Of a stretch of DNA of 64,000 bases, positions 1 through 64,000 are shown in pieces. The position numbers were made by a program, and so were the translations under genes. The DNA comes from Lachnospiraceae bacterium (lineage in GTDB: Bacteria; Bacillota; Clostridia; Lachnospirales; Lachnospiraceae). The stretch spans positions 12,511 through 76,510 of the forward strand of contig JAJQHQ010000019.1 in NCBI GenBank assembly GCA_021199655.1, read 5' to 3'. A model generated the notes under the pieces. It was not told the DNA's origin. It made no database searches and saw only the letters and a list, made by a program, of their open reading frames with translations. Within the stretch, counting starts at the first letter, position 1. Every line of letters begins with the position of its first letter.

Positions 1-126
1 GCGGAAGACCTTCCGGTAACGGTAATCCTTCACAGCATGAGCAGCTATCTGTTTGACGATACAAATTATGAAGGGCTTGTATATTCCTGCGGCAACTTCG
101 TGTTTACGTATGTGACAGCACTGTAA
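1..126 (+). CDS. 3' end of an unidentified upstream gene (partial at window edge)
   Basis: Frame 1 is open from base 1 (AEDLPVTVILHS...FVFTYVTAL) and ends at TAA 124-126. No family recognised. Confidence 0.3.
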   Translation, partial: AEDLPVTVILHSMSSYLFDDTNYEGLVYSCGNFVFTYVTAL

Positions 127-141
127 GTAAATGGAATGATA

Positions 142-168
142 GTAACTGTGAAGGTACTGAACAGTTAC
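142..168 (+). repeat. GTAAC-hairpin (REP-like) repeat, archetype copy GTAACTGT-GAAGGTACTGA-ACAGTTAC
   Basis: 8-bp perfect inverted termini around an 11-nt loop. The exact reverse complement recurs at 3565-3591, and near copies occur at more than 8 other sites. Confidence 0.85.
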
Positions 169-189
169 GAATGCTAAGGGAACAGGCAC

Positions 190-403
190 GGCAGCTTCGG
201 ACGCCGTAAGCTGCCCTTACCCGATAAGCCCCCGCGCCGTGAGATGGTACGGGGGCTTATCCTTGTGATGGGATGCGTCAACCGGGACCAGACATCCAGC
301 CTCGGCATCCACCGCAGACACGTTGATTTTTGCGGTTTTCCTGCGCCGCTTATTATCCCTTGCTTCGCTGGAACTCGCTTCGCTCAGACAATGGCGAAGC
401 AAG
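190..403. repeat. Mosaic of GC-rich hairpin modules in an ORF-free spacer
   Basis: Perfect stems GGCAGCTT/AAGCTGCC (190-215), GATAAGCCCCCG/CGGGGGCTTATC (223-261) and CTTGCTTCGC/GCGAAGCAAG (359-403). CCGATAAGCCCC recurs at 14742-14753. Confidence 0.5.
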
Positions 404-517
404 GGAAGCTATGCTCGAAAACCTTGCAAAAATCTGCCTACCGTCTGCTTGCGGATGCCTGAGGCTATATTCTGTCTGACGCAGGTATGACTTGTATAGA
501 TTTCGAGGGAGACAAGG

Positions 518-1708
518 ATGAAGATTGAGAAAATTGAGTTAGGGTATGTCCACATTCCTCTGATCACGCCGTTTCGCACGGCGCTGCGGACAGTGGACGG
601 GATCAACGATCTGATCGTCAGGATCACGGCGGAGGACGGCAGCTTCGGCTTCGGGGAGGCGCCGCCTACGGCGGTGATCACCGGTGATACGAAGGAGTCT
701 ATTGAGGCGGCGATCCGCGGGTATATTGCGCCGTCGATCATCGGGATGGACCTTTTGGATCTGGATGAGGTCATGCGGAAAATGGAGAAATCTATTGCGA
801 AAAACACGTCGGCGAAAGCAGCGGTGGACATTGCTTTGTATGATCTCTACGCGAAACAGATGGGGATGCCGCTCTACCGGGTATTGTCCGGCGCGCAGGG
901 CAGCAGAATCAGAATGTCGGAACCGGACAAACCGGGCGGTGCGGCTGCCAGAATGGAATCAGGCGAACCGATCAGCGCGGCAGCTAAGGCAGAAGCTGAC
1001 GGCGCTCCAGAGCTGGAGACGGATATTACGATCAGCGTGGATGAGACGGAGAAAATGGTGCGTGACAGCCTGCGCGCGATTGCGGACGGCTTCCGTATTC
1101 TGAAGGTGAAGGTCGGCAAAGGCGGGAAAAAGGATGTCGAGCGGGTACGGGAGATACGGCGGGCGGTCGGACCGGAAATTGTACTCCGCATTGACGCGAA
1201 CCAGGGCTGGTCGGCCAAGGAAGCCATTTCCACGATTCGGGCCATGGAAGAGGAAGGATTGAAGATCGAGCTGGTAGAACAGCCGGTTTCCTGTCATGAT
1301 TTCCGCGGACTTCAGCGGGTGACGAAGGCGGTGGATACGCCGATCCTGGCGGATGAGAGTGTGTTTTCTTATGAGGATGCGGAGCGCATTATCGAGGAAC
1401 ACGCGGCGGATTATATCAATATCAAGCTGATGAAGACCGGCGGCATTCACCAGGCAATGCGCATCTGTGATCTGGCGGATCGATATCAGGTGAACTGCAT
1501 GATCGGATGTATGCTGGAGAGTAAGGTTTCCGTGAGTGCCGGTGCGCATCTGGCTGCCGCGAGAAGCTGTATTACTATGGCTGATCTGGACGGTCCGTCT
1601 CTGTGTGCCGGGGATCCGTATGAGGGCGGTCCGGTCTACAGCGGTCCGAAGATTTATCTGAATGAGGATGCCGGAATCGGAATCCGAACAGTGCCGGTGA
1701 ATCTGTGA
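518..1708 (+). CDS. L-Ala-D/L-Glu (dipeptide) epimerase, enolase superfamily MLE subgroup
   Basis: Motifs ILKVKVG (K-x-K), RIDANQGW, ELVEQP, LADES, NIKLMKTGG. RBS GAGGGAGA lies upstream of the ATG. Context is other murein-peptide enzymes. Confidence 0.85.
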   Translation: MKIEKIELGYVHIPLITPFRTALRTVDGINDLIVRITAEDGSFGFGEAPPTAVITGDTKESIEAAIRGYIAPSIIGMDLLDLDEVMRKMEKSIAKNTSAKAAVDIALYDLYAKQMGMPLYRVLSGAQGSRIRMSEPDKPGGAAARMESGEPISAAAKAEADGAPELETDITISVDETEKMVRDSLRAIADGFRILKVKVGKGGKKDVERVREIRRAVGPEIVLRIDANQGWSAKEAISTIRAMEEEGLKIELVEQPVSCHDFRGLQRVTKAVDTPILADESVFSYEDAERIIEEHAADYINIKLMKTGGIHQAMRICDLADRYQVNCMIGCMLESKVSVSAGAHLAAARSCITMADLDGPSLCAGDPYEGGPVYSGPKIYLNEDAGIGIRTVPVNL

Positions 1709-1747
1709 TTCAATGAAAACAGCGCATGATAATTGCAGAAAAGAGAT

Positions 1748-3568
1748 ATGCTTATGCAAATCAGATATGGGATTGTGACAGCACAGAACTGTTTTTTACG
1801 CGGAAATAACAACGGGATAGAAGATGAGATTTTTTCCGGCTGGGCGGTTCGGGTTTTCCCGGAGACGGAGGAGAATGGCCGGGTAAAAATTGAGACCCAT
1901 TATGGATACGAAGGATATGTGTACAAAGACCAGCTTGCCCTGATCAGCCGGGAAACGCTTGCTGACAGGCAGGATCACACCCGCTTTTTCCGTATAGGAG
2001 TCCCTGCTGCGGATGTGCTGGATCAGCCGAAGGTGCAGGGACTGCTTCTGGAGCGTCTGCTGAAAAATTCAATCGTGGAGCGGGTGACCGAAGCCTCTGA
2101 CATGGACGGCTGGTGTCTCGTGCGCACTGCCGCCGGGGGTGTCGGCTATATGCATGAGAATTATCTGCGTATGCGTCAGGATGACGACGGATATTTGCTG
2201 GAGACGGAAAATCAGACAGAACCGGAATTGCTGCAGAAGAAGACGCGGACAGAGCCGGAAACCATGTCAGCCGGAAACAATTTACCGGAGAGCCAGATGG
2301 AAAATGGCAGGATCGGATACTTTGAAAAACGATTTCAGGAGAATCCTCCGGAAGAGGAAAGTTTTCGTGACGGCGTTGTGCGAAGCGCCCGCTCTTATCT
2401 GGGGGTACAGTACCGCTGGGGAGGAAAATCTTCTCTGGGGCTGGATTGCTCCGGCCTGGCATTTATGAGTTATCTGGAAAACGGCGTTCTGATTTATCGC
2501 GATGCGAAGATAAAGCCCGGATATCCGATTTTTGAAATACCGCGGGAAAAGCTGAAACCGGGGGATCTGATTTTCTTCCCGGGACATGTGGCAATCTATC
2601 TGGGAGAAGGGCGCTACATTCATTCTACCGGATACAAAAAGACTCCGTATGTTACCATCAACAGTCTGAACCCTGCGGATGAGGATTATCGGGCGGATCT
2701 GGCAGCTTCAATCACAGCCTGCGGGAGCATATTTTCAGCGTTAGAGCCTTCGCTTTGCCCGGAGGCAGAAAGGTTTGTTCATGAACCCGATGAAAAATTC
2801 GAAGCCCTGCGCAGGCGTCTGGATGCGATGCCCGGCAATCTCAGTGCGGTATATAAAGATCTGACGACCGGAGAGGTGTTTTTGTATCGGGAAGAAGAAC
2901 CGCATATTGCCGCGAGCGTGATCAAGCTGTTTTTGATGGCGGCTGTTTTTCAGGGATTTGCGGAGGGTGCTTTTTCTCCGGAGGAGCGGATTCTGATCCG
3001 GCGTGAGGACTGTGTGCCGTCCTGCGGGGTGCTGACATACCTGCAGGGAGAGTGTACGGTCAGCGTCCGTGATCTGACGGAGCTGATGATTATTGTCAGT
3101 GACAACACTGCTGCAAATGTCCTGTTTGATCTGGTCGGGGAGGAACGTCTTGCGGAGTTTTTGTCTGATAAGCTCGGCCTGAAAAAGACGGTGTTCCGCA
3201 GAAAAATGTTTGATGCCGGACGGGCCGCACAGGGAATCGAGAATTATGTGACAGCGGCGGACGCGGCCTGGCTGCTGGAGCGGATCTATAAAGGGGAACT
3301 GGTTTCCCGGGAGGCATCAAAAGAAATGTATCAGATCCTGACGCACCAGCGGCTGAACGGTAAAATTCCGTTTTATCTGCATACCTTCGCCAATGCACCG
3401 GTGATCGCGCATAAGACCGGTGAGGACAGCGGCGTCACGCATGACGTGGCCATAGTGGAAGGCGAGAGGCCGTTTGTGCTTTGCTTTCTTGGGAACGAAA
3501 CAAATGTGGCGGACTATGAACGGCTGATGGCGGAGACGGCACGGGATCTATATCTGAAAAGCTGGTAA
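1748..3568 (+). CDS. SH3b-like + NlpC/P60 gamma-D-Glu-diamino-acid endopeptidase fused to a class-A beta-lactamase-like serine hydrolase domain
   Basis: NlpC/P60 core GLDCSGL...PGDLIFFPGHVAIYLG...IHS. The C-terminal half has S-x-x-K (ASVIK), SDN (VSDNTA) and KTG (HKTGED). Start is uncertain (TTG 1733, ATG 1748 or 1754). Confidence 0.8.
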   Translation: MLMQIRYGIVTAQNCFLRGNNNGIEDEIFSGWAVRVFPETEENGRVKIETHYGYEGYVYKDQLALISRETLADRQDHTRFFRIGVPAADVLDQPKVQGLLLERLLKNSIVERVTEASDMDGWCLVRTAAGGVGYMHENYLRMRQDDDGYLLETENQTEPELLQKKTRTEPETMSAGNNLPESQMENGRIGYFEKRFQENPPEEESFRDGVVRSARSYLGVQYRWGGKSSLGLDCSGLAFMSYLENGVLIYRDAKIKPGYPIFEIPREKLKPGDLIFFPGHVAIYLGEGRYIHSTGYKKTPYVTINSLNPADEDYRADLAASITACGSIFSALEPSLCPEAERFVHEPDEKFEALRRRLDAMPGNLSAVYKDLTTGEVFLYREEEPHIAASVIKLFLMAAVFQGFAEGAFSPEERILIRREDCVPSCGVLTYLQGECTVSVRDLTELMIIVSDNTAANVLFDLVGEERLAEFLSDKLGLKKTVFRRKMFDAGRAAQGIENYVTAADAAWLLERIYKGELVSREASKEMYQILTHQRLNGKIPFYLHTFANAPVIAHKTGEDSGVTHDVAIVEGERPFVLCFLGNETNVADYERLMAETARDLYLKSW

Positions 3569-3591
3569 CTGTTCAGTACCTTCACAGTTAC
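3565..3591 (-). repeat. GTAAC-hairpin repeat, exact inverted copy
   Basis: GTAACTGTTCAGTACCTTCACAGTTAC is the exact reverse complement of 142-168. Its TAA (3566-3568) is the stop codon of the upstream ORF. Confidence 0.9.
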
Positions 3592-3711
3592 AAAAGCTGC
3601 ACATAAGATCGTCAGGGATTTGATGTGATATCCGGGAACTCTGATACATAACGATCCGGAACAGCAGGCCGCAGGCCTGCGCATCATAAAAGATACGGAG
3701 AATCATTCGAT

Positions 3712-5130
3712 ATGAAAGAATTTTCTCATGAGGAACTGAATGCGCTGGCATACGAATTGCCGGACGAGGTAGAGAAATACAAACAGCAGGGAGACTTTGA
3801 CGCGGCGGAAGAAGCAATTGAGCGCTGGCTGCAGCGTCCGGTGGCGGAGGCGCTGAAAGTGCGGCTGCGGCTGGAAAAGAAAATCTTAAAAGGGCTTCGT
3901 GAAGATTTTCCTTATACGAAGGAGCAGGCGATTGCGCTTGTCAGGGAGCAGGCTCCCGGTTTTGATGAAGCAGATCTGGCGCGGCTGGACGAGGCGGGAC
4001 TCGCGGAATGGATTTTTCTGGACGGAGAGAAGCATTACATTCATAATCTCCTGCGGAATATCACGCGGATGGATCCGGAGATCAGGAGCAGAATGCATAA
4101 GGAGGATCCGGATGAGGAGGAAAGAGAACTGCTCAGAGAGGAGATTCATCGGATAAAAAAAGAAAAGCACATAAGCGGTCGCTTCCGGCTGCGGGCCTCC
4201 ATATCTCTCAGGGAGGATTTGTTTTATCCGGGAATCAGGCTGAAAGCGCATCTCCCGCTTCCAGCCGAACTGCACCAGACTTCGGACGTGAAGCTTCTGG
4301 CGCATTCCGACTGCAGGGTATCCATAGACCGGCCGGATTCCCTGTACCGGGCGATCTGTTTTGAAGATACACTCCAACAGAACCGGGATTTTTTTGCGGA
4401 GTATGAATATACAGTGACTGCGGATTACCATGGTTTTTCCCGGGAAGATTATGAAGATGCGGTGAAAAGAAAAACGCTATGGCAGGCAGGCCTTTGGGAG
4501 TCCGGACAGTACAACACTCCGGAAGAATTGGCGCCTTATCTTAAAGAACAGTACCCGCACATCCGGTTTTCTCCTTATTTGCGCGCATTGGCGGCGGAGA
4601 TTACGGCGAATGCCGGCAATGCACTTTCAAAAGCTTATGCCGTTTATGAGTACATAACGACGCAGGTGAAATATTCCTATATGAGAGAATACTTCCTGAT
4701 GCCGGACATTCCGCAGTATTGTGCGAGAAACCTGCGCGGAGACTGCGGAGTACAGGCGCTGCTGTTCATCACCCTCTGCAGGATCTGTGGCATACCGGCC
4801 AAATGGCAGTCCGGTCTGTATTTTGGCGGCAGAGAAAATGTCGGCGCGCATGACTGGGCATTGTTTTACGCGGAGCCATACGGATGGCTGTACGCGGATC
4901 CTTCCCTGGGAGGAAACGCTTTCCGCGCCGGAGAGGAGGAACTTCATCGTTTTTACTTTGGTAATCTGGATCCGTTCCGCATGGCGGCAAACAATGCGTT
5001 CGCGCAGCCGCTTGCGAATCCGAAACGTTTTCTTCCCGCGGATCCGTATGACAACCAGACCGGAGAACTGGAGTCGGATGTGCGCGGATACGGCAGCCGG
5101 GAGACGGTGAGGGAAGTGAAGAGAATATGA
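3712..5130 (+). CDS. Transglutaminase-like cysteine protease family protein
   Basis: Cys-His-Asp core: RGDCGVQALLFITLCRICGIPAKW, GAHDWALFY, LYADPS. Confidence 0.75.
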   Translation: MKEFSHEELNALAYELPDEVEKYKQQGDFDAAEEAIERWLQRPVAEALKVRLRLEKKILKGLREDFPYTKEQAIALVREQAPGFDEADLARLDEAGLAEWIFLDGEKHYIHNLLRNITRMDPEIRSRMHKEDPDEEERELLREEIHRIKKEKHISGRFRLRASISLREDLFYPGIRLKAHLPLPAELHQTSDVKLLAHSDCRVSIDRPDSLYRAICFEDTLQQNRDFFAEYEYTVTADYHGFSREDYEDAVKRKTLWQAGLWESGQYNTPEELAPYLKEQYPHIRFSPYLRALAAEITANAGNALSKAYAVYEYITTQVKYSYMREYFLMPDIPQYCARNLRGDCGVQALLFITLCRICGIPAKWQSGLYFGGRENVGAHDWALFYAEPYGWLYADPSLGGNAFRAGEEELHRFYFGNLDPFRMAANNAFAQPLANPKRFLPADPYDNQTGELESDVRGYGSRETVREVKRI

Positions 5131-5142
5131 GGTCATTTGATC

Positions 5143-6096
5143 ATGCAGGAAACAGCACTTAGAATGCCGGAAAGAATCCGGCCGGGAGACACGATCGGCG
5201 TGGTTGCGCCTGGATCTCCGATCAGTCCGGAAGAAGGGAAAGCCTTGACGGCTTATCTGGAAAAAGCGGGATACCGGGTACGGCCTGGGAAAACCATAGA
5301 AGACCGGATGAATTTTCACGGTTATCTCGCCGGAGACGCACATTCCAGAGCTGAAGATATCAATGCCATGTTTGCGGATCCGGCCGTGAAAGGGATTCTC
5401 TGTGCCAGAGGCGGATATGGAAGTAGCCACACTATGCAATTTTTGGATTTGGAGATGATTCGCCGCAATCCGAAAGTATTCATTGGCTACAGCGACAACA
5501 CGAACTACCATTCTGTGTTGAATAAATACTGCGATCTGATCACGTTTCACGGGCCGATGGCGGTCAGCAATATGCTTAAGGGCTTTGATGCGTACAGCCG
5601 CGGCAGCCTCCGGCAGGCACTCGGCATGAGTATGACGGATTTTTATGAATTTAAAAATCCGCCGGAAGATCCTATGAATACGTTGCATCCGGGAAAGGCA
5701 AAAGGACTTGTCACCGGAGGGAACATCAGCCTTCTGGCGCATTCCGTGGGGACGTTTTACCAGCCGGATACGGAAGGAAAAATTCTGTTTATAGAGGACG
5801 AGGAGGAAAGCATTCCGCGGCTGGACATGATGATCACGCAGATGGAACAGGCGGGAATGACAAAAGGCATCCGTGCCCTGTTGATCGGAAATTTTAAAGA
5901 CTGCTCCAATGATCATTACGACAGGAATTATCGGATCGAAGATTTCCTGCGTGACCGCTTTGCGGACTACAAAGTCCCTGTGGTCACGAATCTGTGCAGC
6001 GGACATAAACGCCCCATGGGAACCATACCGATGGGCGCTGTCTGCAGCGTCGACGCATCGGAGGAGGATGTCAAAGTTCTGTTTGGGTTGGGGTAA
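5143..6096 (+). CDS. ldcA: LD-carboxypeptidase (muramoyltetrapeptide carboxypeptidase, peptidase S66)
   Basis: GDTIGVVAPGSP, GYSDNT (nucleophile Ser) and C-terminal GHKRPMGTIPMG. GAGG lies 10 nt before ATG 5143; the track ORF starts at TTG 5137. Confidence 0.85.
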   Translation: MQETALRMPERIRPGDTIGVVAPGSPISPEEGKALTAYLEKAGYRVRPGKTIEDRMNFHGYLAGDAHSRAEDINAMFADPAVKGILCARGGYGSSHTMQFLDLEMIRRNPKVFIGYSDNTNYHSVLNKYCDLITFHGPMAVSNMLKGFDAYSRGSLRQALGMSMTDFYEFKNPPEDPMNTLHPGKAKGLVTGGNISLLAHSVGTFYQPDTEGKILFIEDEEESIPRLDMMITQMEQAGMTKGIRALLIGNFKDCSNDHYDRNYRIEDFLRDRFADYKVPVVTNLCSGHKRPMGTIPMGAVCSVDASEEDVKVLFGLG

Positions 6097-6162
6097 GAAC
6101 GAGCGAGACCAGCCTCACCGCCGCAGATGTCCGCAAGCAGCCGTCTAAATCCGACAAAACGG

Positions 6163-6191
6163 TTGACAAAAAAAATCCATACTGCTATCAT
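6163..6191 (+). promoter_or_regulatory. Candidate sigma-A promoter of glnA (TTGACA-17 nt-TATCAT)
   Basis: TTGACA at 6163-6168, a 17-nt A-rich spacer, and TATCAT at 6186-6191, about 160 nt upstream of the glnA ATG. Confidence 0.5.
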
Positions 6192-6261
6192 CCGTTCAGA
6201 TGAGCGAATGATATACCCTGTAAAAAGAATGTTGAATGTGCTTTCTCACTCGCCGGGTTTT

Positions 6262-6311
6262 GCCCACAATCTCTGATTGCGGGCGTGGCCATCCCGCACA
6301 AAGTGCGGGAT
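6262..6311 (+). promoter_or_regulatory. glnA leader with mutually exclusive hairpins
   Basis: GCCCACAAT/ATTGCGGGC (6262-6284) and ATCCCGCAC/GTGCGGGAT (6291-6311). The alternative pairing GCGGG (6280-6284)/CCCGC (6293-6297) overlaps both. Confidence 0.35.
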
Positions 6312-6349
6312 AAGGTCCTCGCCGGGTGGCAGCAATAAGGAGGAACGAT

Positions 6350-7681
6350 ATGAGCAGGTATACGAGAGCGGATATATACAAAATTATTGAGGAAGAGGAC
6401 GTGCAGTTTATCCGGCTGCAGTTCACGGATATGTTCGGCAATCTGAAAAATCTTGCCGTGACGGTCAACCAGCTGGATCGTGTGCTGGACAATAAGGTCA
6501 CGTTTGACGGCGCATCCATCGAGGGCTTTGCCCGGATCGAGCGCTCCGATCTGTGTCTGCATCCGGATCTGGATACCTTCCTGATTTTCCCATGGCGGCC
6601 GCAGAATGGAAAGGTGGCCCGTTTCATTTGTGATATTTATTACGCGGACGGCAGCCCGTTCGGTGGGGATCCGCGGTATGTGCTGAAAAAGGTGATCGCG
6701 GAAGCGAAAGAGATGGGGTATTGTCTGGAGGCAGGGCCGGAGTGTGAATTTTTCCTCTTCCATACCGATGATGAAGGCCGGCCGACTACAGTGACGCATG
6801 AGCAGGCAGGATATTTTGATGTCGCGCCGATCGATCTTGGCGAGAATGCGCGGCGGGATATGATCCTGACGATGGAGGAGATGGGTTATATTGTAGAATC
6901 TTCTCATCATGAGGCAGCCCCGGCACAGCATGAGATTGATCTGCGCTACGATGAGGCGCTGCAGAGCGCGGACGGCATCATGACATTCCGGCTCGCGGCA
7001 AAGACGGTTGCCAAGCGTCATGGACTGCATGCGTCCTTTATGCCCAAGCCGGTCGCGGGGGTGAACGGTTCCGGCATGCATCTCAATCTTTCACTGACAA
7101 AGGATGGAAAAAATGCGTTTTATGATGCTGCCGATCCCATTCATTTAAGTAAGGAAGGGCGCTGGTTCATCGGCGGCCTGCTGAAGCATATCCGTGCGGT
7201 GACGGCGGTGACGAACCCGATCGTTAATTCGTACAAACGGCTGGTGCCCGGCTTTGAGGCGCCGGTGCATGTCGCGTGGTCCGCAAAGAATCGGATTCCG
7301 CTGATCCGCATCCCGATCATGGGGAACGGTACCAAGCGCATCGAGCTTCGGAGCCCGGACAATGCGGCGAACCCGTATCTGGCACTGGCTGTCTGCATGG
7401 CTGCCGGACTGGACGGTATACGCAATCAGATCACGCCGCCGGAGAGCATGGATGAGAACCTGCACGCACTGGCGCCTGAAGACCTGAAAGCGAAAGGCGT
7501 AGAACGGCTTCCTGTTACCCTGCTTGAAGCAGTGGAGGCGCTGGAAGAGGATACATTTATCTGCGATGTGCTCGGAGAGCATGTATGCAGACGCTACATC
7601 AAGGCGAAAAAAGAGGAGTGGGAAGCCTATCAGGCGAGCGTGAGCAAATGGGAGCTTGACCGCTATCTTGCCAGAGTCTGA
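6350..7681 (+). CDS. glnA: Glutamine synthetase, type I
   Basis: Full-length GS-I similarity (FIRLQFTDMFGNLKN, GSGMHLNLS, NSYKRLVPGFEAP, RIELRSPD). AAGGAGG lies 7 nt before ATG 6350; the track ORF starts at GTG 6326. Confidence 0.95.
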   Translation: MSRYTRADIYKIIEEEDVQFIRLQFTDMFGNLKNLAVTVNQLDRVLDNKVTFDGASIEGFARIERSDLCLHPDLDTFLIFPWRPQNGKVARFICDIYYADGSPFGGDPRYVLKKVIAEAKEMGYCLEAGPECEFFLFHTDDEGRPTTVTHEQAGYFDVAPIDLGENARRDMILTMEEMGYIVESSHHEAAPAQHEIDLRYDEALQSADGIMTFRLAAKTVAKRHGLHASFMPKPVAGVNGSGMHLNLSLTKDGKNAFYDAADPIHLSKEGRWFIGGLLKHIRAVTAVTNPIVNSYKRLVPGFEAPVHVAWSAKNRIPLIRIPIMGNGTKRIELRSPDNAANPYLALAVCMAAGLDGIRNQITPPESMDENLHALAPEDLKAKGVERLPVTLLEAVEALEEDTFICDVLGEHVCRRYIKAKKEEWEAYQASVSKWELDRYLARV

Positions 7682-7815
7682 CCAGCAGGCGGGCTCATGC
7701 AAAAGCTTTGTGAGAAATGGCATGGTGTCTGCTCTGTTTTCCTGCAAAAACCAGATCATTGTTTGTGTTTCTGATTTTTGGGAAAGACGGAACGTAAACT
7801 GGCAGGAGGATACGG

Positions 7816-8373
7816 ATGATCAATACCAATATAATAGTCGTGTTTCCGAAACCGGAAGACGCGAAAAACGTTCGGAATCTCCTGATCCGCAGCGGATATG
7901 GAGTCCGGGCGGTCTGTACGAGCGGCGCACAGGCACTTTCAGCTGCTGACCGGCTGGGCTCAGGCGTGATCGTATGCGGATACAAGTTTGCGGATATGGT
8001 GTATTCAGAACTTTTTGAGGATATGCCGAAGTCCTTTGAGATGCTGCTGGTCGCTTCTCCGCGTGTAGTAAACGAGGGAATTGCGGAGGGGGTTCTCTGT
8101 GTGACGATGCCCTTTCATGTGAATGACCTGCTGGATTCCCTGGAGATGGTGATCAGCCAGCAGCAGCGCCGCAGACGTCAGAAGCGCATGATGGCGCCGC
8201 AGCGGAGCGAGGAAGAAAAGAAGCTGATCGCGGAGGCGAAATCTCTTTTGATGGAGCGCAACGGCATGACAGAGGAGGAGGCGCACCATTATCTGCAGAA
8301 AACCAGCATGGACAGCGGGACGAACATGGTGGAGACCGCGCAGATGCTGTTTGCGCTGATGTGTGACGCCTGA
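7816..8373 (+). CDS. ANTAR-domain RNA-binding regulator with an atypical receiver-like N-terminal domain
   Basis: C-terminal LIAEAKSLLMERNGMTEEEAHHYLQKTSMDSGTNMVETAQMLF fits the ANTAR pattern. The N-terminus reads IIVVFPKPED and lacks the acidic DD pair. Confidence 0.8.
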   Translation: MINTNIIVVFPKPEDAKNVRNLLIRSGYGVRAVCTSGAQALSAADRLGSGVIVCGYKFADMVYSELFEDMPKSFEMLLVASPRVVNEGIAEGVLCVTMPFHVNDLLDSLEMVISQQQRRRRQKRMMAPQRSEEEKKLIAEAKSLLMERNGMTEEEAHHYLQKTSMDSGTNMVETAQMLFALMCDA

Positions 8374-8491
8374 TCAGTGCTTTGAATCAGTGCTTCTGCG
8401 GCAGCTGAATCTGGCAGCGGCAGATTTACAGACTGAAAAATGCTAAAAAAAGAATCATTATTTTCGGAAAATAAGATATGGGAGACTGTAA

Positions 8492-9358
8492 ATGAAATTT
8501 ACCAAAATGCATGGTCTGGGGAATGACTATATCTATGTGAATTGCTTTAAAGAACAGGTTACGAATCCATCCGAAACCGCAATCCGCGTGAGCGACCGTC
8601 ACTTCGGCATTGGTTCGGACGGCCTGATTCTGATCAAGCCTTCAGACAAGGCCGATTTTCAGATGGAAATGTACAACGCGGACGGCTCACTGGGAGCGAT
8701 GTGCGGCAACGGCATCCGCTGCGTGGCAAAATACGTCTACGATTATGGCCTGACCGACAAGACACAGATTACTGTGGAGACGAAAAGCGGCATCAAATAT
8801 CTGGACTTGACGGTCGCGGATGGAAAAGTCACTTTGGTCCGCGTGGACATGGGAGCGCCGATTCTGGTGCCGGAGCAGATTCCGGTGGATATTGGGAAAT
8901 TCGGCCGGAAACAGGCTGACAGATGTGCTGCCGATGCTCCAATCATTGGAGAAGCGGTTTCTGTTGGAGCGGATATTTTTTCCATCACCTGTGTCTCCAT
9001 GGGAAACCCGCACTGCATCGTGCCTGTTGAGGATGTGGATGGGCTGGAGATTGAAAAAATCGGTCCGCGATTTGAGAACCATCCGATGTTTCCGGATCGG
9101 GTCAACACGGAATTTGTGAGAGTCCTTGATCACGACACAGTGCAGATGCGTGTCTGGGAGCGCGGTTCCGGCGAGACGCTCGCCTGCGGTACAGGTGCCT
9201 GCGCGGTTGCTGTGGCAAGTGCCTTAAACGGATGGACCGGAAACAAAGTGACGGTGAAGCTGCGCGGCGGCGATCTGCAGATCGAGTGGGACCGCGGAAA
9301 AAATACGGTATTTATGACAGGACCGGCTGCGACTGTGTTTGAGGGAGAAATTAATTGA
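8492..9358 (+). CDS. dapF: Diaminopimelate epimerase
   Basis: [16 protein letters not shown], both catalytic-Cys contexts ([18 protein letters not shown]), typical length. Confidence 0.95.
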
Positions 9359-9421
9359 TAAACAACCCGGTTTGAACCAGAAGTAAAGTGGATATATAAA
9401 TATATATTACATAATACAATC

Positions 9422-9448
9422 TTAACTGTGAAAGCACTGAACAGTTAC
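9422..9448 (+). repeat. GTAAC-hairpin repeat copy
   Basis: TTAACTGTGAAAGCACTGAACAGTTAC, ending 9 nt before the dapL Shine-Dalgarno. Confidence 0.8.
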
Positions 9449-9468
9449 GAACAACCAAGGAGGCCATT

Positions 9469-10683
9469 ATGTTTAAGATCAATGAAAACTATTTAAAGCT
9501 GCCGGGCAGCTACCTTTTTTCCACGATTGCGAAAAAGGTGAATGAATTTCAGGCGGCAAACCCGGATAAATCCGTGATCCGTCTCGGCATCGGCGACGTG
9601 ACGCAGCCGCTTGCTCCGGTGATCATCGATGCGCTGCACGGCGCGGTGGATGAGATGGGAAAGGCGGAGACTTTCCACGGATACGCGCCGGATCTCGGTT
9701 ATGAATTTTTGCGCACGGCGATCGCGAAGAATGACTACGCAGACCGCGGCTGCGACATTGCAGCGGATGAGATCTTTGTGTCTGACGGTGCGAAGTGCGA
9801 TTCGGGCAACATTCAGGAAATCTTCAGTGTGGACAATAAGATTGCAGTGTGCGATCCGGTATACCCGGTTTATGTGGATACCAACGTCATGGCAGGCCGC
9901 ACCGGCACCTATGACCCGAAGACGGAGATGTGGAGCGATGTGATCTATATGCCGTGCACGGCGGAAAATAATTTTGCACCGGAGCTTCCGAAGGAGACGC
10001 CGGACCTGATTTATCTTTGCTTCCCGAACAACCCGACCGGAGCGACTATCACAAAGGAGCAGCTTCAGGTGTGGGTAGACTATGCGAATAAAGTCGGCGC
10101 AGTCATCATCTACGACGCCGCATATGAGGCATATATTTCTGAACCGGATGTGCCGCATACGATATTTGAGTGCGAGGGCGCGCGCACCTGTGCGATCGAG
10201 CTCAAATCCTTCTCCAAGAACGCCGGTTTTACCGGAACACGTCTGGGCTATACGGTGATTCCGAAGGATTTGAAGAGCGGTGATGTGATGCTGCATTCTC
10301 TCTGGGCGAGACGCCACGGTACCAAGTACAACGGCGCTCCGTACATCCAGCAGCGTGCGGGAGAAGCCGTCTACTCACCGGAAGGCAAGGAGCAGCTTGC
10401 GAAGCAGGTGGCGTACTATATGAATAATGCAAAGGTCATCAAAGAAGGACTTCAGGAGGCCGGTTACACTGTTTCCGGCGGTGTGAACGCTCCGTATATC
10501 TGGCTTAAGACACCGGGAACGATGACATCCTGGGAATTCTTTGATTACCTGCTGGAAAACGCAAATGTGGTTGGTACGCCGGGTTCCGGCTTCGGACCGA
10601 GCGGCGAAGGCTACTTTCGCCTGACCGCGTTCGGCACCTATGAGAACACCGTGGCCGCGCTGGAGCGAATAAAAAGAATGTAA
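9469..10683 (+). CDS. dapL: LL-diaminopimelate aminotransferase
   Basis: N-terminus [27 protein letters not shown] Lys context [15 protein letters not shown], adjacent to dapF. Confidence 0.9.
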
Positions 10684-10826
10684 GTGACTATTCAGGACAG
10701 TACTTCGCACTTGCTGCGAAGTACGTATGAAAACGTATATTATGTAGGGAAAAGCCCCATCGCGGCGCGGAGACGCGATTTTAAATGGGCTTTTCCCTCG
10801 TAACTGTGAAGGGACTGAACAGTTAC
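10684..10826 (+). mobile_element. Composite MITE-like repeat (143 bp) bounded by GTAAC-family termini
   Basis: Left end GTGACTATTCAGGACAG starts one base after the dapL TAA. The right end is hairpin copy 10800-10826. Internal perfect stems are 10700-10724 and 10747-10758/10787-10798. Confidence 0.6.
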
Positions 10827-10843
10827 GAATGTAAGGAGCTCAG

Positions 10844-12583
10844 ATGGATGGTTTAAGCCTGTTATTCCCGCCCGGTAAGACCGCCCGGGAGAAAAAGCTT
10901 CCGGAGGCGACATATCATGATCTGTCTGTGGATACGATCTGCGAAAAGCTCTCAAAGCTGGAGCCGGAGCGGATGCAACTGCGCCGGATGATGCAGCGTA
11001 TTTCGGGTGATCAGGAGGTAGTTCAATACCGGTGCGATGTATTTGACGATATTTTGAGATTCCCTGGACTGCGGCAGAAGATGGAAAAGCTGCTGGAACG
11101 GGTGGATTTTCTGAAAACGTATGGGAGCTTTGACCGCGGCAGCGATGCGGCCGGCGTGTGGGAGCTGGTGCACCGTCTGGATGAGATGGATGAGTATATT
11201 CAGTGCGTACAGGCGATTTATACGGTTTTAAATGAAAATGATATCGCTTCGGAAGGGCTGCTGAACCTGAAAGAATATGTGCGGCAGCTCTACGAAGACA
11301 GCGGATTTTCCGAACTGAAAAAGGATATTGACAATCTGAAGGTGGACGCGTCGAAGGTAAAGAGCGTGACGCTCGGCGTGAATCTGAACGACCGCTTTGA
11401 GCCGATTGAGACCGGCATTGTGTCGATCAATGAGAAACCGTTCACAAAGTCCAATGTGATAGCGAATTTCTGTGATTTCCTGGATCGGAAAATGGGAGAT
11501 CAGATCCATCCGGATACGGAATGGAATGGAAATATGACGTTCCGGGCAGCATCAGAAACGGACATCATGGAGAGTGCAGAGAGTCTTGGACGGCTCGGCA
11601 TGATGCGTCAAAATCCTCTGCTTGCGGCCGGAATGGCGACGGTAGCGGACGACAGCCGCGGCGGCGACGTGATCCGGACTCTGGACCGCGCGATCAGTGC
11701 GCTGCTCTCAAGGACGGTGAAAAAACTGAAATCCGTGCTCTCAAAGCACGTATCGGTCAGTACGCACGCGATTTCAGATCTGATCCCGGAATTTCTGTTT
11801 TATATTCGTTGGGCGGAATATATTGAAAAACTGCAGGCGGAGGGATTTGTGTTCTGCAAGCCGCAGATCCTGGGCCGGGAAAAGAGAGAAATGCAGGCTA
11901 AGGGACTGTACAATCTGAAGCTTGCGCAGTCCCTGTCTGAGAAAAAGCAGGGGGCGGCGGAAATTGTGCCGAACGACCTGGATTTTTCCGCAGAACATCG
12001 GATTTATATCTTGACCGGGGCAAACCGCGGCGGCAAGACGACAATCACGCAGGCGGTAGGACTGGCGTTCCTGATGGCGCAGTGCGGCCTGTATGTCCCG
12101 GCGGAGTCGTTTGCGTTCAGCCCCGCGGACAACATCTTTACTCATTATCCGGCGGATGAGAACCAGACCATGGATCTTGGACGGCTCGGAGAGGAATCCA
12201 GCCGCTTTCATGATCTGTTCCGCGAAGCGACGCCTTACAGCCTTCTTCTGCTCAACGAGTCGTTCTCGACGACGTCTTTTGAGGAAGGATATTTTATTGC
12301 CAGGGACGTCACCCGCATCCTGCGGCTGCTTGGCGTGCGGACAATCTACAATACGCATATGCATAAACTGGCGTCCGAACTGGACGAGCTGAACCGGGAG
12401 GAAGGCGGCGACAGCTGCGTTGCCAGTCTGATCGTGGAGACAGACGGCGGGAACCGTTCCTACCGTGTGAAGGTTGCACCCCCGGGAGGCAAATCCTTTG
12501 CGCAGGATATTGCTGAAAAATACGGCGTCACGTATGAACAGCTCAGACAGGAGAAAAAAGAAGTGCTGTTTACGGATGGCTAA
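10844..12583 (+). CDS. MutS-related ATPase (MutS domain III/V only; no mismatch-binding or Smr domain recognised)
   Basis: Walker A LTGANRGGKTTITQAVG and Walker B LLLLNESFSTTS, in a MutS-type context. Confidence 0.7.
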   Translation: MDGLSLLFPPGKTAREKKLPEATYHDLSVDTICEKLSKLEPERMQLRRMMQRISGDQEVVQYRCDVFDDILRFPGLRQKMEKLLERVDFLKTYGSFDRGSDAAGVWELVHRLDEMDEYIQCVQAIYTVLNENDIASEGLLNLKEYVRQLYEDSGFSELKKDIDNLKVDASKVKSVTLGVNLNDRFEPIETGIVSINEKPFTKSNVIANFCDFLDRKMGDQIHPDTEWNGNMTFRAASETDIMESAESLGRLGMMRQNPLLAAGMATVADDSRGGDVIRTLDRAISALLSRTVKKLKSVLSKHVSVSTHAISDLIPEFLFYIRWAEYIEKLQAEGFVFCKPQILGREKREMQAKGLYNLKLAQSLSEKKQGAAEIVPNDLDFSAEHRIYILTGANRGGKTTITQAVGLAFLMAQCGLYVPAESFAFSPADNIFTHYPADENQTMDLGRLGEESSRFHDLFREATPYSLLLLNESFSTTSFEEGYFIARDVTRILRLLGVRTIYNTHMHKLASELDELNREEGGDSCVASLIVETDGGNRSYRVKVAPPGGKSFAQDIAEKYGVTYEQLRQEKKEVLFTDG

Positions 12584-12620
12584 AATCACAATCGGACAGA
12601 AAGGATAGCAAAGAAATGGT

Positions 12621-13484
12621 ATGGATTGTCAGAAAGGATTCCCAATAAAGCTTTATTGCATGTCTACAGGCATTCTTGATGATCCGGAAATATTCCGGAG
12701 GTATTACCGGGAGATGCCGGAAGGACGGCGTGCAAAGATTGACCGGGTGCGGATGGAGCAGGACAAAAAGCTTTCTCTTGCGGCAGGAATTTTGCTCAAT
12801 CGGGGTCTGCAGGAATTCGGCCTGCGTCAGGAAACAATCCGCATAGAGGAAGGCGCATACGGCAAACCATTCTTTCCGGACTTTCCGGATATCCATTTCA
12901 GTCTCTCCCATTCGCATGAGATGGCGCTGGCGGCCTTAGCTGATACCGAGGTCGGATGTGATATTGAATATCGAAAAAAGCCAAATGAAAAGCTGGCCGG
13001 ACGTTTTTTCTGCCCGGAGGAGAATGCCTGGATGACGGCCGCCCGGACGGAAACGGAGCGGGCGGAACGCTTTTATCGTCTCTGGACCTTAAAAGAGTGC
13101 TTTATCAAGGCTACCGGGCAGGGCCTGCGTCAGCCTCTGGACTCGTTTTGCTTTCGGATCGAGGATGCCAGGTTGCCATCATTGCTTCAATCGGCGGCAG
13201 GGTCTCCGCTGCCGCTTCGGTCCGCGTTAAACGTCTCCGCTTCGCTCCGGTCGGTGCTAAACGAACATCCACTGGATGTTCAGCACCGTCCACTGGACGA
13301 TCAGCGCCTCGCCGCGCATGAGAGAAACGCTTTGCGTTTGGGCGGCGCTGCCGTGGAGATTCGGCGCAGGAACAGTTCTGTGGAGGTCACGCAGACCTTT
13401 GATCAGGCGGAGTATGTGTTTGAGGAATATCGGATTGGCGGAGACGGAGAATATTGTGCGGCTGTGTGCCTGCGCAGCCAATGA
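12621..13484 (+). CDS. Sfp-type 4'-phosphopantetheinyl transferase carrying an in-frame repeat insertion
   Basis: GKPFFPD, HFSLSHS, VGCDIE, FYRLWTLKECFIKATGQG. Alternative start at ATG 12660 (MSTGILDD). Confidence 0.8.
   Translation: MDCQKGFPIKLYCMSTGILDDPEIFRRYYREMPEGRRAKIDRVRMEQDKKLSLAAGILLNRGLQEFGLRQETIRIEEGAYGKPFFPDFPDIHFSLSHSHEMALAALADTEVGCDIEYRKKPNEKLAGRFFCPEENAWMTAARTETERAERFYRLWTLKECFIKATGQGLRQPLDSFCFRIEDARLPSLLQSAAGSPLPLRSALNVSASLRSVLNEHPLDVQHRPLDDQRLAAHERNALRLGGAAVEIRRRNSSVEVTQTFDQAEYVFEEYRIGGDGEYCAAVCLRSQ
13191..13350 (+). repeat. GC-rich repeat modules (module 1 twice, module 2 once) read in frame within the PPTase ORF
   Basis: GTCTCCGCTYCGCTYCGGTCGGYG at 13202-13226 and 13233-13256. 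ATGAGAGAAACGCTTTGCGTTTGGGCGGC at 13318-13346. The same modules occur at 14525, 26302/26411 and 45716/45753. Confidence 0.8.
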
Positions 13485-13502
13485 AAAAAGGATAAAATGT
13501 CG

Positions 13503-13544
13503 AGCGCCTGTTCGGGACAGTTCCTCGCACTTGCTGCGAGGAAC
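13503..13544 (+). repeat. Partial copy of the 10684-10724 repeat arm with a compensated hairpin
   Basis: CCTGTTCGGGACAG + GTTCCTCGCA-CTTGC-TGCGAGGAAC, compared with CTATTCAGGACAG + GTACTTCGCA-CTTGC-TGCGAAGTAC at 10688-10724. Confidence 0.7.
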
Positions 13545-13577
13545 GAAACAGAATGCAAGAAAAAGGAGCAACAGAGT

Positions 13578-14498
13578 ATGAAAAAACCGGTACTGGTAGT
13601 GATGGCGGCGGGTATGGGCAGTCGCTACGGAGGATTGAAACAGATTGACCCGGTCGATCCGGAAGGGCATATTATCATGGACTTTTCTGTCTATGACGCC
13701 GTCCGCGCCGGATTTGAAAAGGTGATTTTCATTATCAAACGGGAAAATGAAGCGGATTTTCGCGCAGCCATTGGCGACCGCCTCGCCGGGCACATAGAAG
13801 TGGAATACGTTTATCAGGAGCTGACAAACCTTCCGGAAGGGTTTTCCGTGCCGGAGGGCCGTGTGAAACCGTGGGGGACCGGACATGCTGTCTTAAGCTG
13901 TCAGGGAACTGCGGACGGTCCGATGGTCGTTATCAACGCGGATGATTTCTATGGAAGAAACGCGTTTGCGCTGGCGTATGATTTTCTCACACGGAAAGAG
14001 GAAGCCGCAGGCCGCTACATGATGGTCGGCTATCGTCTGGAAAACACACTGACGGAGAACGGATCTGTGGCGCGCGGCGTTTGCAGTACAGATGAGAATG
14101 GTTATCTGAAAACGATCACAGAGCGCACCAGCATTGAACGGCATGGCGACCGGATCGCATACACAGAGGACGGCGGCGCAAGCTGGAATGAGCTTCCCCC
14201 GGATACTACCGTTTCTCTGAATATGTGGGGCTTTTCCGGGGATATTCTTACAGAACTGAACGAGCGCTTCCGGGCATTCCTCGCGGAGAATCTGCCGAAA
14301 AACCCGCTGAAATGCGAGTATTTCCTGCCCTTTGTCGTGGATGAACTGCTGACAGAAGGAAAGGCGACGGTGAAAGTCGAGAAAACTCCGGATAAATGGT
14401 ACGGGGTGACATATAAAGAAGACAAGCCGGCACTGATGGCGGCAATTCAGAAGATGAAGGATGAAGGGGTTTACCCACAGAAGCTGTGGGAAAAGTAA
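13578..14498 (+). CDS. Sugar-phosphate nucleotidyltransferase family protein (substrate unknown)
   Basis: N-terminal VVMAAGMGSRYGGLKQI signature and WGTGHAV. AAGGAG lies 9 nt before ATG 13578; the track ORF begins at 13497 inside a repeat. Confidence 0.7.
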   Translation: MKKPVLVVMAAGMGSRYGGLKQIDPVDPEGHIIMDFSVYDAVRAGFEKVIFIIKRENEADFRAAIGDRLAGHIEVEYVYQELTNLPEGFSVPEGRVKPWGTGHAVLSCQGTADGPMVVINADDFYGRNAFALAYDFLTRKEEAAGRYMMVGYRLENTLTENGSVARGVCSTDENGYLKTITERTSIERHGDRIAYTEDGGASWNELPPDTTVSLNMWGFSGDILTELNERFRAFLAENLPKNPLKCEYFLPFVVDELLTEGKATVKVEKTPDKWYGVTYKEDKPALMAAIQKMKDEGVYPQKLWEK

Positions 14499-14665
14499 CA
14501 TTAGTTCAGAACAGCAGACCACAGGTCTCCGCTCCGCTCCGGTCGGTGCTTAACGTGTGCCACTGGCACGCAGCACCCGCCCATCCCAAGAAGAAAAGAC
14601 AGCCTTTAGCAGACAAGTCTGCACAGGCTGTCTTTTCTTCTTGCTGCTGTTCTGAACTGTTTCAC
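14495..14665 (+). mobile_element. Composite MITE-like repeat (171 bp) with inverted termini
   Basis: Termini are GTAACATTAGTTCAGAACAGCAG (14495-14517) and CTGCTGTTCTGAACTGTTTCAC (14644-14665). It carries module 1 (14525-14548) and a 19-bp perfect stem (14587-14605/14625-14643). Its TAA is the stop of the upstream gene. Confidence 0.7.
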
Positions 14666-14796
14666 AATTTTACTTATTCTTTACATAAGAGGGATTATGC
14701 ATTTTACATAGCGTGACTAAAATGATTATCGTAACGGGGCACCGATAAGCCCCGGAATTCGATCAGAAAACGATTAGAAAAAGGAGATCATTTATT

Positions 14797-15684
14797 ATGA
14801 AAAGAAAAGCAATCGCAGCGGTAATCGCAGCAATGATGGCAGCAAGCCTTGGTACAACGGCTCTGGCAGACGCAACAGGTGACATTGTAGTATGCTCAAG
14901 AGAGGATGGCTCAGGTACACGCGGAGCGTTCATCGAGCTGGTAGGTGTAGAGCAGAAGGATGAGGACGGCAACAAGGTAGATATGACGACAGAAGCGGCT
15001 GAGATCACGAACAGCACATCCGCTATGATGACCAAGGTTGCAGGTGATGAGAACGCAATTGGTTACATCTCTCTTGGCTCTCTGGACGACAGCGTAACAG
15101 CAGTTGCGATCGACCAAGTAGAGGCAACGGTAGAGAACGTAGAGTCCGGTGATTACACGGTTGTTCGTCCGTTCAACATTCTGACCATGGAAGAAGTCAG
15201 CGCAGAAGCACAGGATTTCATCGACTTTATCTTAAGCGAAGAAGGTCAGGCGGTTATTTCTGACAACGGTTACATCGCACTTTCTGACGCAGAGCCTTTC
15301 GCAGGCGGCAGCGTATCCGGCAAGATCGTAGTCGGCGGTTCTTCTTCCGTAACACCGGTAATGGAGAAGCTGGCTGAGGCTTATGCGGAAGTAAACGCAG
15401 ACCTTGAGATTGAAGTAATGCAGAGCGATTCTACCACAGGTGTTACCTCCACGATCGACGGCAACTATGACATTGGTATGGCTTCCCGTGATCTGAAGGA
15501 AGAGGAAGAGGCAGAAGGCATCTCCGCTACCATGATCGCACAGGACGGCATTGCGGTGATCGTCAATAATGAGAGCGGAATCACCGAACTGACCACAGAG
15601 CAGGTTATGATGATCTACACCGGCGAGCTCACTACATGGGAAGATGTGGCTGCATATGTGCCGGAAGAGACTGAGGCTGAGTAA
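14797..15684 (+). CDS. pstS: Phosphate ABC transporter substrate-binding lipoprotein/secreted protein
   Basis: Signal peptide, SREDGSGTRGAF and GGSSSVTP PstS-type motifs, first gene of the pstSCAB-phoU order. Confidence 0.85.
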   Translation: MKRKAIAAVIAAMMAASLGTTALADATGDIVVCSREDGSGTRGAFIELVGVEQKDEDGNKVDMTTEAAEITNSTSAMMTKVAGDENAIGYISLGSLDDSVTAVAIDQVEATVENVESGDYTVVRPFNILTMEEVSAEAQDFIDFILSEEGQAVISDNGYIALSDAEPFAGGSVSGKIVVGGSSSVTPVMEKLAEAYAEVNADLEIEVMQSDSTTGVTSTIDGNYDIGMASRDLKEEEEAEGISATMIAQDGIAVIVNNESGITELTTEQVMMIYTGELTTWEDVAAYVPEETEAE

Positions 15685-15686
15685 CT

Positions 15687-16541
15687 ATGACACAGAAATT
15701 TTCAGAAAAATTTATGCGGGCCGCCTTTCTGATCGCGGCCTGCTTTTCCATTCTGGCAGTCGCTCTGATCTGCGTGTTCCTTTTTGCAAACGGAATTCCG
15801 ACCATGCTGAAGATCGGCCTGCCGGACTTCCTGTTGGGGACGACCTGGAAACCGTCCAATAACATATACGGCATTCTGCCGTTCATCCTGGGCAGTATAT
15901 ATGTCACTGCCGGCTCGATCCTGATCGGCGTGCCGATTGCGATGCTGACTGCGATATTTCTGGCCTTTTACTGCCCGAAGCGGATCTACTCGCCGCTGAA
16001 ATCCATGATCAATCTGCTTGCAGGAATCCCGTCGGTCGTATACGGCTTTTTCGGTATGGTCTGGATCGTTCCGACGATGAAAGCACTCACCGGAAAATCC
16101 GGGAGTACGATGCTTACTGCCTGCATCCTGCTCGGGATCATGATTCTTCCGACTGTCATCGGCGTCATGGAGCCTGCTATTCTGGCGGTACCGGATGCAT
16201 ATTATGAGGGCTCGCTCGCACTTGGCGCAACACATGAGCGCAGCGTGTTCTGCGTGGTCATTCCGGCCGCCAAGTCCGGTGTGATCGCAGGGATCGTACT
16301 TGGAATCGGCCGTTCTATCGGTGAGACGATGGCCGTCATCATGGTTGCCGGCAACCAGACCTGGATGCCACAGGGGCTTCTGAAAGGTGTGCGTACCATG
16401 ACGGCAAACATAGTCATTGAGATGGGCTATGCCTCCGGGCTGCACCGTCAGGCGCTGATCGCGACCGGCGTTGTCCTCTTTGTATTTATTCTGATCATCA
16501 ACCTGAGCGTGTCTCTTCTGAGAAAGAGAGCCGCATCATGA
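15687..16541 (+). CDS. pstC: Phosphate ABC transporter permease PstC
   Basis: Polytopic, with the EAA-type loop YYEGSLALGATHERSVFCVVIPAAKSG, and operon position. Confidence 0.9.
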   Translation: MTQKFSEKFMRAAFLIAACFSILAVALICVFLFANGIPTMLKIGLPDFLLGTTWKPSNNIYGILPFILGSIYVTAGSILIGVPIAMLTAIFLAFYCPKRIYSPLKSMINLLAGIPSVVYGFFGMVWIVPTMKALTGKSGSTMLTACILLGIMILPTVIGVMEPAILAVPDAYYEGSLALGATHERSVFCVVIPAAKSGVIAGIVLGIGRSIGETMAVIMVAGNQTWMPQGLLKGVRTMTANIVIEMGYASGLHRQALIATGVVLFVFILIINLSVSLLRKRAAS

Positions 16542-16573
16542 AAAGAAATCGTTCCGATTTGGATGCGGCCTTC

Positions 16574-16599
16574 GTCATGCATCCCATCGGATGCATGAC
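16574..16599 (+). other. Intercistronic 11-bp perfect hairpin between pstC and pstA
   Basis: GTCATGCATCC-CATC-GGATGCATGAC. No T-run follows. Confidence 0.5.
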
Positions 16600-16618
16600 A
16601 TATTGAGGAGGGCTGAGC

Positions 16619-17467
16619 ATGAGTAAAAGTATTGCTTATTTCAAGAATCATCCGTTTGCTGCGATCGTAAAATGTCTGGTCTGGCTGGCCGCGATCATTA
16701 CGGCGGTCGTACTGATATTCCTGATCGGTTTTATTGCGGTAAAGGGAATCCCAAACCTGAAACCGAGCCTGTTTTCTCTGAAATATACCTCGGATAACGT
16801 CTCCCTGATGCCGGCACTGATCAATACCCTGATCATGACCGCATTATCTCTGGTGATCGCGGTGCCGATCGGTATCTTTGCGGCCATTTTCCTGGTCGAG
16901 TACGCAAAAAAAGGCAGTAAGCTGGTCGGCCTTGTGCGGATCACGGCGGAAACGCTTTCCGGTATTCCTTCTATCGTATTCGGTCTGTTCGGCCTGTTGT
17001 TTTTTACAACTGCGCTGGGCTGGGGATTTTCCCTTCTTTCCGGTTCTTTTACGCTGGTCATCATGATCCTTCCGCTGATCATGCGGACGACAGAGGAAGC
17101 GCTGCTGGCGGTTCCGGACGCTTATCGTGAGGCATCCTTCGGCGTCGGCGCCGGAAAGCTGCGCACGATCTTCCGAGTGGTTTTGCCGACGGCCATACCC
17201 GGGATCCTCTCCGGTATTGTGCTGGGTACCGGCAGAATTGTAGGCGAGACCGCGGCGCTTCTCTACACAGCCGGTACAGTGGCGAAGGTACCGAGCAGCC
17301 TGCTCGGCAGCGGGCGTACGCTTGCGGTTCATATGTATGTGCTCTCCAGCGAGGGACTTTACATGGATGAGGCGTATGCGACTGCGGTCGTGCTGGTCGT
17401 TGTTGTATTGCTGCTTAACGGATTGTCCTCGCTGCTCGCGGGCAGACTGATGAAGGGACAGAAGTAG
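16619..17467 (+). CDS. pstA: Phosphate ABC transporter permease PstA
   Basis: Polytopic, with the EAA-type loop YREASFGVGAGKLRTIFRVVLPTAIPG, and operon position. Confidence 0.9.
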   Translation: MSKSIAYFKNHPFAAIVKCLVWLAAIITAVVLIFLIGFIAVKGIPNLKPSLFSLKYTSDNVSLMPALINTLIMTALSLVIAVPIGIFAAIFLVEYAKKGSKLVGLVRITAETLSGIPSIVFGLFGLLFFTTALGWGFSLLSGSFTLVIMILPLIMRTTEEALLAVPDAYREASFGVGAGKLRTIFRVVLPTAIPGILSGIVLGTGRIVGETAALLYTAGTVAKVPSSLLGSGRTLAVHMYVLSSEGLYMDEAYATAVVLVVVVLLLNGLSSLLAGRLMKGQK

Positions 17468-17482
17468 GATGCGTTTTTCCGC

Positions 17483-17509
17483 GTGATTGTAAAGGTACTG
17501 AACAGTTAC
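17483..17509 (+). repeat. GTAAC-hairpin repeat copy (left arm degenerate)
   Basis: GTGATTGTAAAGGTACTGAACAGTTAC, in the pstA-pstB spacer. Confidence 0.7.
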
Positions 17510-17642
17510 GTATGCAAAATAATCCGGGCAAAGGGAAAAATTCCGGCAGCTGTATTGTATGTAAGAGAATACAGGGAAATACTGGCATGGTAAAGAATCC
17601 AGGAATGTTTATGCAGGAGAAAGATCGAGAGGAACGAATAAA

Positions 17643-18395
17643 ATGGGAAAGATCGACATAAAACATGTAGACTTGTATTATGGGGACTTCCACGCACTCA
17701 AGGATGTAAATCTTGAGATTCCGGCCAATAAGATCACGGCATTCATCGGCCCGAGCGGCTGCGGCAAGTCCACACTTTTAAAGTCCTTAAACCGGATGAA
17801 CGATCTGGTAGAGGGCTGCAAGATCACGGGTGAGATCACCCTTGACGGCGAAGATATTTATGGAAAAAATATGGACGTCAACCATTTAAGAAAACGCGTC
17901 GGAATGGTGTTCCAGAAGGCGAATCCGTTCCCGATGAGCATTTATGACAATGTAGCGTATGGCCCGAGAACGCATGGAATCCACAACAAGGCGAAACTGG
18001 ATGAGATCGTGGAAAAAGCGCTCCGTGACGCGGCCATCTGGGATGAGGTGAAAGATCGTCTGAAAAAGAGCGCACTGGGAATGTCCGGCGGACAGCAGCA
18101 GAGACTCTGCATCGCACGGGCGCTCGCTGTGGAGCCGGATGTGCTTCTGATGGATGAATCCACCTCAGCGCTGGATCCAATCTCGACTTCCAGGATCGAG
18201 GATCTGGTCATGGAACTGAAAGAAAAATATACCATCGCGATGGTAACGCACAATATGCAGCAGGCAGCCAGAGTTTCCGACAAAACGGCGTTTTTCCTTC
18301 TCGGTGAGATGATTGAGTGCGATGATACCACGACATTGTTTTCCATGCCGAAGAACAAAAAAACAGAGGAATATATTACGGGGAGGTTTGGCTGA
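17643..18395 (+). CDS. pstB: Phosphate ABC transporter ATP-binding protein
   Basis: Walker [10 protein letters not shown], signature LSGGQQQRL, Walker B LLMDE, and the PstB-typical N-terminus. Confidence 0.95.
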
Positions 18396-18397
18396 TT

Positions 18398-19084
18398 ATG
18401 AGAGACCGTTTTGTAGAAAAACTGGATCAGCTCCAGAAAGAGCTGCTTGAGATGGGAATGCTTTGCGAGGAGGCGATCATGAAGACCTACCGCCTGCTCG
18501 TTTCCACGGAAAAACGCGAGGAGAACGCGGAAGAAATTGACCGTCTGGAGGACGAAATCGACGGGAAGGAGCAGTCGATTGAGACCATCAGTCTTCAGCT
18601 TTTGCTGCGCCAGCAGCCGGTGGCTTCTGACCTGCGCCGCATTTCCGCAGCCATGAAGATGATCACGGATCTGGAGCGTATCGGAGACCAGGCGACGGAT
18701 ATTGCCGAGATCATGAAGACAGGCAGTATCGATGTGCCGGTTGAGGGTGTGGCGATCACACAGATGGCCGAGTTTACGGTCGGCATGGTAAACAAAAGTG
18801 TTGAGGCTTATGTGAACCGCGACCTGGAGCTGGCCCGTGAAGTGATCGACAGCGACGACCGGCTGGATGCGATGTTCGATGATGTCCGCAGGACGCTGTC
18901 AGAGCCGACGGCGGCTGAAAAATTTTCAAATGATCAGATCCTTGATCTGCTGATGATCGCGAAGTATTATGAGCGGATCGGCGACCATGCGCAGAACATC
19001 GGCGAGTGGGTCGAGTTCTCCCTGACCGGTGTGCACAGGCAGGGGAAGAAGGCGTATAATGTGTTTGGGGTTTACACGAAATAG
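18398..19084 (+). CDS. phoU: Phosphate signalling accessory protein PhoU
   Basis: Two PhoU repeats (DLERIGDQATDIAE and YYERIGDHAQNIGE), directly after pstB. Confidence 0.9.
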   Translation: MRDRFVEKLDQLQKELLEMGMLCEEAIMKTYRLLVSTEKREENAEEIDRLEDEIDGKEQSIETISLQLLLRQQPVASDLRRISAAMKMITDLERIGDQATDIAEIMKTGSIDVPVEGVAITQMAEFTVGMVNKSVEAYVNRDLELAREVIDSDDRLDAMFDDVRRTLSEPTAAEKFSNDQILDLLMIAKYYERIGDHAQNIGEWVEFSLTGVHRQGKKAYNVFGVYTK

Positions 19085-19097
19085 AATTTGACGCGTC

Positions 19098-19237
19098 GAC
19101 CTGTATATAGGACAATCTCAGACACGCTCGCGCTTATAAAACAGCGTAGCGGTACTAGGTTCGACCTTCGCCACTGGCTTGGTCTCACCAAGGACCGACG
19201 CTGTCTTTAATAGTCTGAGATTGCCCTATATCAGGTC
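19098..19237. repeat. ~140-nt extended imperfect palindrome in the phoU-response regulator spacer
   Basis: Outer arms are 19098-19123 and 19213-19237. Inner arms are 19134-19147 and 19198-19212. The central hairpin is 19178-19192. Confidence 0.7.
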
Positions 19238-19427
19238 TCCGCTGATTTCAAAAAATATTCAGCACAATACAGGCACGACAGAAAATCTTTACTGCTTTTT
19301 AAATGATAATTTAAAGATAAAAGGACTTGAAAAAGAATATTTTTTTACATAGAATATAAGGAGTTTCTAAGGGTTGTAAGTTGGATTTTTTGAATAATGA
19401 ACAGCCGGGGGAAAGTGAGGAACGGAC

Positions 19428-20111
19428 GTGGCTTTGATATACGTTGTGGAGGATGATGAAAACATCCGCGAGATTGAATTATTTGCGCTGAAAAATGCGG
19501 GATATGAGGTGCAGGGTTTTGACTGCGCCTCTGCGTTTTATGCGAGGCTGAAGGAGCGGATGCCGTCGCTGGTGCTTCTGGATCTGATGCTGCCAGATGA
19601 GAGCGGACTGGATATTGTGAAGAAGCTGAGGTTTTCCGCGCAGACCCGCAAGCTTCCGATCATTCTGGTGACCGCGAAGACTTCGGAGATTGATAAGGTA
19701 AAGGGGCTTGATATCGGCGCAGATGATTATATCACCAAGCCCTTTGGCGTGATGGAGCTGATCTCGCGCGTCAAGGCACTGATGCGCCGCACCCGCGATA
19801 TGGAGCAGGAACGCATGATCCGGCTGGATTCGATTTTTATGGATGACGAAAAGCGGGCAGTGTATGTCGATGACAAGCCGGTCGACCTGACTTTTAAAGA
19901 ATACGAGCTTCTGAAGCTGCTTCTTCTGAATGCAGGTATCGTGGTGACGAGAGAGATGATTCTTGACCGGGTGTGGGGCACTGACTTTGAGGGTGAGTCC
20001 CGGACGCTTGATATGCACATTAAGACGCTTCGGCAGAAGCTTGGCACAGCCGGGGCGATGATCCGCACGGTGCGCAATGTCGGGTATATTTTGAATTCGG
20101 ATAACGGATGA
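19428..20111 (+). CDS. phoP: OmpR-family response regulator, probable phosphate regulon regulator
   Basis: Receiver (VVEDDENI, LLDLMLPD, TAKT...K) plus a winged-helix C-terminus (LTFKEYELLKLL, RTVRNVGY). GTG start with GTGAGGA RBS. Context is pst-phoU. Confidence 0.7.
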   Translation: MALIYVVEDDENIREIELFALKNAGYEVQGFDCASAFYARLKERMPSLVLLDLMLPDESGLDIVKKLRFSAQTRKLPIILVTAKTSEIDKVKGLDIGADDYITKPFGVMELISRVKALMRRTRDMEQERMIRLDSIFMDDEKRAVYVDDKPVDLTFKEYELLKLLLLNAGIVVTREMILDRVWGTDFEGESRTLDMHIKTLRQKLGTAGAMIRTVRNVGYILNSDNG

Positions 20112-20127
20112 AACGGAGAGGACGGGC

Positions 20128-21465
20128 ATGAAAAAGAAGATCAACATCTGGATGGTTCTGACCGTATTTGTGACTCTGGTGGCAACGCTGATTATAGCGG
20201 TTGCCATTTTTCGTAATATGTATAAGGAACAAGTACTCTCGGAGATGCGCACCTGCGCGGCGCTGATCTCCAGCCTGTCAACCTCGCCGGAGGAGCTTTC
20301 GGAGCAGTATACGGAGGATGTGGCCGGACTTCGCGTCACGCTGATCGATGAGGACGGGACGGTCGTGTATGACAGCGACGTCAGCGTCACGCTGGAGAAT
20401 CATGCGGACCGCGAAGAGGTGCAGGAGGCGGAAGCGGCCGGCGAAGGCTGGACAACCCGCTATTCGGACTCACTGAATTCTGAATTCTATTATTACGCGG
20501 TGAAGCTGGACGATGGATCGATTCTTCGCATCAGTAAAGAGGAAGCCAGCATCTGGGGGATTTTCACGGGCACATTAAAAGGAATTGTCGGAGTCGGCGT
20601 GATCATGCTTCTGGTGTGTATGCTTCTTTCACGCCAGATCACGGCCAGCATTGTGAATCCAATCGAGCGTATGGCGGACAACATTGACAGCGTCAGTACG
20701 GACGGCATTTATGAAGAACTCGTGCCGTTTGTGATGACGATCCGGCAGCAGCATGAGGATATCCTGCAGAGCGCGAATATGCGGCAGGAATTTACGGCAA
20801 ATGTTTCGCATGAGCTGAAAACCCCGCTGACGTCTATTTCCGGTTATGCGGAGCTGATCGAGACCGGGATGGCGGGAGAAAAAGAAGTACGGCATTTCGC
20901 ACATGAGATCCACCGCAGCGCGCAGCGGCTGCTGACCATGATCAATGACATCATCCGGTTATCGCAGCTCGACAGCGGGAAACTGGAAGCTAAAAGTACG
21001 TCCGAGGACGAAAATGCCCGGACAGATATGTTGGATTTATATGAGTCCGCGCGAAACTGTGTGGAAGGTATACGGCTGAATGCCCGTAAGAATGGCGTTC
21101 AGATTACGTGCACCGGCGCAACGTGCCTGATTCATGGAGACAAAAGTATGATCGAGGAACTGATCTCCAACCTTTGCGACAATGCCATCCGATACAACAA
21201 GCCGAATGGCAGAGTGGACGTCACCGTGAAAGAACAGAACGGTCGTCCGATGCTTCGAGTAAAAGATACGGGCATTGGCATTCCAAAGGAGAGTCAGGAA
21301 CGTGTTTTTGAACGGTTTTACTGCGTGGACAAGAGTCGGTCGAGGAATACCGGCGGCACGGGGCTGGGGCTTGCCATCGTGAAACACATTGTCGCACTGC
21401 ACCATGCGGAGATTGAACTCAAAAGCGAGGTCGGAGAAGGGACGGAGATTACGGTGTGGTTTTGA
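20128..21465 (+). CDS. phoR: Sensor histidine kinase, probable PhoR
   Basis: Two TM segments, H-box SHELKTPLTSI, N/G boxes DNAIRYN, DTGIGI, GGTGLGLAIV. Confidence 0.7.
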   Translation: MKKKINIWMVLTVFVTLVATLIIAVAIFRNMYKEQVLSEMRTCAALISSLSTSPEELSEQYTEDVAGLRVTLIDEDGTVVYDSDVSVTLENHADREEVQEAEAAGEGWTTRYSDSLNSEFYYYAVKLDDGSILRISKEEASIWGIFTGTLKGIVGVGVIMLLVCMLLSRQITASIVNPIERMADNIDSVSTDGIYEELVPFVMTIRQQHEDILQSANMRQEFTANVSHELKTPLTSISGYAELIETGMAGEKEVRHFAHEIHRSAQRLLTMINDIIRLSQLDSGKLEAKSTSEDENARTDMLDLYESARNCVEGIRLNARKNGVQITCTGATCLIHGDKSMIEELISNLCDNAIRYNKPNGRVDVTVKEQNGRPMLRVKDTGIGIPKESQERVFERFYCVDKSRSRNTGGTGLGLAIVKHIVALHHAEIELKSEVGEGTEITVWF

Positions 21466-21516
21466 TTTCAGACGTTCCCTTTTGTCTTAATCTCAGCATT
21501 CTCTTTGCGGAAACAT

Positions 21517-21795
21517 TCAGCAATAATATCTTATTTCTTTAAAATAGCCATACCATTTATTCTCGATTTCGGAATGCCGTGCCTCTATGATATCCATAAT
21601 GTTTCGCAGTTTCCGCTGTGGAATGTGAGAATTATTGTTACAGAGCAGGCATTTACCGCTTTTGGTGATCCATATTTTTGTGGCGCTTTCTGATGGAACT
21701 CCTTCTGACACATGTACATGGACAGGCTCCACTGGCTTATTTTCGTTTGACCAGAAATATATCAGGTAAGAGCCGATTTAAAAAATTTGCGGCAT
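21517..21795 (-). pseudogene. DUF4160-family gene interrupted by an in-frame TAA at codon 6
   Basis: Minus-strand reading from ATG 21795 gives MPQIF-stop(21780-21778)-IGSYLIYFWSNENKPVEPVHVHVSEG... This matches the DUF4160 N-terminal pattern MPxI..F.G..I..Y...H.PPH.H. The track ORF restarts at GTG 21732. Confidence 0.5.
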
Positions 21796-22063
21796 TATCA
21801 AAACCTCCTTCTCTTGCAAGGCGGATGATTATGTGTGCTACTGACTCCAGATATTCCTGAAAATATTTGATGTCTGCCTGCGAAAAACCATCTATGTTCT
21901 TCCATTCGTAAGAAGGAAGATAACATTCAGCTGATTGGAAGCCACCAAAGACCGGTTTTTCAAAATATACCTTTACGGTTTCGGTACCGTTTTCGTTGTA
22001 TGCATCGGAATGTACAACCTCTGTTTTGTCTGCAAGAGTCATAAATTGATACATCATGATCAA
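21737..22063 (-). CDS. Hypothetical protein (108 aa) in the AT-rich islet, partner of the DUF4160 gene
   Basis: Strong RBS GGAGGAG 7 nt upstream of ATG 22063. No family recognised. Confidence 0.55.
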   Translation of the reverse strand: MIMMYQFMTLADKTEVVHSDAYNENGTETVKVYFEKPVFGGFQSAECYLPSYEWKNIDGFSQADIKYFQEYLESVAHIIIRLAREGGFDNAANFLNRLLPDIFLVKRK

Positions 22064-22372
22064 AAGCTCCTCCTTAAATTTTTATATATACGGATTTTAT
22101 TGTATTCGCAATTTTTAGGAAATGATTTAATTGTCTATCGAGGTTTCCGTAACTTGCAGAAATGTCACCACGATCTATTCCGTTTAATCATCTGGCATAT
22201 TCTTCACCCAAAAGCTCAATGTTGGCGCACTGTCCTTTGTATATTTTTGTAAGCTGGTATATATAATATAAGGAATCTTACCTGATGTCAATGGAATATT
22301 TGAACAGGAGAGGTGGATTTGTACCGAAATGTACCGAAATAAAAATTTAAATCAATATTAAGATTCCACATC

Positions 22373-22402
22373 TTGACTATTTTTAGTGCATGGTGCCATA
22401 AT
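22373..22402 (+). promoter_or_regulatory. Candidate promoter (TTGACT-18 nt-TGc-CATAAT) for the L,D-transpeptidase gene
   Basis: TTGACT at 22373-22378, extended -10 TGCCATAAT at 22394-22402. Confidence 0.4.
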
Positions 22403-22467
22403 AAAGAAATTGTATGATTTGAGCGACCCAAAGGGTCATGATAATATTCAGAAGGGTAAGGGGCGGA

Positions 22468-23898
22468 ATGAAGAATAAGCATAAAAAATTACAGGCTGCT
22501 GTTCTTATTATCGTATGCGTAATACTGGCAGGTCTCTGCGGGGGCGGGTATTACCTTTACAGGCAGGTGAACAGCGGTCTTTTTTTTGAAGAGACGACAC
22601 TGAACGGTTATGACATTTCCGGGATGAGCTGCAGAGAAGTCTTATCGATGCTGGTGGAGGATTACAGTGCTCCGACCGTCACGATCACGGAAGGCGGAGA
22701 AACCACGCTTAGCCTGACACTGGAGGAGATGGGGTATACGATCGATCAGATGAGCCTGCTTTCTGAAATACAGAGCTGTATGCGTGAACAGAACTTAAGT
22801 CTGATCTTCAGTCTGGCGAGAGGAAATGACTTCGAGGTGGAGGTTTCCTTTGATTACGACGAGACGGTGTTTGTTTCGGCGGTGACGGGGGAGAACTTTA
22901 CCATACCGCGTGTCACCAGTTCAGACGCGACACTGGAATACAATGGCACGGAATACTATATTGAGCCGGAGAGCTACGGTACGGAGTTTGACGACGCAGA
23001 TCTGCAGACACTTGTCAAAGACTATGTAGACAATCTGGTGGCGGAAGACCGTCCGCAGGAGGACACTGTGATTGAATTCCCGGAGTCTTTCTATTATGTG
23101 CCGGAGGTCACGCAGGACAATCTGGATCTGAATTCTCTGATGGATATTTACAATTCCTACTGTAAGGCTGTGATTACCCTCACCTTTGGCGAAGAGGAGA
23201 TCGTGCTGGACTGGTCGACACTGCAGGACTGGCTGATCATTGACGGCGAACTTGTCTCAATTGATGAGCAGCAGGTCGAAGATTTTGTCTATAACCTTGC
23301 GGCGACATACAATACGCTCTATCTGCCGCGCACCTTTACGACAAGCAATGGGGAGACGATTGAATATGAGAGCAGTGACTATGGCTATCAGATTGACCAG
23401 AGCGCTGAGAAAGAGCAGCTGATCGCGGATATTACTTCAAACACAGAGGTCACCCGTGAACCGACCTATTCGACAACCGGGCGTTCCCGTAATGGCGTTG
23501 ACGATATCTGCGGCACTTATGTGGAGGTCGATCTCACCGGCCAGCATATCTGGTATTACAAAGACGGCGAGCTCATTGTAGAGAGTGACTGCGTTACCGG
23601 CAAGCCGACTGAAGAACGGGAGACGACGACCGGCGTATTCAAGATTCCTTATAAACAGATGAATGTCACTCTTTCAGGCGGCACCGGATCAAGCGCGTGG
23701 GAGACGGACGTGACCTACTGGATGCCGTTCCACGAAGGGCAGGGGCTGCATGACGCGACCTGGAGGTCATCATTTGGCGGGAGCATCTATAAGACCAACG
23801 GCTCGCATGGCTGTGTGAATCTGCCGTATAATGTGGCTGAGACCATTTACAATGAACTGGAAGAGGGTACACCGATTTTCTTATACAAGACGGAATAA
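22468..23898 (+). CDS. Membrane-anchored L,D-transpeptidase (YkuD domain) with a long N-terminal extracellular region
   Basis: N-terminal TM helix. The C-terminal YkuD core is FKIPYK...WMPFHEGQGLHDATWR...GSHGCVNLP. Start taken at ATG 22468. Confidence 0.85.
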   Translation: MKNKHKKLQAAVLIIVCVILAGLCGGGYYLYRQVNSGLFFEETTLNGYDISGMSCREVLSMLVEDYSAPTVTITEGGETTLSLTLEEMGYTIDQMSLLSEIQSCMREQNLSLIFSLARGNDFEVEVSFDYDETVFVSAVTGENFTIPRVTSSDATLEYNGTEYYIEPESYGTEFDDADLQTLVKDYVDNLVAEDRPQEDTVIEFPESFYYVPEVTQDNLDLNSLMDIYNSYCKAVITLTFGEEEIVLDWSTLQDWLIIDGELVSIDEQQVEDFVYNLAATYNTLYLPRTFTTSNGETIEYESSDYGYQIDQSAEKEQLIADITSNTEVTREPTYSTTGRSRNGVDDICGTYVEVDLTGQHIWYYKDGELIVESDCVTGKPTEERETTTGVFKIPYKQMNVTLSGGTGSSAWETDVTYWMPFHEGQGLHDATWRSSFGGSIYKTNGSHGCVNLPYNVAETIYNELEEGTPIFLYKTE

Positions 23899-24001
23899 GG
23901 ATTCCGGGCCTGCTCTGTTTGGAATATTTATGGATGAGCAGGGCGTTTTGCTTGACAGATCGGACAGATAAAGAGCAGAAGTAAATTCGGGAGGATGACT
24001 T

Positions 24002-24898
24002 ATGAAAGGAATTATACTGGCGGGCGGCTCGGGTACACGCCTTTATCCGCTGACAAAAGTGACGAGCAAACAACTGCTGCCGATTTATGATAAACCCATG
24101 ATCTACTATCCGATGTCTGTGCTGATGAATGCAGGCATCCGTGACATCCTGATCATCTCAACGCCGATGGATACCCCGCGGTTTGAGGCTCTTTTAGGTG
24201 ATGGCCATCAGTTTGGCATCCGGCTGTCTTACGCGGAACAGCCGAGCCCGGACGGACTGGCTCAGGCCTTCATTATCGGCGCGGATTTTATCGGAGATGA
24301 TACAGTAGCAATGGTGCTTGGCGACAACATTTTTGCCGGACACGGACTGAAGAAACGTCTGAAAGCCGCGGTGGAAAATGCCGAGAACGGGAAGGGCGCG
24401 ACAGTATTCGGCTACTATGTGGACGATCCGGAGCGTTTTGGCATCGTGGAATTTAATCATGAAGGCCATGCTGTTTCTATTGAAGAAAAACCGGAACATC
24501 CGAAGAGCAATTACTGTGTGACAGGTCTCTATTTTTATGACAATAAAGTGGTTGACTACGCAAAAAATCTCCGGCCTTCCGCCAGAGGCGAGCTGGAGAT
24601 TACGGATCTGAACCGTCTTTACCTTGACGCGGGGGACTTGAATGTCGAGCTTCTGGGACAGGGATTTACCTGGATGGATACCGGTACGCATGAAAGCCTT
24701 GTGGAGGCTACGAATTTTGTCAAGACGATGGAGGATCACCAGCACAGGAAAATTGCCTGCCTGGAAGAGATTGCCTATCTGAACGGCTGGATTTCCCGTG
24801 AGGAAGTTCTTGAATTATATGAGGAATTGAAGAAGAACCAGTACGGGCAGTATCTGATGGATGTTCTGGACGGGAAATACCTGGATGTGCTGCATTAA
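24002..24898 (+). CDS. rfbA: Glucose-1-phosphate thymidylyltransferase
   Basis: [43 protein letters not shown] and full-length RmlA similarity. Confidence 0.95.
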
Positions 24899-24906
24899 AA
24901 TGGAAA

Positions 24907-27090
24907 ATGAATATGCGTACAGAATATCAAAACAAAATGTGCGGCACTGAACAATTGTTTCTTGCAGCCTATGCACTGTGGCTGACCGCCACAGACCTGA
25001 AGCTGACGATGTGGGCATACGTTGCTCCTGCGTCGAGATTGTTCAGCTGTATGCAGCTTGCCGCGTATCTGCTGCTCGGGATACAGTTTTTGGTAAAGCC
25101 TGCATCAAAGAAACACTATGGGAAAAAGGATCTGGCCGGTGTCCTTCTGATTTTGTTCTGCTCGGTGCTTGTCTGGCATGCCGGCAGAACGAACCGGCAG
25201 ATTTTTCCGGTGTTGTTGTTTCTGTATTTTTCCGCTGATATTCCTTACAAAAAGATTCTCAAATGCTCTGTGGCAATACAGCTTGCGGTTATGACATTTG
25301 CCATTGCAACATCCGGCTGCGGGCTGATTGAGGATGTCCTCTGGTACGAAGGAGATCGCGTAAGACACAGCCTCGGATATGATTATTGCGGCTATCCTGC
25401 ACATATCATGCTGTTTGTGACGATGAGCTGGCTTTGTATCCGGGGAAAAGCGCATCTTGCAGACGCAGCGGTTCTTCTGGCTTTGAACGGTGTACTCTTT
25501 ATCCTCACGGACTCCAGATCGGATCTGCTTCTGGCAGTTCTGGGGATTGCAGGAGCATTCCTGTGGGGACGTGATTTTACAGTGGAGCCTGAAGGAAATC
25601 CTTTAGGAAGATGTTTGTCCCGCGTTTTTTGCCATGTCAGAAATTTTCTTGCAAAATTCGGCTTTCTGATCGCGTTTGTGATTTCGGTTGTCGTGCAGTT
25701 TTTTTATAATTCGGACAGCACCTTCTGGTACCGCATCAACGAGACTCTGAACGGGCGTTTGCAGCTGGGACATTCCGCGATACAGGAATATGGATTTTCT
25801 CTGTTTGGGAAGGCGATTCACTGGTACGGACAGGGCAGCCTGCGGCTGGGGATGTCGGATACCTATAATTATGTGGACAACTCATTTTTAAAAGAACTTC
25901 TGACGTATGGCTGGGTATTCGCTGTACTGCTGCTCATCGGATTTTACTTTACAGGGAAAAAACTGGCGCAGCAGGAAGAATGGATGCTCTGCTGGGCGCT
26001 GCTGATCACGATTGCTTACTCTGTCATTAATGCGCAGCTTTGCGTCCTTTCCTTTCAGCCGTTTATCCTGCTTCCGGGGATGCTGTTTGCATCAGAGAAA
26101 GGGGCGGGTAATTCGGGCGCAGAGTCTCCGCACACAGGTTCAAAGAAATCCGGGGAAACAAAAGAATTGAAAGAACTGAAAAAAACGGAAGAAACTGCCG
26201 GAAACAGCCGTATGAGATTCCTCAACACAGAGATTGATAATGTCACATTTGAGGAAGCGCTTACGTGGATCGAGGCATATCTGGATGACGCAGAGGAAGT
26301 GCTCTCCGCTCCGCTTCGGTCGGCGGATATCCCGCCCGAAGGGCGAGGATGCCCGCGCCCCACAATCGGAGATTGGGGGCATAACCCGGCGAGGGCAGAA
26401 TGTGCCGCCCATGAGAGAAACGCTGCGCGTTTGGGCGGCTACATTGTCACCCCGAATGTGGATCATATCGTCCGGCTGGAGACAGACCAGGCGCTGCAAA
26501 AGGCATATGAGAGCGCGTCCCTGGTGTTGACGGACGGGCAGCCGCTCATCTGGATTTCCAAATGGCTGGGTACCCCGATCAAAGAGAAAATATCCGGTTC
26601 GGATCTGTTCCCGAGAGTCTGTCAGCTGGCCGCGAAAAAAGGCTATCGGATGTATTTCCTCGGCGCGGGTCCGGGAGTGGCTGATATGGCAGCCCAAAAG
26701 CTGACAACAGACTATCCCGGACTGCAGGTGGTCGGCACCTTCTCTCCGGCATATGGATTTGAAAAGGATGAAAGTCAGATAAAAGAAGTCTGGCAGAAGA
26801 TACACCAGGCAAAGCCGGATATCCTGATCGCAGCACTTGGCACGCCGAAACAGGAAATTTTCCTGTGGGAGAGCCGGGAAGAACTGAACGGGATGCTGGC
26901 GTTCGGCATCGGTGCGGGACTTGACTTTGCGGCCGGGAACGTAAAACGCGCGCCGCACTGGATGCAGAAATGCGGTCTTGAGTGGTTCTACCGCCTCTGC
27001 CATGAGCCGAAACGGCTTTTTAAACGCTATCTCGTCGATGGCCTGAGGATCCTGCCGATCGTGTGGAAATATCGGAAAGAAAAGGGATAA
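24907..27090 (+). CDS. Fusion: polytopic O-antigen polymerase/ligase-like membrane domain + WecG/TagA (GT26) glycosyltransferase domain
   Basis: About 400 aa of multiple TM helices, a K/E-rich linker, then the GT26 core IVTPNVDHIV, TDGQPLIW, LGTPKQEIF, GAGLDFAAG. One continuous ORF. Confidence 0.7.
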   Translation: MNMRTEYQNKMCGTEQLFLAAYALWLTATDLKLTMWAYVAPASRLFSCMQLAAYLLLGIQFLVKPASKKHYGKKDLAGVLLILFCSVLVWHAGRTNRQIFPVLLFLYFSADIPYKKILKCSVAIQLAVMTFAIATSGCGLIEDVLWYEGDRVRHSLGYDYCGYPAHIMLFVTMSWLCIRGKAHLADAAVLLALNGVLFILTDSRSDLLLAVLGIAGAFLWGRDFTVEPEGNPLGRCLSRVFCHVRNFLAKFGFLIAFVISVVVQFFYNSDSTFWYRINETLNGRLQLGHSAIQEYGFSLFGKAIHWYGQGSLRLGMSDTYNYVDNSFLKELLTYGWVFAVLLLIGFYFTGKKLAQQEEWMLCWALLITIAYSVINAQLCVLSFQPFILLPGMLFASEKGAGNSGAESPHTGSKKSGETKELKELKKTEETAGNSRMRFLNTEIDNVTFEEALTWIEAYLDDAEEVLSAPLRSADIPPEGRGCPRPTIGDWGHNPARAECAAHERNAARLGGYIVTPNVDHIVRLETDQALQKAYESASLVLTDGQPLIWISKWLGTPIKEKISGSDLFPRVCQLAAKKGYRMYFLGAGPGVADMAAQKLTTDYPGLQVVGTFSPAYGFEKDESQIKEVWQKIHQAKPDILIAALGTPKQEIFLWESREELNGMLAFGIGAGLDFAAGNVKRAPHWMQKCGLEWFYRLCHEPKRLFKRYLVDGLRILPIVWKYRKEKG
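26299..26439 (+). repeat. GC-rich repeat modules read in frame inside the GT26 domain
   Basis: Module 1 at 26302-26326 and module 2 at 26411-26439. The centre 26327-26353 has an inverted copy at 38890-38915 (24/26 nt). Confidence 0.8.
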
Positions 27091-27095
27091 GATAT

Positions 27096-28349
27096 ATGAT
27101 CATCGCGATGGATCTTACTTCGCTGGACGACAATTTCACAGGGATTGAGCGCTATGCGCTGAACATGGCTCTGGAGCTTATCAGGGCAGCGGACGGGGAC
27201 AGCTTCGAACTTATTTTCAAGAATCAGATTTTTCCTGATTTTAAGCAGTATGAAAGTCAGGATAATATTCATTTTCATATCCTGCCGGGATGCAGCAAGC
27301 TGCTCTTCAACCAGTGGAGGCTGCCGCGCTTCCTGAACCGGCTGAACGCGGATTATTACCTGTTTTTTGCGTTTCCGATGCCGGTTCTCCTGCACAAAAA
27401 ACATGTGCTCTCCACCATCCATGACCTGGGCTGCTGGGACTGCCCGGAGACCATGAAGACGCAGATGGTCTGGTATTTTCGCCTGTCCTACCGGTGGGCG
27501 GTACGGCATGCGGAACGTACCATTACCGTTTCCGAATTCAGCAAAAGCCGGATACAGCAGATTCTGCATGTGCCTGAGGAAAAAATACTGGTCACTTACA
27601 ATGGTGTGTGCGGAAAGTTCCTGACAGATGAAGGAAAAAGACAGACGTCTGTATCGGAAGATTTTGCCGAAAAATATCACCTTCCCGACGAGTATATGCT
27701 TTGTCTTTCTACGTTGGAACCGCGCAAGAACATGACGCTGCTTTTAAACGCATATCTGGATCTTTACAGACAGGGGAAAATACGGACAAAGCTGGTGCTT
27801 GCCGGGCGGAAGGGCTGGAAGATCGATGAGCTGCTGCGGAAAGTGGGAGTGGCAGAGCCTGTAAACAGTTCAGACATTGCGTCTGACGCTACAGATGCAA
27901 CGGGTATTTCAGAGGCAACGGATGCATCAGATACAGCGGATGCGACAGATGCAATTCCTGTGACAATAACCGGATTTGTCGACGACGACGACCTACCGGA
28001 GGTGTACCGGATGGCAAAGTACTTTGTCTTCCCATCCATCTATGAAGGCTTCGGGATTCCGCCTCTGGAGGCAATGTCGCAGGGAGTGCCGGTGATTTCT
28101 TCCGATGCGGCATCCATGCCGGAAGTGCTCGGTGACGCACCGGTGTATTTTAAAAGCCAAGATGAGGAAGACCTGAAACGGGCGATTCTTGCGATGGAAA
28201 GCCTTACAGAGGCGGCGAGAGCGGATCGGGCGGCTGCCGGGATGCGGCAGAGTCAAAAATTCCGGTATGGACAGGAAGCGGAAAAAGTGAGAGACTGTCT
28301 GCATGGGCATGGATACCCATACCATCGGGCAGAACGAAAACGTTCATGA
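27096..28349 (+). CDS. Glycosyltransferase family 4 (group 1)
   Basis: E-x7-E motif EGFGIPPLEAM and GT-B architecture. ATG 27096 lies 6 nt after the upstream stop. Confidence 0.85.
   Translation: MIIAMDLTSLDDNFTGIERYALNMALELIRAADGDSFELIFKNQIFPDFKQYESQDNIHFHILPGCSKLLFNQWRLPRFLNRLNADYYLFFAFPMPVLLHKKHVLSTIHDLGCWDCPETMKTQMVWYFRLSYRWAVRHAERTITVSEFSKSRIQQILHVPEEKILVTYNGVCGKFLTDEGKRQTSVSEDFAEKYHLPDEYMLCLSTLEPRKNMTLLLNAYLDLYRQGKIRTKLVLAGRKGWKIDELLRKVGVAEPVNSSDIASDATDATGISEATDASDTADATDAIPVTITGFVDDDDLPEVYRMAKYFVFPSIYEGFGIPPLEAMSQGVPVISSDAASMPEVLGDAPVYFKSQDEEDLKRAILAMESLTEAARADRAAAGMRQSQKFRYGQEAEKVRDCLHGHGYPYHRAERKRS
27861..27953 (+). repeat. In-frame low-complexity (S/D/A/T) insertion beginning with a GTAAC-family terminus
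   Basis: GTAAACAGTTCAGAC (27861-27875) matches terminus GTAACAGTTCAGAAC of 51634. It is followed by degenerate ACAGATGCA-type repeats encoding SDATDATGISEATDASDTADATDA. Confidence 0.55.
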
Positions 28350-28397
28350 ACAGCGGATCATGCTGATGCAGACAGATCCATATGAGGGAAAACAGCT

Positions 28398-29780
28398 ATG
28401 AGTAATTACAGCAAGCTTTACTTTACAATAAAAAAATACGGTGGTGTATTCAAAAATATTGTCCCCAGGCAGACACGTATGGCTCTGAAGGACAAGCTGG
28501 TGCAGAAGAATATCGCAGAGTTTTTAAGTACAAAAAAATCGTATGACAGCAAGGCATGGCCTGACGGGGTGAACCTGATCGGCAGCATACGCGCCGAGAT
28601 GGGGCTTGGACAGAGCTGCCGCCTTGTAGCACGGCAGCTGCAGATGAGCGGCTGTCCGTTTTCTATCTGCAACATCGGATTCGACGATAACCTGCGGGAG
28701 GACGACCACTCCTGGGATGACTATATTTCCGTAGAAGTGCCGCCACTCTCACGGGCAACACTGGACGATCGCTTACAGAACAATCAGCGTCCGCCCTCGC
28801 AGGCTGCGGAATATGCCGCTGACGGGACAAACGCTTCGCGTCCGAATGGCTCATCGGCATTACCCTTTGGGATCAATCTCTTTCATGTGAACCTGTGCGA
28901 GATGGGAAACATGTTTTCTGCCAATTCATCGTTCTGGGACGGGCATTACAATATTGCATTCTGGCTCTGGGAGCTCGAAGACTTCCCAAAAGAGTGGGTG
29001 AAATACTGCAGTCTTTTTGACGAGATATGGACGCCCTCCGCATTTGCGGGGCGCGGCATGCAGAAGGTGATCGATGTGCCGGTGCGCACGGTGCCATACC
29101 GTCCGACGGCGCCCTTCGATGATTCCTGTACGAGAGAAACATTTGGGCTGCCGGAACATAAATTCCTCGCTCTGATCATGTATGATTCCAACAGCACCAC
29201 CGGGCGCAAGAACCCGCAGGGTGCGATCACGGCTTACCGAAAGGCTTTCCCACAGGAAGATAAGGACTGCGGGCTCGTGATCAAGATCAATAACGCAAAG
29301 GATGAGGATGTACGGTGCCTGAAAAAGGAACTTGATGGGTATCGTAATGTGTATTTTATCACTGAAGTGCTGGAAAAAGAGAAAGTAAACAGCCTGATTC
29401 GCTGCTGCGACGTCTATCTTTCCCTGCACCGCTCGGAAGGCTTCGGTCTGGTCATTGCGGAGGCCATGCTTCTTGGCACACCCGTGATCGCCACCAACTA
29501 TTCCTCGAACGTTGAATTCATGAGCGAAGAGGCATCCTGCCTTGTGGATTATCAGCTGATCAAAAATCCGCACACCGAGGGTGCGTACAAAAAGGGCTGT
29601 GTGTGGGCTGACCCGGATCTGGATCAGGCTGCCGAATACATCCGCCGCCTGAAAAACGACCGGGCATACTATGAATCAAAAGTAAAAAACGGAGCGGCAT
29701 ATCTCGACCGGGCATTGAATGAAGAAAAGCTGAATGCACTGTGGAGAGAGAGAATTGGAGCTGTGGGGGCTGATCATTGA
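28398..29780 (+). CDS. Glycosyltransferase, group-1-like C-terminal domain
   Basis: RSEGFGLVIAEAMLLGTPVIAT (E-x7-E). GAGGGA RBS. Confidence 0.75.
   Translation: MSNYSKLYFTIKKYGGVFKNIVPRQTRMALKDKLVQKNIAEFLSTKKSYDSKAWPDGVNLIGSIRAEMGLGQSCRLVARQLQMSGCPFSICNIGFDDNLREDDHSWDDYISVEVPPLSRATLDDRLQNNQRPPSQAAEYAADGTNASRPNGSSALPFGINLFHVNLCEMGNMFSANSSFWDGHYNIAFWLWELEDFPKEWVKYCSLFDEIWTPSAFAGRGMQKVIDVPVRTVPYRPTAPFDDSCTRETFGLPEHKFLALIMYDSNSTTGRKNPQGAITAYRKAFPQEDKDCGLVIKINNAKDEDVRCLKKELDGYRNVYFITEVLEKEKVNSLIRCCDVYLSLHRSEGFGLVIAEAMLLGTPVIATNYSSNVEFMSEEASCLVDYQLIKNPHTEGAYKKGCVWADPDLDQAAEYIRRLKNDRAYYESKVKNGAAYLDRALNEEKLNALWRERIGAVGADH
28738..28856 (+). repeat. Degenerate copy of the GC-rich module set, in frame in the glycosyltransferase ORF
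   Basis: CACTGGACGATC (28759-28770) is identical to 13291-13302. GACAAACGCTTCGCGTCCGAATGGC (28826-28850) matches module 2 at 18/25 nt in the same reading frame (LDD..., NA.R..G). Confidence 0.5.
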
Positions 29781-29825
29781 CTTGCAGGAATGTTACCCAT
29801 ACCGGTCTGATAAGGAGAATCGATT

Positions 29826-32009
29826 TTGAACAGAAATTTGAATGCGTCCACTCGTTTGACCGCACGGAAATACAAACAAAATGCACTCCTCTACCTGCTG
29901 GCAATTCTGTTGTCCTCCGCAGCGGCTTTCTTCGCGTATCGTCTGTGGAGGATCAATCTGTCTGAGACACCCATAGATTACTACAACGATGCGCTTCCCG
30001 GTCTGGTCAATATCAGATTAATGATGGAAAACGGCGGTATGGGCTACACAAGTGACCGGCTGGGTACGCCTTTTGGTTATACCACATTTGATTTTCTGCA
30101 AAATGATTATATTCCGCAGCTTCTCACAAAGTTTCTGACACTTTTCACCTCTAACTGGATTCTGGTGTTCAACCTGACCAACCTGCTGTCGTTCCCGATC
30201 GTCGCCTGCGTTGCGTTATGCGTGCTGCGGAAGCTGGACGTGGAGCCGCGGGTGGCAGTGGTGATGGCAGTGCTGTTCTCCTGCAGCCCGTTCCATTATT
30301 ACAGAGCATTTCGGCACGGCTCCTTTGCACTCTGTGTATCGATTCCGGTCGCGGTGTACTATATTCTGCGGTTGATGCGGGGGGAGGCCATACTGGAGGC
30401 AAAGAATCATTATCTGAACCGCAATAATTTCGGGTATGTGCTGGCGATGATCCTGCTCGGGATATGCGGGGTTTATTATGCGTTCTTTACCTGCTTTTTC
30501 CTGTGCGTCGCGGGCGTCTATATTCTGATCCGGGAAAAGAAGCTGAGCCGTCTGAAAGAGACGGTCCTCAGCATTGTGCTGATTGTGTGTACGACGGTCA
30601 TCGGATATCTGCCGACGATTCTTTACCGGATGAAAAACGGGGCCAATACGGCCGTGGCAGTTCGCACAGCGGCAGAATCGGAGCTGTACAGCCTGAAACT
30701 CTCTCAGCTGCTTCTGCCTGTGACCAATCATTGTGTCTCGTTTCTGGCTTCCCTCAAGGATTTCTTTAACACCAGTTTTTCTGTGAATGCAAATGAAAAT
30801 GATTCTGTCACATTGGGGCTGATCTTTGCGATTGGCTTTCTTATTCTTCTGCTGTCCTTTTTCCAAAAACGGAGCAAAGAGAACACAGAGATCCGCTATA
30901 TACAGGAGCTGGCATGTCTGAACCTGTCCGCCCTGCTCTATGCGTCCTCCGGCGGACTGATCCTGATACAGGCACTTATTTTTACCCAGATCCGCTGCGG
31001 GAACCGGATTTCTGTTTTTATTTCCTTCTTTTCCTGCGTTTGCGTGGGGCTGCTTTTAAGCAGGCTGCTTAAGCAGACGAGAGTTTCACGTATTCCGTCG
31101 GGAGTGATTTCTCTGGGGCTGGCGGTCCTTCTTGCGGTCGGACTTCTGGATCAAACGTCTACGGATCTTGCGCGTGATTATGAAGAGATCAGCAGTCAGG
31201 TGCAGAGCGACAGAAGCTTTGTGGAAACGATTGAGGAAATGGAAGAGGAGGGCAGCATGATCCTGCAACTGCCCGTCGTGCGCTATCCGGAAGCCGGCAC
31301 GGTCAATGAGATGAAGGATTATTCGCATTTTGTGGGATTTCTTTATTCGGACACGCTGCGCTGGTCCTACGGCGTTATGTATGGAAGAGACGGCTATGAT
31401 GCGCTGGATGATCTGAAAGCGGACGATCTGACTGCGGAGGAACTGGTACGGATCGCAGCGTCCATGGGGTATACCGGCATCTATATTGATGAAGACGGAT
31501 ACACAGAGGAAGAGCTTTCCTCTTTGAAAGAGGGACTGGAGGAGATACTGGACGAGACGCCGCTTGTGAGTGACAAAGGGGATAAGCTTTATTTTTCATT
31601 GACAGAGTATGTCAGCCGAAACGGGGTCGAGACGGATTACTTAAGCCTGATCTGTGCGGAAGGCTTTTACGGAGAAGAAACCGGCGGCGACTCTTCCTGG
31701 AACTGGATGCAGGAGGAAGGAACCATCCGCATCTTTAACTGGTCGGATCAGGAGCAGTCGGTTACGCTGACTCTGACGATCTCCTCACCCTGGGAGGAAG
31801 AATATTCATTCCTGTTATCTTCTGATGAAGGCAATGAAGAATCAGAATATGTGCTTACGAAAGGAGAAAACCAGTGTGTGCTGGATATCACACTGGAGCC
31901 GGGCTGCAATACATTTACATTTTCTACGGATGCTCCGGCAATAGAAACGGAGAGTGACCCAAGGAATATGCACATCATGCTGACGGAAGTAAGGATGGAG
32001 CCGGCATGA
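29826..32009 (+). CDS. Large polytopic membrane protein with an extracytoplasmic C-terminal domain; probable GT-C-type glycopolymer-modifying enzyme
   Basis: More than 10 predicted TM helices followed by about 300 soluble residues. TTG start 8 nt after AAGGAG. Family not firmly recognised. Confidence 0.5.
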   Translation: MNRNLNASTRLTARKYKQNALLYLLAILLSSAAAFFAYRLWRINLSETPIDYYNDALPGLVNIRLMMENGGMGYTSDRLGTPFGYTTFDFLQNDYIPQLLTKFLTLFTSNWILVFNLTNLLSFPIVACVALCVLRKLDVEPRVAVVMAVLFSCSPFHYYRAFRHGSFALCVSIPVAVYYILRLMRGEAILEAKNHYLNRNNFGYVLAMILLGICGVYYAFFTCFFLCVAGVYILIREKKLSRLKETVLSIVLIVCTTVIGYLPTILYRMKNGANTAVAVRTAAESELYSLKLSQLLLPVTNHCVSFLASLKDFFNTSFSVNANENDSVTLGLIFAIGFLILLLSFFQKRSKENTEIRYIQELACLNLSALLYASSGGLILIQALIFTQIRCGNRISVFISFFSCVCVGLLLSRLLKQTRVSRIPSGVISLGLAVLLAVGLLDQTSTDLARDYEEISSQVQSDRSFVETIEEMEEEGSMILQLPVVRYPEAGTVNEMKDYSHFVGFLYSDTLRWSYGVMYGRDGYDALDDLKADDLTAEELVRIAASMGYTGIYIDEDGYTEEELSSLKEGLEEILDETPLVSDKGDKLYFSLTEYVSRNGVETDYLSLICAEGFYGEETGGDSSWNWMQEEGTIRIFNWSDQEQSVTLTLTISSPWEEEYSFLLSSDEGNEESEYVLTKGENQCVLDITLEPGCNTFTFSTDAPAIETESDPRNMHIMLTEVRMEPA

Positions 32010-32028
32010 TCGGATGATCAGTACATGA

Positions 32029-32055
32029 GAATGCGCCAGAGCGCATTCTTTTTTT
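32029..32055 (+). terminator. Rho-independent terminator
   Basis: GAATGCGC-CAGA-GCGCATTC followed by T7. A nearly identical hairpin is at 62922-62947. Confidence 0.75.
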
Positions 32056-32391
32056 GTCCAATAGGAAAGTTCTCCGAACTTCCTTATTGGACAAAAATTT
32101 ATGCGCACAGATGCGTAGGGTGTTTTATTGCTTCGCAATACGCATCTGGCGCAGCAAAAAAGTGTGCTTCCAGAAGATTGATCGGTACGCGAGAGTGAGC
32201 AGAGCACACTTTTTTGTTGATTTTGCTGCAGGGGTCTCCTGCAAAAAGTAGGAGATAAAACAGGGAAAATGGAATTTCGTGACGGATTTACCGCGGATTC
32301 AAAAGATGATACTATAAAAACACAATTGTACGTATACTGGTCAAACAGTAGGAAACAAAAAGAAATCAAATCATGAAAGGAGGAGTTTTTT

Positions 32392-33399
32392 GTGCTGACA
32401 CCGAAGCAAAATCTGCTGGAGACACTGAAAAAGGATGGGAAACCGGAGTGTCTCTGCAATTCGTTTACGATGTTCCGCGGCATTCCGGGAGATCCTGTTT
32501 TTAAGCTTGTGAGAGGAAACCGTATCCGTGGGACAACGTCCCATGACCAGTGGGGGACGCTGATCCTGTTTCCGGAGGACGCGCCTGCGGCCGTGCCTTA
32601 CGTGACGCCGGAGAATCAGGTCATTCAGGATATCTCGGAGTGGCAAAAGTATGTAAAAGTACCGGATCTGGAAGGAAAATGCCAGGAAGGCTGGGAGGAC
32701 GCGATCGCGGCTGAGAAAGCCATCGACCACGAGAAATATCTGACCATGACCGTCATGGGGACGGGTATTTTCGAACAGCTGCATATGCTGATGACATTTG
32801 AGGATACGCTCATGAATTTCCTGCTGGAGCCGGAGGCCATGCACGAGCTGATCGATGTGATCTGCGAATACCGTCTCACTTACATGAAGCTGATCGTAGA
32901 GCATCTGCATCCGGACTGCATCTGTTCCCACGATGACTGGGGTTCCAAAAACAGTATGTTCATGTCGCCGGAAGTCTGGCGTGAGTTTTTCAAAGAGCCA
33001 TTCCGCAAACTGTATGATTATCTGCACGCCAACGGCGTTATTGTCATGCATCACGGGGATTCTTATATGGAGCCGATCGTGGAAGACATGGCAGAGATCG
33101 GCGTTGATATCTGGCAGGGTGTGCTGCCGACAAACAATATCAAAGCGATATCCGAAAAAGTCGGCGACCGGATGCTTCTGATGGGCGGGATCGACTCGGT
33201 GATCGACCGGGCAGATGCTACGGAGGAAGAGATCCGCAAAGAGACACGCAGAGCCTGCACGGAATACGGTGATCTGAAAGGGTTTATGCCGTGCATGACC
33301 TACGGAGGTCCCGGAACCATCTATCCTGAAGTGGAAACCATCATCATTGATGAGATCAACCGGTACAATATGGAAAAATATGGCGTAGCCATCTGCTGA
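32392..33399 (+). CDS. URO-D/MtaA-CmuA-fold methyltransferase (candidate substrate:corrinoid methyltransferase)
   Basis: Family-typical blocks FEQLHMLMTFEDTLMNFLLEPEAMHEL, SHDDWGSKNSMFMSPE, VMHHGDSYMEPIV, LMGGID. GTG start after AAAGGAGG. Confidence 0.7.
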   Translation: MLTPKQNLLETLKKDGKPECLCNSFTMFRGIPGDPVFKLVRGNRIRGTTSHDQWGTLILFPEDAPAAVPYVTPENQVIQDISEWQKYVKVPDLEGKCQEGWEDAIAAEKAIDHEKYLTMTVMGTGIFEQLHMLMTFEDTLMNFLLEPEAMHELIDVICEYRLTYMKLIVEHLHPDCICSHDDWGSKNSMFMSPEVWREFFKEPFRKLYDYLHANGVIVMHHGDSYMEPIVEDMAEIGVDIWQGVLPTNNIKAISEKVGDRMLLMGGIDSVIDRADATEEEIRKETRRACTEYGDLKGFMPCMTYGGPGTIYPEVETIIIDEINRYNMEKYGVAIC

Positions 33400-33424
33400 A
33401 CCCGGGGGAAGGAGGGTATCTTTC

Positions 33425-34837
33425 ATGAGTACAAAACAAGAAAAACCCAAGAAAAAGGAACTCAGCAAAGCGCTGAAAATGTTTTACGGCGTCGGTGACT
33501 GCGGTTTCACCCTGATGTCCAATATCGAGAGCTATTATTTCAGCTATTTCCTGACGAATCTGGCACAGTTCAGTCTGCCGATGGTGACCTTTATCACAAC
33601 GGTCTCCAGCACGGTAGATGCGCTGCTTTCCTGGATTTACGGCGCGATCATCAACAGCGTGAAGCCGATGAAGTGGGGGCGCTACCGTTCCTGGCTCGTC
33701 GTCCTGCCCTGGCTGGTGCCGTTTCTGTATGCGTTTCAGTTTATCAAGGTCGGGGACGGGGTACTTTCGGCGGCCGTCATTATCATTGCGGCTATCGCCA
33801 GCCATATCGCCTGGAATATCCCTTACGTAGCCAACGTCTCCATGATTTCTGTCGCCGGTAAAACGCCGGAAGACCGTTCACAGCTGGCAGCCACCAGAGG
33901 CGCCTGGGCGAACCTGTCGAAGGTCATCTTTTCCTATGCCGGCCCGGCGGTAGCCAGCATCATGGCGGGACTGATCGGGGAAGTGAACCAGTACGGCGGC
34001 GCCGCGTTCGCATTTGGATGTGTCATGGCGATCCTGTATTATGCGCATTTCAAAATGTTTGACGGCTATGAAGATATAGAACCTCAGAATGCCTCCGCGG
34101 ATGCCGCAAAGAAAAAGGCGGCCGCGAAGGATAAAACGAGCGGCATGGATCTTGTCCGCGCCCTTTTCCAGACGCCTCCGCTCATCGCCCTTCTGATCGC
34201 GGATCTGGCGATGTTTATGTTTAACTTCGTCCTGATGGGCATCGCCACTTATTACTTCACTTATGTGGCGGGCAACGGCGGCATGCTGTCCACCTACATT
34301 CTGGTCACCAATATTTTCTGCGTCATCGGCGCGTACCTGAGCAAGACGCTGAGCAATAAGTTTACCACGAGAACCACATCGATCGGCGTTATGGCGATCC
34401 AGGCGGCCCTGCTCATCGTATCGTTCCTGTTCTATAATAACATCACTCTGGTTATCGTCCTGATGAGCGTTGCGATGTTTGGCTATGGTATTACCTACTC
34501 CTGTATGCCGGCACTGTTTGGCGACACGATCGTCTACAGCGAGTGGAAGACCGGGAAAAACGCTGCAGGCTGGATCAGCGGGCTTCAGAATGTGCCGCTG
34601 AAGGTCAGCATCATGACCCGCGGCATTATCATTTCGGCCTGCCTGGCCATGGGCTCTTTCAGCTCGGACATTGATGCTTCACAGGCGTCAGAGCAGCTGA
34701 AGCGTGCCATCAGCATCGGCTTCATGGTAATCCCGGCAATCGCACTGATCGTTGCGGTGCTGTGCCTGCTGTTCGGCTTCCGGCTGACAAAGGATAAGGT
34801 AGATAAGTACGCGGCGGAGATCGCGGCCCGGTCATAA
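33425..34837 (+). CDS. GPH-family (glycoside-pentoside-hexuronide:cation) symporter
   Basis: 12-TM profile with N-terminal YGVGDCGFTLMSN and the GRYRSW loop motif. Confidence 0.8.
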   Translation: MSTKQEKPKKKELSKALKMFYGVGDCGFTLMSNIESYYFSYFLTNLAQFSLPMVTFITTVSSTVDALLSWIYGAIINSVKPMKWGRYRSWLVVLPWLVPFLYAFQFIKVGDGVLSAAVIIIAAIASHIAWNIPYVANVSMISVAGKTPEDRSQLAATRGAWANLSKVIFSYAGPAVASIMAGLIGEVNQYGGAAFAFGCVMAILYYAHFKMFDGYEDIEPQNASADAAKKKAAAKDKTSGMDLVRALFQTPPLIALLIADLAMFMFNFVLMGIATYYFTYVAGNGGMLSTYILVTNIFCVIGAYLSKTLSNKFTTRTTSIGVMAIQAALLIVSFLFYNNITLVIVLMSVAMFGYGITYSCMPALFGDTIVYSEWKTGKNAAGWISGLQNVPLKVSIMTRGIIISACLAMGSFSSDIDASQASEQLKRAISIGFMVIPAIALIVAVLCLLFGFRLTKDKVDKYAAEIAARS

Positions 34838-34965
34838 GGATGAACAGATTTACAGAAAAAAGACGCAGTATTTATGCTGCCCGATTATTATAAGCAGTTG
34901 TTATTGCAGAAATGCTGTGCGGCTGATACCGCGAAACAGTTATAAAAAATAAGGAGACTATGATC

Positions 34966-35979
34966 ATGTTATCAGCAAAAGAAAACTTTTTTGAGACAGT
35001 AAAACCGGACGGACATCCTGACAGAATCATGAAGCAGTATGAAAATCTGGCATTCCTCAATTCTAACCCGATTCTTCTCTATATCAGAGGAAAACGGTAT
35101 CCGGGCATGGCTCCGTCCAAAGACAAATTCGGGACAGAAGTTCTGTGGCCGGAAAACCAGATCGCGGCGATGCCCCATGTGACGGCAGATAACAAAGTAA
35201 TTCCGGATATTACGGAATGGCAAAAATATCTGAAGATCCCGGATATCGTATCGGAGTGCTCGGATCCGGCCCTGTGGGAGCCGTTTATCAAACAGGCGGA
35301 AGAATACCGCGCGGAGGGGAAGGTGTTGATGGGATACCTGCCCACCGGACTTTTTGAGAGACTGCATTTCCTGATGGGATTTGAGGATATGCTGATGAAC
35401 TTCCTGCTGGAGCCGGAAGCCATGCATGAGCTGATCGATGCGATCGGAGAGTATCGTTTCCAGTTTATGAAGATGTCGGTGGACTTCCTTCATCCGGACG
35501 TGATAATCTCCCATGACGACTGGGGATCAAAGAGAGCTCTGTTTATCAGCCCGGATACCTGGCGTGAATTCATCAAGCCGCAGTATGTCAGAATGTATAA
35601 ATACATGAACGACCACGGCGTGCTGGTTATGCATCACGCGGACTCTTATCTGGAGCCGATCGTGGACGATATGGTGGAGCTCGGCATCGACATCTGGCAG
35701 GGAGCACTTCCGGAGAACGACATTCCGAAGATCCAGAAACAGGTAAACGGCAAGATGACGCTGATGGGCGGCATCGACGCGTCAATCGTAGACCGCGTGG
35801 ATTCCACTGAGGAAGAGATCCGCAGGGAGACCAGACGTGCGCTTGAGGAATATGCTCCGAATGGACATTTTATCCCCTGCATCACCTATGGCGGCCCCGG
35901 CACCCTGTTTAAACATGTAGATCCGATCATCAACGATGAGATCGACAGATACAACAAAGAGGTATATGGGATCGGATGA
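34966..35979 (+). CDS. URO-D/MtaA-CmuA-fold methyltransferase, paralogue of 32392-33399
   Basis: Same conserved blocks (FERLHFLMGFEDMLMNFLLEPEAMHEL, SHDDWGSKRALFISPD, VMHHADSYLEPIV). ATG 34966 has better spacing to AAGGAG than ATG 34960. Confidence 0.7.
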   Translation: MLSAKENFFETVKPDGHPDRIMKQYENLAFLNSNPILLYIRGKRYPGMAPSKDKFGTEVLWPENQIAAMPHVTADNKVIPDITEWQKYLKIPDIVSECSDPALWEPFIKQAEEYRAEGKVLMGYLPTGLFERLHFLMGFEDMLMNFLLEPEAMHELIDAIGEYRFQFMKMSVDFLHPDVIISHDDWGSKRALFISPDTWREFIKPQYVRMYKYMNDHGVLVMHHADSYLEPIVDDMVELGIDIWQGALPENDIPKIQKQVNGKMTLMGGIDASIVDRVDSTEEEIRRETRRALEEYAPNGHFIPCITYGGPGTLFKHVDPIINDEIDRYNKEVYGIG

Positions 35980-36086
35980 TGATCTGTATTGCAGAGGCTG
36001 CCGCGTATGCGGCAGCCTTTTTTGCAGATGCGCACGGCCGGGCATGCCGTTTACGACCGGTGCCGGGCAGATAAGGAGGAGTGTGC

Positions 36087-36950
36087 ATGGAACAGGAAAA
36101 ACAGAGAATGTATTTTAAAAGGCTTGGGCTGACACAGACCGACACTACAGTCGGAGAGGAGCAGCTGAATGCCATCATCCGTGCCCATCTGGAGAAGATT
36201 CCGTTTGAGAATCTGGATGTCTGTGATTTTCATAAGGTTCCGGCCCTTGACCCGGACTCGCTTTTTGAAAAGATCATCACAGGACGGCGGGGCGGATACT
36301 GTTTCGAACTGAATCGCCTGCTTCTGGCGCTTCTGGAATCACTTGGATACGAGGTTCATCCGGTGGCGGTGCGGGTGATGTGGAACCGAACGGTGCTTCC
36401 GCCGACAACCCATATGGGGATCATTGCGCAGTGTGACGGAAAGCACTATTACTGCGATGTGGGATACGGCGGTCCGGGACCAAAAGGTCTGCTGAGGCTG
36501 ACACCGGAGTCGCAGACAATCTGCGGTGAGCAATTTCGCGTCACGCAGGCAGGACTCCCGGAACAATCGGATGTGCAGCCGGAGACGCCGGAATGTTATG
36601 CCGCACGGATCGAAGCTTCGGAACGCAGTACTGCCCGGCATGGGTTCACAGAATATAAGATTGAGAAAGACTATCACGGGGAATGGAAGGCGGTCCTGCA
36701 GTTCGAAGATCATCCGTGCCGCCCTGTTGATTTCGAACCGCTGAATTTTTACTGTGCGAAAAACCCGGCTGTCCTGTTCACACAGAAAAGGGTGCTGTAT
36801 CTCTATATGCCGAACGGGTGGAAATCCCTGATGGATATGGAGCTGACGATCTCTGAGAATGGTGAGATTACGAAGACCGTCTATCATCAGAAAGAACAGT
36901 TGGAGCAGGGACTTCTGGAAGAGTTCGGGATACAGATTTCGCTTCCGTGA
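36087..36950 (+). CDS. Arylamine N-acetyltransferase (NAT) family protein
   Basis: Catalytic triad contexts RGGYCFELN (Cys), THMGII (His), CDVGYGG (Asp). AAGGAGGA lies 6 nt before ATG 36087. Confidence 0.75.
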   Translation: MEQEKQRMYFKRLGLTQTDTTVGEEQLNAIIRAHLEKIPFENLDVCDFHKVPALDPDSLFEKIITGRRGGYCFELNRLLLALLESLGYEVHPVAVRVMWNRTVLPPTTHMGIIAQCDGKHYYCDVGYGGPGPKGLLRLTPESQTICGEQFRVTQAGLPEQSDVQPETPECYAARIEASERSTARHGFTEYKIEKDYHGEWKAVLQFEDHPCRPVDFEPLNFYCAKNPAVLFTQKRVLYLYMPNGWKSLMDMELTISENGEITKTVYHQKEQLEQGLLEEFGIQISLP

Positions 36951-37100
36951 AACCTTTTCCTACAAATCGCAGGAAAACAGAAAAAATATCAACAGTTTTG
37001 TGGATGGAGAACCAGATAAAGATATGGTAAATTTATGGCATGGACAAATTGCACAGAGACAAAGAACTGACCGTTCGGCAACCTGTGCAGAATGAACGAA

Positions 37101-37211
37101 ACAGTAATTGCGAAGGTGCTGAACAGATTGTACGAAGCGACAGCTGCGAAGGTACTGAACATACTGAACAGATTGTACGAAGCGGCAGCTGTGAAGACAC
37201 CGGGCAGTTAT
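37101..37211 (+). repeat. Tandem array of three degenerate GTAAC-hairpin units
   Basis: Units are 37101-37139, 37140-37184 and 37185-37211, each containing GCGAAGGTRCTGAACAG-like cores. The array ends 5 nt before the SD of the next gene. Confidence 0.7.
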
Positions 37212-37230
37212 AAAACAAGGAGGTAAGTGC

Positions 37231-38034
37231 ATGATTATCATTGGTGAAAAAATCAATGGTTCCATTCCGGTCGTGGCGGACGCCATTGCCAGACGGGATG
37301 CGGATTTTATCAAAAACAGAGCAAAAATACAGGCTGATGCCGGCGCGACATTTATTGACTGCTGCGCATCCGTGCCGGAGGCAGAAGAGGTGGAGACGCT
37401 GAAATGGATGATCGACTGCATTCAGGAAGCAACCGACCTTCCGATCTCGGTGGACAGCCCGAGTGCGAACGTTCTGGCGCAGGTCATTCCGTATGTGAAT
37501 AAGCCGGGACTGGTGAATTCCGTATCCGGAGAGGGAGACAAGATCGACAAGCTTTTCCCGCTGATTGCCGGCACCAAATGGCAGGTGATCTGCTTGTTGT
37601 CAGATGATAAGGGTATTCCGAAGAGTGCAGCGGATCGTCTGCGAGTCTTTGATCATATTCTGGAGAAAGCCAGCGAGTATGGAATCAAGCAGTCTCAGAT
37701 GCATATCGACCCGCTGGTCGAGATGCTCTGCACTTCGGAGGACGGTATCGCGCTGAATGAAGAAGTTATCTCAACTGTAAGGGAGCGCTGCCCGAGCATC
37801 CATATCACGGCAGCGGTCAGCAACATTTCTTTCAACCTTCCGGTCAGAAAGATGGTCAACTTAGGTTTCACGGTTCTTGCGATGAAGGCAGGACTGGACA
37901 GTGCTATCCTTGACCCGACGAACCGGGATATGATGGGTGTAATCTATGCGACAGAAGCGCTTCTCGGACTGGATGACTACTGCATGGAGTACATCGGTGC
38001 GTACAGAGAAGGAATCTTTGGACCGAAGAAGTGA
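37231..38034 (+). CDS. Methyltetrahydrofolate:corrinoid methyltransferase (pterin-binding, MeTr/AcsE-like)
   Basis: IIGEKINGS N-terminus, NSVSGE, and SNISFNLP typical of the pterin-binding TIM barrel. Confidence 0.8.
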   Translation: MIIIGEKINGSIPVVADAIARRDADFIKNRAKIQADAGATFIDCCASVPEAEEVETLKWMIDCIQEATDLPISVDSPSANVLAQVIPYVNKPGLVNSVSGEGDKIDKLFPLIAGTKWQVICLLSDDKGIPKSAADRLRVFDHILEKASEYGIKQSQMHIDPLVEMLCTSEDGIALNEEVISTVRERCPSIHITAAVSNISFNLPVRKMVNLGFTVLAMKAGLDSAILDPTNRDMMGVIYATEALLGLDDYCMEYIGAYREGIFGPKK

Positions 38035-38097
38035 TTTAATAAATAATTCAGGATTTAAAAATAATTCAAATAATTCAAAAAAATGGAGGTAACAGAT

Positions 38098-38733
38098 ATG
38101 GCAGGAATTCAGGAAGTATATGATCTCGTAGTAAAAGGAAAAGCGAAGCTGATCGCTGCAACGGTACAGGAAGCTCTGGATGATGGATGCGATCCCACCG
38201 CGCTGCTGAACGACGGCATGATCGCGGCGATGGATGAAGTCGGCGCGAAGTTCAAGGATGGAGAAATCTTTGTGCCGGAGATGCTGGTAGCGGCGAGAGC
38301 CATGAAGAAGGGCGTAGAAGTATTGAAGCCGCATCTTGCGACCGGCGTAGCGGGCGCGGCCGGAAAGGTGGTTATCGGCACAGTAGCGGGTGATCTGCAT
38401 GATATCGGCAAGAACCTTGTCGCCATGATGCTCGAGTCTGCCGGATTCGAAGTTATTGATCTGGGCGTAGATGTGCCGAAGGAGAAATTCGTTGAAGCTG
38501 TCGAGCAGAATCCGGGGACAAAGATTGTCTGCTGCTCCGCTCTTCTGACCACGACAATGCCGGCTCTTAAGGATGCGGTGGCGCTTCTGAACACCCAGCC
38601 GTTCCGCTCGGAGATCAAGGTCATGGTCGGCGGCGCTCCGATTACGCAGGAGTTTGCGGATGAGATTGGTGCGGACGCTTACACGGAAGACGCTGCGTCC
38701 TGCGCACAGAGAGCGAAAGAACTTGTAGCATAA
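38098..38733 (+). CDS. Corrinoid (B12-binding) protein
   Basis: D-x-H-x-x-G motif GDLHDIGKN, helical cap domain, GGAP loop. GGAGG lies 8 nt before ATG 38098. Confidence 0.9.
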   Translation: MAGIQEVYDLVVKGKAKLIAATVQEALDDGCDPTALLNDGMIAAMDEVGAKFKDGEIFVPEMLVAARAMKKGVEVLKPHLATGVAGAAGKVVIGTVAGDLHDIGKNLVAMMLESAGFEVIDLGVDVPKEKFVEAVEQNPGTKIVCCSALLTTTMPALKDAVALLNTQPFRSEIKVMVGGAPITQEFADEIGADAYTEDAASCAQRAKELVA

Positions 38734-38804
38734 AAGCTGCGGCGAGAAAATTTATATTTATTTATGTAGTATAAAAATGGGGTTGTAAAAAAGATCCCTG
38801 AAAA

Positions 38805-38843
38805 AAGCTTCCGATATACATTTGTGTACCGGGAGCTTTTTTT
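38805..38843 (+). terminator. Rho-independent terminator after the corrinoid island
   Basis: AAGCTTCCG ... CGGGAGCTT stem followed by T7. Confidence 0.6.
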
Positions 38844-39043
38844 ACGCGCAGGGGCATGTAAGGAGTTCTGTGGCCTGCGCTCGCCGCGTGGCATCCTCGT
38901 CCTTCGGACGGGATAAGCGCCACACGCGCCCCGCGCGGGCAAGCAGGAGTCGACAAGCCGCCGCCCACTCGATTCCGCCATAAATGAAATATGCACACGG
39001 CTGATTCGGTCAATGAAAATTATCAGACAAATAGCAAAAAAAT

Positions 39044-39083
39044 ATCAAAAAATCAAAAAAATCAAAAAAATCAAAAAAATCAG
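39044..39083 (+). repeat. Tandem 8/9-nt repeat (ATCAAAAAA) x5
   Basis: TCA recurs at 39045, 39053, 39062, 39071 and 39080, separated by A-runs. Confidence 0.85.
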
Positions 39084-39115
39084 ATCCCCCTATGCGGGGG
39101 ATCATACACTGCCTA

Positions 39116-39152
39116 TTTGAAAATGTCAATAAAAACCATTGACATTTTCAAA
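39116..39152. promoter_or_regulatory. Perfect 15-bp inverted repeat (candidate operator) upstream of the sigma-like gene
   Basis: TTTGAAAATGTCAAT-N7-ATTGACATTTTCAAA, with a TTGACA in each half. Confidence 0.5.
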
Positions 39153-39213
39153 TTAAACATTCTGTCATCCCAAAAAGAAATAAGAGGCGTCGGCCCGGCA
39201 AAACAGATACGGA

Positions 39214-40245
39214 ATGCACGATAGTGTATCATCTGCTATGCCTTGTTTTATGAACAAAATCACCTGTTTGTGTAACAAGAAACGGAAGCTGAAAACCCAG
39301 ATGAATGTGTCAAACGATGAAGATCAGGAATACACAACAGAAGGCAGAAATAATAATGCAAAGGCGAAACGTACGCGGCTGGATGATGCAGCTTTACGTG
39401 ACGCTATTGACATCCTGGATTCTATAAAATTCGCACTGACAGATGTCCTGCTGAATGCGGATTCGTTTGCGGGAGCCTGTAAAAAAAGGGGTTTGTATCA
39501 TATAAATATAAAAAAATTGTTGATTTCAAAAGCGTTTTCAGCCTGCCGGACAGAAGGGCCGCCTTTGCGGCTGGAAGAAACTGTTGTCCTGGAACCGGAT
39601 GGGTTTGAACAGCTTTATCTGGATGTTTTCGGGATGGATGCGATATGCGATGCAGAGCTTCCATTGGACTTCCGTCAGACGGTTTTTGATGTGATCGGGC
39701 AATTAAACGAGCAGGAGCAGAAGGTCCTCCGTTTACGATACGGGTTTTGCGACAAATACGGCATTCCGTTAACATTGGAAAAAACAGGATGTGAACTTGG
39801 CATTACAGCCCCTCGGGTTAAGGTAATTCAGAATAATGCTCTTTGCAAATTGCAGCACCCGCCTTTAAAAACCTGGCTGATGGAAGGATCCATTCAATAT
39901 CAGGCCAGACAGAAAGTTCTTCAGTCGGATCTGGATACATACAAAGCTACTGTTTACTCCTGGTTGAATAGTCATATTGCAAAAACAGACCGAGCCGGGC
40001 GGCAGGAAAACGATATAAAAAGCGACATAAAAGCCGAAGACATTTATTCACTGGGGATTGATGCCATGGGTTTTTCAAATCGAACCGGCAACTGTCTGAA
40101 ACGTGCCGGGAAAAACACGTTTCGTGACGTTCTTGAGCTTACGGAAGAGGATATGTCTAAAATACGCGGACTGGGGTGGAAATGCCGGGAGGAAATCAAT
40201 CGGAAACGCATGGAATGGCTGACGAAGCAAGATGATAATATTTAA
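39214..40245 (+). CDS. Protein combining a sigma-70 region-4-like HTH with an RNAP alpha-CTD-like helix-hairpin-helix domain
   Basis: EQEQKVLRLRYGF...LTLEKTGCELGITAPRVKVIQNNALCKLQHP fits the sigma region 4 pattern. GFSNRTGNCLKRAGKNTFRDVLELTEEDMSKIRGLGWKCREEI fits the alpha-CTD pattern. Start codon uncertain. Confidence 0.55.
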   Translation: MHDSVSSAMPCFMNKITCLCNKKRKLKTQMNVSNDEDQEYTTEGRNNNAKAKRTRLDDAALRDAIDILDSIKFALTDVLLNADSFAGACKKRGLYHINIKKLLISKAFSACRTEGPPLRLEETVVLEPDGFEQLYLDVFGMDAICDAELPLDFRQTVFDVIGQLNEQEQKVLRLRYGFCDKYGIPLTLEKTGCELGITAPRVKVIQNNALCKLQHPPLKTWLMEGSIQYQARQKVLQSDLDTYKATVYSWLNSHIAKTDRAGRQENDIKSDIKAEDIYSLGIDAMGFSNRTGNCLKRAGKNTFRDVLELTEEDMSKIRGLGWKCREEINRKRMEWLTKQDDNI

Positions 40246-40261
40246 GGTACTGAAGAGTTAC
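40244..40261 (+). repeat. Partial GTAAC-hairpin repeat (right half)
   Basis: AAGGTACTGAAGAGTTAC, overlapping the TAA stop (40243-40245) of the upstream gene. Confidence 0.6.
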
Positions 40262-40280
40262 GAACGAGCAGGTTCCGCAT

Positions 40281-40568
40281 ATGGTGCATGGCGGGAAGAA
40301 TAAAGGCAGCAGGAGGAGAAACAGAGAATTTATGGAAAATCAGGGGCAGCGAAGGACGCATAAATGTGAGATTGTTCAGCCGGTTCATCCGGCTAAATCG
40401 GGCAAAACAGATAAAACAGTTAAAACAGTTAAAACAGCTGAATCAGCTGTCTTCCCAAAAGAAGAGAACAAAATAAAGAAAGAGGATATCTGCCTCAATT
40501 GTTTTGGCGCAGGAATGGGAGATTGTGACAGGTGTACACGGTATGGCGAGCGGAGGAGAGACATTTAG
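40281..40568 (+). CDS. Small basic protein with a C-terminal CxxC...CxxC motif (hypothetical)
   Basis: ORF with CLNCFGAGMGDCDRCTRYG. It contains a 9-bp tandem repeat. No clear RBS. Confidence 0.3.
   Translation: MVHGGKNKGSRRRNREFMENQGQRRTHKCEIVQPVHPAKSGKTDKTVKTVKTAESAVFPKEENKIKKEDICLNCFGAGMGDCDRCTRYGERRRDI
40403..40448 (+). repeat. Tandem 9-bp repeat (TAAAACAGT-like) x5
   Basis: CAAAACAGA TAAAACAGT TAAAACAGT TAAAACAGC TGAATCAGC. The unit length is a multiple of 3. Confidence 0.8.
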
Positions 40569-40706
40569 GGTTGCAACCCCACATGAATTATGATAATATA
40601 GAACATAGTTTGCTGTGGAAAATTACTTACGATTTTATCTGACATCAATTCTGCAGACTATCTGAAATACAAAATATAACAATAAGATACAAAAGCAGGA
40701 GGCCAT

Positions 40707-41492
40707 ATGAAAGTCGTAATGCTTGCGGGCGGCTTCGGAACACGGATCAGTGAGGAGAGCCATCTGCGTCCGAAGCCAATGGTCGAGATCGGCGGGAAAC
40801 CGATTCTCTGGCATATCATGAAAGAATATTCTTACTACGGATTTAATGAATTTATCATCTGCGCCGGCTATAAACAGCATGTGATCAAAGAATGGTTCGC
40901 GAATTATCACCTTCACAACAGCGATGTGACGTTCGATTTTACATCCAATGGGAAAATGCAGGTGCATAACAATGTCTCTGAACCATGGAAAGTGACGATC
41001 GTGGACACTGGACTGTACACGCAGACCGGCGGACGGATCAAACGGATTCAGAAATATGTGAAGGACGAGCCTTTTTTTCTGACTTATGGAGATGGTGTCT
41101 GTGATATTGACATTCGTAAGCTTCTGGAGTTTCACAAAAGCCATGGAAAGATAGCGACTCTGACCGCCGTCCATATCGGTCAGCGGTTTGGCGTGCTGGA
41201 TATTGACCGGGAAGATCTGACTGTGCGTGCATTCCGCGAAAAGTCGATGGCGGACGGTTCCCGGATCAATGCAGGCTATATGGTGCTTCAGCCGGAGATT
41301 TTTGACTATATTGATGACGGCGACGACGCTGTTTTTGAGAAAGAGCCTCTGGAGCGGCTGGTGCAGGATGGGCAGTTGGCGGCTTATAAGCACAATGGCT
41401 TCTGGCAGTGCATGGACACGCAGAGAGAAAAAGAACAGCTGGAAGAGATGATCGCTGCGGGGAAGGCACCCTGGATGGTATGGGACAAATGA
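40707..41492 (+). CDS. rfbF: Glucose-1-phosphate cytidylyltransferase
   Basis: MKVVMLAGGFGTRISEES, KPMVEIGGKPILWHIM and full-length RfbF/DdhA similarity. AGGAGG RBS. Confidence 0.9.
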   Translation: MKVVMLAGGFGTRISEESHLRPKPMVEIGGKPILWHIMKEYSYYGFNEFIICAGYKQHVIKEWFANYHLHNSDVTFDFTSNGKMQVHNNVSEPWKVTIVDTGLYTQTGGRIKRIQKYVKDEPFFLTYGDGVCDIDIRKLLEFHKSHGKIATLTAVHIGQRFGVLDIDREDLTVRAFREKSMADGSRINAGYMVLQPEIFDYIDDGDDAVFEKEPLERLVQDGQLAAYKHNGFWQCMDTQREKEQLEEMIAAGKAPWMVWDK

Positions 41493-42553
41493 ACGAGTTT
41501 GACTGGTATAAAGGAAAAAAAGTTCTGGTGACCGGGCACACCGGATTTAAAGGAACATGGCTTTGCAAAATGCTGCTGATGGCGGGAGCGGAAGTGACCG
41601 GCTATGCGCTTAAGCCGCCGACCGAGCCGAATCTGTTTGATATCAGCGGTGTACAGCCGTGTATCCGGTCCATTATCGGCGATATCCGCGATCTGGAGCA
41701 TCTGAAAGCGGTATTTCAGGAAGTACAGCCGGAGATAGTGCTTCATCTGGCAGCGCAGCCGATCGTCCGGGATTCTTATAAGGAGCCGGTCTATACGTAT
41801 GAGACGAATGTCATGGGGACAGTGAATGTCTGTGAGTGTGTCCGGTTGAATCCATGCGTGAAGTCTTTTTTGAATGTCACGACCGACAAAGTCTACGAGA
41901 ACAAAGAGTGGGCGTGGGGCTACCGGGAAAACGAACCGCTGGACGGCTACGATCCCTACTCCAACAGCAAGTCCTGCTCGGAGCTGGTGACGCACAGCTA
42001 TATTCATTCGTTTTTTGAAAAGATGGAAGTGGCTGTCTCTACCGCGCGCGCGGGTAATGTGATCGGCGGGGGCGATTTCGCCAACGACCGGATTCTTCCG
42101 GATTGCATCCGGGCAGCAGGCCGGAAAGAGGATATCGTTGTACGGAATCCTCATTCGACACGGCCTTATCAGCATGTGCTGGAGCCGCTGACCGTCTATC
42201 TGACGATCGTGAAAGAACAATATGAGGACAGAACAAAGGCGGGCTTTTATAATGTTGGTCCGGACGACTGCGACTGCGTGACGACCGGACAGCTGGTCGA
42301 CCTCTTCTGTGAAAAATGGGGTGAGGGTCAGACCTGGATCAACCAGTGTGACAACGGCCCTCATGAGGCTAATTTTCTGAAGCTGGACTGCTCGAAAGTA
42401 AAGCATGTGTTCGGCTGGAAGCCGCGTTGGCATGTCGAAGAGGCAGTTGCGAAGACGGTTGAATGGGCAAAGGTATATTACGCGGGTCAGGATGTACCGG
42501 CCTGTATGGAAACACAGATCAGGGAATTTACGCGGACTGGGGCAACGGTATGA
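41489..42553 (+). CDS. rfbG: CDP-glucose 4,6-dehydratase
   Basis: VTGHTGFKGTWL Rossmann motif, YSNSK (YxxxK), and ATGA start/stop overlap with rfbF. The track ORF's upstream extension is rejected. Confidence 0.9.
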   Translation: MNEFDWYKGKKVLVTGHTGFKGTWLCKMLLMAGAEVTGYALKPPTEPNLFDISGVQPCIRSIIGDIRDLEHLKAVFQEVQPEIVLHLAAQPIVRDSYKEPVYTYETNVMGTVNVCECVRLNPCVKSFLNVTTDKVYENKEWAWGYRENEPLDGYDPYSNSKSCSELVTHSYIHSFFEKMEVAVSTARAGNVIGGGDFANDRILPDCIRAAGRKEDIVVRNPHSTRPYQHVLEPLTVYLTIVKEQYEDRTKAGFYNVGPDDCDCVTTGQLVDLFCEKWGEGQTWINQCDNGPHEANFLKLDCSKVKHVFGWKPRWHVEEAVAKTVEWAKVYYAGQDVPACMETQIREFTRTGATV

Positions 42554-42595
42554 TTAAAATGGTGTTTTTAAACGGTTCCGTTTGAGGAGAACTAT

Positions 42596-45500
42596 ATGAA
42601 AGCAGGGCATCTGAAAAATAATACACATACAAAGACTGCTTTTTTAATATTTTGTATTGTATTATTTACAGTCTCTATGAGTATAATGAAGGTCCGTGCT
42701 GAAGATACAGAGTTTCCGTTTTCGGGAGATGGCTCAAAGGATTCCCCTTATCTGATTCAAAGTGTGGAAGAACTGTGCGAATTTCGGGATCTGGTGAATG
42801 AAGGAGAAGAGTTTCAGGACTGTTATTTTTACCAGACCGGGAATCTTGATCTCGGCGGTATGGATTGGGTTCCGATCGGGATTTATGGGAGCGGCCATTA
42901 CTTTTATGGTGTCTATGACGGCGGAGGACACTATCTGGAAAATCTTACAATTGTCGAGCCAATCGATCCGGGAGAGAATGAGTCATCCAGTAAGCCGGGG
43001 CTGTTTGGACAGCTGGCAGGCATTGTCCTGAATCTGGGAATCGAAAGCGGTGAGATTGAAGGCACTTACTGCGGCTCCATTGCAAGCCATGCTGTGTCAG
43101 GTGCTTCTCCTTATATTATCAACTGCTATAATAAAGCGGATGTTAAGGGCCGGCGGGCCGGCGGGATCGCTGACAACTTCAGCGGTGGAACGATCATTAA
43201 CTGCTGGTACAGCGCGAATATAGAGAGCTTATCCGGGACGGCATCAGGACCGGCTTCTTATGATGGAATACTGATTGACTGTTTCGGCATCACGGATGAT
43301 TACGCGGATTCCTTTCTGGGAACGATCATTGCCGCCCGCGGGACCGGTTCGGAATCGGATCAGTCGGGTGACAGCCGGATTTTTGATGCAGGTCTTTTTT
43401 ATTTGCCTGAGGAAATTGATATTGATATGCTGATCCCATGGGAATGGGACGAAGATGAAAATGAGCTGGTTTTTTCAGAAAACACTTCTGCACAGGTATC
43501 GGTAAATGCGGAAACGGCCTTTGAGGGAGAAGGGACAGAAGCGGAGCCTTATCTGATTCAATCCTGGTCGGATCTGTGTATGTTCCGCTATCTGGTAAAT
43601 ACAGGGAATGAGTTTTCCGGTATTTATTTTCAGCAGACAGCGGATATTGCAATAGAAAGTGACGACTGGATTCCTGTTGGTATCTGCGGGAGCGGGAATT
43701 ACTTTTACGGCATATACGACGGTGCGGGACATGCCATTACGGGCCTGAGAACCAAATACCATATGGATTCGGAACAGGACAGCAAAGGGCTTTTTGGGCA
43801 GCTGGGCGGTGTGGTAGCCAATCTCAGACTGGAAGCGGTCGATATGGAAGGGGCTTATTGCGGAGCAATCGCCGCAATGGCTGCAGGCAAAGGTGAGGAA
43901 CGTACCGCTGCTATTTTGAACTGCTTTGTCAGTGGTTCCATAACCGGATACCGTGTTGGCGGAATTGCAGATTACTTTTCAGAGGCAACCATAGCGAATT
44001 GTATCAGCGATGTTACGATCACATTATATGAAGATGCCGGGGACTGGGAAGACAATACCGGCGGTATTCTTTCTTCCAGTCTGGACACGAAGGTCTATGG
44101 ATGCCGTACAACGGCAGCGCAGGTCATGCCGGATGCATATACCAGCGCTACATCAGGTGTGATCACGGCAGAGGATCTGCAGGATAAAGGATTTGTCCTC
44201 CGGCAGAACATACGCACTGCATTGACTCAGGAACTGTTTGCAAACCGGTTTGGCGTCCGCCTGATGCAGTGGGAACTGACAGAGGAAGGCATTCTACAAT
44301 TCGGGGAAGGGCAGCTGTATCTCCTGCTGTTTGACTGGATGAATCTGTATCTGCTTCCGGTCCTGCTGCTTGTTTTTATCATTTCCATTCTGATATTAAT
44401 GAAAAAAACCGGTATTAAGAGGTTTGAAGATCGATATCATCAGCAGATTTCTGCGGTTCTGATCATTTCGGCGATCCTTTCCGTATTTGTTGACTGTGCC
44501 GCGTTTGGAACCGCAAAAGGGTCATTATGTTTTGGTAATCTGTGTTTTGTTATACAGATCCATGTTGTTTTTGCAGCATCGCTCCTGTTGTTTACAGGAT
44601 ATGTTCGTACTCACGGTCGGAGGAATATCCGCATTGGCCGCGGAAACAGGACCGGCCTCATTACATTGTCTGCAGTGATGCTGCTGACATTGATTCTGGA
44701 GCTGCGGCAATTTGGCATTACGCCTCTCTATGATGCCTCTCTATATTATGGAAGCCTGGTGAGAGGAGTGAAATTATTTCGCCTGGATCTGTTCAGCTAT
44801 ATCGGCGCTTTTGTATGCTGGAAATGGGCGCAGGGAAGTGCTTTGCTGATCGCTCCGCTTGAGTTTCTGCTGCCGGGACAGATGACAGGCGTATATGTGT
44901 CAAATATTATCATAACGGAAATTACGATCGTGGTCATGTACCGTCTCTTAAAAGAATCCATAAGTGACTGCTCTCCTGTGCTTGCGGCTCTGTCGGGCGC
45001 CATTTTGATTTTTTGTCCCTATCAGTTAGGAATGTTTACGTATCTTAATTTTGATACGTACCTTTCCTGTTATGTAATCTGGCTGTTATACAGCTACAGA
45101 CGAAAGAACAATCTGATGATTGCGTTTTGCGGCTATTTGCTTTGCTTCACCAAGATAACCGGGGGTATCTTTTACGTGTTGTTTCTTGTGGCAGCTTCTG
45201 TGTATGAAGCGCTCAGACGATATACCGGATCCTGGCTCAGACGTATGGCCGGATGGTGGAGCTGGCCCAGATGTATCATCTGGATGGTCCCGGGATTTCT
45301 CTATCTGGGCGCCTATCTGTTCGGCGACTGGCTGACTATACAGCACTTCGAGGGAGCCTATGTGATCTCGGCAATGGCTTCGGCAAAAACACTGGTTTCC
45401 GCAGGAAATACTCTGGTGCAGGCATTTGTATTTGGATTTCGGTGGCTTTTCCTGCTGATCATCATCGCTGCGGGGATTCTGTGGCTGATATGCCCTCCGG

Positions 45501-46432
45501 GACGCCATCAGACGATCGATCAGGAAGGCACACAGCTTGTCTGCGGGTTACTGGCAGGAACTGTTTTTGTTATTCTGATGCTGCTTTTGTATAATGGCAA
45601 TGCGGAATGTCCCCGATATACGGCGATCCTGAATTCGGTATATTGCATTCTGATTCCGATTGTGGTATCATTTCTCGGGCATCAGGCAGCAACTGCCGGC
45701 CATGCGGTGGAAGCGCCCCCTCCCTTACGGTCGGCGGCAGGTTGCGCCGTCAATGAGAGAAACGCTGCGCGTTTGGACGGCGCTGCAGTATCTGCGGGAA
45801 AGCAGACTCCTCTGCCGGCAGCTGTGATGGGGGTTCTGGCCGTCCTGCTGCTGATACAGACGTACTGGACGATCGATCCGGTCATCCTGGTGCATGGTTC
45901 GGGAATTGATACCGGAAAGAAGACATTGTATCGTCTGGCTCTTGATCAGGATTCCCGTTCAGGGATGAATCTGGGAGCTGATTATAGTGAATATACAGCT
46001 GTAGGGGATATTTATGCTTATAATATTGAGTACAGCTATTATAACAGCCTGATCCGGGAAGCAATGACGGAGATTGAGCCTGATAAAGAGGATCAGTTTT
46101 ACATTCTGGATCTGATCACATATGAGATGCATCTTAGCGGGGAGCAGTATCCCATTTACTGGAACTCCCGATTAGGAAAAATGACCTATGACGGCGAGGA
46201 TGAGGACAGTATATTACTTTCACAGGAAAGTATAAAAACGGAAGATCTCTGTGCGGCAGATATCGGCTCATTGGAATTAGAAGAGGAATTTTATCTGGTA
46301 GTTGCGGCGCGCGTGGATGAGCAGGCCGCGGTGGACCGCATTCTGGAAGAAGGATATGAAGCAGCGGAAGTACTCGAATATGAGAATCTATACGGGGCGA
46401 TGAGTGTATACCGCTTTGTTAAACAGTCCTGA
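42596..46432 (+). CDS. 1278-aa surface/membrane protein: signal peptide, two GLUG-like modules, GT-C-like polytopic domain, C-terminal soluble domain
   Basis: Modules are at about 42715-43215 and 43520-44010 (PYLIQS...QTxDxxL...WxPIG...YDGxGH...GLFGQL...NCxN...GGIADxF), followed by more than 10 TM helices. Confidence 0.6.
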   Translation: MKAGHLKNNTHTKTAFLIFCIVLFTVSMSIMKVRAEDTEFPFSGDGSKDSPYLIQSVEELCEFRDLVNEGEEFQDCYFYQTGNLDLGGMDWVPIGIYGSGHYFYGVYDGGGHYLENLTIVEPIDPGENESSSKPGLFGQLAGIVLNLGIESGEIEGTYCGSIASHAVSGASPYIINCYNKADVKGRRAGGIADNFSGGTIINCWYSANIESLSGTASGPASYDGILIDCFGITDDYADSFLGTIIAARGTGSESDQSGDSRIFDAGLFYLPEEIDIDMLIPWEWDEDENELVFSENTSAQVSVNAETAFEGEGTEAEPYLIQSWSDLCMFRYLVNTGNEFSGIYFQQTADIAIESDDWIPVGICGSGNYFYGIYDGAGHAITGLRTKYHMDSEQDSKGLFGQLGGVVANLRLEAVDMEGAYCGAIAAMAAGKGEERTAAILNCFVSGSITGYRVGGIADYFSEATIANCISDVTITLYEDAGDWEDNTGGILSSSLDTKVYGCRTTAAQVMPDAYTSATSGVITAEDLQDKGFVLRQNIRTALTQELFANRFGVRLMQWELTEEGILQFGEGQLYLLLFDWMNLYLLPVLLLVFIISILILMKKTGIKRFEDRYHQQISAVLIISAILSVFVDCAAFGTAKGSLCFGNLCFVIQIHVVFAASLLLFTGYVRTHGRRNIRIGRGNRTGLITLSAVMLLTLILELRQFGITPLYDASLYYGSLVRGVKLFRLDLFSYIGAFVCWKWAQGSALLIAPLEFLLPGQMTGVYVSNIIITEITIVVMYRLLKESISDCSPVLAALSGAILIFCPYQLGMFTYLNFDTYLSCYVIWLLYSYRRKNNLMIAFCGYLLCFTKITGGIFYVLFLVAASVYEALRRYTGSWLRRMAGWWSWPRCIIWMVPGFLYLGAYLFGDWLTIQHFEGAYVISAMASAKTLVSAGNTLVQAFVFGFRWLFLLIIIAAGILWLICPPGRHQTIDQEGTQLVCGLLAGTVFVILMLLLYNGNAECPRYTAILNSVYCILIPIVVSFLGHQAATAGHAVEAPPPLRSAAGCAVNERNAARLDGAAVSAGKQTPLPAAVMGVLAVLLLIQTYWTIDPVILVHGSGIDTGKKTLYRLALDQDSRSGMNLGADYSEYTAVGDIYAYNIEYSYYNSLIREAMTEIEPDKEDQFYILDLITYEMHLSGEQYPIYWNSRLGKMTYDGEDEDSILLSQESIKTEDLCAADIGSLELEEEFYLVVAARVDEQAAVDRILEEGYEAAEVLEYENLYGAMSVYRFVKQS
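45712..45790 (+). repeat. GC-rich repeat modules read in frame in the 1278-aa ORF
   Basis: Degenerate module 1 at 45716-45737 (..CTTACGGTCGGCGG). Module 2 ATGAGAGAAACGCTGCGCGTTTGGACGGC at 45753-45781. Confidence 0.75.
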
Positions 46433-46468
46433 ACAGCAGCAAAAGAAACAGAAAGGAACAGACCTATC

Positions 46469-47824
46469 ATGAACCACTGGGAAAATGAGACAGAGGCACG
46501 GGAAGAAATTAAAAGCCTGGTAACGGAATATTACCATCAGTTCAAAGAAAAGAAAAACGATTTTCACGAGGGAGACCGCATCTCCTATGCCTCAAGAGTG
46601 TATGACGAAAAAGAAATGTGCGCGCTGACGGACGCGACGCTGGACTTCTGGCTGACGACGGGCCGCTTTGCGGATCAGTTTGAAAAAGATTTTGCGAAGT
46701 GGATCGGTGTGCGGTATGCGCATCTGGTCAACAGCGGTTCCTCTGCGAATCTGATCGCGTTTATGGCGCTGACGGCGCCGGAGCTTGGGGAGCGGCAGAT
46801 CCGGCGGGGAGATGAGATCATTACCGTCGCCTGTGGGTTTCCCACCACTGTGACGCCGATCCTGAACTACGGCGCGGTGCCGGTCTTTGTGGATGTGACC
46901 GTTCCGCAGTACAACATTGACGTCACAAAACTGGAGGCTGCTCTCTCAGAAAAGACGAAAGCCGTCATGATCGCGCATACGCTCGGCAATCCGTTTGATC
47001 TTCAGCAGGTAAAGGCATTCTGCGATGCGCATGATCTCTGGCTGGTGGAGGACAACTGCGACGCACTCGGCACACAGTATACGATCAACGGTGAGACGAA
47101 ATACACCGGCACCTGGGGCGATATCGGGACCAGCAGCTTCTATCCGCCGCACCATATGACGATGGGGGAAGGCGGATGCGTCTATACGGATAATCCTCTG
47201 CTTCATAAGCTGATCCTATCCTACCGCGACTGGGGACGCGACTGTATCTGCCCATCCGGAAGAGACAATTTCTGCGGGCACCGGTTCGATGGGCAGCACG
47301 GGGAGCTTCCGCAGGGCTATGATCATAAATATGTCTACAGTCATTTTGGATATAATTTAAAGGTGACCGATCTGCAGGCGGCGATTGGCTGCGAGCAGCT
47401 GAAGAAATTCCCGTCCTTTATCGAGCGCCGCCGGCACAACTGGGACAGGCTGTATGCGGCTCTGGAAGGCGCGCAGGATAAGCTGATCCTGCCCGAGCCG
47501 GCGGATCACAGCCGCCCGTCATGGTTTGGTTTTCTGATCAGTGTGAGGGAAGAGAGCGGTCTGGATCGCAACAAAGTGACCCGGTATATCGAAGAGCACA
47601 ATGTACAGACGAGACTTTTGTTTTCCGGGAACCTGATCAAACATCCCTGTTTCGATCAGATTCGAGGCACGGACGCGTATCGTGTGGCGGGAAGTCTGGA
47701 TGCGACGGAATTTATCATGAACAACACGTTCTGGGTGGGCGTCTACCCGGGGATGACAGATGAAATGATCGACTATATGGCAAAGGTGATACTTGAGGCG
47801 ACAGATTGCCGGAGAAACAGGTAA
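46469..47824 (+). CDS. rfbH: CDP-4-keto-6-deoxy-D-glucose 3-dehydrase (E1, RfbH/DdhC type)
   Basis: DegT-fold with SSFYPPHHMTMGEGG (His where aminotransferases have the Schiff-base Lys) and a C-x-C-x7-C cluster (DCICPSGRDNFC). Confidence 0.85.
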   Translation: MNHWENETEAREEIKSLVTEYYHQFKEKKNDFHEGDRISYASRVYDEKEMCALTDATLDFWLTTGRFADQFEKDFAKWIGVRYAHLVNSGSSANLIAFMALTAPELGERQIRRGDEIITVACGFPTTVTPILNYGAVPVFVDVTVPQYNIDVTKLEAALSEKTKAVMIAHTLGNPFDLQQVKAFCDAHDLWLVEDNCDALGTQYTINGETKYTGTWGDIGTSSFYPPHHMTMGEGGCVYTDNPLLHKLILSYRDWGRDCICPSGRDNFCGHRFDGQHGELPQGYDHKYVYSHFGYNLKVTDLQAAIGCEQLKKFPSFIERRRHNWDRLYAALEGAQDKLILPEPADHSRPSWFGFLISVREESGLDRNKVTRYIEEHNVQTRLLFSGNLIKHPCFDQIRGTDAYRVAGSLDATEFIMNNTFWVGVYPGMTDEMIDYMAKVILEATDCRRNR

Positions 47825-47858
47825 CTGTGATGGTACGGAACAGTATTGAAACAGTTAC
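47821..47858 (+). repeat. GTAAC-hairpin repeat copy with expanded loop
   Basis: GTAACTGTGATGGTACGGAACAGTATTGAAACAGTTAC. Its TAA (47822-47824) is the rfbH stop. Confidence 0.75.
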
Positions 47859-47883
47859 AAAACAGTAAGAAGGAGATGACTGG

Positions 47884-49719
47884 ATGAAACAGAGATTAGC
47901 GGACTATGTGGCGGATTTTCTGGTGGAGCATGGCGTGACCGACTGTTTCAGCGTGGTCGGCGGAGGCGCCATGCATTTAAATGACGCACTGGGGCACAAA
48001 GAAGGCCTGCATGTGACGTATAATCATCACGAACAGGCCTGCGCGATCGCTGCGGAAGCCTATGCGCGCCTTGACAACAGGATTGCGGCTGTCTGTGTGA
48101 CGACAGGACCGGGCGGAACGAATGCACTGACTGGTGTAGTCGGCGGATGGCTGGACTCGATCCCGATGTTCATTATCAGCGGGCAGGTGCGCTATGATAC
48201 GACAGCCAGATATGCGCTGCAGTTTACAGGGACACCGCTGCGGGCGATGGGGGATCAGGAGTATGATATCGTAAAATCGGTGGAACCGATGACAAAATAC
48301 GCGACCATGATCGAGGATCCCACGCAGATCCGGTATGCGCTCGAAAAGGGCTGGCATCTTGCCACGACGGGCAGACCGGGGCCGGTCTGGATCGATATTC
48401 CGGTGAATTACCAGGGCGGCTACATTGAAACGGATGAACTGGAAGGCTATGATCCGGCAGAGGATGACGCGCTTCTTCCGCCGAAGGTCTCTGATGAGAC
48501 GATCGATGCCGTTCTGGAAAAGATAAAGAACGCAAAGCGACCGGTCTTCCATGCGGGATATGGAATCCGGCTTTCCGGAGGGTACGAAGCCTTCCGCGAA
48601 GCGGCGGACAGGCTGCAGATACCGGTCGTCACCTACTGGAACGCGGCGGATCTGATTGAGGATGAGAACCCATTGTACTGCGGCCGTGCCGGAAACATGG
48701 GTGACCGGCCGGGCAACTGGGCGATCCAGAACGCGGATCTGATCCTCGCGGTCGGTACGCGGATCTCCATCCGGCAGGTCGGATATAACTGGAAGACATG
48801 GGCACGCGCCGCGGAAGTGATCATGGTCGATATTGACCAGGCAGAGATGAAAAAGCCCACGCTGCATGTGGATATGCCCATCTGGGCAGATGCGAAGGAT
48901 TTTCTGACAAAGCTGAATTCCAGGATCCTGCAGACACCGGTCAGCACAGCTTCTGACTGGCTTGCGACCTGTCAGCGCTGGAAGCGGGAATATCCTGTAG
49001 TGCAGCCGCGTCAGTGGGAAGAGAACGGGACAACAGCAAATGTCTATGCATTTGTGCGCTACCTTTCCAGCCGGCTTCCGGAAAACAGCCTTACAGCGGT
49101 ATCGAACGGAGCCTGCTGCGTGGTAGGCAATCAGGCTTATGTGATCCAGAAAGGAAGCCGTATGGCCAACAACAGTGCGATCGCCAGCATGGGGTATGGC
49201 CTTCCGGCCGCGATCGGCACCTGCATCGGCGGCGGCAGGAGAACAACAATCTGCCTGGAGGGAGACGGCAGCATTATGATGAACCTGCAGGAGCTGCAGA
49301 CCGTGCTGACCAACCGGCTTCCCATCAAGCTGTTTCTGATTAACAACAACGGGTATCATTCCATCCGTATAACGCAGACCAATCTGTTCGGAGAGCATAC
49401 GAAGGTGGGGATCGGGCCGGAGTCAGGCGACCTTTCCTTCCCGGAATTCCGGAAGATTGCGGAAGCGTTTGGGTATCCTTATTACAGCGCATCCAGCAAT
49501 GCCGAAATGAAGGAAGTCGTAGATCAGGTGCTGATCGCGGACGGACCGGTATTCTGCGAGATCTTTACGGACACAAAGCAGGTATGGGAGCCGAAGAGCA
49601 GCACGAAACGTCTGGAGGACGGAACGCTTGTCAGCCCGCCGCTTGAAGACCTTGCTCCGTTCCTGCCAAAAGAGGAACTCGAAAAGAACATGTTTATTCC
49701 GCTGGTACCGGAGGAGTAA
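47884..49719 (+). CDS. Thiamine-diphosphate-dependent enzyme (acetolactate-synthase-like; YerE-like candidate sugar C-branching enzyme)
   Basis: ThDP motif GDGSIMMNLQELQT...INNNGY and three-domain ALS-like length. Located between rfbH and an SDR. Confidence 0.75.
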   Translation: MKQRLADYVADFLVEHGVTDCFSVVGGGAMHLNDALGHKEGLHVTYNHHEQACAIAAEAYARLDNRIAAVCVTTGPGGTNALTGVVGGWLDSIPMFIISGQVRYDTTARYALQFTGTPLRAMGDQEYDIVKSVEPMTKYATMIEDPTQIRYALEKGWHLATTGRPGPVWIDIPVNYQGGYIETDELEGYDPAEDDALLPPKVSDETIDAVLEKIKNAKRPVFHAGYGIRLSGGYEAFREAADRLQIPVVTYWNAADLIEDENPLYCGRAGNMGDRPGNWAIQNADLILAVGTRISIRQVGYNWKTWARAAEVIMVDIDQAEMKKPTLHVDMPIWADAKDFLTKLNSRILQTPVSTASDWLATCQRWKREYPVVQPRQWEENGTTANVYAFVRYLSSRLPENSLTAVSNGACCVVGNQAYVIQKGSRMANNSAIASMGYGLPAAIGTCIGGGRRTTICLEGDGSIMMNLQELQTVLTNRLPIKLFLINNNGYHSIRITQTNLFGEHTKVGIGPESGDLSFPEFRKIAEAFGYPYYSASSNAEMKEVVDQVLIADGPVFCEIFTDTKQVWEPKSSTKRLEDGTLVSPPLEDLAPFLPKEELEKNMFIPLVPEE

Positions 49720-49722
49720 ATT

Positions 49723-50697
49723 ATGGAAACCGGGGACAATATACAGGTGAAACAGAGTATGATACACAGAACGATCAGAAATGCGGTAGTGACAGGACCT
49801 ACCGGAGCGATTGGAACTGCCTTATGCAAAAAACTGCTGTCGGAAGGCATTCATGTATGGGCCGTCTGCCGGCCGGGGAGTGCACGGGCAGCTGACCTGC
49901 CCGAAGACGAGCATTTGGATATCGTCTATTGTGATGCAAAGGACATTCTGACACTGCCTGACCGGATTCCTGTCAGAGTGCAGGCTTTCTTTCATCTGGC
50001 ATGGGCCCATACGATCGGGGAAGGCCGGAATGATATGATCGCTCAGACGGAAAATATACAGTACACGCTGTATGCTGTGCAGTGTGCCGCGAGGCTGGGC
50101 TGTCAGGTATTTATCGGAGCCGGGAGTCAGGCGGAGTATGGCCGGGTAAATGGTCCGCTTCGCGCGGATACCCCCTGCAATCCTGAAAATGGATATGGCA
50201 TGGCCAAGCTGTGTGCGGGACAGATGAGCCGTGTGGAAGCCGGGAAACTTCAGGTTGCACATGTCTGGCCGCGGGTATTGTCGGTATATGGTCCGCATGA
50301 GCACCCGTCAACGATGACCTCATTTTTGACGAAGACTCTTTTGAGAGGGGAAAAACCTGCTCTGACAGCGGGAGAACAGATATGGGATTATCTGTATTCG
50401 GCGGACGCGGCAGATGCTTTTTACCGAATGGCTGTATCGGGCAGGGACGGTGCGGTGTATCCGCTTGGAAGCGGCGAAGCGCGTCCCTTAAAAGAGTATA
50501 TTGGCAAGATCCGGGATACGATCGATCCGGCTCTGCCACTGGGGCTGGGAGAGATCCCTTATGGTAAGCTTCAGGTGATGCATCTGGAAGCGGATATCAC
50601 TGCTCTTAAGGAAGATACAGGCTTTGAAGCACATACGGATTTTGCGACAGGAATAAAAGAGACAATAGACTGGATCAGGAGTCGGGAAAATGAGTAA
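49723..50697 (+). CDS. NAD(P)-dependent epimerase/reductase (extended SDR)
   Basis: VTGPTGAIGTAL and YGMAK (YxxxK). GGAGGAG lies 6 nt before the ATG. Confidence 0.8.
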   Translation: METGDNIQVKQSMIHRTIRNAVVTGPTGAIGTALCKKLLSEGIHVWAVCRPGSARAADLPEDEHLDIVYCDAKDILTLPDRIPVRVQAFFHLAWAHTIGEGRNDMIAQTENIQYTLYAVQCAARLGCQVFIGAGSQAEYGRVNGPLRADTPCNPENGYGMAKLCAGQMSRVEAGKLQVAHVWPRVLSVYGPHEHPSTMTSFLTKTLLRGEKPALTAGEQIWDYLYSADAADAFYRMAVSGRDGAVYPLGSGEARPLKEYIGKIRDTIDPALPLGLGEIPYGKLQVMHLEADITALKEDTGFEAHTDFATGIKETIDWIRSRENE

Positions 50698-51637
50698 AGA
50701 GAAGAAAAAGATATCTGTGATGATCCCCTGCTATAATGAGGAAGAAAATGTGGTTCCCATCAGCGAAGCGGTCGTAGATATTTTAAATAAAGAACTGCCG
50801 GAATATGATTATGAAATCCTGTTTATCGACAACTGCTCTACGGATAAGACCAGAGATCTGCTTCGGGCTATCTGCAGTCAGAACAAAAAGATCAGGGCAA
50901 TCCTGAACGCCAGAAATTTTGGACAGTTTAATTCCCCCTACTATGGACTTTGCCAGACGACGGGAGACTGTACGATCTCTCTGTGCTGTGATTTTCAGGA
51001 TCCGGTGGAACTGATCCCGGTGTTTGTTCATGAATGGGAAAAAGGCTATAAGATCGTCAGCGGGATTAAGACGTCCAGCAAGGAAAATCGTTTTATTTAT
51101 TTTTTGAGAACCGTATATTATAAGCTGATCAAAAATATGTCGTCCGTGGATATGATCGAGCACTTCACCGGTTTTGGACTGTATGATAAAGACTTTATCC
51201 AGCTGCTTCGCGATCTGGAGGATCCGATTCCGTTTATCCGTGGGGTGGTTGCGGAATTTGGCTATAAACGAAAGGAAATCGAATACGAGCAGCCGAAACG
51301 GAGAGCGGGGAAAACACACAACAATTTTTATTCCCTGTATGATGCCGCCATGTTGAGCTTCACTTCTTACACGAAGGTCGGACTGCGGCTGGCAAGCTTT
51401 GTGGGATATATCTGTGCGTTTTTCAGTTTTGTAGTCGGAATCGTATATTTTGTTCAGAAGCTTCTGCACTGGAACGACTTTTCAGCCGGCATGGCGCCGC
51501 TGGTCATAGGACTGTTTTTCCTGTCCGGCATTGAGCTGATCTTTATCGGATTTCTGGGAGAATATGTCATGAATATCAACCAGAGAGTGATGAACAGGCC
51601 TCTGGTGATAGAAGAAGAGAGAATCAATTTTGAGTAA
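50690..51637 (+). CDS. GT2 polyprenyl-phosphate glycosyltransferase (GtrB/ArnC-like) with two C-terminal TM helices
   Basis: ISVMIPCYNEEENV, FIDNCSTDKT, CDFQDP. The C-terminal TM pair is typical of GtrB. Confidence 0.8.
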   Translation: MSKEKKKISVMIPCYNEEENVVPISEAVVDILNKELPEYDYEILFIDNCSTDKTRDLLRAICSQNKKIRAILNARNFGQFNSPYYGLCQTTGDCTISLCCDFQDPVELIPVFVHEWEKGYKIVSGIKTSSKENRFIYFLRTVYYKLIKNMSSVDMIEHFTGFGLYDKDFIQLLRDLEDPIPFIRGVVAEFGYKRKEIEYEQPKRRAGKTHNNFYSLYDAAMLSFTSYTKVGLRLASFVGYICAFFSFVVGIVYFVQKLLHWNDFSAGMAPLVIGLFFLSGIELIFIGFLGEYVMNINQRVMNRPLVIEEERINFE

Positions 51638-51809
51638 CAGTTCAGAACAGCATCGAAATGAAAAGACAGACCGTGCAGGTTTACCTGCAAAAGGCTGTAT
51701 TTTCATTTCGGGATGGGCGGAACGCCCATCAAGCCTCAGACATATGACGCGCAGGCGGCATATAGCCTTCGAAGAAGGCGGTCTGTGGCCTGCTGTTCTG
51801 AACAGTTAC
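51634..51809 (+). mobile_element. Composite MITE-like repeat (176 bp) with near-perfect inverted termini
   Basis: GTAACAGTTCAGAACAGCA (51634-51652) / TGCTGTTCTGAACAGTTAC (51791-51809), 18/19 complementary. The interior shares GAAAAGACAG with 14495-14665. Its TAA is the stop of the GT2 gene. Confidence 0.7.
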
Positions 51810-51884
51810 AATTTTGAGGGCGACGACGATAATACTTAATACCAGAAACCATTCAGGAACTGTCTGAATGTCAGGAGAAGAAGA

Positions 51885-54242
51885 ATGCGGAAGGAAAGAT
51901 ACCTGCGGAAGAAAAAGAACATGGGTACAGACCCTGTGTTTTTGATTTTTCTGATTTTTTCTGTTATCATACCCGGTCTGTATGCCGGAATCCTGTATAA
52001 TCAGACCATGCCGTTTGCGGAGGGATGGTATACTTATTATGCGCAGTGCATCAACGACGGACTGATGCCATACCGGGACTTTGAGTATCTGTTTTCCCCG
52101 GTATATATTTATTTTATAGCGCTGGTAACGAGGATTTTCGGCTATAAGATCATTGTGCTTCGCGTGCTTGGCGTGCTGTTTTTCTGTATCATTTCGGCAC
52201 TGCTCTATATTCTGATCTGCAATATTCTGGAGACAAGAAATAAATACTGTGTTGCTTTCATTGCGGCCGCAACAGCGGTTTTTTATCTGCAGTCGGAAGT
52301 GGTGCAGATCTTTTATGATTATATCCGGATGATGGATATTTTTGCCATTCTCTCGGTATTGTTCCTTGTAAAAACGGTAAAAACAGCCGAAAGAGCGGAA
52401 AGCTGTACCCGGGATCTTCTGCTGTGCGGTCTGTTTACCGGCCTGTTTATCAATGTGAAACAGAACATGGGGCTTGTTTTTCTGGCGTACGCCTTTATCC
52501 TGCTGATCTATGTCGGTCTCTATATGAAAAAAGGGATAAAAGAGACAGGAAAAGCTCTTCTGCTGTTTCTGGCGCCGATCGCTGTTCTGACGGGAATCAT
52601 CTATGCCTTTTTGTTCTCTCATGGGGCTTTATCTGCTTATCTGCAGTCTACGGGCGCGGGCGCGGTCAGCACCAAAGGCGGGATGGCAAAGATCCTGTTC
52701 GGCTGGATTGTGAATAACAGCGCCTCTTTCATAAGGGCGTTGCCTTTTGCTGTCATTGGTCTCTGTGTCATTTGCCTGCTGCTGTTTCGCAATGAAAAAA
52801 GAAAAGATCAGGCGATCGGCGGCCATTTGGACAGCCTGTACGGTATTGCCTTTTTTCTGGCTGCCGGTGCGCTGATCCTGCTGCTTGCGTTCCAGAAATC
52901 CTTTGCATATGCGGTCTCTTTTGAACACTATCCAAGCCCATATCTTTTGTTTCTTATTGTGTTTCCCCTGTTTGTTTTTTGGGGAGTATGCGGAATAGCT
53001 GACATGATCAGGGGAAGCGCATTGCTTAAGAAGTATATGCTGTATTTTGTTGTGGCCGGTTCTTATTTCGCGATCGCATTCGGATGCGGGACTTCAGGCG
53101 GTCTGGCGGAAGGACAGTCATCCTTAGGGGTCGCGCTTCTGGTTACTTTGCTCTTTACGCTTCTTGCCGGCGGAACGGATGCGCAGGGAAACAATAAGGC
53201 AGAAAAAATAGTAAAGGGGGCTGTGTCCATTGCCTGTCTTTTTCTTGTTCTGCAATGCGCGGATAAGAAAATGATCAATACGTATTACTGGTGGGGCATG
53301 GATGAATCTGATTTCTGGTCCAACACGGCTGTGTCGGATATTCCTCTTCTGGAAGGGATCGGGCTGTCTGCGGAAACAAAAGAGGTATATGAGGGAATCT
53401 ATGATGCCATCGTAAATCATACGGAAGAGGATGACGCCATTTTCTGTTTTCCTCAGATTCCCATATTCTATAGCTTATGCGACAGAACGGATCCGGGTAC
53501 GACGACCAAAGTGCAGTGGTTTGATGTTTCCACTGACGAATCCATAGAGGAAGATATCGAATATCTGAAAGAAAATCTGCCGAAGGCGATCATTCTGTAT
53601 AATACGACGGAAGAGACTTATGATTCCCATGAGAGTGCCTTTCGGAATGGAGAAGTCTCCGGGACCAGAGAAATGCGGGAGTTTTTATATAATCTGGTGT
53701 ACGAATATGACTATACCTTTTATGGCCGCTATGAAGCAAACAGCAATGTGATACAGGTGTGGATACTGGAAGAAGATGGATACGAAGCCGGAAGCACGAC
53801 GGAAGTGTTTGCCGGCGGCAGCGGCACGTATGAAGACCCGTATCTGATCGAGACGGCAGACCAGCTGATGCTGTTTGCCAGGATGGTAAATGAGGGAAGA
53901 AGCTTTGAAGGCAGTTATATCAGGCAGACCGCGGATATCGATCTGGAAGGTTATGACTGGGTGCCCATCGGCGAATATGGTTCCGGCGCATATTTTTACG
54001 GCACCTACGATGGCGCGGGTCATGTGATCCGAAATATGACCTTTGATGATTCGGGAAGCAATGGAGGCCTGTTCGGAGCGTTGGCAGGAGAAGTCTATAA
54101 TCTGGGCCTTGAGGGCGGCCTGATCAATGGTAACTGTGCAGGGGGGGATCACCAGCCACTCTTATGGAGAAAACGCAAAAATTGTCAACTGCTATACGGA
54201 TCTGGCTGTTTCCGGAAACAGGGCCGGAGGCATTGCGGATAA
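51885..54242 (+). CDS. GT-C-like (ArnT/PMT-like) polytopic glycosyltransferase with a C-terminal GLUG-like module; reading frame lost at a G7 tract
   Basis: N-terminal TM bundle with the MPYRDFEY loop. The GLUG-like module starts at about 53800 (EDPYLIE...QTADIDL...WVPIG...YDGAGH). The last 31 codons after 54147 are out of frame. Confidence 0.7.
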   Translation: MRKERYLRKKKNMGTDPVFLIFLIFSVIIPGLYAGILYNQTMPFAEGWYTYYAQCINDGLMPYRDFEYLFSPVYIYFIALVTRIFGYKIIVLRVLGVLFFCIISALLYILICNILETRNKYCVAFIAAATAVFYLQSEVVQIFYDYIRMMDIFAILSVLFLVKTVKTAERAESCTRDLLLCGLFTGLFINVKQNMGLVFLAYAFILLIYVGLYMKKGIKETGKALLLFLAPIAVLTGIIYAFLFSHGALSAYLQSTGAGAVSTKGGMAKILFGWIVNNSASFIRALPFAVIGLCVICLLLFRNEKRKDQAIGGHLDSLYGIAFFLAAGALILLLAFQKSFAYAVSFEHYPSPYLLFLIVFPLFVFWGVCGIADMIRGSALLKKYMLYFVVAGSYFAIAFGCGTSGGLAEGQSSLGVALLVTLLFTLLAGGTDAQGNNKAEKIVKGAVSIACLFLVLQCADKKMINTYYWWGMDESDFWSNTAVSDIPLLEGIGLSAETKEVYEGIYDAIVNHTEEDDAIFCFPQIPIFYSLCDRTDPGTTTKVQWFDVSTDESIEEDIEYLKENLPKAIILYNTTEETYDSHESAFRNGEVSGTREMREFLYNLVYEYDYTFYGRYEANSNVIQVWILEEDGYEAGSTTEVFAGGSGTYEDPYLIETADQLMLFARMVNEGRSFEGSYIRQTADIDLEGYDWVPIGEYGSGAYFYGTYDGAGHVIRNMTFDDSGSNGGLFGALAGEVYNLGLEGGLINGNCAGGDHQPLLWRKRKNCQLLYGSGCFRKQGRRHCG

Positions 54243-54597
54243 TTTTGCCGGTGTGATAGAAAACTGCTTTTGCGCCGGTGAGATAACCGGAACATACGCT
54301 GCAAATATCATATCGAGTAATACTGTGCTGGAGGTTTCAAACGTATTTGTAGAGGAAAGCGACCTGAACTGCGGCTTTTATTCGATGGATAAGTACGATG
54401 AAAGGATTACGTACTGCAGTGATGAGACATTAGACTCAGACGCACTGCTTAATATCATAAATGAATATGCAGACAATGTAAATAAAGGGAATGCCGGTGA
54501 TGAAACAGAAAATACAGAAGCAGAGGCGGAAGATCAGGATCCGATCACTCTGGTCTACTGGAAAAAAGGGGAAGACGGGCATCCGGTATTCCAATAG
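54127..54597 (+). CDS. C-terminal fragment (frame +1) of the GT-C/GLUG gene 51885-
   Basis: ITSHSYGENAKIVNCYTDLAVSGNRAGGIADNFAGVIENCF continues the GLUG-like module. Confidence 0.7.
   Translation: MVTVQGGITSHSYGENAKIVNCYTDLAVSGNRAGGIADNFAGVIENCFCAGEITGTYAANIISSNTVLEVSNVFVEESDLNCGFYSMDKYDERITYCSDETLDSDALLNIINEYADNVNKGNAGDETENTEAEAEDQDPITLVYWKKGEDGHPVFQ
54141..54147 (+). other. Poly-G (G7) tract at the frameshift point
   Basis: With G6 the sequence reads NCAGG-ITSHSYGENAKIVNCY. This matches paralogues at CGSIASHAV..IINCY and CGGITSHGG..IINCY. Confidence 0.85.
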
Positions 54598-54629
54598 AGT
54601 TTACAGGGCAGGATAAGGCATTCGGATCC

Positions 54630-54656
54630 GTAATTGTTCAGTACCTTCACAGCTAC
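54630..54656 (-). repeat. GTAAC-hairpin repeat, inverted copy
   Basis: GTAATTGTTCAGTACCTTCACAGCTAC, 25/27 identical to 3565-3591. Confidence 0.8.
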
Positions 54657-54696
54657 TCGAATTCTATTATACCGAACTGGGGGATGAAAAATTTTC

Positions 54697-56031
54697 ATGA
54701 AGACAGGTCAGGAAGCTTCAAAAAAACATGTTTTTTCAAAACAACCGGCTTTTTTCAGGCGGTATGAGTATTTATGGAAAAAGCCCTCGTTTGCTTTTAT
54801 GCTGCTGATGCTCATAAGCCTGTTTGCGCTGGCGGCAGTTTTCCTGTTTACGCGAGGAAACGCCATGGAGCATTTCTGGTTTTACTCGACGATTGACACG
54901 GGAATGGATTTCTTTCACAGCATCGAGTATGTAAGAGGCAGATGGCCGTATAAAATATTCGAGACCTTATACCCGCCGCTGGCCAACCTGTTTTTTCTGT
55001 TTATCTATGCATTCATACCGGAAAGCGTAACGGAAAACTGGACGTATGATTTCACAGAGTCTGTGAATATGCGGCAGACAGCTTATGATCTGCGGACGTA
55101 TCAAAGCTGCTTTATGATGTTTCTTTTCTTCGTGATCCTTGTCACTTTTATGCTGGCGATTCTGGTCAGCCGATATCTGCGGAAAAAGGGAATCCGCAGC
55201 GCGGGAGCCTGCGCGCTTGGCTTTGTTTTAAGCTATGGAGTTCTTCAGGCGCTGGAGCGGGGAAATATTGTGATCCTTGCCGCCGGATTTTCCCTGCTTT
55301 TTGTTTCGTTTTATCGTTCAGACAATAAAATCCTGAAAGAACTGGCACTGATCTCTCTGGCGGCCGCCGCGGGATTGAAAGTATATCCCTGCCTGCTGGG
55401 AGTGCTGATCCTGAAGGAAAAAGATTTTTCTGCCGCCATCCGCACGGTCCTGTATGGCATAGCCGCATTTATCCTTCCGTGTTTTGCGTTCCGGGAAGGG
55501 CTTGAGGCGATACCCATGTGGCTGACTATTTTAATAAATCATACGAACAGTCTGGAAGAACCATGGCTGGGGATCGGTATCTCAAATGCCTTTGCTGATG
55601 GCGCGCATCTGATCGACATGATCTTTGGAAGCAGTCTCGCTGACAGCTCATTTGGTATTGCAGGTATTGTCGTTGCGGTATTTTTCCTGATCTCATCCCT
55701 GTTTCTGAAAAAAACGTGGATGAGCGCATTGGCCATAACCTTTGCAATGCTGTTTCAGGATCAGGGAAGTTATTTTTTCTGCATGGCGCTGATACCGCTG
55801 ATGCTGTTTCTGGGAGAGGAAAAGGAATTCACACGCGAAAACAGCATTCCGTTTCTGGTCATGATGACCATGACATTGCCGCTTCCGCTGCTTTATACGT
55901 ATAATGTGAGCAATGCGAGAAGCAGTGTTTTTCATATAGCCATACTTATTTTCCTGATATGGAGCATTACAGATCTGGCTAAAAACGGGTTAAAGGAAGG
56001 ACAGGAAAGGCATTCATGGAATCGCGTGTAG
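54697..56031 (+). CDS. Polytopic membrane protein, putative GT-C-type glycosyltransferase (DUF2029/GT87-like)
   Basis: More than 10 TM helices with a GLKVYPCLL-type motif. Functional assignment is tentative. Confidence 0.45.
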   Translation: MKTGQEASKKHVFSKQPAFFRRYEYLWKKPSFAFMLLMLISLFALAAVFLFTRGNAMEHFWFYSTIDTGMDFFHSIEYVRGRWPYKIFETLYPPLANLFFLFIYAFIPESVTENWTYDFTESVNMRQTAYDLRTYQSCFMMFLFFVILVTFMLAILVSRYLRKKGIRSAGACALGFVLSYGVLQALERGNIVILAAGFSLLFVSFYRSDNKILKELALISLAAAAGLKVYPCLLGVLILKEKDFSAAIRTVLYGIAAFILPCFAFREGLEAIPMWLTILINHTNSLEEPWLGIGISNAFADGAHLIDMIFGSSLADSSFGIAGIVVAVFFLISSLFLKKTWMSALAITFAMLFQDQGSYFFCMALIPLMLFLGEEKEFTRENSIPFLVMMTMTLPLPLLYTYNVSNARSSVFHIAILIFLIWSITDLAKNGLKEGQERHSWNRV

Positions 56032-56264
56032 AAAGAAGAATTTGCAGTTTATTGTCAGCAATCCTGATGATCGGGGTTGAAATTCTTTATATGCTCTTAT
56101 GGCAGCATACCGATATCATAAAAAGCAGAATCGGTGATCTCGCGAGTTATGATCTGCTGTATTATTGCTCCGCTGTGGTGCTGTCTGCAGCAATATTTGT
56201 ACTGCTTTTTTTTTCTCCTGGATCGCTGTGTCTTTCGTATCCGGGGGATCCGTTTGCTGCTTGA
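56016..56264 (+). CDS. Probable true N-terminus of the next polytopic membrane protein; frame lost at a T9 tract
   Basis: The ATG overlaps the upstream stop (ATGGAATCGCGTGTAG). It encodes two plausible TM helices up to 56214. Confidence 0.45.
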   Translation: MESRVERRICSLLSAILMIGVEILYMLLWQHTDIIKSRIGDLASYDLLYYCSAVVLSAAIFVLLFFSPGSLCLSYPGDPFAA

Positions 56265-58011
56265 AAAAAACAGGGATCGCGCAGGAAGGGAGTATTTTCT
56301 GGAGATCATTCTTTCCTTTCTTTTACTGGCCGCTGTGGGTGCTGTTTTTTTGTACGAGCCTGCTATGTACGATGCGGGCAGCTACTATATGCCATGGCAT
56401 GGCAGCCGGATGATGGAATGCCTTGTTCTCGGATTTGGAGTCCTTCTTGGAATGCAGATCAGAAAACAGCTTCCTGATTTTTACGGCCGTATTTCCGGCG
56501 GCAGGAAAAAAAAGATCACACTTTATCCGATGTATCTGTTTCTGAGTCTGGCAGGGGGATATGCGCTTTATCAGCCGGACTGCTTTTCTAAATATTATAA
56601 TCTGTATCATTCGGATGCGTATTTTCATTCCATTTACCGCGTACTCCAATTGCAACCTTATACGGAGGCCAATACCGGTGTTTACGGATTCTATGGTCTG
56701 ATAGCGGCTCCGTTTGTGAAGCTTCTGGGAGGAGACTTTAAAGCGTGCGCGGTGTTTCTGGCGCTGCTGGCGTCCGTGTCCATCCTCTGCCTGTTTTACG
56801 TACTGGAAAATCTGGTCGAAACCATGTGGCTGCGGCTGGCCGGAGGGGTTCTGATCGTGAACCTTTACGTCGCCCTGACGTCCCATATTTATTACCAGCT
56901 GATTCCGCATCGGATTGTTTTTGTGGCATTCGTTCTGGCTTATTGCGTCTGGATGCATAAAAATGACAGGCTGCAGGCAAAATGGCAGATCGCGGGATTT
57001 GTTTTGCTGGTATTGTCCGTGATCTGGAATATGGAAACCGGAATCGCGTGTCTGACGGCGTATGTGGGAAGCTGTGTGGTAAGGAGTCTTCAGAACGGAT
57101 CCGTTTTTTCCAAAGAGACGATAAAGAAAATCCTTTTAGCTGTGCTGATGATACCGGCGGTGCCGGCTGCTGCTTTTTTCAGTGTCGGTCTTTATGATCT
57201 GTGTGTGTCCGGCAGCTTTATAACGGGGAAAGCGTTCCTTTATCCGTTTGTCGGGACATCCTATGTGGGGAAGCTGAACATTGCCCTTGAAACAAAGCCT
57301 GCGGCATGGATGCTGGTATGCCTCCTGTTTTTTGTCATGGTTTCGATCGTTCTGATCTCAACGTCTCTGTGCGGAAGGAGCGGAAAAACCAGTAAAAAAG
57401 AGCTTTATCTGACTGCGTGTGTGATTGCGGCGGCGGTTCAGATGGTGTATTATATCAATCGTGCGGTTTATGGGAATCTTTACATTGTATTACCGGTGTG
57501 TTCCATCCTCCTTGCTTATCTGGGGGATTCGCTGCTGCATAAAAATATCTGGAAAAATCACTTTATTGGGAATGGGGCTCTTAGGGCGGTCTGTACGACG
57601 AGCTGTGTTCTGCTCGGCCTTCTGGCACTGCAGACGATCATTGCGTATTTTCCTGCGGAAAAGGAGCGCTCGGAGAACAGAGATATGGAAGAACTTACAG
57701 CGTTTATTGAGAGCGTACGGGAGGGCGTACCGGAAGATACTCCGGCGATCGGCATCGGCATCTCGGAGCTGTACAGTTTTTTGGGCTGGGATTCCGGTTA
57801 TTATGGTTCTGATATTCCGGATCTTGTCTCTGCGACCGAAGAAGGGCAGGCTTACGCAAAAGAATTTGTCCTGAACTCGGAGAGCATTTTGATTAACGAG
57901 TCGAATCTTGGTGATATTGTCGGGGATGATGAGGAGTTTTATCTGGACTACGAACTGGTCGCACAGTATTCTTACGGCGAGAGCGTGTACTCGCTGTATA
58001 GTCGGAAATAA
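56134..58011 (+). CDS. Polytopic membrane protein (GT-C-like); body of a putative frameshifted gene
   Basis: More than 12 TM helices and a soluble C-terminal tail. The first ~25 codons of this ORF are the out-of-frame shadow of 56016-56264. Confidence 0.6.
   Translation: MISRVMICCIIAPLWCCLQQYLYCFFFLLDRCVFRIRGIRLLLEKNRDRAGREYFLEIILSFLLLAAVGAVFLYEPAMYDAGSYYMPWHGSRMMECLVLGFGVLLGMQIRKQLPDFYGRISGGRKKKITLYPMYLFLSLAGGYALYQPDCFSKYYNLYHSDAYFHSIYRVLQLQPYTEANTGVYGFYGLIAAPFVKLLGGDFKACAVFLALLASVSILCLFYVLENLVETMWLRLAGGVLIVNLYVALTSHIYYQLIPHRIVFVAFVLAYCVWMHKNDRLQAKWQIAGFVLLVLSVIWNMETGIACLTAYVGSCVVRSLQNGSVFSKETIKKILLAVLMIPAVPAAAFFSVGLYDLCVSGSFITGKAFLYPFVGTSYVGKLNIALETKPAAWMLVCLLFFVMVSIVLISTSLCGRSGKTSKKELYLTACVIAAAVQMVYYINRAVYGNLYIVLPVCSILLAYLGDSLLHKNIWKNHFIGNGALRAVCTTSCVLLGLLALQTIIAYFPAEKERSENRDMEELTAFIESVREGVPEDTPAIGIGISELYSFLGWDSGYYGSDIPDLVSATEEGQAYAKEFVLNSESILINESNLGDIVGDDEEFYLDYELVAQYSYGESVYSLYSRK
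56206..56214 (+). other. Poly-T (T9) tract at a putative frameshift point
   Basis: With T8 the 56016 frame continues as ...VLLFFLLDRCVFRIRGIRLLLEKNRDRAGREYFLEIILSF... into ORF 56134-58011. Confidence 0.7.
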
Positions 58012-58014
58012 ATA

Positions 58015-60420
58015 ATGAAAGGGCTTTTGATGAAGAAAATTTTATTAAAGTATATTTTGCTGCTTCTGTGTCTGTGTACCGCTTTTGTGTTTGCGAACCC
58101 GGTATACGCCAAAGGCAGTGATTACACATATGAAGGAAGCGGAACGAAGGAAGATCCGTATCTGATCTCCTCGAAAGAAGAACTGCTGCAGTTTCAATCG
58201 GATGTAAATGAAGGCACATCTTTCTCCGGAATCTGTTTTCTGCAGACGGCGGATATCGATCTGGATGGGATTGAATGGACTCCGATCGGTATTTATGGAG
58301 AAAAAAACTACTTCAGAGACGTGTACAATGGCGGCGGTCATGTGATAAAGAATCTTGTTACGGTTACGGAAGGCAATAATGGCTTCTTCGGTCTGCTTCA
58401 GGGTACCGTGATGAATTTAGGGATAGAAAGCGGCTGCATATCCGGTTCCTGCTGCGGAGGAATCACCAGTCATGGGGGCAATGGCTGCCTGATTATCAAC
58501 TGCTATAACAGAGCGGCGGTCGACGCGACGGACCGGGCCGGCGGAATCGGAGATAATCTGACGGATGGGACGGTAATTAACTGCTGGTCGGATGCCAGTC
58601 TGAGCGCAGATGTGACCGGCGGAATTGTATCCTATAATGCCAGCCTGGTATCCTGCTGTTTCAGCTCCTCCGACTGTGTTCCTTCAGAAACATTTTCCGG
58701 GGAAGTTTCAGAGAGTACGGCAACAGGCGATGCTCTGAAAAACGTTGTCCGGAAACTGAATCGGAATTTAGTTACCTTGATCTTTTCCGGGGATTATCAG
58801 GAACTCCCGGCACTGATTCAATGGAATTACAGCCCGGATGGTGAAACGATCGGATATGGCCGTGAAATATCCGGTGTGTTTTATGGGTTAGCGTACCTTT
58901 ATCGCGCAGCGGGCAGGGCACTTCCTTTCATCGCCCTGGCCGGTCTTTTGCTTCTGACCGTTATGTTTCTGATACGCAGACGAAAAGAGATCAGCATAAG
59001 ACGCTGGGGCAGGTATTCCGGAAAGGCGGCAGCATTTATACTGATCGGGCTGCTGTTGTTTGGTCTGATCAATAAGGTGTTCACATTTAAAGGGTCTTAT
59101 GGTGTTACAGAACTGTGGTCGTTTTACCAGCAGGAAGAGGAAAGCATCGATGTCCTGCTGCTTGGCTCCAGCCATGCGGGGATGAATCTGGACGCTGCCT
59201 GGCTGTGGGATTCCTATGGCATTTCCGCTTATGCATTATGGGGAAGCGCCCAGCCGTTCTGGAACAGCTATTATTTCCTCAAAGAAGCGCTGAAATCCCA
59301 GCAGCCGGAGGTCGTCGTGCTGGATGTGGAGGCCGCAAGCTATACGTTTGAGTATTCAGATAATGCGACGCAGGCGGTCAATATAACAGGTCTGCGATTC
59401 TCTATGGACAGGCTGCGGGCGGTCACAGTATCGGCGCCGCAGGAACGCTGGGTGGAACTCTTCTTTGGACTTCCTGTTTTTCACAGCAGATATACGGAAC
59501 TGACGGAGAATGATTTCAGCTATTTTGTATGGTCAGACGGCCTTAAGGAAAACAAAGGATCCGGATACCGCTATGGGACGACAGATTCGGTCGGGCTGTC
59601 TGATGTGTCCGGGATTACGGATGTGCTGGAGCTTTATGAAAAAGAAGAGCTGTGGCTTCGAAAAATCATTGAATTATGCCTGCAGGAGGAAATTCCCATT
59701 GTGCTGTGCAAGACGCCCGTAGCGGACCGGGAATACTATCAACCGTACTGGAACGCGGTGCAGGAAATTGCGGATGAATATGGGATAGACTTTTACAATT
59801 TTGCGCTTTATGATGAAGAGACAGGATTTGATTCTTCCGATTTTTATCTGGACGATTCCCATTTGAATACTTCGGGAGCCCGGAAGATATCAGAGTATCT
59901 GGGACAATTACTGACAGATACGTACGAACTGGCGGATCACAGAGGCGACAGTGCTTATGAGAGCTGGGAGGTTTTTTCTGAGAACATATCCAATGGTTAT
60001 CTTCAGGAAATTACGCAGACAGCGGATTACGCTAAGGAACTGGAAAGGAAAGACCGGAAACTTATCTTCGTGGTGAATGGCAGCTGGGAGCAGACGGACA
60101 ATTATCTGGAAGTCATGAGTTATTTATCAAAGTTTGGATTGTCAGAAGAGATTTCTGATGACGGTGCCGGTATCTATGTTTGCGAAAGCTCCGCCACGGA
60201 GGATACGGAAAAGATTCTGGATGGCCTGGAGGATGCTTATCTTCTGGCGGAAGAGGATTCCATCGAGATACAGGATGGGGGGCTCCTCCTCAACGGGACG
60301 AAGGTTTGTGAGATCAGCGGCAATGGCCTGTGGTGTATCACGGTGGATAAAGAGACCGGAGACTGCATTGATGTGGCTGCGTTTTTACAGGCGGGTGATT
60401 TCGTGCTGCAGCGTCAGTGA
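58015..60420 (+). CDS. Secreted GLUG-like module + 2 TM + extracytoplasmic SGNH/DltD-AlgJ-like O-acyltransferase domain
   Basis: Signal peptide (ATG 58015 or 58030), a GLUG-like module at about 58130-58600, then LLLGSSHAG (block I) and YLDDSHLNTSGA (Asp/His block). Confidence 0.65.
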   Translation: MKGLLMKKILLKYILLLLCLCTAFVFANPVYAKGSDYTYEGSGTKEDPYLISSKEELLQFQSDVNEGTSFSGICFLQTADIDLDGIEWTPIGIYGEKNYFRDVYNGGGHVIKNLVTVTEGNNGFFGLLQGTVMNLGIESGCISGSCCGGITSHGGNGCLIINCYNRAAVDATDRAGGIGDNLTDGTVINCWSDASLSADVTGGIVSYNASLVSCCFSSSDCVPSETFSGEVSESTATGDALKNVVRKLNRNLVTLIFSGDYQELPALIQWNYSPDGETIGYGREISGVFYGLAYLYRAAGRALPFIALAGLLLLTVMFLIRRRKEISIRRWGRYSGKAAAFILIGLLLFGLINKVFTFKGSYGVTELWSFYQQEEESIDVLLLGSSHAGMNLDAAWLWDSYGISAYALWGSAQPFWNSYYFLKEALKSQQPEVVVLDVEAASYTFEYSDNATQAVNITGLRFSMDRLRAVTVSAPQERWVELFFGLPVFHSRYTELTENDFSYFVWSDGLKENKGSGYRYGTTDSVGLSDVSGITDVLELYEKEELWLRKIIELCLQEEIPIVLCKTPVADREYYQPYWNAVQEIADEYGIDFYNFALYDEETGFDSSDFYLDDSHLNTSGARKISEYLGQLLTDTYELADHRGDSAYESWEVFSENISNGYLQEITQTADYAKELERKDRKLIFVVNGSWEQTDNYLEVMSYLSKFGLSEEISDDGAGIYVCESSATEDTEKILDGLEDAYLLAEEDSIEIQDGGLLLNGTKVCEISGNGLWCITVDKETGDCIDVAAFLQAGDFVLQRQ

Positions 60421-60443
60421 CAGCCGGACGGAGGCTAAGGATT

Positions 60444-62015
60444 ATGTCTTATATTTCATTTGGGTTTTATGTGTTTTTTCTCTTTTTTGTATTATACAGT
60501 CTGCTGGTCCCAGCCAGGCACAGGTGGAAAGTGTTTCTGACATTCAGCATTGTTTTCTATGCATACGCGGGGATCGGAAAGCTTTTGATGGTGATCTTAT
60601 CTTCCCTTTTTGTATATCTTTTTGCACGGCTGATGGGCAGGCAATATGAAAAATACGAACAGGAGATCAGAGAAAAAGAACTTCCTTCACGTGAACGGAT
60701 GGCCCTGCTGTCAGAATATAAAAAGAAAACAAAACGTCTGGTGGTCATTGCCCTCGCAGGTATGATCGGAGTGCTGGTGTTATGCAAAACATATTCTAAA
60801 ATACTGGGTTTATGGGAAGCCGTGACCGGCGATGAACTGCTGCTGACCATAATCGTTCCTCTCGGAATTTCCTATTATACGTTTTCGTCAGTGGGTTATC
60901 TTCTGGATGTCTACTGGAGGAAAACAAAACCGGAAAAAAACTACGGAAAACTTCTTCTTTGCATGATTTATTTTCCGCAGATCGTGGAAGGCCCAATCTC
61001 ACGGTATGATAAACTGCTGCCTCAGTTCGAAAATCCAAAGAAGATTTCGTGGCAGCGTCTTTGCAACGGCCTGCAGTTCATGATCTGGGGATATTTCAAA
61101 AAGATGGTGATCGCGGACAGACTGTCTGTGGTCGTGACGACTGTGCTGGGAGATCCGGGATCTTATGAGGGCTTTGTGATCTTAATTGCGATGATATTCA
61201 GCGCGTTTCACATCTATGCGGATTTCTCAGGCTGCATGGATATCGTGACAGGTGCCTCCTATATCGTGGGTGTGGATCTGGATCCTAACTTTAACCACCC
61301 GTTTTTCAGCCGCAGCGTGGCGGAATTCTGGAGAAGATGGCATATTACGCTTGGAACATGGTTTAAAGATTATGTGTATATGCCGATTGCGACGTCGCCG
61401 ACCATGATGAAGATCAGCAAAAAATTAAAAAAAGGATTTGGTATAAAGGCCGCCAAAAATTTTTCGTTTGTGATTCCGACAGCTGTCGTCTGGCTTTTGA
61501 CGGGACTGTGGCATAATGCCAGTTTTAACTACTTGTTATGGGGGATTTATTATGGTACACTGATCACAGGCTCTCAGCTTCTGACGCCATGGTTTGCAAA
61601 GATGGCAAAGCTTTTCCATATAAAAACGGAAGGAGCCTCCTGGCATGTATTTCAAATGGTCCGCACATTCTGTGTGTTTATGGTGGGAAGACTGATCACC
61701 GTGCCTGGAACCTTACAGGGGACCTGGATTGCCATCCGACAGCTCTTTTCGGCATGTAACGTATGGGTATTCTTTGATGAAACGTTTTATTCTCTGGGCC
61801 TTGGACGGACGGAATTCCATATTGCGCTGGCCGGAGCACTGCTGCTGCTCCTTGTCGATGCTCTGCAGGAAAAATGCTGTCTCAGAGAGAAGATTGCCGA
61901 CCGGAATATCGTACTGCGCTGGACGATATACTTTGCCGCGTTTTTTCTGGTTTTGATTCTGGGTATGTATGGGAGCGAATATTCAACCGGTTCTTTTATC
62001 TATGCGGGCTTTTGA
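60444..62015 (+). CDS. MBOAT-family membrane O-acyltransferase (DltB/AlgI-like)
   Basis: FWRRWHITLGTWFKDYVYMPI (catalytic His) and a polytopic profile. Start taken at ATG 60444, after GGAGG/AAGGA. Confidence 0.85.
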   Translation: MSYISFGFYVFFLFFVLYSLLVPARHRWKVFLTFSIVFYAYAGIGKLLMVILSSLFVYLFARLMGRQYEKYEQEIREKELPSRERMALLSEYKKKTKRLVVIALAGMIGVLVLCKTYSKILGLWEAVTGDELLLTIIVPLGISYYTFSSVGYLLDVYWRKTKPEKNYGKLLLCMIYFPQIVEGPISRYDKLLPQFENPKKISWQRLCNGLQFMIWGYFKKMVIADRLSVVVTTVLGDPGSYEGFVILIAMIFSAFHIYADFSGCMDIVTGASYIVGVDLDPNFNHPFFSRSVAEFWRRWHITLGTWFKDYVYMPIATSPTMMKISKKLKKGFGIKAAKNFSFVIPTAVVWLLTGLWHNASFNYLLWGIYYGTLITGSQLLTPWFAKMAKLFHIKTEGASWHVFQMVRTFCVFMVGRLITVPGTLQGTWIAIRQLFSACNVWVFFDETFYSLGLGRTEFHIALAGALLLLLVDALQEKCCLREKIADRNIVLRWTIYFAAFFLVLILGMYGSEYSTGSFIYAGF

Positions 62016-62104
62016 CCGCAGCGAATACAAGGGACTGTTTTGAATAGTTACCTGCAGCTTACAGCTGCATGATCATACAATAAAAGTGAAAGGACTTAAG
62101 AAGA

Positions 62105-62326
62105 ATGAAAGAAAAAGTATTAGCGTTACTGGAAGAAGAATTTGCGGATATTGATTTTTCACAGGATGCTCTGGTAGACGATGGCATCCTGGATTCCCTG
62201 ACGATCGTATCCATGATCACGACCCTGTCGCTGGAATTTGGGATCACAATCCCCTATGATGAGGTAATCCCGGAGAACTTTAATTCTGTGGACGCGATTA
62301 CGGAACTGGTTGAAAAGCTTAGCTGA
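62105..62326 (+). CDS. Small acyl/D-alanyl carrier protein (DltC-like)
   Basis: 73 aa and acidic, with a phosphopantetheine-Ser context GILDSLTIVSMI. Directly follows the MBOAT gene. Confidence 0.75.
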   Translation: MKEKVLALLEEEFADIDFSQDALVDDGILDSLTIVSMITTLSLEFGITIPYDEVIPENFNSVDAITELVEKLS

Positions 62327-62329
62327 TAT

Positions 62330-62382
62330 GTAACTGCTCGGGAGGGCATCTCGTGACGTAAAAGTACGGAACAGTTGCGTAC
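62330..62382 (+). repeat. Degenerate, expanded GTAAC-hairpin repeat
   Basis: GTAACTGC...GTAAAAGTACGGAACAGTTGCGTAC, ending at the SD of the next gene. Confidence 0.55.
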
Positions 62383-62404
62383 AAAGGAGCATATTGATAT
62401 TAAA

Positions 62405-62902
62405 ATGAAAATTGTCGAGTACATTGTCCGAAAATTCTTTGAAATTCTGGAGAAGGTTTTCAAAATAAAAGTAAAGCCGGGTACGGTGGACGCCATCGTG
62501 CAGTTTGGAAAATTTGGCGTTGTTGGAGTGAGCAATACGGTCATTTCCTATGTGCTGTACGCCGGGACTCTGCTTGTGCTGCAGCGTGCGCAGCTGTTTG
62601 AGCGGGTTGATTATCTGATCTCTCAGGTGGTTGCGTTTGTGCTCAGCGTGCTATGGTCGTTCTACTGGAATAATCGGCTGGTATTCACCAGGACGGAAGG
62701 GAAACACCGCTCCTGGTGGCGTACTCTGCTGAAGACATACATATCGTATTCTTTTACAGGCCTGTTTTTAAGCAGCTTTCTGCTGATTCTCTGGGTGCAG
62801 GTCCTGGGTATTTCGGAGTTTATCGCGCCGATCTTCAATCTGATCATCAGCGTGCCGCTGAATTTTATCATCAATAAATTCTGGGCGTTCCGGGAGAAGT
62901 AA
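62405..62902 (+). CDS. GtrA-family membrane protein (polyprenyl-phosphate-sugar translocation)
   Basis: FGKFGVVGVSNTVISYVLY and C-terminal NFIINKFWAFR. Four TM helices. Confidence 0.8.
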   Translation: MKIVEYIVRKFFEILEKVFKIKVKPGTVDAIVQFGKFGVVGVSNTVISYVLYAGTLLVLQRAQLFERVDYLISQVVAFVLSVLWSFYWNNRLVFTRTEGKHRSWWRTLLKTYISYSFTGLFLSSFLLILWVQVLGISEFIAPIFNLIISVPLNFIINKFWAFREK

Positions 62903-62921
62903 GATCGGAAATGTTCCGCGA

Positions 62922-62947
62922 GAATGCGCCTGGCGCATTCTTTTATT
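62922..62947 (+). terminator. Rho-independent terminator (near-duplicate of 32029-32055)
   Basis: GAATGCGC-CTG-GCGCATTC followed by TTTTATT. Confidence 0.7.
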
Positions 62948-63050
62948 GTAAACGGCCGGATATTGGGTTATAATGCACGTGTTGGTTTAGGCGGCACATC
63001 TGAGCCGGATGTGCATGACTATGTGATACATTCAGGAGAATCATCTGTTT

Positions 63051-63827
63051 ATGAAAAAATTTTCAGAGATTTATCATTACCGCACCATGATAGCCAGTCT
63101 GATTAAACGGGATCTGCGCGGCAGATACAAAGGCTCCGTGCTCGGATTTGCATGGACTTTTTTGAATCCGCTCCTGCAGCTGCTGGTCTATACCATGGTA
63201 TTTTCAACGATCATGCGGGCGGGGATCGAGGATTACTATCTGTTTCTGTTTGTGGCGCTGATCCCCTGGATTTTCTTCAGCTCTTCCCTGACCGGCGGAG
63301 CCAGCTGTATCTGGGCGCAGAAAGAGATGGTCAAAAAGATTTATTTTCCGCGGGAAGTGCTGCCCATCTCCCATGTGACCTGCCAGCTGGTCAATATGCT
63401 GCTTTCTTTTATTATCGTATTTGCGGCGCTGCTGATATCGGGGAAGGGCGTGAAGGTGACGATTCTCTGTTATCTGATACCGGTGATCCTGGTAGAATAT
63501 CTGCTGGCGATCGGCATTGCCTTTATTTCTTCATCGCTGACCGTTTATTTTCGTGACCTGGAGCATATTCTGGGGATTGTTTCCATGGCCTGGCAGTTTC
63601 TGACTCCGGTCATGTATTCAGTGGATATGGTGCCGGAGAGCGTCATGCCCATATTTATGCTGAATCCCATGACGCCGATCATTACCGCTTACCGGGACGT
63701 TTTATACTATCATCAGGCACCGCAACTTTCCACGCTGGGGCATGCGTTTGGCCTGGGTATCGTATTTTTGCTGTTTGGCTGGTTCCTGTTCGGAAGGCTG
63801 GAACGGCATTTTGCGGAGGAATTGTAG
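63051..63827 (+). CDS. ABC-2-type polysaccharide/teichoic-acid export permease (TagG/Wzm-like)
   Basis: 6 TM helices, N-terminal YRTMIASLIKRDLRGRYKGSVLGFAWTFLNP (typical ABC-2 start), followed by an ATPase gene. Confidence 0.85.
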   Translation: MKKFSEIYHYRTMIASLIKRDLRGRYKGSVLGFAWTFLNPLLQLLVYTMVFSTIMRAGIEDYYLFLFVALIPWIFFSSSLTGGASCIWAQKEMVKKIYFPREVLPISHVTCQLVNMLLSFIIVFAALLISGKGVKVTILCYLIPVILVEYLLAIGIAFISSSLTVYFRDLEHILGIVSMAWQFLTPVMYSVDMVPESVMPIFMLNPMTPIITAYRDVLYYHQAPQLSTLGHAFGLGIVFLLFGWFLFGRLERHFAEEL

Positions 63828-64000
63828 ATGGAAGAGACTTACGCGATCGAAGTCGAGCATATATCGAAGCGTTTTAAAATCTATCCGGACAAGGGACATG
63901 AGATCAAAGATTATGTCACTTCCAGCCGGCGAAGAAAACATGAGAACCGGGAAGTCTTAAAGGACGTCAGCTTTAAGGTGAAAAAAGGGGAGGCAATCGG
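63828..64000 (+). CDS. ABC exporter ATP-binding protein (TagH/Wzt-like), 5' partial at window end
   Basis: The ATG is immediately after the TAG of the permease gene. MEETYAIEVEHISKRFKIY...VLKDVSFKVKKGEAIG runs into Walker A at the window edge. Confidence 0.75.
   Translation, partial: MEETYAIEVEHISKRFKIYPDKGHEIKDYVTSSRRRKHENREVLKDVSFKVKKGEAI

Follow-up and report, generated by a model that had tools for sequence, protein, structure and literature searches.

Why does one short palindrome recur in the narrow spacers of this locus, and why does it so often look as if it were itself the spacer between two genes? The window, by which we mean the whole stretch of DNA analysed (64 kb), holds about 15 elements or remnants of one repeat family according to a profile search, with element sizes ranging from 27 to 176 nt. 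The repeat could be a mobile element, a hairpin kept by the host for its effect on mRNA, or a binding site for a regulator, and these possibilities lead to different expectations for its ends, its flanks and its distribution.

Copies of the repeat in the window

An exact copy of the 27-mer GTAACTGTGAAGGTACTGAACAGTTAC lies at 142-168 (+) and one of its reverse complement at 3565-3591 (-), while copies with one to three mismatches are found at 9422-9448, 10800-10826 and 17483-17509 (+) and at 54630-54656 (-). These six matches compare with 0.00 expected from 100 dinucleotide-preserving shuffles. An earlier note on this DNA had described the 27-nt unit, the exact pair and these four near copies, and all of them were found again. 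As free-standing units, however, 10800-10826 and 17483-17509 do not stand, being actually the right ends of larger elements at 10684-10826 and 17468-17509. The neighbouring genes proposed in that note were also confirmed (DAP epimerase, class I/II aminotransferase, MutS domain V, pterin-binding, ThDP enzyme and GtrA).

The solo 27-bp unit at 142..168 (+) is an exact match to the consensus and is flanked by an 8-bp duplication agreeing at 7/8 positions (GAATGATA at 134-141 and GAATGCTA at 169-176). The exact inverted unit at 3565..3591 (-) has AAAAGCTG on both sides, at 3557-3564 and 3592-3599, and its terminal GTAAC contains the stop codon of ORF 1733-3568 (TAA, 3566-3568). The unit at 9422..9448 (+; three mismatches, nhmmer E 3.9e-5) has decayed flanks (5/8) and ends 8 nt 5' of the AAGGAGG of an aminotransferase (dapL-like) gene. 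The flanks of the inverted unit at 54630..54656 (-; two mismatches, E 1.9e-5) agree at 6/8, reading GAATTCGA / GGATCCGA in the orientation of the element.

A full-length 143-nt MITE occupies 10684..10826 (+; nhmmer full-length match, E 6.4e-33). It runs from the left end GTGACTATTCAG through two internal hairpins to the 27-mer at its right end (10800-10826), was aligned with 33 copies from other genomes, and has an RNA fold of -61.2 kcal/mol (z -6.6). Its 8-bp duplication GAATGTAA is perfect (8/8): the copy at 10676-10683 holds the stop TAA of the dapL-like gene, and the copy at 10827-10834 begins the Shine-Dalgarno sequence TAAGGAG of the MutS-like gene. At 17468..17509 (+), directly 3' of the stop of ORF 16619-17467, lies a 5'-truncated long element (nhmmer profile positions 95-136, E 1.5e-7), whose right end is the 27-mer with three mismatches, two of which preserve G-U pairing. 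A left-end remnant with the first hairpin sits at 13508..13558 (+; profile positions 5-55, nhmmer E 1.3e-4), between ORF 12621-13484 and a probable ATG at 13578. At 47821..47858 (+; E 2.7e-3) the repeat takes the form of a 38-nt long-loop variant, which fits GTAACWGT-N-ACWGTTAC with both 8-nt arms intact around a longer interior (fold -12.9 kcal/mol); a DegT-type aminotransferase gene has its stop in the GTAAC of this variant (TAA, 47822-47824), and the ThDP-enzyme gene starts 25 nt downstream.

Two 176-nt elements, for which no strand is given, appear from their sequences to form a second subfamily. The one at 51634..51809 is bounded by terminal inverted repeats of 20 nt (GTAACAGTTCAGAACAGCA...CTGCTGTTCTGAACAGTTAC), and its 8-bp duplication, AATTTTGA (51626-51633 and 51810-51817), is perfect. 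The other, at 14497..14672, is an 81% inverted match to 51630-51720; its ends are related but decayed (GTAACATTAGTTCAGAACAGCAG...CTGCTGTTCTGAACTGTTTCAC) and it has a terminator-like hairpin inside. In both of them the stop of the upstream gene lies in GTAAC. A remnant resembling the extended terminal repeat of this subfamily, GTTAAACAGTCCTGAACAGCAGCA, was found at 46416..46455 (likewise without a strand) and is 80% complementary to 14628-14667.

The remaining copies are recovered weakly by the long-element profile (nhmmer). The cluster at 37100..37211 (+) consists of about 2.5 units of about 40 nt, each like the right-end hairpin, and ends 19 nt 5' of the pterin-binding methyltransferase gene (E 0.05-0.08 for 37104-37161). 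The half copy AAGGTACTGAAGAGTTAC at 40244..40261 (+) begins at the stop codon of ORF 39214-40245 (E 0.42), and the copy at 62330..62382 (+), GTAACTGC...GGAACAGTTGC, has a long interior and lies between a 73-aa ORF (62105-62326) and the GtrA-like gene (E 1.2 for 62350-62376). These three are real but decayed remnants and not clean copies. Thus the tandem array (37101-37211) and the half copy that had been reported previously are present in degenerate form, and of two further near copies reported, 47821-47858 holds by its pattern while 62330-62382 is weak and decayed. A left-end-like remnant, …TTTTGAATAGTTAC, lies at 62015..62051 (-), directly 3' of the stop of ORF 60417-62015 (a weak match to profile positions 1-37, E 0.16). 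This remnant and the elements at 13508-13558, 14497-14672, 46416-46455 and 51634-51809 are additions to the copies listed in the earlier note.

A longer element behind the 27-mer

The family was scanned for with the exact 22-nt right-end pattern, one genome per species, and at least 113 loci carry this motif. They belong to many Lachnospiraceae genera, with nearly all matches in Lachnospiraceae; the hosts among the matches listed include Blautia wexlerae, B. celeris, Clostridium fessum, Oliverpabstia, Fusicatenibacter, Dorea, Marvinbryantia, Murimonas and others. The earlier note had made enrichment beyond the window a test of its dispersed, mobile, palindromic repeat family, and the family, at these loci, far exceeds the window. 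Its description is upheld by the occurrence in many genomes together with the duplications and the presence/absence difference described below.

When the flanks of the 133 fetched copies were aligned, the 27-mer proved in about half of them to be the right end of an element of about 132-144 nt. The exact 27-mer is present in 73 of the 133, although its invariance outside the window is partly by construction, the sample having been picked by the 22-nt right-end pattern. The left end is a different matter: in the alignment of 34 non-redundant long copies the ends are sharp, and the left end GTAACTATTCAG is near-invariant although it lies outside the search pattern, while the interior averages about 69% identity. 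The left GTAACTATTCAG and the right CTGAACAGTTAC form 12-nt terminal inverted repeats matching at 11/12 positions. Within the right-end 27-mer the terminal ...CTGAACAGTTAC also pairs with the internal GTAACTGT, and the two hairpins in the interior of the canonical element show covariation from one subfamily to another.

Many contigs stop 25-40 nt 5' of the 27-mer, which is a pattern typical of assembly breaks caused by repeats. Several contigs (L018, L047, L059, L063, L082, L101 and others) end within the element, and L001, a Logan contig equal to window positions 9267-10716, ends 33 nt into the MITE at 10684-10826. This 1.45-kb contig was the sole public contig found in an exact-protein look-up of the window aminotransferase, and the same look-up with ORF 54127-54597 found no contig. 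A search of a plasmid collection with the MITE gave no match, and in a phage collection only six contigs matched, all human-faecal and unannotated. Copies also occur on 'cleanbin' MAG contigs labelled Alistipes, Prevotella, Bacteroidaceae and Holdemanella (L009, L014, L019, L047, L055, L070, L080, L091, L103, L106 and L112); we suspect mis-binning, the alternative being that the family extends outside Lachnospiraceae. Our literature search did not find a description of the family, and a query with the terminal 12-mers returned only unrelated primers. As far as we could find, the family is therefore previously undescribed, while MITEs, the class to which it belongs, are a well-known sort of selfish DNA.

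Target-site duplications and an empty site

The 8-bp flanks of the long copies are identical at 7/8 positions or better in 47 of 56 cases, and those of the copies labelled as solo in 22 of 56; among about 450 shifted controls none reached 7/8. About a quarter of the solo-labelled copies have no recognisable duplication; many of them, and most of the solo-labelled copies under 7/8, are long copies in which decay has affected the left end. The 69 distinct target sequences that were collected differ from one another in their 8-mers. They are AT-rich over about 25 nt, and the first duplicated base is G in 55% and the second A in 62% of the 69 targets.

A close relative provides one orthologous empty site for comparison. 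Contig L109, from the MAG Lachnospiraceae bacterium U.9_8, is colinear with window positions 1-5617 at about 94% identity. At the site of the 142 insertion it has a single GAATTGTA and no 27-mer, and the 3565 insertion is common to the window and L109. Several characteristics of MITEs are found here: terminal inverted repeats, duplications of fixed length but with a sequence specific to each site, small non-coding dispersed copies, and an orthologous site both filled and empty.

The spacer of the 142 insertion differs from that of L109 in other ways as well. At 177-222 a further stretch of about 43 nt (GAACAGGCACGGCAGCTTCGGACGCCGTAAGCTGCCCTTACCC, a hairpin) adjoins the 142-168 insertion and is likewise missing from L109. 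A segment of about 240 nt at 261-500 is also missing from the orthologous spacer; it has a long inverted repeat of its own (CAGACATCCAGCCTCGGCATCC...GGATGCCTGAGGCTATATTCTGTCTG), replaces the T-run of a terminator hairpin (GATAAGCCCCCG...CGGGGGCTTAT) and may be another small mobile element.

Relationship to ISBst12-group insertion sequences

Ends starting with GTAA and a duplication of 8 bp are indicative of the IS66 family. One member of the ISBst12 group in this family, ISDge4, has GTGACTACTCAGCA / GTAACTGCTCAGCA as its terminal repeats, a direct repeat of 8 bp and one transposase of 449 aa (PMC12898284). An element on Geobacillus kaustophilus pHTA426, which encodes an 'IS66-like ISGka4 family transposase', begins with GTAACTATTCAG, ends with CTGAATAGATAC and is flanked on both sides by the duplication AACTCGTC; its left 12-mer is identical to that of the MITE. 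Relatives in Clostridium estertheticum and Bacillus thuringiensis have similar ends, and at 12 IMG/VR and 16 assembly loci, gut metagenomes included, elements of 1.6-1.9 kb run from GTAACTATTCAG to CTGAA(C/T)AGTTAC between perfect 8-bp duplications. In the IS element of L132 both 12-mers are identical to those of the MITE, and an autonomous ISBst12-type copy with the same ends is present in Anaerostipes sp. 494a, which belongs to a Lachnospiraceae genus. The transposases of the autonomous IS elements carry PF03050 (DDE_Tnp_IS66).

The window family therefore shares with the ISBst12-group elements (ISBst12, ISDge4 and the pHTA426 element) ends of the form GTAACT(A/G)(T/C)TCAG and the 8-bp duplication. 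It differs from them in that the insertion sequences are 1.6-1.9 kb long with one DDE_Tnp_IS66 transposase of about 420-495 aa, whereas the window elements are non-coding and 27-176 nt long. In the IS copies examined only the terminal 12 nt are shared, and nothing corresponds to the interior of the MITE or to its 27-nt right-end hairpin. Searches with the Geobacillus transposase (tblastn and phmmer) found no ISBst12-type transposase in the window or in about 800 kb flanking MITE-bearing loci, and the fetched loci contained no pair of left and right ends 0.3-6 kb apart with a duplication. At the family level, ISBst12/IS66 as the source of the ends is well supported by these sequence comparisons. 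We infer mobilisation in trans by an ISBst12-type transposase, and it is very probable that the 27-mer units and the long elements alike are non-coding MITEs moved in this way by ISBst12-group (IS66-family) DDE transposases.

Similar elements are known from other bacteria. Chunjie of Geobacter uraniireducens, Correia/NEMIS of Neisseria and RUP of S. pneumoniae are also non-coding and intergenic with terminal inverted and direct repeats, and in common with the present family they are co-transcribed, have stable RNA folds and occur in size variants and truncated copies. Chunjie has even been reported within an operon without disturbing it (PMC3184786, PMC10969869). The Lachnospiraceae family differs from all three in host group, sequence and parent family (IS66/ISBst12), and from Chunjie also in its dimensions, with 12-nt ends and 8-bp duplications against inverted repeats of 21 bp and direct repeats of 9 bp. 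Its commonest form, at 27 bp, lies under the range of 50-800 bp quoted for prokaryotic MITEs (PMC11602168). In Coxiella burnetii most copies of QMITE2 are shortened and have come to resemble REPs (PMC10969869); the truncated QMITE2 copies lose the inverted and direct repeats, whereas the 27-bp form here retains both ends and the duplication.

The earlier note had offered REP/RAYT-type mobile DNA (IS200/IS605) as a candidate role. In such a system a domesticated HUH/Y1 (IS200/IS605-like) transposase would recognise the hairpin of a short palindrome and thereby disperse it. The 27-mer is indeed a short, imperfect, intergenic palindrome with many copies in both orientations, and it resembles the REP/BIME sequences of E. 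coli and Pseudomonas, which are palindromes of about 20-40 nt in operon spacers, in both orientations and in hundreds of copies; the side-effects on mRNA may be similar too. However, HUH/Y1 (RAYT) transposition produces no target-site duplication, and REPs, which are tied to HUH/Y1 RAYT genes, accordingly lack one, while both solo and long copies here are surrounded by 8-bp duplications, the 27-mer forms one end of a longer element bounded by terminal inverted repeats, and these ends agree with those of DDE-type ISBst12 elements. A search for a RAYT gene, which had been proposed as a check, gave nothing RAYT-like in about 860 kb around the copies: with E. coli RayT as a distant query, the best phmmer hit among all ORFs of 70 aa or longer from the window and the 113 loci, from genomes that are incomplete, had E 0.46. 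The duplications and the ISBst12/IS66-type ends contradict this role, which we regard as highly improbable. Even less can be said for a palindromic operator with which a dimeric regulator would co-regulate the downstream genes, an explanation we find hardly credible. An inverted repeat of 8-bp arms around a conserved 11-bp spacer has a CIRCE-like geometry and several copies lie just 5' of start codons, yet the neighbouring genes are functionally unrelated, copies occur after stops, within operons and in all intergenic contexts, and target-site duplications with polymorphism between close relatives are properties of mobile DNA and not of a regulon.

Some other identities were considered and set aside. 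A right end of an IS200/IS605 or TnpB element (omega-RNA) was dropped because the conserved upstream part is only about 116 nt long, with an inverted end and duplications. The sequences of an integron attC, a CIRCE-like operator and a LexA box do not fit, and the mobile behaviour speaks against them.

Position between genes and the possible role of the hairpin

In the window every copy lies between co-directional genes, as had been noted previously, and this is because all window genes run one way; in other genomes the rule fails, as elements are found between convergent and divergent genes too. They are almost never within genes. At 3565, 47821, 51634 and 14497 the TAA of the terminal GTAAC is the stop of the upstream gene. 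In the 54 co-directional contexts from other genomes the element supplies the stop in 8 and lies at most 15 nt after the stop in 24, about a third of the elements are within 30 nt of the next start codon, and sense orientation outnumbers antisense by 37:17.

The sequences suggest how such positions could arise. Insertion is into AT-rich DNA and duplicates 8 bp, and in a host genome of about 50% G+C the AT-rich targets would be found chiefly at gene ends. The duplicated 8 bp could then restore a stop codon and, across the element, a Shine-Dalgarno site, and the terminal GTAAC would offer a TAA stop in one reading frame, whichever end or orientation is considered. Within operons, insertions would be expected to persist only if they were harmless in this way. 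At 10684-10826 the ancestral junction was probably an overlap of stop and Shine-Dalgarno sequence, with both signals restored by the duplication. The element thus seems to be the spacer because the duplication regenerates stop and Shine-Dalgarno site and GTAAC supplies a TAA stop, and it lies close to the Shine-Dalgarno sequence because it inserts into AT-rich junctions of this kind. AT-rich target choice and purifying selection together account for the positions of the elements, which we infer to be near-neutral.

Alternatively the hairpin could have been selected by the host to protect mRNA ends, to guide processing or to tune downstream translation, with the transposon origin being secondary to exaptation. 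There are observations in its favour: the sense strand of the 27-mer folds at -9.0 kcal/mol (z -3.0) compared with -6.9 for the antisense, the sense excess and the many copies within 30 nt of the next start codon would fit a function in the transcript, and the internal hairpins of the long element have 8 base pairs with compensatory double changes between subfamilies. In six copies outside the pattern selection, the stem of the 27-mer has a compensatory change in one, a change on the loop side that spares the 8 bp of the stem in another, and stem-breaking changes in the other four. Copies in both orientations and between convergent or divergent genes also speak against this reading, the proximity to stop and Shine-Dalgarno signals is explained by AT-rich targets and duplication, and an orientation bias can follow from an asymmetric target (G and A as first bases) on purine-rich sense strands. 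As the earlier note stated, no T-run follows the hairpin, which the flanking sequence and a terminator scan bear out: the 27-mer stem is AT-rich and lacks a T-run, so the signature of an intrinsic terminator is absent, and the scan called no + strand terminator at the elements in 9300-17700. Rfam 15 matched no copy of the repeat in the whole window at the gathering threshold, and in a search of 9380-10860 with E up to 10 the only overlap was GA-cis (E=4) at 10745-10825. Taken together, selection of the hairpin by the host is an improbable reason for the existence of the family. We treat the co-transcribed hairpin (about -9 kcal/mol) of these MITEs as a by-product, with RNA effects as possible side-effects, though selection acting on the RNA could lie behind the 37:17 bias and the covariation of the internal hairpins.

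Origin of the solo 27-mers

A solo 27-mer consists of two 8-bp ends around 11 nt and retains the 8-bp duplication, and free-standing 27-mers are the smallest derivatives of the long element. GTAACT occurs both at the left end of the long element and at the start of the right-end hairpin, and a deletion between these two repeats would reduce the element to precisely the 27-mer, with the original duplications on either side. Further deletion derivatives of 37, 41, 47 and 69 nt, each with duplications, were found. Repeated microhomology-driven deletion in place, between the GTAACT of the left end and that of the hairpin, is a full alternative to the possibility that the short forms move by themselves.

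That very short elements move is suggested by a 41-mer with a unique internal junction, which is identical to the letter at no fewer than six sites with differing 8-bp duplications; in favour of mobile short forms, too, the 27-mer is far commoner than every other deletion derivative. If so, the 27-bp and 41-bp units would be transposition-competent 'nano-MITEs' moved by an ISBst12-type transposase, a substrate with two ends of 8-12 bp and only 7-17 bp between them being excised or copied and then re-inserted. We hold this reading tentatively and consider it somewhat doubtful, since the synapsis of ends 27 bp apart is sterically hard and since two strains 98.9% identical to each other differ at one of these sites, where the first has a 41-mer and the second a remnant of the long form. 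At this site, with the target GAAAAATG, L073:885-1051 has the 41-nt derivative with both duplications, while L158:2751-2934 has the right 104 nt of a long element of a different subfamily, which a deletion between GCATGAA repeats has fused to the upstream gene. Neither of the simple models, pure deletion or direct transposition, explains the site. Nano-MITEs, if real, would be smaller than any other mobile DNA unit described in bacteria, and their size would set limits on how transposases of the IS66 family pair their ends. The class of element is otherwise well known, and the biological surprise is modest unless the 27-bp form itself is mobile.

Significance and other repeats in the window

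It seems that these elements are widespread in Lachnospiraceae, and the matches from the phage and plasmid collections are all unannotated. They break short-read assemblies, the stop codons they supply can shift predicted gene ends, and they can be mistaken for regulatory hairpins or REPs. If they are MITEs that depend on ISBst12 elements, their presence/absence differences could serve as a marker for strain typing, and they would offer a natural minimal substrate for studying the poorly understood transposition of IS66/ISBst12 elements.

Other repeats occur in the same window. A GA-cis RNA (Rfam RF02987) match at 45705-45788 (-) lies above the gathering score (45.6 vs 34.7 bits) and is one of a four-copy G+C-rich repeat family, with the others at 13301-13346, 26394-26439 and 28805-28850. 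All four copies are inside long + strand ORFs with odd low-complexity translations. A repeat neighbouring this family is found at 13233-13263, 14525-14555 and 26302-26332, the copy at 14525-14555 being inside the 14497-14672 element. Finally, a family of 57-nt direct repeats at 42832-42888, 43633-43689, 53924-53980 and 58242-58298 lies in ORFs 42596-46432, 51885-54242 and 58015-60420, and looks like a protein repeat shared by cell-surface/polysaccharide-locus proteins rather than a DNA element.

Follow-up and report, generated by a model that had tools for sequence, protein, structure and literature searches.

The window, as we call the whole stretch of 64,000 nucleotides of Lachnospiraceae DNA analysed here, carries copies of a short repeat. 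Four plus-strand open reading frames, 1733..3568, 13497..14498, 46469..47824 and 50690..51637, terminate at the TAA codons 3566-3568, 14496-14498, 47822-47824 and 51635-51637, and at all four sites the stop is made of bases 2-4 of the GTAAC that starts a copy of the repeat. A previous sequence-only reading had placed the stops of these upstream genes in the first GTAAC of the repeats at 3565, 14495, 47821 and 51634, and each of the four was verified. The two sites that it had described as close to this pattern are also real: the dapL-like gene 9469..10683 stops at TAA 10681-10683, directly before a 143-nt element (from 10684), and the stop TAA 40243-40245 of a sigma70_r4/alpha-CTD gene lies within a degenerate 27-mer (40235-40261). 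The copies and related sites of the window are the following (TIR: terminal inverted repeat).

142..168, plus strand: solo 27-bp unit, flanked by GAATGATA (134-141) and GAATGCTA (169-176); it lies 18 nt downstream of the stop codon of the solute-binding protein gene that precedes it.
3557..3564, no strand: left target duplication AAAAGCTG of the 3565 element, a direct repeat.
3565..3591, minus strand: solo 27-bp unit, GTAACTGTTCAGTACCTTCACAGTTAC; the first GTAAC completes codon TGG and then gives the stop TAA 3566-3568.
3592..3606, plus strand: right duplication AAAAGCTG (3592-3599), after which the native gene end survives as TG-C ACA TAA, with the former stop at 3604-3606.
9422..9448, plus strand: degenerate solo unit TTAACTGTGAAAGCACTGAACAGTTAC; the ribosome-binding site of the dapL-like gene follows closely.
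10684..10826, plus strand: full-length 143-nt element with GTGACTATTCAG as its left TIR, the 27-mer at its right end and two hairpins inside; its duplication GAATGTAA (10676-10683, 10827-10834) includes the dapL-like stop TAA.
14495..14665, no strand: 171-nt long-TIR variant (GTAACATTAGTTCAGAACAGCAG ... CTGCTGTTCTGAACTGTTTCAC) that ends the nucleotidyltransferase gene, without target duplication.
17474..17509, plus strand: left-truncated copy (right end of the full-length element), 82% to 10791-10834, beginning 7 nt after the TAG stop 17465-17467.
37104..37200, plus strand: tandem array of degenerate 27-mer-like units with an 8-nt GAAGCGRC spacer after each; locus L119 holds a similar three-unit array.
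40235..40261, plus strand: degenerate 27-mer; the sigma70_r4/alpha-CTD gene enters it for 8 nt and terminates at TAA 40243-40245, which is GAA in the canonical unit.
47821..47858, plus strand: 38-nt solo-unit variant from which the DegT/RfbH-like gene takes its stop, TAA 47822-47824; the duplication is imperfect (GAAACAG / AAAACAG).
51634..51809, no strand: 176-nt long-TIR variant (GTAACAGTTCAGAACAGCAT ... CTGCTGTTCTGAACAGTTAC), inverted relative to the 14495 copy; the GT2 glycosyltransferase gene takes its stop, TAA 51635-51637, from it.
51810..51839, plus strand: right duplication AATTTTGA (51810-51817; left copy 51626-51633) and orphaned native tail, GGC GAC GAC GAT AAT ACT TAA (GDDDNT-stop).
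54630..54656, minus strand: solo unit variant GTAATTGTTCAGTACCTTCACAGCTAC, flanks TCGGATCC / TCGAATTC, 6/8 identical.
62330..62378, plus strand: 49-nt degenerate copy (GTAACTGCTCGG ... GTACGGAACAGTTGC), 3 nt past the TGA of a small acyl-carrier-like ORF.
62903..62910, no strand: empty target site GATCGGAA; the GtrA-like stop, TAA 62900-62902, lies immediately before it.

A further candidate, 46416-46455 as an element fragment giving the TGA of ORF 42596..46432, was rejected, locus L117 having homologous coding sequence there. The exact-protein look-up of dapL returned one short contig only, identical to the window.

The copies were compared within the window and in 120 related loci (L numbers), which are 8-kb stretches picked by an exact 22-mer. 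Their lengths are 27, 38, 62-81, 132-143, 164-236 and ~175 nt, and no ORF lies inside any of them. The terminus, GTAACTRTTCAGWAC, belongs to a TIR of ~15 bp, GTAAC(T/A)(G/A)TTCAG(T/A)AC; the inverted-repeat ends of individual copies measure 12-20 nt, with a 20-nt TIR in the long (~175-bp) variants, and GTAACTATTCAG was complementary to CTGAACAGTTAC in 25/25 aligned copies. The full element, of ~133-143 bp, contains two internal hairpins, and its right end is a 27-bp palindromic unit that is predicted to fold as a hairpin and is also found solo, with its own 8-bp duplication. The fold computed for the 10684 element reaches -61.2 kcal/mol (z = -6.6). In the TIR pairing and in hairpin 1, double changes number 11-13 per pair, and seven perfectly complementary variants of the inner 5-bp stem occur across 22/25 copies.

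Target-site duplications of 8 bp (at most one mismatch) enclose 67 copies, 23 solo and 44 longer; in the window they include GAATGTAA (10684) and the perfect duplications AAAAGCTG (3565) and AATTTTGA (51634). The GTAAC and GTTAC termini are located inside the duplications. GTAAC is the element's own end, part of the TIR, and not its target. Altogether, the repeats are very probably a family of non-autonomous DNA transposons (MITEs) whose terminal TAA ends genes after insertion in the last codons. The exact 22-nt core was retrieved from >113 contig stretches of ~60 assemblies, nearly all Lachnospiraceae, and the family spans many genera of these bacteria. Several metagenome contigs end inside the repeat.

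As one of two alternatives, the sequence-only reading had proposed that insertions seek out a TAA/TTAC context, in line with ISHp608 of the IS200/IS605 family. In such a system, or in a REP/RAYT one, movement as single-stranded DNA and insertion 3' of a TTAC- or GTAAC-like target would make stop codons preferred sites. Several features are shared: like those of IS200/IS605 (including PATEs, and REPs with RAYT), these are short, palindromic or hairpin-rich repeats at gene ends; the element runs GTAAC...GTTAC with a terminal TTAC, its 27-mer folds as a hairpin, and the covarying subterminal hairpins recall ends recognised by HUH transposases. However, IS200/IS605 elements make no target duplication, have no TIRs, carry different subterminal hairpins at their two ends and insert 3' of a fixed tetranucleotide outside the element (TTAC for ISHp608), whereas the present repeat has true inverted repeats at its ends and 67 copies with 8-bp direct duplications outside GTAAC...GTTAC. 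The target logo contains no TTAC: targets are AT-rich and often start with GA (G 62% at position 1 of the duplication, A 62% at position 2), C being lowered to 2-10% over ~25 nt against a background of 23%. Moreover, GTAAC is missing from the empty sites and copies sit in both orientations relative to the flanking gene. Since duplications are present and TTAC is lacking in the targets, insertion of the ISHp608/IS200-IS605 type is ruled out, and we consider the broader single-stranded scheme very unlikely.

The excess of stop codons in the repeat over chance, also claimed previously, is borne out by three measures: the composite repeat count, a Fisher test and the curated frame count. Plain GTAAC is not enriched in the window (49 observed, 53 expected), while the composite repeat gives 3 exact palindromic matches for 0 expected and its 12-mer core 20 matches for 2.7 expected. 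In the window and the 120 related loci, 20/315 GTAACs at element termini carry the stop of an ORF that is 150 codons or longer, compared with 16/871 of the other GTAACs (Fisher p = 2e-4). A caveat applies to the earlier statistic, whose argument assumed a single spacer position: the G-TAA-C class gathers all in-frame insertions across the 3' end of a gene.

The other explanation offered at that time, namely that insertions have clipped and replaced native C-termini, is supported by the duplications, by orphaned in-frame tails and by relatives devoid of the element. The NlpC/P60 + beta-lactamase-like gene 1733..3568 now ends in ...LYLKSW; after the 3565 element, the duplicated copy continues in frame as CT followed by the stop 3604-3606, giving ...LYLKSCT as the reconstructed native end. 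This insertion is present in L120 (96% amino acid identity) and L104 and absent from L119 (77%), where the gene ends in ...QKSHK; the homologue P0124 ends in KSHK at the place predicted for KSCT. In the same way, the duplicated copy after the 51634 element continues in frame as GDDDNT up to the stop 51837-51839. All GT2 homologues (74-99% identity) run 3-15 residues past the ...RINFE with which the window protein ends, and their tail, after RINF[ED], is acidic. The 51634 element is missing from a relative with 99% amino acid identity (L115/L116), although the L115 empty site is not clean, as L115 and the window diverge downstream of AATTTTGA, which marks a recombination boundary.

The reverse situation is found at 62903-62910, where the window has a single GATCGGAA and the orthologous site of L117/L118 holds a solo 27-mer between two GATCGGAG. 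Orthologous sites are therefore filled in L117 and empty in the window (62903-62910), filled in the window and empty in L115 (51634), and filled in the window and empty in L119 (3565). For the 142 copy, the comparison with L120 is ambiguous: no intact copy is present in L120, but the alignment shows a 13-nt left-half-like remnant. Downstream of the RfbH-like gene, the frame is open in the window and in L117 up to the ATGA overlap with the next gene. Native tails could be reconstructed for nine insertions, with 0-7 residues lost. Relatives without the element have C-terminal tails of the predicted length, and their empty sites show no GTAAC-like sequence at the stop.

The 14495 site fits neither targeting nor tail clipping. 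Its TAA is indeed the stop of the upstream gene, but the element occupies the place of a whole downstream gene, an APH-like kinase gene retained by relatives. Elements can also rearrange flanking DNA, the replacement of this gene being shown and its route inferred; here too the stop comes from the TIR.

After curation of the window and the 120 related loci, 12 independent real genes end in the TAA of the TIR: those of the four window sites, the RfbH-like gene of L117 and genes of L006, L011, L023, L035, L073, L094 and L112. The L117 RfbH copy may go back, through rearrangement, to the same ancestral insertion and not be an independent one. No real gene of the curated loci reads into the element terminus in either of the other frames; five ORFs that seemed to be read-through or duplicate cases lack Pfam matches and resemble antisense shadow ORFs. 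The chance that 12 of 12 genes use the stop frame is 2e-6 if the three frames are equal.

Such a bias could come wholly from target choice: the GA-starting 8-mer would mostly be an in-phase Glu or Asp codon, and no selection would be needed. From the target matrix, 52% of the insertions that fall within the final 8 codons of a window gene are indeed expected in the stop frame, compared with 33% without preference, and all four genes entered via the left end have in-phase duplications starting with GAA or GAC. Against this, 12/12 is improbable even at 52% (4e-4, or 5e-3 for the eight cases outside the window), and genes entered via the right end mostly break the GA rule. The matrix itself includes a few in-gene insertions, which makes the frame test mildly circular. 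We consider it rather unlikely that target choice explains everything; as 12/12 exceeds the ~52% expected from target preference alone, selection probably contributes to the stop-frame excess.

The element as host sequence was also considered. The 27-mer or its hairpin could primarily be a cis-element of the host, for example a protein-binding site or an RNA hairpin after the stop that serves to stabilise or process operon mRNA, with the stop overlap as functional positioning. The sequence is strongly conserved across genera, the hairpins are stable with compensatory changes, copies often sit in short intra-operon spacers just upstream of the next ribosome-binding site, and the old copies at 3565 and 9422 were kept in place across lineages (the latter in L120). 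Nevertheless, the duplications and the filled/empty polymorphism show arrival by insertion, both orientations occur, and many copies are decaying in place (9422, 17474, 40235 and 62330 in the window). Rfam returned no family matching any copy, either at the gathering threshold over the whole window or at E values up to 1 in two regions; the sole matches were spurious ones of miRNA precursors to the long hairpin. Scans of both long copies for terminators and promoters gave nothing convincing. A primary host function is accordingly improbable, while a secondary use by the host is possible.

Integron attC sites, with the consensus RYYYAAC ... GTTRRRY, often abut the stop codons of gene cassettes, and the ends ...TAAC / GTTA... 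of the repeat resemble their core sites. That the copies are attC-like sites placed after cassettes and overlapping their stops is nonetheless hardly credible: they are flanked by 8-bp duplications, the neighbouring genes are syntenic housekeeping and polysaccharide genes and not cassettes, copies also occur upstream of genes and in both orientations, and the window contains no integrase.

Returning to the transposon reading, the 8-bp duplication and the TIRs, the two features on which the class assignment is based, would point to a DDE transposase. The element inserts into AT-rich DNA, preferably into a GA-starting 8-mer, and in these gene-dense genomes of ~50% G+C such targets occur mainly around gene ends. 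Since both ends read G-TAA-C going inward, a copy landing in the last codons with a duplication ending at codon position 2 has its G complete a sense codon and its TAA end translation immediately, and the native tail of 0-7 residues with its stop stays orphaned downstream of the copy. In either of the other frames an insertion would lengthen the protein by at least 9-19 element-encoded residues, and selection probably eliminates such copies.

Two more far-reaching ideas, taken jointly, are speculative and on balance doubtful: either the GTAAC terminus would be a built-in stop that allows harmless settling in the last codons of genes of gene-dense gut Firmicutes, the 12 to 0 rule being a selected trait of the relationship between element and host, or the 27-bp palindrome would itself be mobile. 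The palindrome was seen as a clean 27 + 8 bp insertion in L117 and in tandem arrays of 27 + 8 nt. If mobile, no smaller transposable unit of bacteria would be known to us, and its synapsis would have to be unusual or its mechanism hairpin-based. For a paired-end transposition complex, a double-stranded unit of 27 bp is very short; the solo units might instead derive from full elements by deletion between the two GTAACT direct repeats, and the data fit both routes.

No autonomous element with these TIRs was found in ~1 Mb of related loci, in a scan of a viral collection or among plasmids. In the 120 loci and the window, no pair of TIRs 300-4000 bp apart with matching 8-bp flanks enclosed a transposase, the sole match being a 351-bp non-coding element in L099, and the ORFs adjoining unpaired termini were ordinary genes only. 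The scan of viral contigs with the 15-nt TIR gave 82 mostly chance matches and a few MITEs, without autonomous partner. On plasmids, blastn with the 159-nt element found nothing and with the 35-mer one weak match, to an Agathobacter rectalis plasmid.

Two insertion sequence families are leads for a parent, and leads only. IS66 elements have 20-30-bp inverted repeats starting with GTAAGCG and 8-bp direct repeats (PMC11946415). The 8-bp direct repeat and a TIR starting with GTAA are common to both; however, only the first four bases agree (GTAAC-TGTTCAG for the repeat), and no IS66-type gene was found near any copy. Canonical IS66 members also carry tnpA/tnpB accessory genes. The link is a lead from two shared features and not a demonstrated relationship. 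The IS6/IS26 family combines an 8-bp target duplication with a 14-bp TIR, GGTTCTGTTGCAAA, whose first two bases are GG and whose seventh is G, and long clostridial insertion sequences once filed with it (ISCpe7, ISCbo1, ISTet2) occur in Clostridia and rarely start with GG (PMC6807381). The duplication length is shared, and the consensus GGTTCTGTTGCAAA agrees with the repeat, GTAACTGTTCAGTA, at 7/14 positions, including the CTGTT core at positions 5-9 and G7. Unlike the core family, the repeat starts with GT, and G7 is present in its right TIR only, the left TIR of most full-length copies having A. IS26-type cointegrate movement does not obviously fit a 27-bp unit, and no IS6/IS26-type transposase was found adjoining any copy.

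For annotation, these results mean that a repeat has time and again rewritten gene 3' ends in Lachnospiraceae, a group of major human gut commensals; because of it, stops, short C-terminal tails and start/stop overlaps, as between the RfbH-like gene and the next gene, vary between close relatives. The repeat also breaks metagenome assemblies, and in the window the loss of a kinase gene is tied to it. Frame-restricted survival of insertions can be followed in this family as in a clear natural data set, and the family also provides a candidate for an extremely small mobile unit. Literature searches by the repeat sequence gave unrelated primer matches only, a search on MITEs in Lachnospiraceae gave nothing relevant, and one on MITEs with Blautia, Roseburia and related genera, whose keywords were too broad, gave unrelated papers only; this mobile repeat of gut Lachnospiraceae has apparently not been described before.

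Bacterial repeats of the MITE type include Correia/NEMIS of Neisseria, ERIC, and RUP and BOX of Streptococcus pneumoniae. Donation of a stop by a repeat that has landed is an ordinary kind of event, and MITEs fused to gene ends in this way are already described; it is the regularity that is unusual here. In Acinetobacter, one gene carries 31 bases of MITEAba12 fused to its 3' end, which creates a new stop, and the consensus of that element has stops in all six frames (PMC6382973). Both repeats are short and non-coding, with TIRs, a fixed-length target duplication, stable hairpins, many copies and presence/absence between relatives, and with both an insertion at a gene end can fuse gene and element. 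Compared with the known MITEs, the present repeat differs in its TIR sequence, its 8-bp duplication and its Lachnospiraceae hosts, in the covarying internal hairpins and the solo 27-bp unit with its own duplication, and in a stop made of TIR bases 2-4 that is the sole frame used by real genes (12 to 0).

In the window, the segment 3565-3591 reads GTAACTGTTCAGTACCTTCACAGTTAC, and the TAA stop of the ORF 1733..3568 was located at 3566-3568, corresponding to bases 2-4 of the first GTAAC. The sequence-only reading had proposed that the first GTAAC of a repeat holds the upstream stop at four sites and that two further sites come close to this pattern; all six were found as described.

Stop codons at repeat ends in the window
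ORF 1733..3568, NlpC/P60 + beta-lactamase-like gene: stop within the GTAAC at 3565
ORF 13497..14498, nucleotidyltransferase gene: stop within the GTAAC at 14495
ORF 46469..47824, DegT/RfbH-like gene: stop within the GTAAC at 47821
ORF 50690..51637, GT2 glycosyltransferase gene: stop within the GTAAC at 51634
dapL-like gene: stop at 10681-10683, abutting an element that starts at 10684
sigma70_r4/alpha-CTD gene: stop at 40243-40245, within a degenerate repeat copy

The last gene joins sigma-70 region 4 to the RNA polymerase alpha C-terminal domain, an unusual pairing of domains, and a 9-nt A-rich tandem repeat (AAAAAAATC, 39037-39080) lies upstream of it. GTAAC by itself was not over-represented in the window (49 sites vs 53 expected), whereas the composite repeat was: exact palindromes numbered 3 (0 expected), and near matches to CTGAACAGTTAC numbered 20 (2.7 expected).

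One genome per species was scanned with TGTGAAGGNACTGAACAGTTAC, which gave at least 113 stretches, drawn from about 60 assemblies. Among the matches listed, nearly all were from Lachnospiraceae, the hosts among them being Blautia, Dorea, Oliverpabstia, Murimonas, Fusicatenibacter, Marvinbryantia, Robinsoniella, Roseburia, Clostridium fessum and many MAGs. The listing of flanks revealed that a longer element, starting with GTAACTATTCAG and ending with GTAACTGTGAAGGTACTGAACAGTTAC (window example 10684-10826), has the 27-mer as its right end, and that the solo 27-mer has identical 8 bases on either side. In a systematic search, 8-bp direct repeats with at most 1 mismatch flanked 23 solo units and 44 longer copies, the latter mostly of 132-143 nt and some of 62-236 nt.

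Duplications flanking window elements
Element at 142: GAATGATA / GAATGCTA
Element at 3565: AAAAGCTG on both sides
Element 10684-10826: GAATGTAA on both sides
Element 51634-51809: AATTTTGA on both sides

A clean filled/empty pair was also obtained. The related contig stretches L117 and L118 carry GTAA-GATCGGAG-27-mer-GATCGGAG-ATGC, the solo 27-mer (L117 16863-16889) standing directly after a GtrA-like stop, and the empty counterpart in the window (62899-62914, target 62903-62910) reads GTAA-GATCGGAA-ATGT. This clean insertion of 27 + 8 bp favours a 27-bp unit that itself moves, as do the tandem 27 + 8 nt arrays at window 37104-37200 and in L119, another related stretch (about 3770-3840). Within each array, a constant 8-nt sequence follows every unit (GAAGCGRC in the window, GAATA(C/A)GG in L119), and these arrays look like the result of repeated insertion into a duplicated target or of unequal exchange. 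On the other hand, the direct repetition of GTAACT at the two edges of the missing part favours the solo unit being a deletion product of the full element.

Since the repeat is short, has inverted-repeat ends, a constant 8-bp duplication and many copies, and differs in presence between loci, the family is a MITE. The copies at 14495-14665 and 51634-51809 represent a variant with a 20-nt terminal inverted repeat (TIR; GTAACAGTTCAGAACAGCAG) and are 81% identical over 91 nt in opposite orientation. A further size class of the superfamily may be represented by a 351-nt non-coding element in L099 (5018-5368) and L038 (minus strand; offset 5083, counted on the reverse complement). Its ends, GTAACTATTCAGAGCC ... 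GGTGCTGAATAGTTAT, are related to those of the repeat, and GATATGAG / GATATGGG flank it. Metagenome and short-read contigs often stop within or beside the repeat (L001, L118, which ends inside it, L012, L018, L037, L046, L062 and many others), so that the family fragments Lachnospiraceae assemblies. Copies in bins named Alistipes, Prevotella, Bacteroidaceae or Holdemanella (L009, L014, L019, L046, L054, L068, L087, L098, L101, L107, L112) are probably mis-binned Lachnospiraceae contigs and not evidence of spread to Bacteroidota.

Folding of the full-length copy in the window gave -61.2 kcal/mol (z = -6.6). When 25 copies were aligned, TIR pairing was seen throughout; in hairpin 1 pairing is kept via 11-13 double substitutions at three positions. 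For hairpin 2, 22 of the 25 copies carry one of seven versions of the inner 5-bp stem, all of them perfectly complementary. These conserved hairpins may have a role in transposition or act on the mRNA. No Rfam family matched the repeat copies. The sole Rfam match at gathering threshold in the window was a GA-cis RNA (RF02987, 45.6 bits) at 45705-45788 (-), which belongs to a four-copy direct-repeat family (also 13301-13346, 26394-26439 and 28805-28850), some copies lying within long ORFs.

The 66 reconstructed targets were AT-rich across about 25 nt (C 2-10% vs 23% background), and G and A, each at 62%, occupied duplication positions 1 and 2 in full-length copies. The consensus of these 66 targets showed no TTAC, and GTAAC/GTTAC belong to the element because they are positioned inside the duplications. 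Elements of the IS200/IS605 family produce no target duplication, have no terminal inverted repeats and insert 3' of a fixed tetranucleotide. The earlier suggestion of ISHp608-like targeting to a TAA/TTAC context was thus refuted by the 8-bp duplications, the TIRs and the lack of TTAC in the targets. The 8-bp duplication and the TIRs point instead to a DDE transposase as the mover. No autonomous copy was found among TIR pairs and ORFs beside lone termini in the window and 120 related loci, in a viral-contig scan or by plasmid blastn.

The native gene ends were then reconstructed. At 3565, taking out the element together with one duplication restores ...CTG AAA AGC TGC ACA TAA (LKSCT-stop) where the current end is LKSW-stop. 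The homologue P0124 (L119, 77% identical), without the element, terminates in QKSHK with its stop where predicted. This insertion is common to the window, L120 (96% aa) and L104 (sister species, 92-95% nt identity) and is therefore old. At 51634, the duplication is perfect and its downstream copy runs on GAG GGC GAC GAC GAT AAT ACT TAA, showing that six residues (GDDDNT) were clipped from the GT2 glycosyltransferase. Every GT2 homologue examined has an acidic tail of 3-15 residues after RINF[ED], and P0002 (99% identical), whose locus is without the element, ends in NFETDQSD. In the related stretch L115, the sequence 3' of AATTTTGA is unlike the window, so the empty site doubles as a recombination boundary.

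The polysaccharide cluster is otherwise 98.4-99.8% identical to L115, with a 1278-residue repeat-rich protein in the window vs one of 259 residues in L115, and the spacer 3' of the GT2 gene also differs. These regions (window 42711-45783 and 51645-51930, compared with L115/L116) are strain-variable cassettes. The ORFs 42596..46432, 51885..54242 and 58015..60420 have 57-60-nt segments in common (65-82% identity; 42832-43733, 53817-54024 and 58135-58298), which suggests a common repeat domain in putative surface or glycosyltransferase-like proteins.

At 47821, the duplication is imperfect (GAAACAG / AAAACAG) and the reconstructed frame, ...RRNSKKEMTG, finishes in an ATGA overlap with the next gene (TPP-enzyme). 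L117/L118 (89% nt) carry a different, partial element, placed 15 nt upstream of this position and likewise giving GGG-TAA-C; their remnant 3' of it keeps the same frame open as far as the same ATGA. This L117/L118 copy represents a second insertion event or else the first one in rearranged form; whichever its origin, the stop at the new junction again comes from the TIR. At 14495, little or nothing was clipped, as nucleotidyltransferase homologues end in ...KLW plus 0-3 residues. L121 (91% aa) and L123 (85% aa) carry an APH-like kinase gene (PF01636, 377-404 residues) whose start overlaps the nucleotidyltransferase stop and which is followed by the promoter region of a phosphate-binding-protein gene. 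Comparison of window 14495-14796 with L121 2421-3554 and L123 2493-3707 revealed that the kinase gene is absent from the window and that a 171-nt element without duplication occupies exactly its place. The site is an element-associated deletion, for which either recombination between two copies or transposase-mediated adjacent deletion may be responsible, and it leaves the nucleotidyltransferase without its probable kinase partner.

Across the window and 120 related loci, a long-ORF stop lay in GTAAC at 20 of 315 termini vs 16 of 871 other GTAACs (p = 2e-4), bearing out the claim that the overlap exceeds chance. In about 26 cases, clustered together, the stop of a long incoming ORF lay 2-18 nt before the element; these represent insertions just past the stop, which often, dapL being an example, falls within the duplication. 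A second peak, of 11 cases, was present at the G-TAA-C position. An ORF can enter a terminus in three frames and meets the TAA in one only. For ORFs of at least 200 codons the raw frame counts were 19, 6 and 3. After removal of orthologous duplicates, non-element sites and Pfam-less ORFs resembling antisense shadow ORFs (L092, L112 minus strand, L017, L032, L113), 12 independent real genes remained in the stop frame and 0 in the other two. The 12 comprise the four window genes, the L117 RfbH-like gene and a further seven; the 14495 copy, missed by the automatic screen owing to an indel in its TIR, was added by hand.

Further genes in the stop frame
L006: AP_endonuc_2
L011: 1545-codon ORF
L023: RfbC-like
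L035: DUF308
L073: CbiA
L094: Cation_efflux
L112: HEM4 + TP_methylase

Target choice accounts for part of this bias, since the GA opening the duplication tends to be an in-phase Glu/Asp codon; when a target weight matrix was run over the final eight codons of the genes in the window, 52% were predicted to fall in the stop frame. At 52%, the probability of 12/12 is about 4e-4, and that of the 8 cases outside the window 5e-3. Selection would be the simplest explanation for the remaining bias. In either of the other frames, an insertion would append at least 9-19 residues encoded by the element; the nine cases that were reconstructed had lost native tails of 0-7 residues, in support of the earlier alternative that insertions clip and replace native C-termini. 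The surviving insertions are the near-silent ones only. A MITE making 8-bp duplications thus inserts into AT-rich DNA at gene ends; with a TIR opening G-TAA-C at both ends, a copy falling in the last codons stops the gene at the TIR's TAA and orphans the native tail and stop downstream, and selection probably removes other-frame insertions.

Two insertion sequence groups are leads as parents, neither being demonstrated. IS66 has 8-bp repeats, as in the present family, and an IR beginning GTAAGCG (PMC11946415). The IS6 group has 8-bp duplications and a TIR consensus GGTTCTGTTGCAAA, with CTGTT at the same positions as in the repeat TIR, and its long clostridial members rarely begin GG (PMC6807381). 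No description of the repeat family was found in the literature, by sequence or keyword. Similar effects on gene ends are produced by Correia elements, ERIC and Rickettsia palindromic elements. MITEAba12 fused 31 bases onto a gene 3' end, creating a stop (PMC6382973), and like the present repeat it donates the stop at the gene end. The family is therefore apparently new and the kind of event known; what sets it apart is the strict restriction to one frame, the 27-bp unit and the covariation in its hairpins.

Follow-up and report, generated by a model that had tools for sequence, protein, structure and literature searches.

The question raised by this locus is why a gene for an Sfp-type 4'-phosphopantetheinyl transferase (PPTase; positions 12621-13484, + strand; Pfam ACPS, 2e-17) carries codons that its orthologues lack. 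The gene lies in a 64-kb stretch of a Lachnospiraceae bacterium (assembly GCA_021199655.1, contig JAJQHQ010000019.1), referred to here as the window. The original prediction was that about 55 extra codons had been built from recurring GC-rich palindromic modules inserted into coding sequence, in the manner of Rickettsia palindromic elements (RPEs). The extra codons were confirmed: the alignment with Sfp (1qr0) ends at residue 188, and the ~55-residue segment is absent from the syntenic orthologues P0011-P0016 (56-65% identity; synteny was checked for P0011, in which the PPTase is followed by a ~309-aa gene and then the pst operon). The protein is 287 aa long here, against 203-227 aa in insert-free orthologues. 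The composite insert (~13167-13355, +) is without counterpart in the syntenic orthologues; it has a GC content of 0.63 and negative GC skew, and its flanks have a GC content of 0.52-0.55 and positive skew. AlphaFold2 modeled the core with pLDDT >90 and residues 185-235 with pLDDT <50, between strands 176-182 and 247-249; the insert is thus predicted to be a disordered loop flanked by confidently modeled strands. Judged by these sequence comparisons, the segment is best read as an insertion and not as an ancestral feature of the protein.

The proposed recurrence of two modules at separate loci was established by pattern matching. Module 1 (GTCTCCGCTYCGCTYCGGTCGGYG) was found with 0 mismatches at 13233 and 14525 and with 1 mismatch at 26302, and zero chance matches were expected from 100 shuffles; module 2 was found exactly at 13318, 26411 and 45753, also with a chance expectation of 0. 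A further module 1 copy, proposed at 13202, is present but more degenerate than the others, and Tandem Repeats Finder resolved 13202-13263 as a 30-nt period present in 2 copies (81% matches). All genic copies lie within intact + strand open reading frames, and no host frame is broken, as had been claimed. The modules had, however, been described as independent, and they are instead two hairpin regions of one element: 45716-45737 and 45753-45781 are parts of a single 84-nt unit, and each of modules 1 and 2 makes up one half of an 84-nt (28-codon) two-hairpin element.

The intact form of this element is found at 45705-45788 (- strand), within a gene for a 1278-aa membrane protein (42596-46432, +). 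Its + strand translation is VEAPPPLRSAAGCAVNERNAARLDGAA, and the insert would contribute the peptide segment NAARLDGAAVSAGK to a loop between hydrophobic segments; ~40 residues are missing at this site from homologues with 35-42% identity. The minus strand matched the complete model (positions 1-88) of the GA-cis motif, Rfam RF02987, with 45.6 bits (gathering score 34.7; E=1.9e-6), and the matching strand is therefore antisense to the host gene. The GA-cis motif comes from a survey that reported 224 candidate structured RNAs (Weinberg et al. 2017, PMC5737381). The window unit shares both hairpins of this motif, one of them the invariant CUGCCGCCGA...GAGGGGGCG hairpin, whose GA bulges are symmetric, and the RF02987 threshold was also passed by copies in the assemblies L002 and L003. 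The novelty first attributed to the sequence family is reduced accordingly, as its core is already catalogued. The copies in the PPTase gene and in two glycosyltransferase genes (TagA and GT4, below) fell below the threshold because they are split, partial or decayed, and were detected only by an nhmmer profile of the subfamily, termed type II here.

The PPTase insert contains a remnant of GA-cis hairpin 2, TCGGCGGCAGG (13191-13201, -), recognized by DNA alignment with the relatives L001 and L005, both of which retain the full head GTGGAAG[CT]GCCCCCTCGCAGTAGCTCGGCGGCAGG; the rest of hairpin 2 and a third family, module C, have been deleted in the window PPTase lineage. The remnant is followed by a truncated, degenerate copy of a repeat termed unit A (13202-13232, +; the first module 1 copy, delimited by Tandem Repeats Finder and alignment) and by a full unit A (13233-13287, +), in which a conserved head precedes the nested hairpin GGTGCT-AAAC-[GAACATCCA C TGGATGTTC]-AGCACC. 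The stems of unit A vary between aligned copies with compensating changes. A small hairpin, CGTCCACTGGACG, with a linker (13288-13307, +), was read from the sequence within the split GA-cis element and belongs to the part of the insert that is missing from L005. GA-cis hairpin 1 (module 2) follows at 13308-13349 (-; type II profile positions 2-43, E=1e-5; exact pattern match). Translation of the insert would yield peptide segments such as ERNALRLGGAAVEIR and NALRLGGAAVEIR, and the insert RNA folds with -75.8 kcal/mol (z=-4.0).

At the same PPTase site, the module set changes progressively across P0004-6, P0003, P0002 and the window. Close relatives form a graded series, from none to module C, to module C with GA-cis, and to GA-cis split by unit A. 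In L001, nhmmer placed hairpin 2 at 548-581 and hairpin 1 at 687-729, so that unit A modules interrupt the element over ~105 nt. The PPTase insert and the TagA insert are nested composites, in which smaller hairpin modules separate the two hairpins of a GA-cis-type element.

The TagA insert lies in a gene for a fusion of a membrane domain and a WecG/TagA glycosyltransferase (24907-27090, +; Pfam Glyco_tran_WecG, 6e-61). About 46 residues precede strand 2 (YIVTPN) directly; in the structures 7mpk and 5wb4, query residue 76 corresponds to chain residue 34, which gives ~42-46 extra residues. The insert (fold z=-3.0) includes a GA-cis-like head of module 1 type (26293-26326, +), which links unit A to GA-cis hairpin 2: its local alignment with 45703-45738 scored 17 (shuffles: mean 6.4, maximum 14), and it shares 95% identity over 21 nt with the unit A head. 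This head is the only bridge, as the direct pairwise alignment of unit A with GA-cis scored within the shuffle range and their kinship has no statistical support. It is followed by a module D hairpin, ATCCCGCCC GAA GGGCGAGGAT (26327-26351, +; reverse-complement copies at 6291-6312 and 38885-38915), by module C, the hairpin GCCCCACAATC GGA GATTGGGGGC and then ATAACCCGGCGAGGG (26352-26395, +), and by GA-cis hairpin 1 (module 2; 26394-26439, -; profile positions 5-50, E=1.2e-7; exact pattern match). Neither unit A nor modules C and D matched a known Rfam family at E<=5. A decayed hairpin 1 occurs at 28802-28850 (-) in a GT4 glycosyltransferase gene (28398-29780, +), where the degenerate module 2 copy expected near 28826-28850 was recovered as 28805-28850, with 70% identity over 46 nt to 26394-26439; its stems are mostly lost.

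Three further copies in the window lie outside coding sequence. A unit A (14525-14577, +) is directly 3' of a gene ending at 14498; it shares 80% identity with 13233-13287, and its inner stem is different yet complementary. A pair of modules C and D (6243-6312, -) occupies the glnA 5' leader, reversed relative to the TagA copy, with 79-80% identity over 66-73 nt, and is also found in the syntenic contig L128. A hairpin resembling module D (38885-38921, -) is intergenic and has 86-90% identity over 31-37 nt to 26322-26357. The TagA module C has 80-86% identity to 6249-6290 on the reverse strand and to the PPTase genes of L004, L005 and L001, and is translated as PTIGDWGHNPARA in TagA versus QSEMRGKTRRG in the PPTases; because module C is read in two frames, protein homology is excluded. 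The earlier claim of a shared frame, made for modules 1 and 2 (..PLRS.. and ..ERNA[AL]RL[GD]G..), held; it does not extend to module C. Hairpin 1 is 84-92% identical among copies within the window, and in other lineages it differs, with compensating changes; this pattern in the sequences suggests that the element spread inside the genome.

The likeliest explanation for these observations, held here at a probability of roughly 0.75, is that short, GC-rich, hairpin-forming DNA repeats have multiplied in a single Lachnospiraceae lineage and have accumulated, nested in one another, to form the PPTase insert. The noncoding copies, the presence or absence of the insert in orthologues, the two frames of module C, the predicted loop location and the many unrelated host proteins all support the original reading of palindromic DNA inserted into coding sequence, and this is a real RPE-like, in-frame repeat family. 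The basic element would be the 84-nt, 28-codon, two-hairpin unit of the GA-cis family, and units A, C and D would have landed beside it or between its hairpins. Its survival within genes would be favored by a length that is a multiple of three, by an orientation and frame that are almost always stop-free, by a hydrophilic peptide with few hydrophobic residues (E-A/T-P-P-R-x-S-S-A-A-x-R-A-x-N-E-R-N-A-S-R-L-G), and by sites in surface loops or interdomain linkers.

Mobility was considered from the element's ends and from the genes around it. The data comprise 64 kb of the source genome and fragments of relatives, among which L004 (empty) and L005 (filled) provided the single usable comparison. 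No convincing terminal inverted repeats or target-site duplication were seen in it: the junctions read TTCCG|GCCGTGG without duplication, another module difference complicates the comparison, and a 6-nt AGCGCC/GGCGCT match is the sole similarity between the element ends. Mobility is therefore deduced rather than demonstrated, although the copies probably arose by transposition-like spread and not by recombination. No transposase was found among the 14 window ORFs scanned against Pfam (~33 other window ORFs were outside the scan). As the structure is better formed on the antisense strand and terminal inverted repeats and target duplications are not visible, a trans-acting enzyme that recognizes a single-stranded hairpin might be responsible for mobilization.

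Among the alternatives, the one that survives best, though it is unlikely, is that the copies are functional GA-cis RNAs, small or regulatory and antisense to their hosts, which are kept by RNA function rather than by selfish spread. The pairing evidence is strong. Across 15 type II copies, 92% of cells pair and double changes occur at 10/21 pairs (7/8 in helix 1); 0/500 shuffles reached these values, and slid controls paired at 33-52%. A mixed alignment of 37 type I and type II copies (MAFFT and RNAalifold) recovered only hairpin 2, and type II was analyzed apart with a hand-written structure because hairpin 1 was misaligned in the mixed set; the invariance of hairpin 2 derives in part from the metagenome scan pattern, which required that hairpin. 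The minimum-energy fold of the minus strand of 45705-45788 is the consensus two-hairpin structure, and the Rfam-sense strand had the better z-score than the mRNA-sense strand in 5/5 pairs tested. Canonical (type I) copies from the scan also resemble regulatory leaders, in that they are intergenic, begin with AGGAGG and end 10-40 nt short of the start codon of the next gene, which runs in the same direction. The downstream genes are unrelated, and type I copies also occur between operon genes and in tandem arrays of variable copy number. A conserved leader peptide in type I was considered and rejected, as the AGGAGG-AUG start is without a conserved frame.

The upstream, noncoding, sense location that defines the 'cis' feature is present for these canonical copies and absent for the genic window copies. 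Type II lacks AGGAGG, lies within ORFs in antisense and is read in frame; it has several copies in one genome, many of them split or decayed. The hairpins are 70-105 nt apart in the PPTase and TagA inserts and hairpin 2 is partly deleted, yet the broken copies persist in frame. The whole-codon length and the near-exclusive use of a stop-free frame suggest that translation constrains the copies. Neither a promoter nor a terminator was identified that would serve an antisense transcript, and the tandem copies in L100 have the opposite orientation.

The in-frame reading of the repeats was extended by a metagenome scan, in which the type II subfamily occurred in frame in other assemblies, in 10 or more further proteins unrelated to one another. 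The hosts include a GH2 glycosidase, an Abhydrolase_5 (α/β-hydrolase) protein, a PD-(D/E)XK nuclease, an AAA_23/SbcC-like ATPase, a sigma-70 factor (two copies in the r1.1-r2 linker), an S41 peptidase and an NlpC/P60 protein; by prediction, the GH2 copy lies in a loop inside the domain and the sigma copies in the linker. About two thirds of the sampled type II copies are genic, and ~12/15 genic copies use one orientation and frame, S2. This frame is open in 14/15 aligned copies, whereas the five other frames have stops in 4-11/15, and it has the lowest hydrophobic fraction. The frame use probably reflects selection, and the bias may partly reflect the ascertainment of type II and shared ancestry among copies. 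The insert peptide is presumably translated, to judge from the open frames. Beyond the window the claim of a single frame is weakened by a minority of copies in a different frame or orientation.

The exact module 2 pattern was found at only 3 loci in 185,579 species genomes, all of them Lachnospiraceae metagenome-assembled genomes, and the subfamily is either very narrow or under-sampled. Among viral contigs the pattern had one match, without the family's flanking signature. A duplicated 58-column peptide profile had no match at E<=1 among 5.8 billion proteins, and a 37-aa window peptide matched one protein among 1.84 billion representatives; peptide searches of such length are unable to count host proteins.

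One dominant frame, and a peptide (EAPPRxSSAAxRAxNERNASRLG) conserved across unrelated hosts, would also be expected if a useful peptide motif or linker had been spread by domain shuffling, with nucleotide identity as a secondary effect. This explanation is very improbable. Noncoding copies exist at 14525-14577, at 479-562 of L003 (after a stop codon) and in L009, L019, L026, L052 and L082, and L003 also has a Clostridiales-1 RNA that contains two unit A copies. Module C is used in two frames, the L022 copy is in another frame and the L100 copies are on the opposite strand; compensatory stem changes alter the peptide and keep the pairing, and AlphaFold2 predicted no fold for the segment.

The very stable mRNA hairpin clusters of the PPTase and TagA inserts recall the GC-rich 'byp' inserts of yeast mitochondria and T4 gene 60, and the segments might be skipped by the ribosome or removed from the mRNA. 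Stop-free whole codons would then be unnecessary, yet all genic copies lack stops and consist of whole codons; translational bypassing was rejected, and a lack of translation is scarcely credible. An assembly or binning artefact is highly improbable, even though the closest relatives are all metagenome-assembled genomes and repeats are a known cause of misassembly, since the same composite insert occupies the same position in an independently assembled relative (L001/L128; flanks ~95% identical), related inserts occur in three further assemblies, and the reading frame is kept on both sides in every case.

The hairpin repeat reading, rather than these alternatives, has consequences for the GA-cis motif. 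The type II findings question a purely cis-regulatory interpretation: GA-cis is multi-copy, nested, decaying and translated in antisense in one lineage, and its canonical copies precede functionally unrelated genes, so its behavior as a repeat should be weighed before a ligand is hunted. It is possible, but tentative, that GA-cis is a family of mobile two-hairpin repeats that lives in gut Clostridia in two ways: type I beside the ribosome-binding sites of unrelated genes (often in tandem), and type II, adapted to coding sequence by an antisense frame kept open, in dozens of proteins of certain Lachnospiraceae, where it occupies loops and linkers. If true, this would be the first RPE-like system in free-living Firmicutes, and the gene-antisense strand may be recognized at a single-stranded hairpin. 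Spotting the 28-residue segments in PPTases, glycosyltransferases, glycosidases, sigma factors and peptidases would aid annotation, orthology calls and structure prediction, and the graded PPTase alleles (none, one or several modules) are a natural test bed for the cost of an insert.

Several known repeat systems share some of these properties. The MIRU repeats of mycobacteria are intercistronic. Type I GA-cis alone resembles them, in its intercistronic position, tandem arrays and Shine-Dalgarno-like AGGAGG with AUG, but its mini-ORF frame is not conserved among copies. The REP/BIME sequences of enterobacteria are GC-rich imperfect palindromes that form variable mosaics and tandem clusters and have neither terminal inverted repeats nor target duplications; by definition REPs lie outside genes, and they are tied to RAYT (Y1) transposases. 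The present family is likewise composed of GC-rich imperfect palindromes in mosaics with other short motifs, clusters in tandem and showed no convincing terminal inverted repeats or target duplication in the single comparison, but most sampled type II copies are genic rather than extragenic, and a RAYT gene did not turn up in the limited sequence examined.

In-frame fusion with host ORFs is possible for Coxiella QMITE1, intragenic ERIC, pneumococcal BOX and Anabaena MITEs (PMC10969869). Terminal inverted repeats and/or target duplications, or a much larger size, mark these MITE-like repeats, and in-frame use is occasional in them but the dominant state in the type II subfamily. No literature was found that links GA-cis or Lachnospiraceae to in-frame repeats. 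The supposed novelty for Firmicutes as a whole is lessened by the ORF-carrying pneumococcal BOX elements listed in a 2024 review, a partial precedent (PMC10969869).

The closest likeness is to the RPEs (Ogata et al. 2000, as summarised in PMC10969869). Like them, the present repeats are short palindromes in frame in unrelated housekeeping genes, with one conserved peptide frame and noncoding copies too, at sites compatible with the host protein fold (here by prediction: the PPTase loop, TagA, the sigma linker and the GH2 loop). Intragenic palindromic repeats are known from Rickettsia, where they are usually tied to a reductive genome and an intracellular life; a comparable system in free-living Lachnospiraceae of the gut would mean that commensal proteins, too, are remodelled by selfish hairpin DNA. 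The element differs in its length (84 nt versus ~100-150 bp), in its host, which is a free-living Firmicute of the gut and not an obligate intracellular alphaproteobacterium, and in its modular, nested copies that overlap a catalogued RNA motif. Given the different phylum and element length, sequence kinship with the RPEs is not expected, and the resemblance is one of behavior.

The modules recurred at unrelated places in the window as predicted: the module 1 consensus matched with at most one mismatch at 13233, 14525 and 26302, and module 2 matched exactly at 13318, 26411 and 45753, while dinucleotide-preserving shuffles gave no match for either. The 13202 copy, the first in the Sfp-type PPTase gene (12621-13484, + strand), is a degenerate tandem partner of that at 13233 (period 30, 81% matches), and the degenerate module 2 copy proposed near 28826-28850 was recovered in the GT4 gene (28398-29780), where 28805-28850 is 70% identical to the TagA copy over 46 nt. 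All genic copies lie within intact + strand ORFs with recognisable domains, encoding an ACPS-type PPTase, a WecG/TagA fusion (24907-27090), the GT4 glycosyltransferase and a 1278-aa membrane protein (42596-46432); as had been claimed, no host ORF is broken. The PPTase insert is compositionally foreign (GC 0.63 with negative GC skew; flanks 0.52-0.55 with positive skew).

An Rfam scan identified a full-length match to RF02987 (GA-cis RNA) on the minus strand at 45705-45788, scoring 45.6 bits (gathering score 34.7). The sequence of this 84-nt unit, written in the coding direction, is GTGGAAGCGCCCCCTCCCTTACGGTCGGCGGCAGG-TT-GCGCCGTCAATGAGAGAAACGCTGCGCGTTTGGACGGCGCT. What was originally described as a degenerate module 1 makes up the first part and is hairpin 2 of the RNA model; module 2 makes up the second part and is hairpin 1. 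The recurrence in the original prediction was real, but modules 1 and 2 are not separate: they are the two halves of one 28-codon element. Module 1 proper is the conserved head of a unit of ~55 nt (unit A), followed by a nested hairpin, GGTGCT-AAAC-[stem-C-stem]-AGCACC. Two further small hairpins, modules C and D, have reverse-complement copies at 6243-6312 and 38885-38921. The scan gave no matching Rfam family for unit A, C or D. The C and D pair at 6243-6312 occupies the 5' leader of glnA, immediately before the ribosome-binding site, as it does at ~2680-2760 of L128, a locus in another assembly; the gene after glnA carries an ANTAR domain. Judged by eye, the L128 copy is visibly more diverged than its ~95%-identical flanks, and its C-to-T changes retain G-U pairing on the + strand.

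Other repeats are also present. An AT-richer palindrome, GTAACTGT-N11-ACAGTTAC (27-44 nt, both orientations; families D2/D5/D8), occurs at 138-171, 3561-3594, 9418-9451, 10796-10829, 17479-17512, 37100-37133, 40231-40264, 47817-47850 and 54630-54656; it is intergenic in the copies inspected (3561, 10796), is found in the relatives L128 and L004, and might serve as an operator or represent a further REP-like family. Inverted repeats GTTCAGAACAGCAG / CTGCTGTTCTGAAC flank a 91-nt hairpin element resembling a terminator, which lies at 14577-14667, immediately after the intergenic unit A copy in the 14525-14667 stretch, and inverted at 51630-51720 (81% identity), with a partial copy at 46416-46455. 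An 18-nt tandem repeat at 27892-27954 (3.5 copies, 73% matches) encodes, in frame, a DATDAS-type low-complexity stretch of a glycosyltransferase gene (27063-28349). A 9-nt A-rich tandem repeat, AAAAAAATC, is present in 5-7 copies at 39016-39082, upstream of an ORF (39214-40245) with sigma-70 region 4 and RNA polymerase alpha-CTD domains, and a similar inverted tract lies at 51939-51967. The ORFs at 42596-46432, 51885-54242 and 58015-60420 have diverged N-terminal repeat segments in common (families D3, D12, D14, D18), and 32761-33060 and 35344-35643 form a 300-nt duplication (70% identity); these features suggest that the encoded proteins are paralogues of the surface or polysaccharide-locus kind.

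A search of 185,579 species genomes for module 2 in its exact form found only three loci, all in Lachnospiraceae MAGs. A metagenome scan using the conserved hairpin 2 as its pattern, by which type II sampling is biased, returned at least 120 loci. Among the matches listed, 92 were family-like (68 distinct sequences) and fell into two types: canonical GA-cis copies (type I) and the subfamily found in the window (type II). The listed type I copies start with AGGAGG, end with GAUAC and contain AGGAGG-N5-8-AUG within hairpin 1; they are intergenic, some in tandem arrays, and a gap of 10-40 nt separates their end from the start codon of the downstream same-direction gene. Those genes are functionally unrelated and include eno (L015, L043, L071, L088), guaA (L101), argB (L041), trpD (L097), nusA (L104), murD (L103), fliD (L099/L106) and transporters; near-identical enolase genes are preceded by one to at least four tandem copies. 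The type II consensus is GGAA[AG]CGCCCCCTC...AAACGCnnnGCGTTT. Type II copies in the matches listed occur past stop codons or, more commonly, within unrelated ORFs, among them those for a GH2 glycosidase (within the Glyco_hydro_2 domain), an α/β-hydrolase, an S41 peptidase, a membrane protein, an SbcC-like ATPase (two copies) and a sigma-70 region 1.1-2 linker (two tandem copies). About 12 of 15 genic copies share one orientation and frame (S2), giving the peptide E-A/T-P-P-R-x-S-S-A-A-x-R-A-x-N-E-R-N-A-S-R-L-G. The exceptions are a different frame in an NlpC/P60 protein (L022) and two tandem copies on the opposite strand of a PD-(D/E)XK nuclease gene (L100).

Across 15 type II copies, 92% of cells pair (slid controls, 33-52%), and compensatory double changes affect 10 of 21 pairs, among them 7 of the 8 that form hairpin 1's outer stem; none of 500 shuffles reached these values. 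Five full unit A copies also keep their stems despite different sequences. Antisense to the host genes, the Rfam-sense strand adopts the consensus as its minimum-energy structure, and each of the five pairs tested gave it a better z-score than the mRNA-sense strand; as mRNA, the composite inserts are very stable (z = -4.0 and -3.0). S2 is open in 14 of 15 type II copies, while each of the five other frames contains stops in 4-11 of 15, and it has the lowest hydrophobic/aromatic/Cys fraction (0.15) and a low net charge. The structural strand asymmetry and covariation would suit functional antisense RNAs; however, split and half-deleted copies are still in frame and constraints act at the codon level, making this explanation improbable.

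Six PPTase orthologues (56-65% identity) lack the extra residues, as predicted, with ...FCFxFEGExL directly joined to CSLRQ.YD.AEY; gene order confirmed orthology for L006 and L004. Sfp (1qr0) is alignable only up to residue 188. The proposed structure prediction (AlphaFold2) gave a core pLDDT >90 and <50 for residues 185-235, between strands 176-182 and 247-249. Alignment with TagA structures starts at 'YIVTPN' and leaves ~42-46 extra residues, and in the membrane protein ~40 residues around the element have no counterpart in homologues. Three more distant PPTase homologues (P0008, P0009, P0010) carry unrelated extra segments of 30-50 residues in the same loop, a position that seems generally permissive or insertion-prone. 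Module C reads as QSEMRGKTRRG in PPTases and as PTIGDWGHNPARA in TagA; the shared feature is therefore nucleotide rather than peptide identity. A protein-level module is accordingly very doubtful: non-coding copies exist, two frames are in use and compensatory changes alter the peptide. Bypassing or excision of the segments is less credible again, as no genic copy contains a stop and all have lengths divisible by three.

The anatomy of the PPTase insert was resolved by aligning the window DNA with four relatives, with element boundaries taken from subfamily-profile nhmmer. The insertion sites form a graded series: nothing in L006 (P0011, 65% identity, syntenic); module C alone in L004; C, a C-like module and one intact GA-cis unit in L005; and, in L001/L128 (~95% identical flanks), C and a GA-cis unit whose hairpins are parted by two unit A copies and a small hairpin. 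The window PPTase resembles L001 with module C and most of hairpin 2 deleted. An assembly artefact, raised originally as a refuter, hardly merits consideration, the same insert being at the same place in an independent assembly. The TagA insert is arranged likewise: a GA-cis-like head (alignment score 17; shuffles mean 6.4, maximum 14) is followed by modules D and C and lastly by hairpin 1. Because both inserts carry modules between the two hairpins, this junction looks like a preferred landing site for smaller modules. Unit A also lands inside a structured RNA gene: L003 185-445 is a Clostridiales-1 RNA (RF01699, 76 bits) whose variable region is interrupted by two tandem unit A copies, an insertion of 111 nt.

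The best-supported explanation for these observations, drawn from 64 kb of the genome and from loci of other assemblies, is that GA-cis-type hairpin repeats and their companion modules have expanded in a lineage-specific manner. These would insert into non-coding and coding DNA alike, and copies may last in genes if their length is a whole number of codons, the one benign open frame is used and the loop or linker site is permissive. Orthologues without the insert, the two frames of module C and the graded alleles uphold the original view of repeat DNA inserted into coding sequence and tolerated there. Hairpin 1 copies in the window are 84-92% identical to one another, whereas stems in other lineages are different but compensated, which points to spread or homogenisation within the genome. 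No transposase was found among 14 window ORFs scanned, and no clear terminal inverted repeats or target duplication in the one usable empty/filled pair (L004/L005). Solely from these absences and the structural strand asymmetry, we tentatively favour movement of copies by an activity acting in trans through recognition of single-stranded hairpins.

The placement of canonical GA-cis before unrelated genes is no less compatible with a repeat element than with a dedicated riboswitch. In free-living gut Firmicutes, a GA-cis subfamily whose copies are coding inserts, in frame and antisense, nested and decaying, appears to be new; no description was found in the searchable literature. It does not make a new category, since its core belongs to a family already catalogued in Rfam and a well-known precedent exists for the phenomenon. 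Comparable in-frame repeats occur in Coxiella and Anabaena and among ERIC and BOX elements (PMC10969869). Rickettsia palindromic elements persist in genes in the same way, as whole-codon insertions with an open frame at a permissive loop or linker.

Follow-up and report, generated by a model that had tools for sequence, protein, structure and literature searches.

Bacterial MITEs, of which the Correia elements of Neisseria and MITEAba12 are examples, are small, non-coding, multi-copy, intergenic sequences that favour AT-rich targets and often form hairpins; they possess inverted termini and duplications of a fixed length, and often alter the ends of neighbouring genes or supply terminators. 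REP and Y1 systems make no target duplication, and Rickettsia palindromic elements (RPEs) are short palindromic repeats that occur both between genes and in frame in ORFs, and for which we know of no transposase. Ends that start with GTAA, combined with an 8-bp duplication, point to IS66. In the ISBst12 group of the IS66 family, ISDge4 of Deinococcus geothermalis is a published element with a single transposase gene; its ends are GTGACTACTCAGCA and GTAACTGCTCAGCA, and its direct repeat is 8 bp long (PMC12898284).

We analysed a stretch of 64,000 nucleotides of a Lachnospiraceae genome, referred to here as the window (C56:12511-76510; the assembly, G000, is a 110-contig draft of 3.98 Mb with 49% GC), in which a 171-bp element at 14495-14665 lies directly before a pst operon. 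According to our analysis, it is very probably a decayed, internally deleted copy of a MITE of family B, as we name it here, with the mobilisation and the history that are proposed below. As a MITE it is an observation of a known kind of selfish DNA; the family was previously unnamed, and no published description of these Lachnospiraceae MITEs was found in the literature searched.

Like ISDge4 of the ISBst12 group (PMC12898284), family B has ends of GTAAC and then ..T(C/T)TCAG (GTAACTGCTCAGCA compared with GTAACTATTCAGAACAGCAG) and an 8-bp direct repeat, and the single-ORF relatives of about 1.8 kb from gut Firmicutes have 15 terminal nucleotides in common with family B, as well as 8-bp duplications. 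Unlike the insertion sequences of this group, the 171-bp element is non-coding, shares with them the terminal ~15 nt only and has no intact partner in its genome. General MITE traits are shared with the Correia elements and MITEAba12, but the transposase family and the termini differ, and compared with them this family is strongly modular, containing nested passenger repeats and giving many internal-deletion derivatives down to 21-41 bp. RPEs are analogous to the nested module only, by virtue of its intergenic and in-frame occurrence; the sequences are unrelated and, unlike RPEs, the module nests at fixed sites inside MITEs.

Parts of the 171-bp element and its neighbours

The features of the locus, in window coordinates, are as follows.

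13578-14498, plus strand: upstream NTP-transferase-like gene (306 aa), with its stop codon inside the MITE terminus
14495-14517, plus strand: left terminus of the MITE, GTAACATTAGTTCAGAACAGCAG, degenerate, containing the TAA at 14496-14498
14518-14524, plus strand: family B linker ACCACAG (consensus GCCACAG), conserved; its 3' edge is module site S1
14525-14577, plus strand: nested 53-nt GC-rich module, GTCTCCGCTCCGCTCCGGTCGGTGC and then the hairpin GGTGCT..GTGCCACTGGCAC..AGCACC
14578-14587, plus strand: CGCCCATCCC, which forms the 3' arm of a family B hairpin, GATGGGCG..CGCCCATC, with module site S3 as its loop
14587-14643, plus strand: long hairpin with a perfect 19-bp stem (14587-14605/14625-14643) and an inner 5-bp hairpin at 14609-14622
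14644-14665, plus strand: right terminus of the MITE, CTGCTGTTCTGAACTGTTTCAC, degenerate against the consensus GATGCTGTTCTGAACTGTTAC
14666-14796, plus strand: pstS upstream region, conserved and alignable in relatives, beginning at the right edge of the MITE
14797-15684, plus strand: PstS-like phosphate-binding protein gene (PBP_like_2), which heads the pst operon

An earlier note on this DNA had described imperfect inverted termini with a perfectly complementary 14-nt core, a perfect 19-bp stem and a position between a stop codon and pstS, all of which we find at the locus. The imperfect arms of 22-23 nt enclose the perfect core GTTCAGAACAGCAG, in which 14504-14517 is complementary to 14644-14657 over its whole length. 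Both ends are degenerate: the left one reads GTAAC-ATTAG-TTCAGAACAGCAG (GTAAC-ATTAG-TTCAG) as against the family B consensus GTAACTATTCAGAACAGCAG (GTAAC-TA-TTCAG), and the right one has GTTTCAC where the consensus has GTTAC. With at most one mismatch, the core 14-mer finds four matches in the window, 0.02 being expected by chance, and the remaining two of the four delimit a second element at 51634-51809.

The TAA of the NTP-transferase-like gene falls within the GTAAC terminus, and the MITE probably supplies the stop codon of this gene. On the other side of the element, repeated TTTACA boxes and one promoter-like site (14703-14732) mark 14666-14796 as the putative pstS promoter region. The element is short, well within the size of less than about 500 bp that is characteristic of MITEs, and non-coding, the sole ORF overlapping it being a 76-aa frame (14486-14716) that runs across the hairpins. 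The folding energy of the whole element is -87.7 kcal/mol for RNA (z = -10.7) and -50.5 kcal/mol for DNA (z = -9.5). At permissive thresholds Rfam returned only generic hairpin matches for the 171-bp copy (16-25 bits against thresholds of 54-103) and zero matches for the canonical family B copy.

Two MITE families and their probable transposase partner

The earlier note had proposed clustering all genomic copies, and further copies with paired termini do exist: the family B left end TTCAGAACAGCAGRCCRCAG has 71 matches in the genome, and about 30 copies have both ends. They range from 41 to 329 bp and fall into size classes of 176 (canonical), 226, 276 and 327-329 bp. The canonical 176-bp form is ordered as GTAACTATTCAGAACAGCAG-GCCACAG, a core with three small hairpins, GATGGGCGTTCCGCCCATCCC, the long hairpin and GATGCTGTTCTGAACTGTTAC, the consensus ends of the family being GTAACTATTCAGAACAGCAG and GTAACAGTTCAGAACAGCAT (the latter as reverse complement). 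One, two and three copies of the module, added at fixed internal sites S1 to S4, give the 226, 276 and 327-329 bp classes, and internal deletions have left forms of 41, 64 and 83 bp. The 171-bp copy is 91% identical over 135 nt to a family B copy on C109, and more than 104 exact matches to the family B left end were found in other Lachnospiraceae MAGs.

A sister family, A, with elements of about 134 bp and at least 62 paired copies, is more abundant than family B, with which it has the terminus GTAACNNTTCAG in common. It starts with GTAACTATTCAGGACAGTAC and ends precisely in the 27-nt hairpin GTAACTGTGAAGGTACTGAACAGTTAC, and for this reason the 27-nt hairpin family is an end-piece and minimal derivative of family A. 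Hence the suggestion of the earlier note that these hairpins look like a solo terminus folded back on itself was essentially right: they are the terminal 27 nt of family A, and solo copies are flanked by 8-bp duplications. In total, some 270 of the 27-nt hairpins and some 100 longer elements populate 4 Mb. A plasmid collection searched with family A gave no match. Each family has a copy with a target duplication in the window:

51634-51809, minus strand: canonical 176-bp family B copy without a module, with a perfect 8-bp duplication TCAAAATT at 51810-51817 and 51626-51633
10684-10826, plus strand: family A copy of 143 bp, flanked by the 8-bp duplication GAATGTAA; the 27-nt hairpin forms its right end

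We compared the 8-nt flanks of the elements with shuffled flank pairs, which agree with at most one mismatch in 0.35% and at most two in 2.4% of cases. Perfect 8-bp duplications abut both ends in 38 of the 114 paired GTAAC elements. Stricter sets give duplications with no more than one mismatch for 47 of 62 family A elements, and with no more than two for 8 of 20 in family B (2 perfect, 3 with one mismatch, 3 with two); among 175 solo 27-nt hairpins 23 are perfect and 27 have one mismatch. Thus, both families make 8-bp target-site duplications, with a purine-A-A-rich target preference, and the counts in the two of them indicate that family B is real but older than family A. At the flanks of the 171-bp copy itself no target duplication was found (GGGAAAAG against AATTTTAC) and, because it is absent, the insertion event of this copy is not directly demonstrable.

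A partner type with the same ends and an 8-bp duplication exists in related bacteria. Single-ORF IS66-family elements of 1816-1818 bp (L041, L163-L177) have ends that agree with family B in all of its first 15 nt, GTAACTATTCAGAAC. One of these, 1816 bp long and from a genome within the same bacterial family, is bounded by (G)TAACTATTCAGAACCCCC and GGGGGTTCTGAATAGTTAC; its only ORF encodes 488 aa and matches NF033517 (IS66 family transposase) with 248 bits. G002, which belongs to the same genus as G000, has a truncated copy that is 79% identical and ends in GTAACTATTCAGAACCAGC. On metagenome contigs, many of them labelled human gut, we found 63 full-length relatives bounded by such ends, with a modal length of 1817 bp, and 14 of the 63 have perfect 8-bp duplications. 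An insertion sequence variant (L233/L234), GTAACTGTTCAGGAC... / ...CTGAACAGTTAC, fits family A. Canonical IS66 elements were rejected as the partner; their ends read GTAAGCG... or GTACCTTGAC and they make up most of the Pfam DDE_Tnp_IS66 matches in the bacterial family and the genus, the right partner type being the lower-scoring elements of ~490 aa among these matches.

The earlier note had asked for an autonomous element encoding a transposase with the same termini, and the answer is divided: none is intact in this genome, and single-gene IS66 elements of about 1817 bp are present in the same bacterial family and in gut metagenomes. No intact partner transposase was found in the assembly or in 24 genomes of the genus, the only IS66 trace in G000 being a 141-aa C-terminal relic on C6, which is 34% identical. 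A scan of G000 for an autonomous copy (GTAAC termini 0.4-8 kb apart plus an 8-bp duplication) returned only three chance-level pairs with one mismatch, and a scan of 155 fetched loci for GTAAC pairs with an 8-bp duplication returned none. It is for this reason that mobilisation by the insertion sequence clade has to be read from matching ends and duplication length and not from a co-resident element; on these grounds we infer that the MITEs are mobilised in trans by the ISBst12-type clade. The sequence common to MITE and insertion sequence is limited to the terminal ~15 nt, and because only the ends are shared, the MITEs are not simple deletion derivatives of the latter.

One could also think of REP or BIME-type repeats, spread by a RAYT or an IS200-like Y1 (HUH) transposase that acts on single-stranded hairpins, since ~270 copies of a 27-nt imperfect palindrome starting with GTAAC, mostly intergenic, and two Y1_Tnp genes in the genome speak for it. 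However, 8-bp duplications are seen at family A, at family B and even at solo hairpins, the ends match those of DDE-type ISBst12 elements, and both Y1 genes belong to ordinary IS200 and IS605 elements (tnpA + tnpB), whose flanking hairpins are unrelated and contain no GTAAC repeats. The duplications and the ordinary nature of the Y1 genes lead us to exclude the REP/RAYT explanation, to which we attach next to no probability, and to keep to DDE-type MITEs.

The nested GC-rich module

A claim of the earlier note that turned out to be correct is that the element contains a module which is also found inside an enzyme ORF: 14525-14555 is 94% identical over 31 nt to 13233-13263, within a PPTase ORF. 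The same is true for the relation of its CCACTGG segment, as the hairpin GTGCCACTGGCAC corresponds to ACATCCACTGGATGT at 13271-13285, with compensatory changes in the stem. A module profile built from 55 seed copies gave 107 hits in the genome. Family B holds 37 of them and family A 9; a further 10 fall inside spanning ORFs, 1 at a contig end and 50 in other contexts. Inside the two MITE families the module recurs at hairpin loops and GTCTG-like sites, and it is also present in other repeated intergenic hairpins and in frame within ORFs; some of the modules in other contexts lie between short inverted flanks or within other repeats. A co-occurring GC-rich hairpin repeat, Rfam RF02987 (GA-cis), is found at 45705-45788 (45.6 bits) and stands beside module 1 in ORF-internal arrays; it is absent from 14495-14665.

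The earlier note went further and tied the hairpin repeats and the ORF-internal modules into one system. For the hairpin family and the element this part stands, since they share a transposase-recognition end; for the module it does not. If modules and MITE were one mobile system, in which the same transposase spreads the module and the ORF-internal copies are MITE fragments, it would be natural to find 46 of the 107 module hits inside family A or B and, in family B, to see them at four fixed internal sites. But the other 61 hits are outside both families, and no GTAAC termini were found near non-MITE modules in the inspected copies. The modules have no inverted termini and no 8-bp duplication of their own, filled and empty sites differ by a replacement of ~3 nt, the same MITE site is occupied by differing module and stem variants, and, in one copy, the modules at S2 and S3 are older than a species split. 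We consider a single system unlikely. The lack of inverted termini and duplications and the variants at the same site argue for a passenger with its own mode of spread, and the module is not a part of the transposase-recognised system but nested in it.

The module, which consists of TCTMCGCTNCCGCTYCGGTCGGYGC and a hairpin centred on CCACTGG with compensatory variants in its stem, might even be propagated separately by an undescribed mechanism, which we put forward as a tentative idea that is more doubtful than not. Sites of insertion read CACAG|ACC|GCC, ATAT|GTC|TGAGG, GGGCG|TTC|CGCCC and CACA|GTC|TGTC, and no unambiguous insertion rule emerged from these four sequences. The idea of an RNA gene at two module insertions, one on C29 that looked tRNA-like and one in a hairpin on C88, was dropped, as ARAGORN and Rfam found none there.

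History of the 171-bp copy and its place before pstS

Global alignment of the 171-bp copy to a 327-bp copy on C14 gives 88% identity over 166 positions with two gaps. The first gap spans 111 bp, from a point within the S1 module to the corresponding point of the S3 module, and the second is the S4 module, absent from the 171-bp copy. The surviving module at 14525-14577 is a hybrid whose 5' half is similar to S1 copies and whose 3' half, with GTGCCACTGGCAC, is similar to S3 copies. The 111-bp loss would most simply be read as unequal recombination, or slippage, between direct-repeat modules. The copy is probably immobile today, because the assembly has no matching transposase. That it is old, internally deleted and probably immobile are traits which the earlier note had not considered.

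The orthologous junction differs in content or length in each of the four relatives G017, G014, G020 and G018, where the spacer measures 39 bp, ~40 bp, ~180 bp of a different element and 1.7 kb with extra genes. G017, whose flanks are 81-85% identical, has a 39-bp relic, TTCAGAACAGCA..GCTGTTCTGAAC, with the right junction in identical register; from GCTGTTCTGAAC through 16 nt and then TTTAC it agrees with G000 base for base. G014 has a left-end relic, TTCAGAAAAAGCAGGCCGCAG, G020 a family A relic and a classical terminator, and G018 an extra kinase-like gene, a toxin-antitoxin pair and a right-end remnant. The sequence that a clean empty site would join directly to the stop codon is AATTTTACTT. 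Elsewhere, family B copies are shared with other MAGs at orthologous positions, with internal deletions as the difference, as for the copies on C98 and C80, and the copy on C37 is missing from the orthologous site in L054. The insertion before pstS is old, and the region has not been conserved in its present form. Presence/absence polymorphism, which the earlier note had advised to check, is thus seen as a junction that differs between relatives. The two findings that the note named as speaking against mobile DNA, a lack of further paired copies and a conservation of the region as it is, were not obtained; the paired ends across the genome, the 8-bp duplications in the family, the partner type in relatives and the variable orthologous site bear out its proposal of a MITE.

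The relics in G017, G014, G020 and G018 may be thought of as separate insertions at an AT-rich hotspot just past the stop codon. The relic in G020 belongs to family A and not to family B, another locus has family B in one species and an A-type hairpin in another, and the duplications show a purine-A-A-rich preference with elements clustering just after stops. Yet the base-for-base identity of the right junctions in G000 and G017, and the 18 of 20 nt of the B-specific left end that are kept in G014, are more in line with one old insertion, so that independent events, even if they deserve some consideration, seem improbable to us.

A quite different possibility would be that the stretch is not mobile DNA and that it serves the pst operon as a conserved cis-regulatory leader or as a structured RNA, for instance as a phosphate-responsive element: pstS follows directly downstream, shuffled sequences fold far less well, and the hairpin covaries. 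On the other hand, ~30 copies stand beside unrelated genes, the element is upstream of the conserved block of TTTACA boxes and promoter and not between the promoter and the start codon, the orthologous spacer is as variable as described above, and Rfam offers no family beyond generic hairpins far below threshold. Copy number, the position upstream of the promoter block and the variable orthologous site together exclude a pstS leader RNA for us, and the chance of it we regard as minimal.

Over 29 copies, compensatory double changes are found in 14 of 24 stem pairs of the long hairpin and 91% of cells are paired, compared with no more than 47% in slid registers. Two internal stem mismatches (columns 21/56 and 26/51) are kept by most copies; the 171-bp copy alone has standard pairs at both, and its stem is fully paired. 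This hairpin has -37.2 kcal/mol, with an A-tract in the 5' arm and a T-tract in the 3' arm, a layout that is plausible for a candidate bidirectional terminator. In this spacer, every syntenic relative has some hairpin with a T-rich run after it, and the inner TTCAG of the terminus is no further than 34 nt from the end of the upstream ORF in 19 of the 23 measurable family B copies. Against this role, the U-tract sits within the 3' arm of the long stem, and a simple terminator scan reported nothing at the element, owing to its loop limit of 3-8 nt. Divergent intergenic regions hold 7 of 31 family B copies, compared with a background of 17%; as the copies do not avoid such regions, a terminator-driven distribution is not favoured. 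We see a terminator role of the long hairpin as possible, with the odds slightly against it; through such a predicted terminator the element would insulate the pstS promoter.

From the information discussed above, it would be reasonable to propose the following course of events. The MITE copies would be mobilised in trans by a single-gene IS66-family (ISBst12-type) DDE transposase that recognises ends of 12-15 nt, GTAACTATTCAGAAC, and makes 8-bp target duplications. One MITE, which would have carried nested copies of the ~53-nt GC-rich hairpin module, may have inserted at or beside the stop codon of the upstream gene at a time when the related species of the genus had not yet diverged. A deletion between two direct-repeat modules would then have removed the left-central core and left one hybrid module, and later the outer termini would have degenerated, with no duplication surviving.

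Current ideas about transposition are unchanged by these data. At the locus itself, a gene has gained one codon and a new TAA at its 3' end from the element, which has also put a very stable hairpin immediately before a phosphate-regulated operon. For uncultured gut Lachnospiraceae in general, a dense class of repeats is explained as IS66/ISBst12-type MITEs and their deletion products; their identification as MITEs should prevent annotation as RNAs, and accounts for many contig breaks in MAGs. The 171-bp copy illustrates clearly, on a small scale, how a MITE can serve a second repeat as landing pad and recombination substrate, and if the module is separately propagating, this element would show that modules remodel their host MITEs by inter-module recombination.

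The proposed partner element and a second IS66-like type in draft assemblies

The exact 488-aa transposase of the proposed family B partner, the IS66-family (ISBst12-type) element whose ends are matched by those of the MITE, was found only on Logan contigs of unit-element length (L160-L162, 1816-1820 bp), which is the signature of a multi-copy insertion sequence collapsed by short-read assembly. Such collapse may explain why no partner was seen in the draft MAGs of the genus. In the relative G020 a second type of IS66-like element occupies 1317-3583 of locus L047 (contig C116); it is about 2.27 kb long, has the ends GTTACTATTCAC, contains a 530-aa ORF and is accompanied by the perfect 8-bp duplication ACTATTTT. 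In G000, the genome that contains the window, the terminus GTTACTATTCAC recurs at the ends of several contigs (C32, C39 and C42), and this suggests another assembly-breaking repeat family.

Module copies and the GA-cis repeat

Copies of the module, the 53-nt GC-rich hairpin repeat, are also hosted by other repeated intergenic sequences of G000, where short inverted sequences often flank them in a layout that resembles insertion into hairpin loops:

Module copies in other intergenic repeats of G000
C88:678-732
C90:18256-18310
C103:21024-21080
C76:60217-60273
C19:20834-20890

No tRNA or Rfam RNA was recognised in either of the two module-bearing regions tested (C29, C88). The sole above-threshold Rfam match in the window is GA-cis (RF02987; 45705-45788, minus strand, 45.6 bits). 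This match is part of a repeat family with four copies, which accompanies module 1, the 5' part of the module, inside ORFs:

Copies of this repeat family in the window
13301-13346
26394-26439
28805-28850
45736-45781

The family B copy at the pstS junction and its target sites

The long hairpin of the window copy (14587-14643) is the only one among 29 family B hairpins with a standard pair at both of the usually mismatched stem positions (alignment columns 21/56 and 26/51); its full pairing may have arisen by chance, through correction of the palindrome or because a stronger hairpin was selected. Directly after the MITE, at 14660-14712, stand four TTTACA-like boxes (TTTCAC, TTTTAC, TTTACA, TTTACA), which are conserved in relatives and resemble Pho-box repeats belonging to the pstS promoter; TTTCAC, the first box, overlaps the degenerate MITE end. 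At the orthologous junction of the closest relative, G018 (L014, C52:109100-111100), three additional genes separate the NTP-transferase gene from pstS:

Additional genes at the G018 junction
kinase-like gene, 381 aa, overlapping the NTP-transferase stop
two small genes (80 and 87 aa) on the opposite strand, resembling a toxin-antitoxin pair

Genome-wide, the 5' end of the perfect duplications favours purine-A-A, and the inner TTCAG of the family B terminus, 7 nt inside GTAAC, lies 2-19 nt past the end of the upstream ORF in 17 of the 23 measurable copies; given this spacing, the upstream stop codon often lies right next to the GTAAC end, shares bases with it or is contributed by it.
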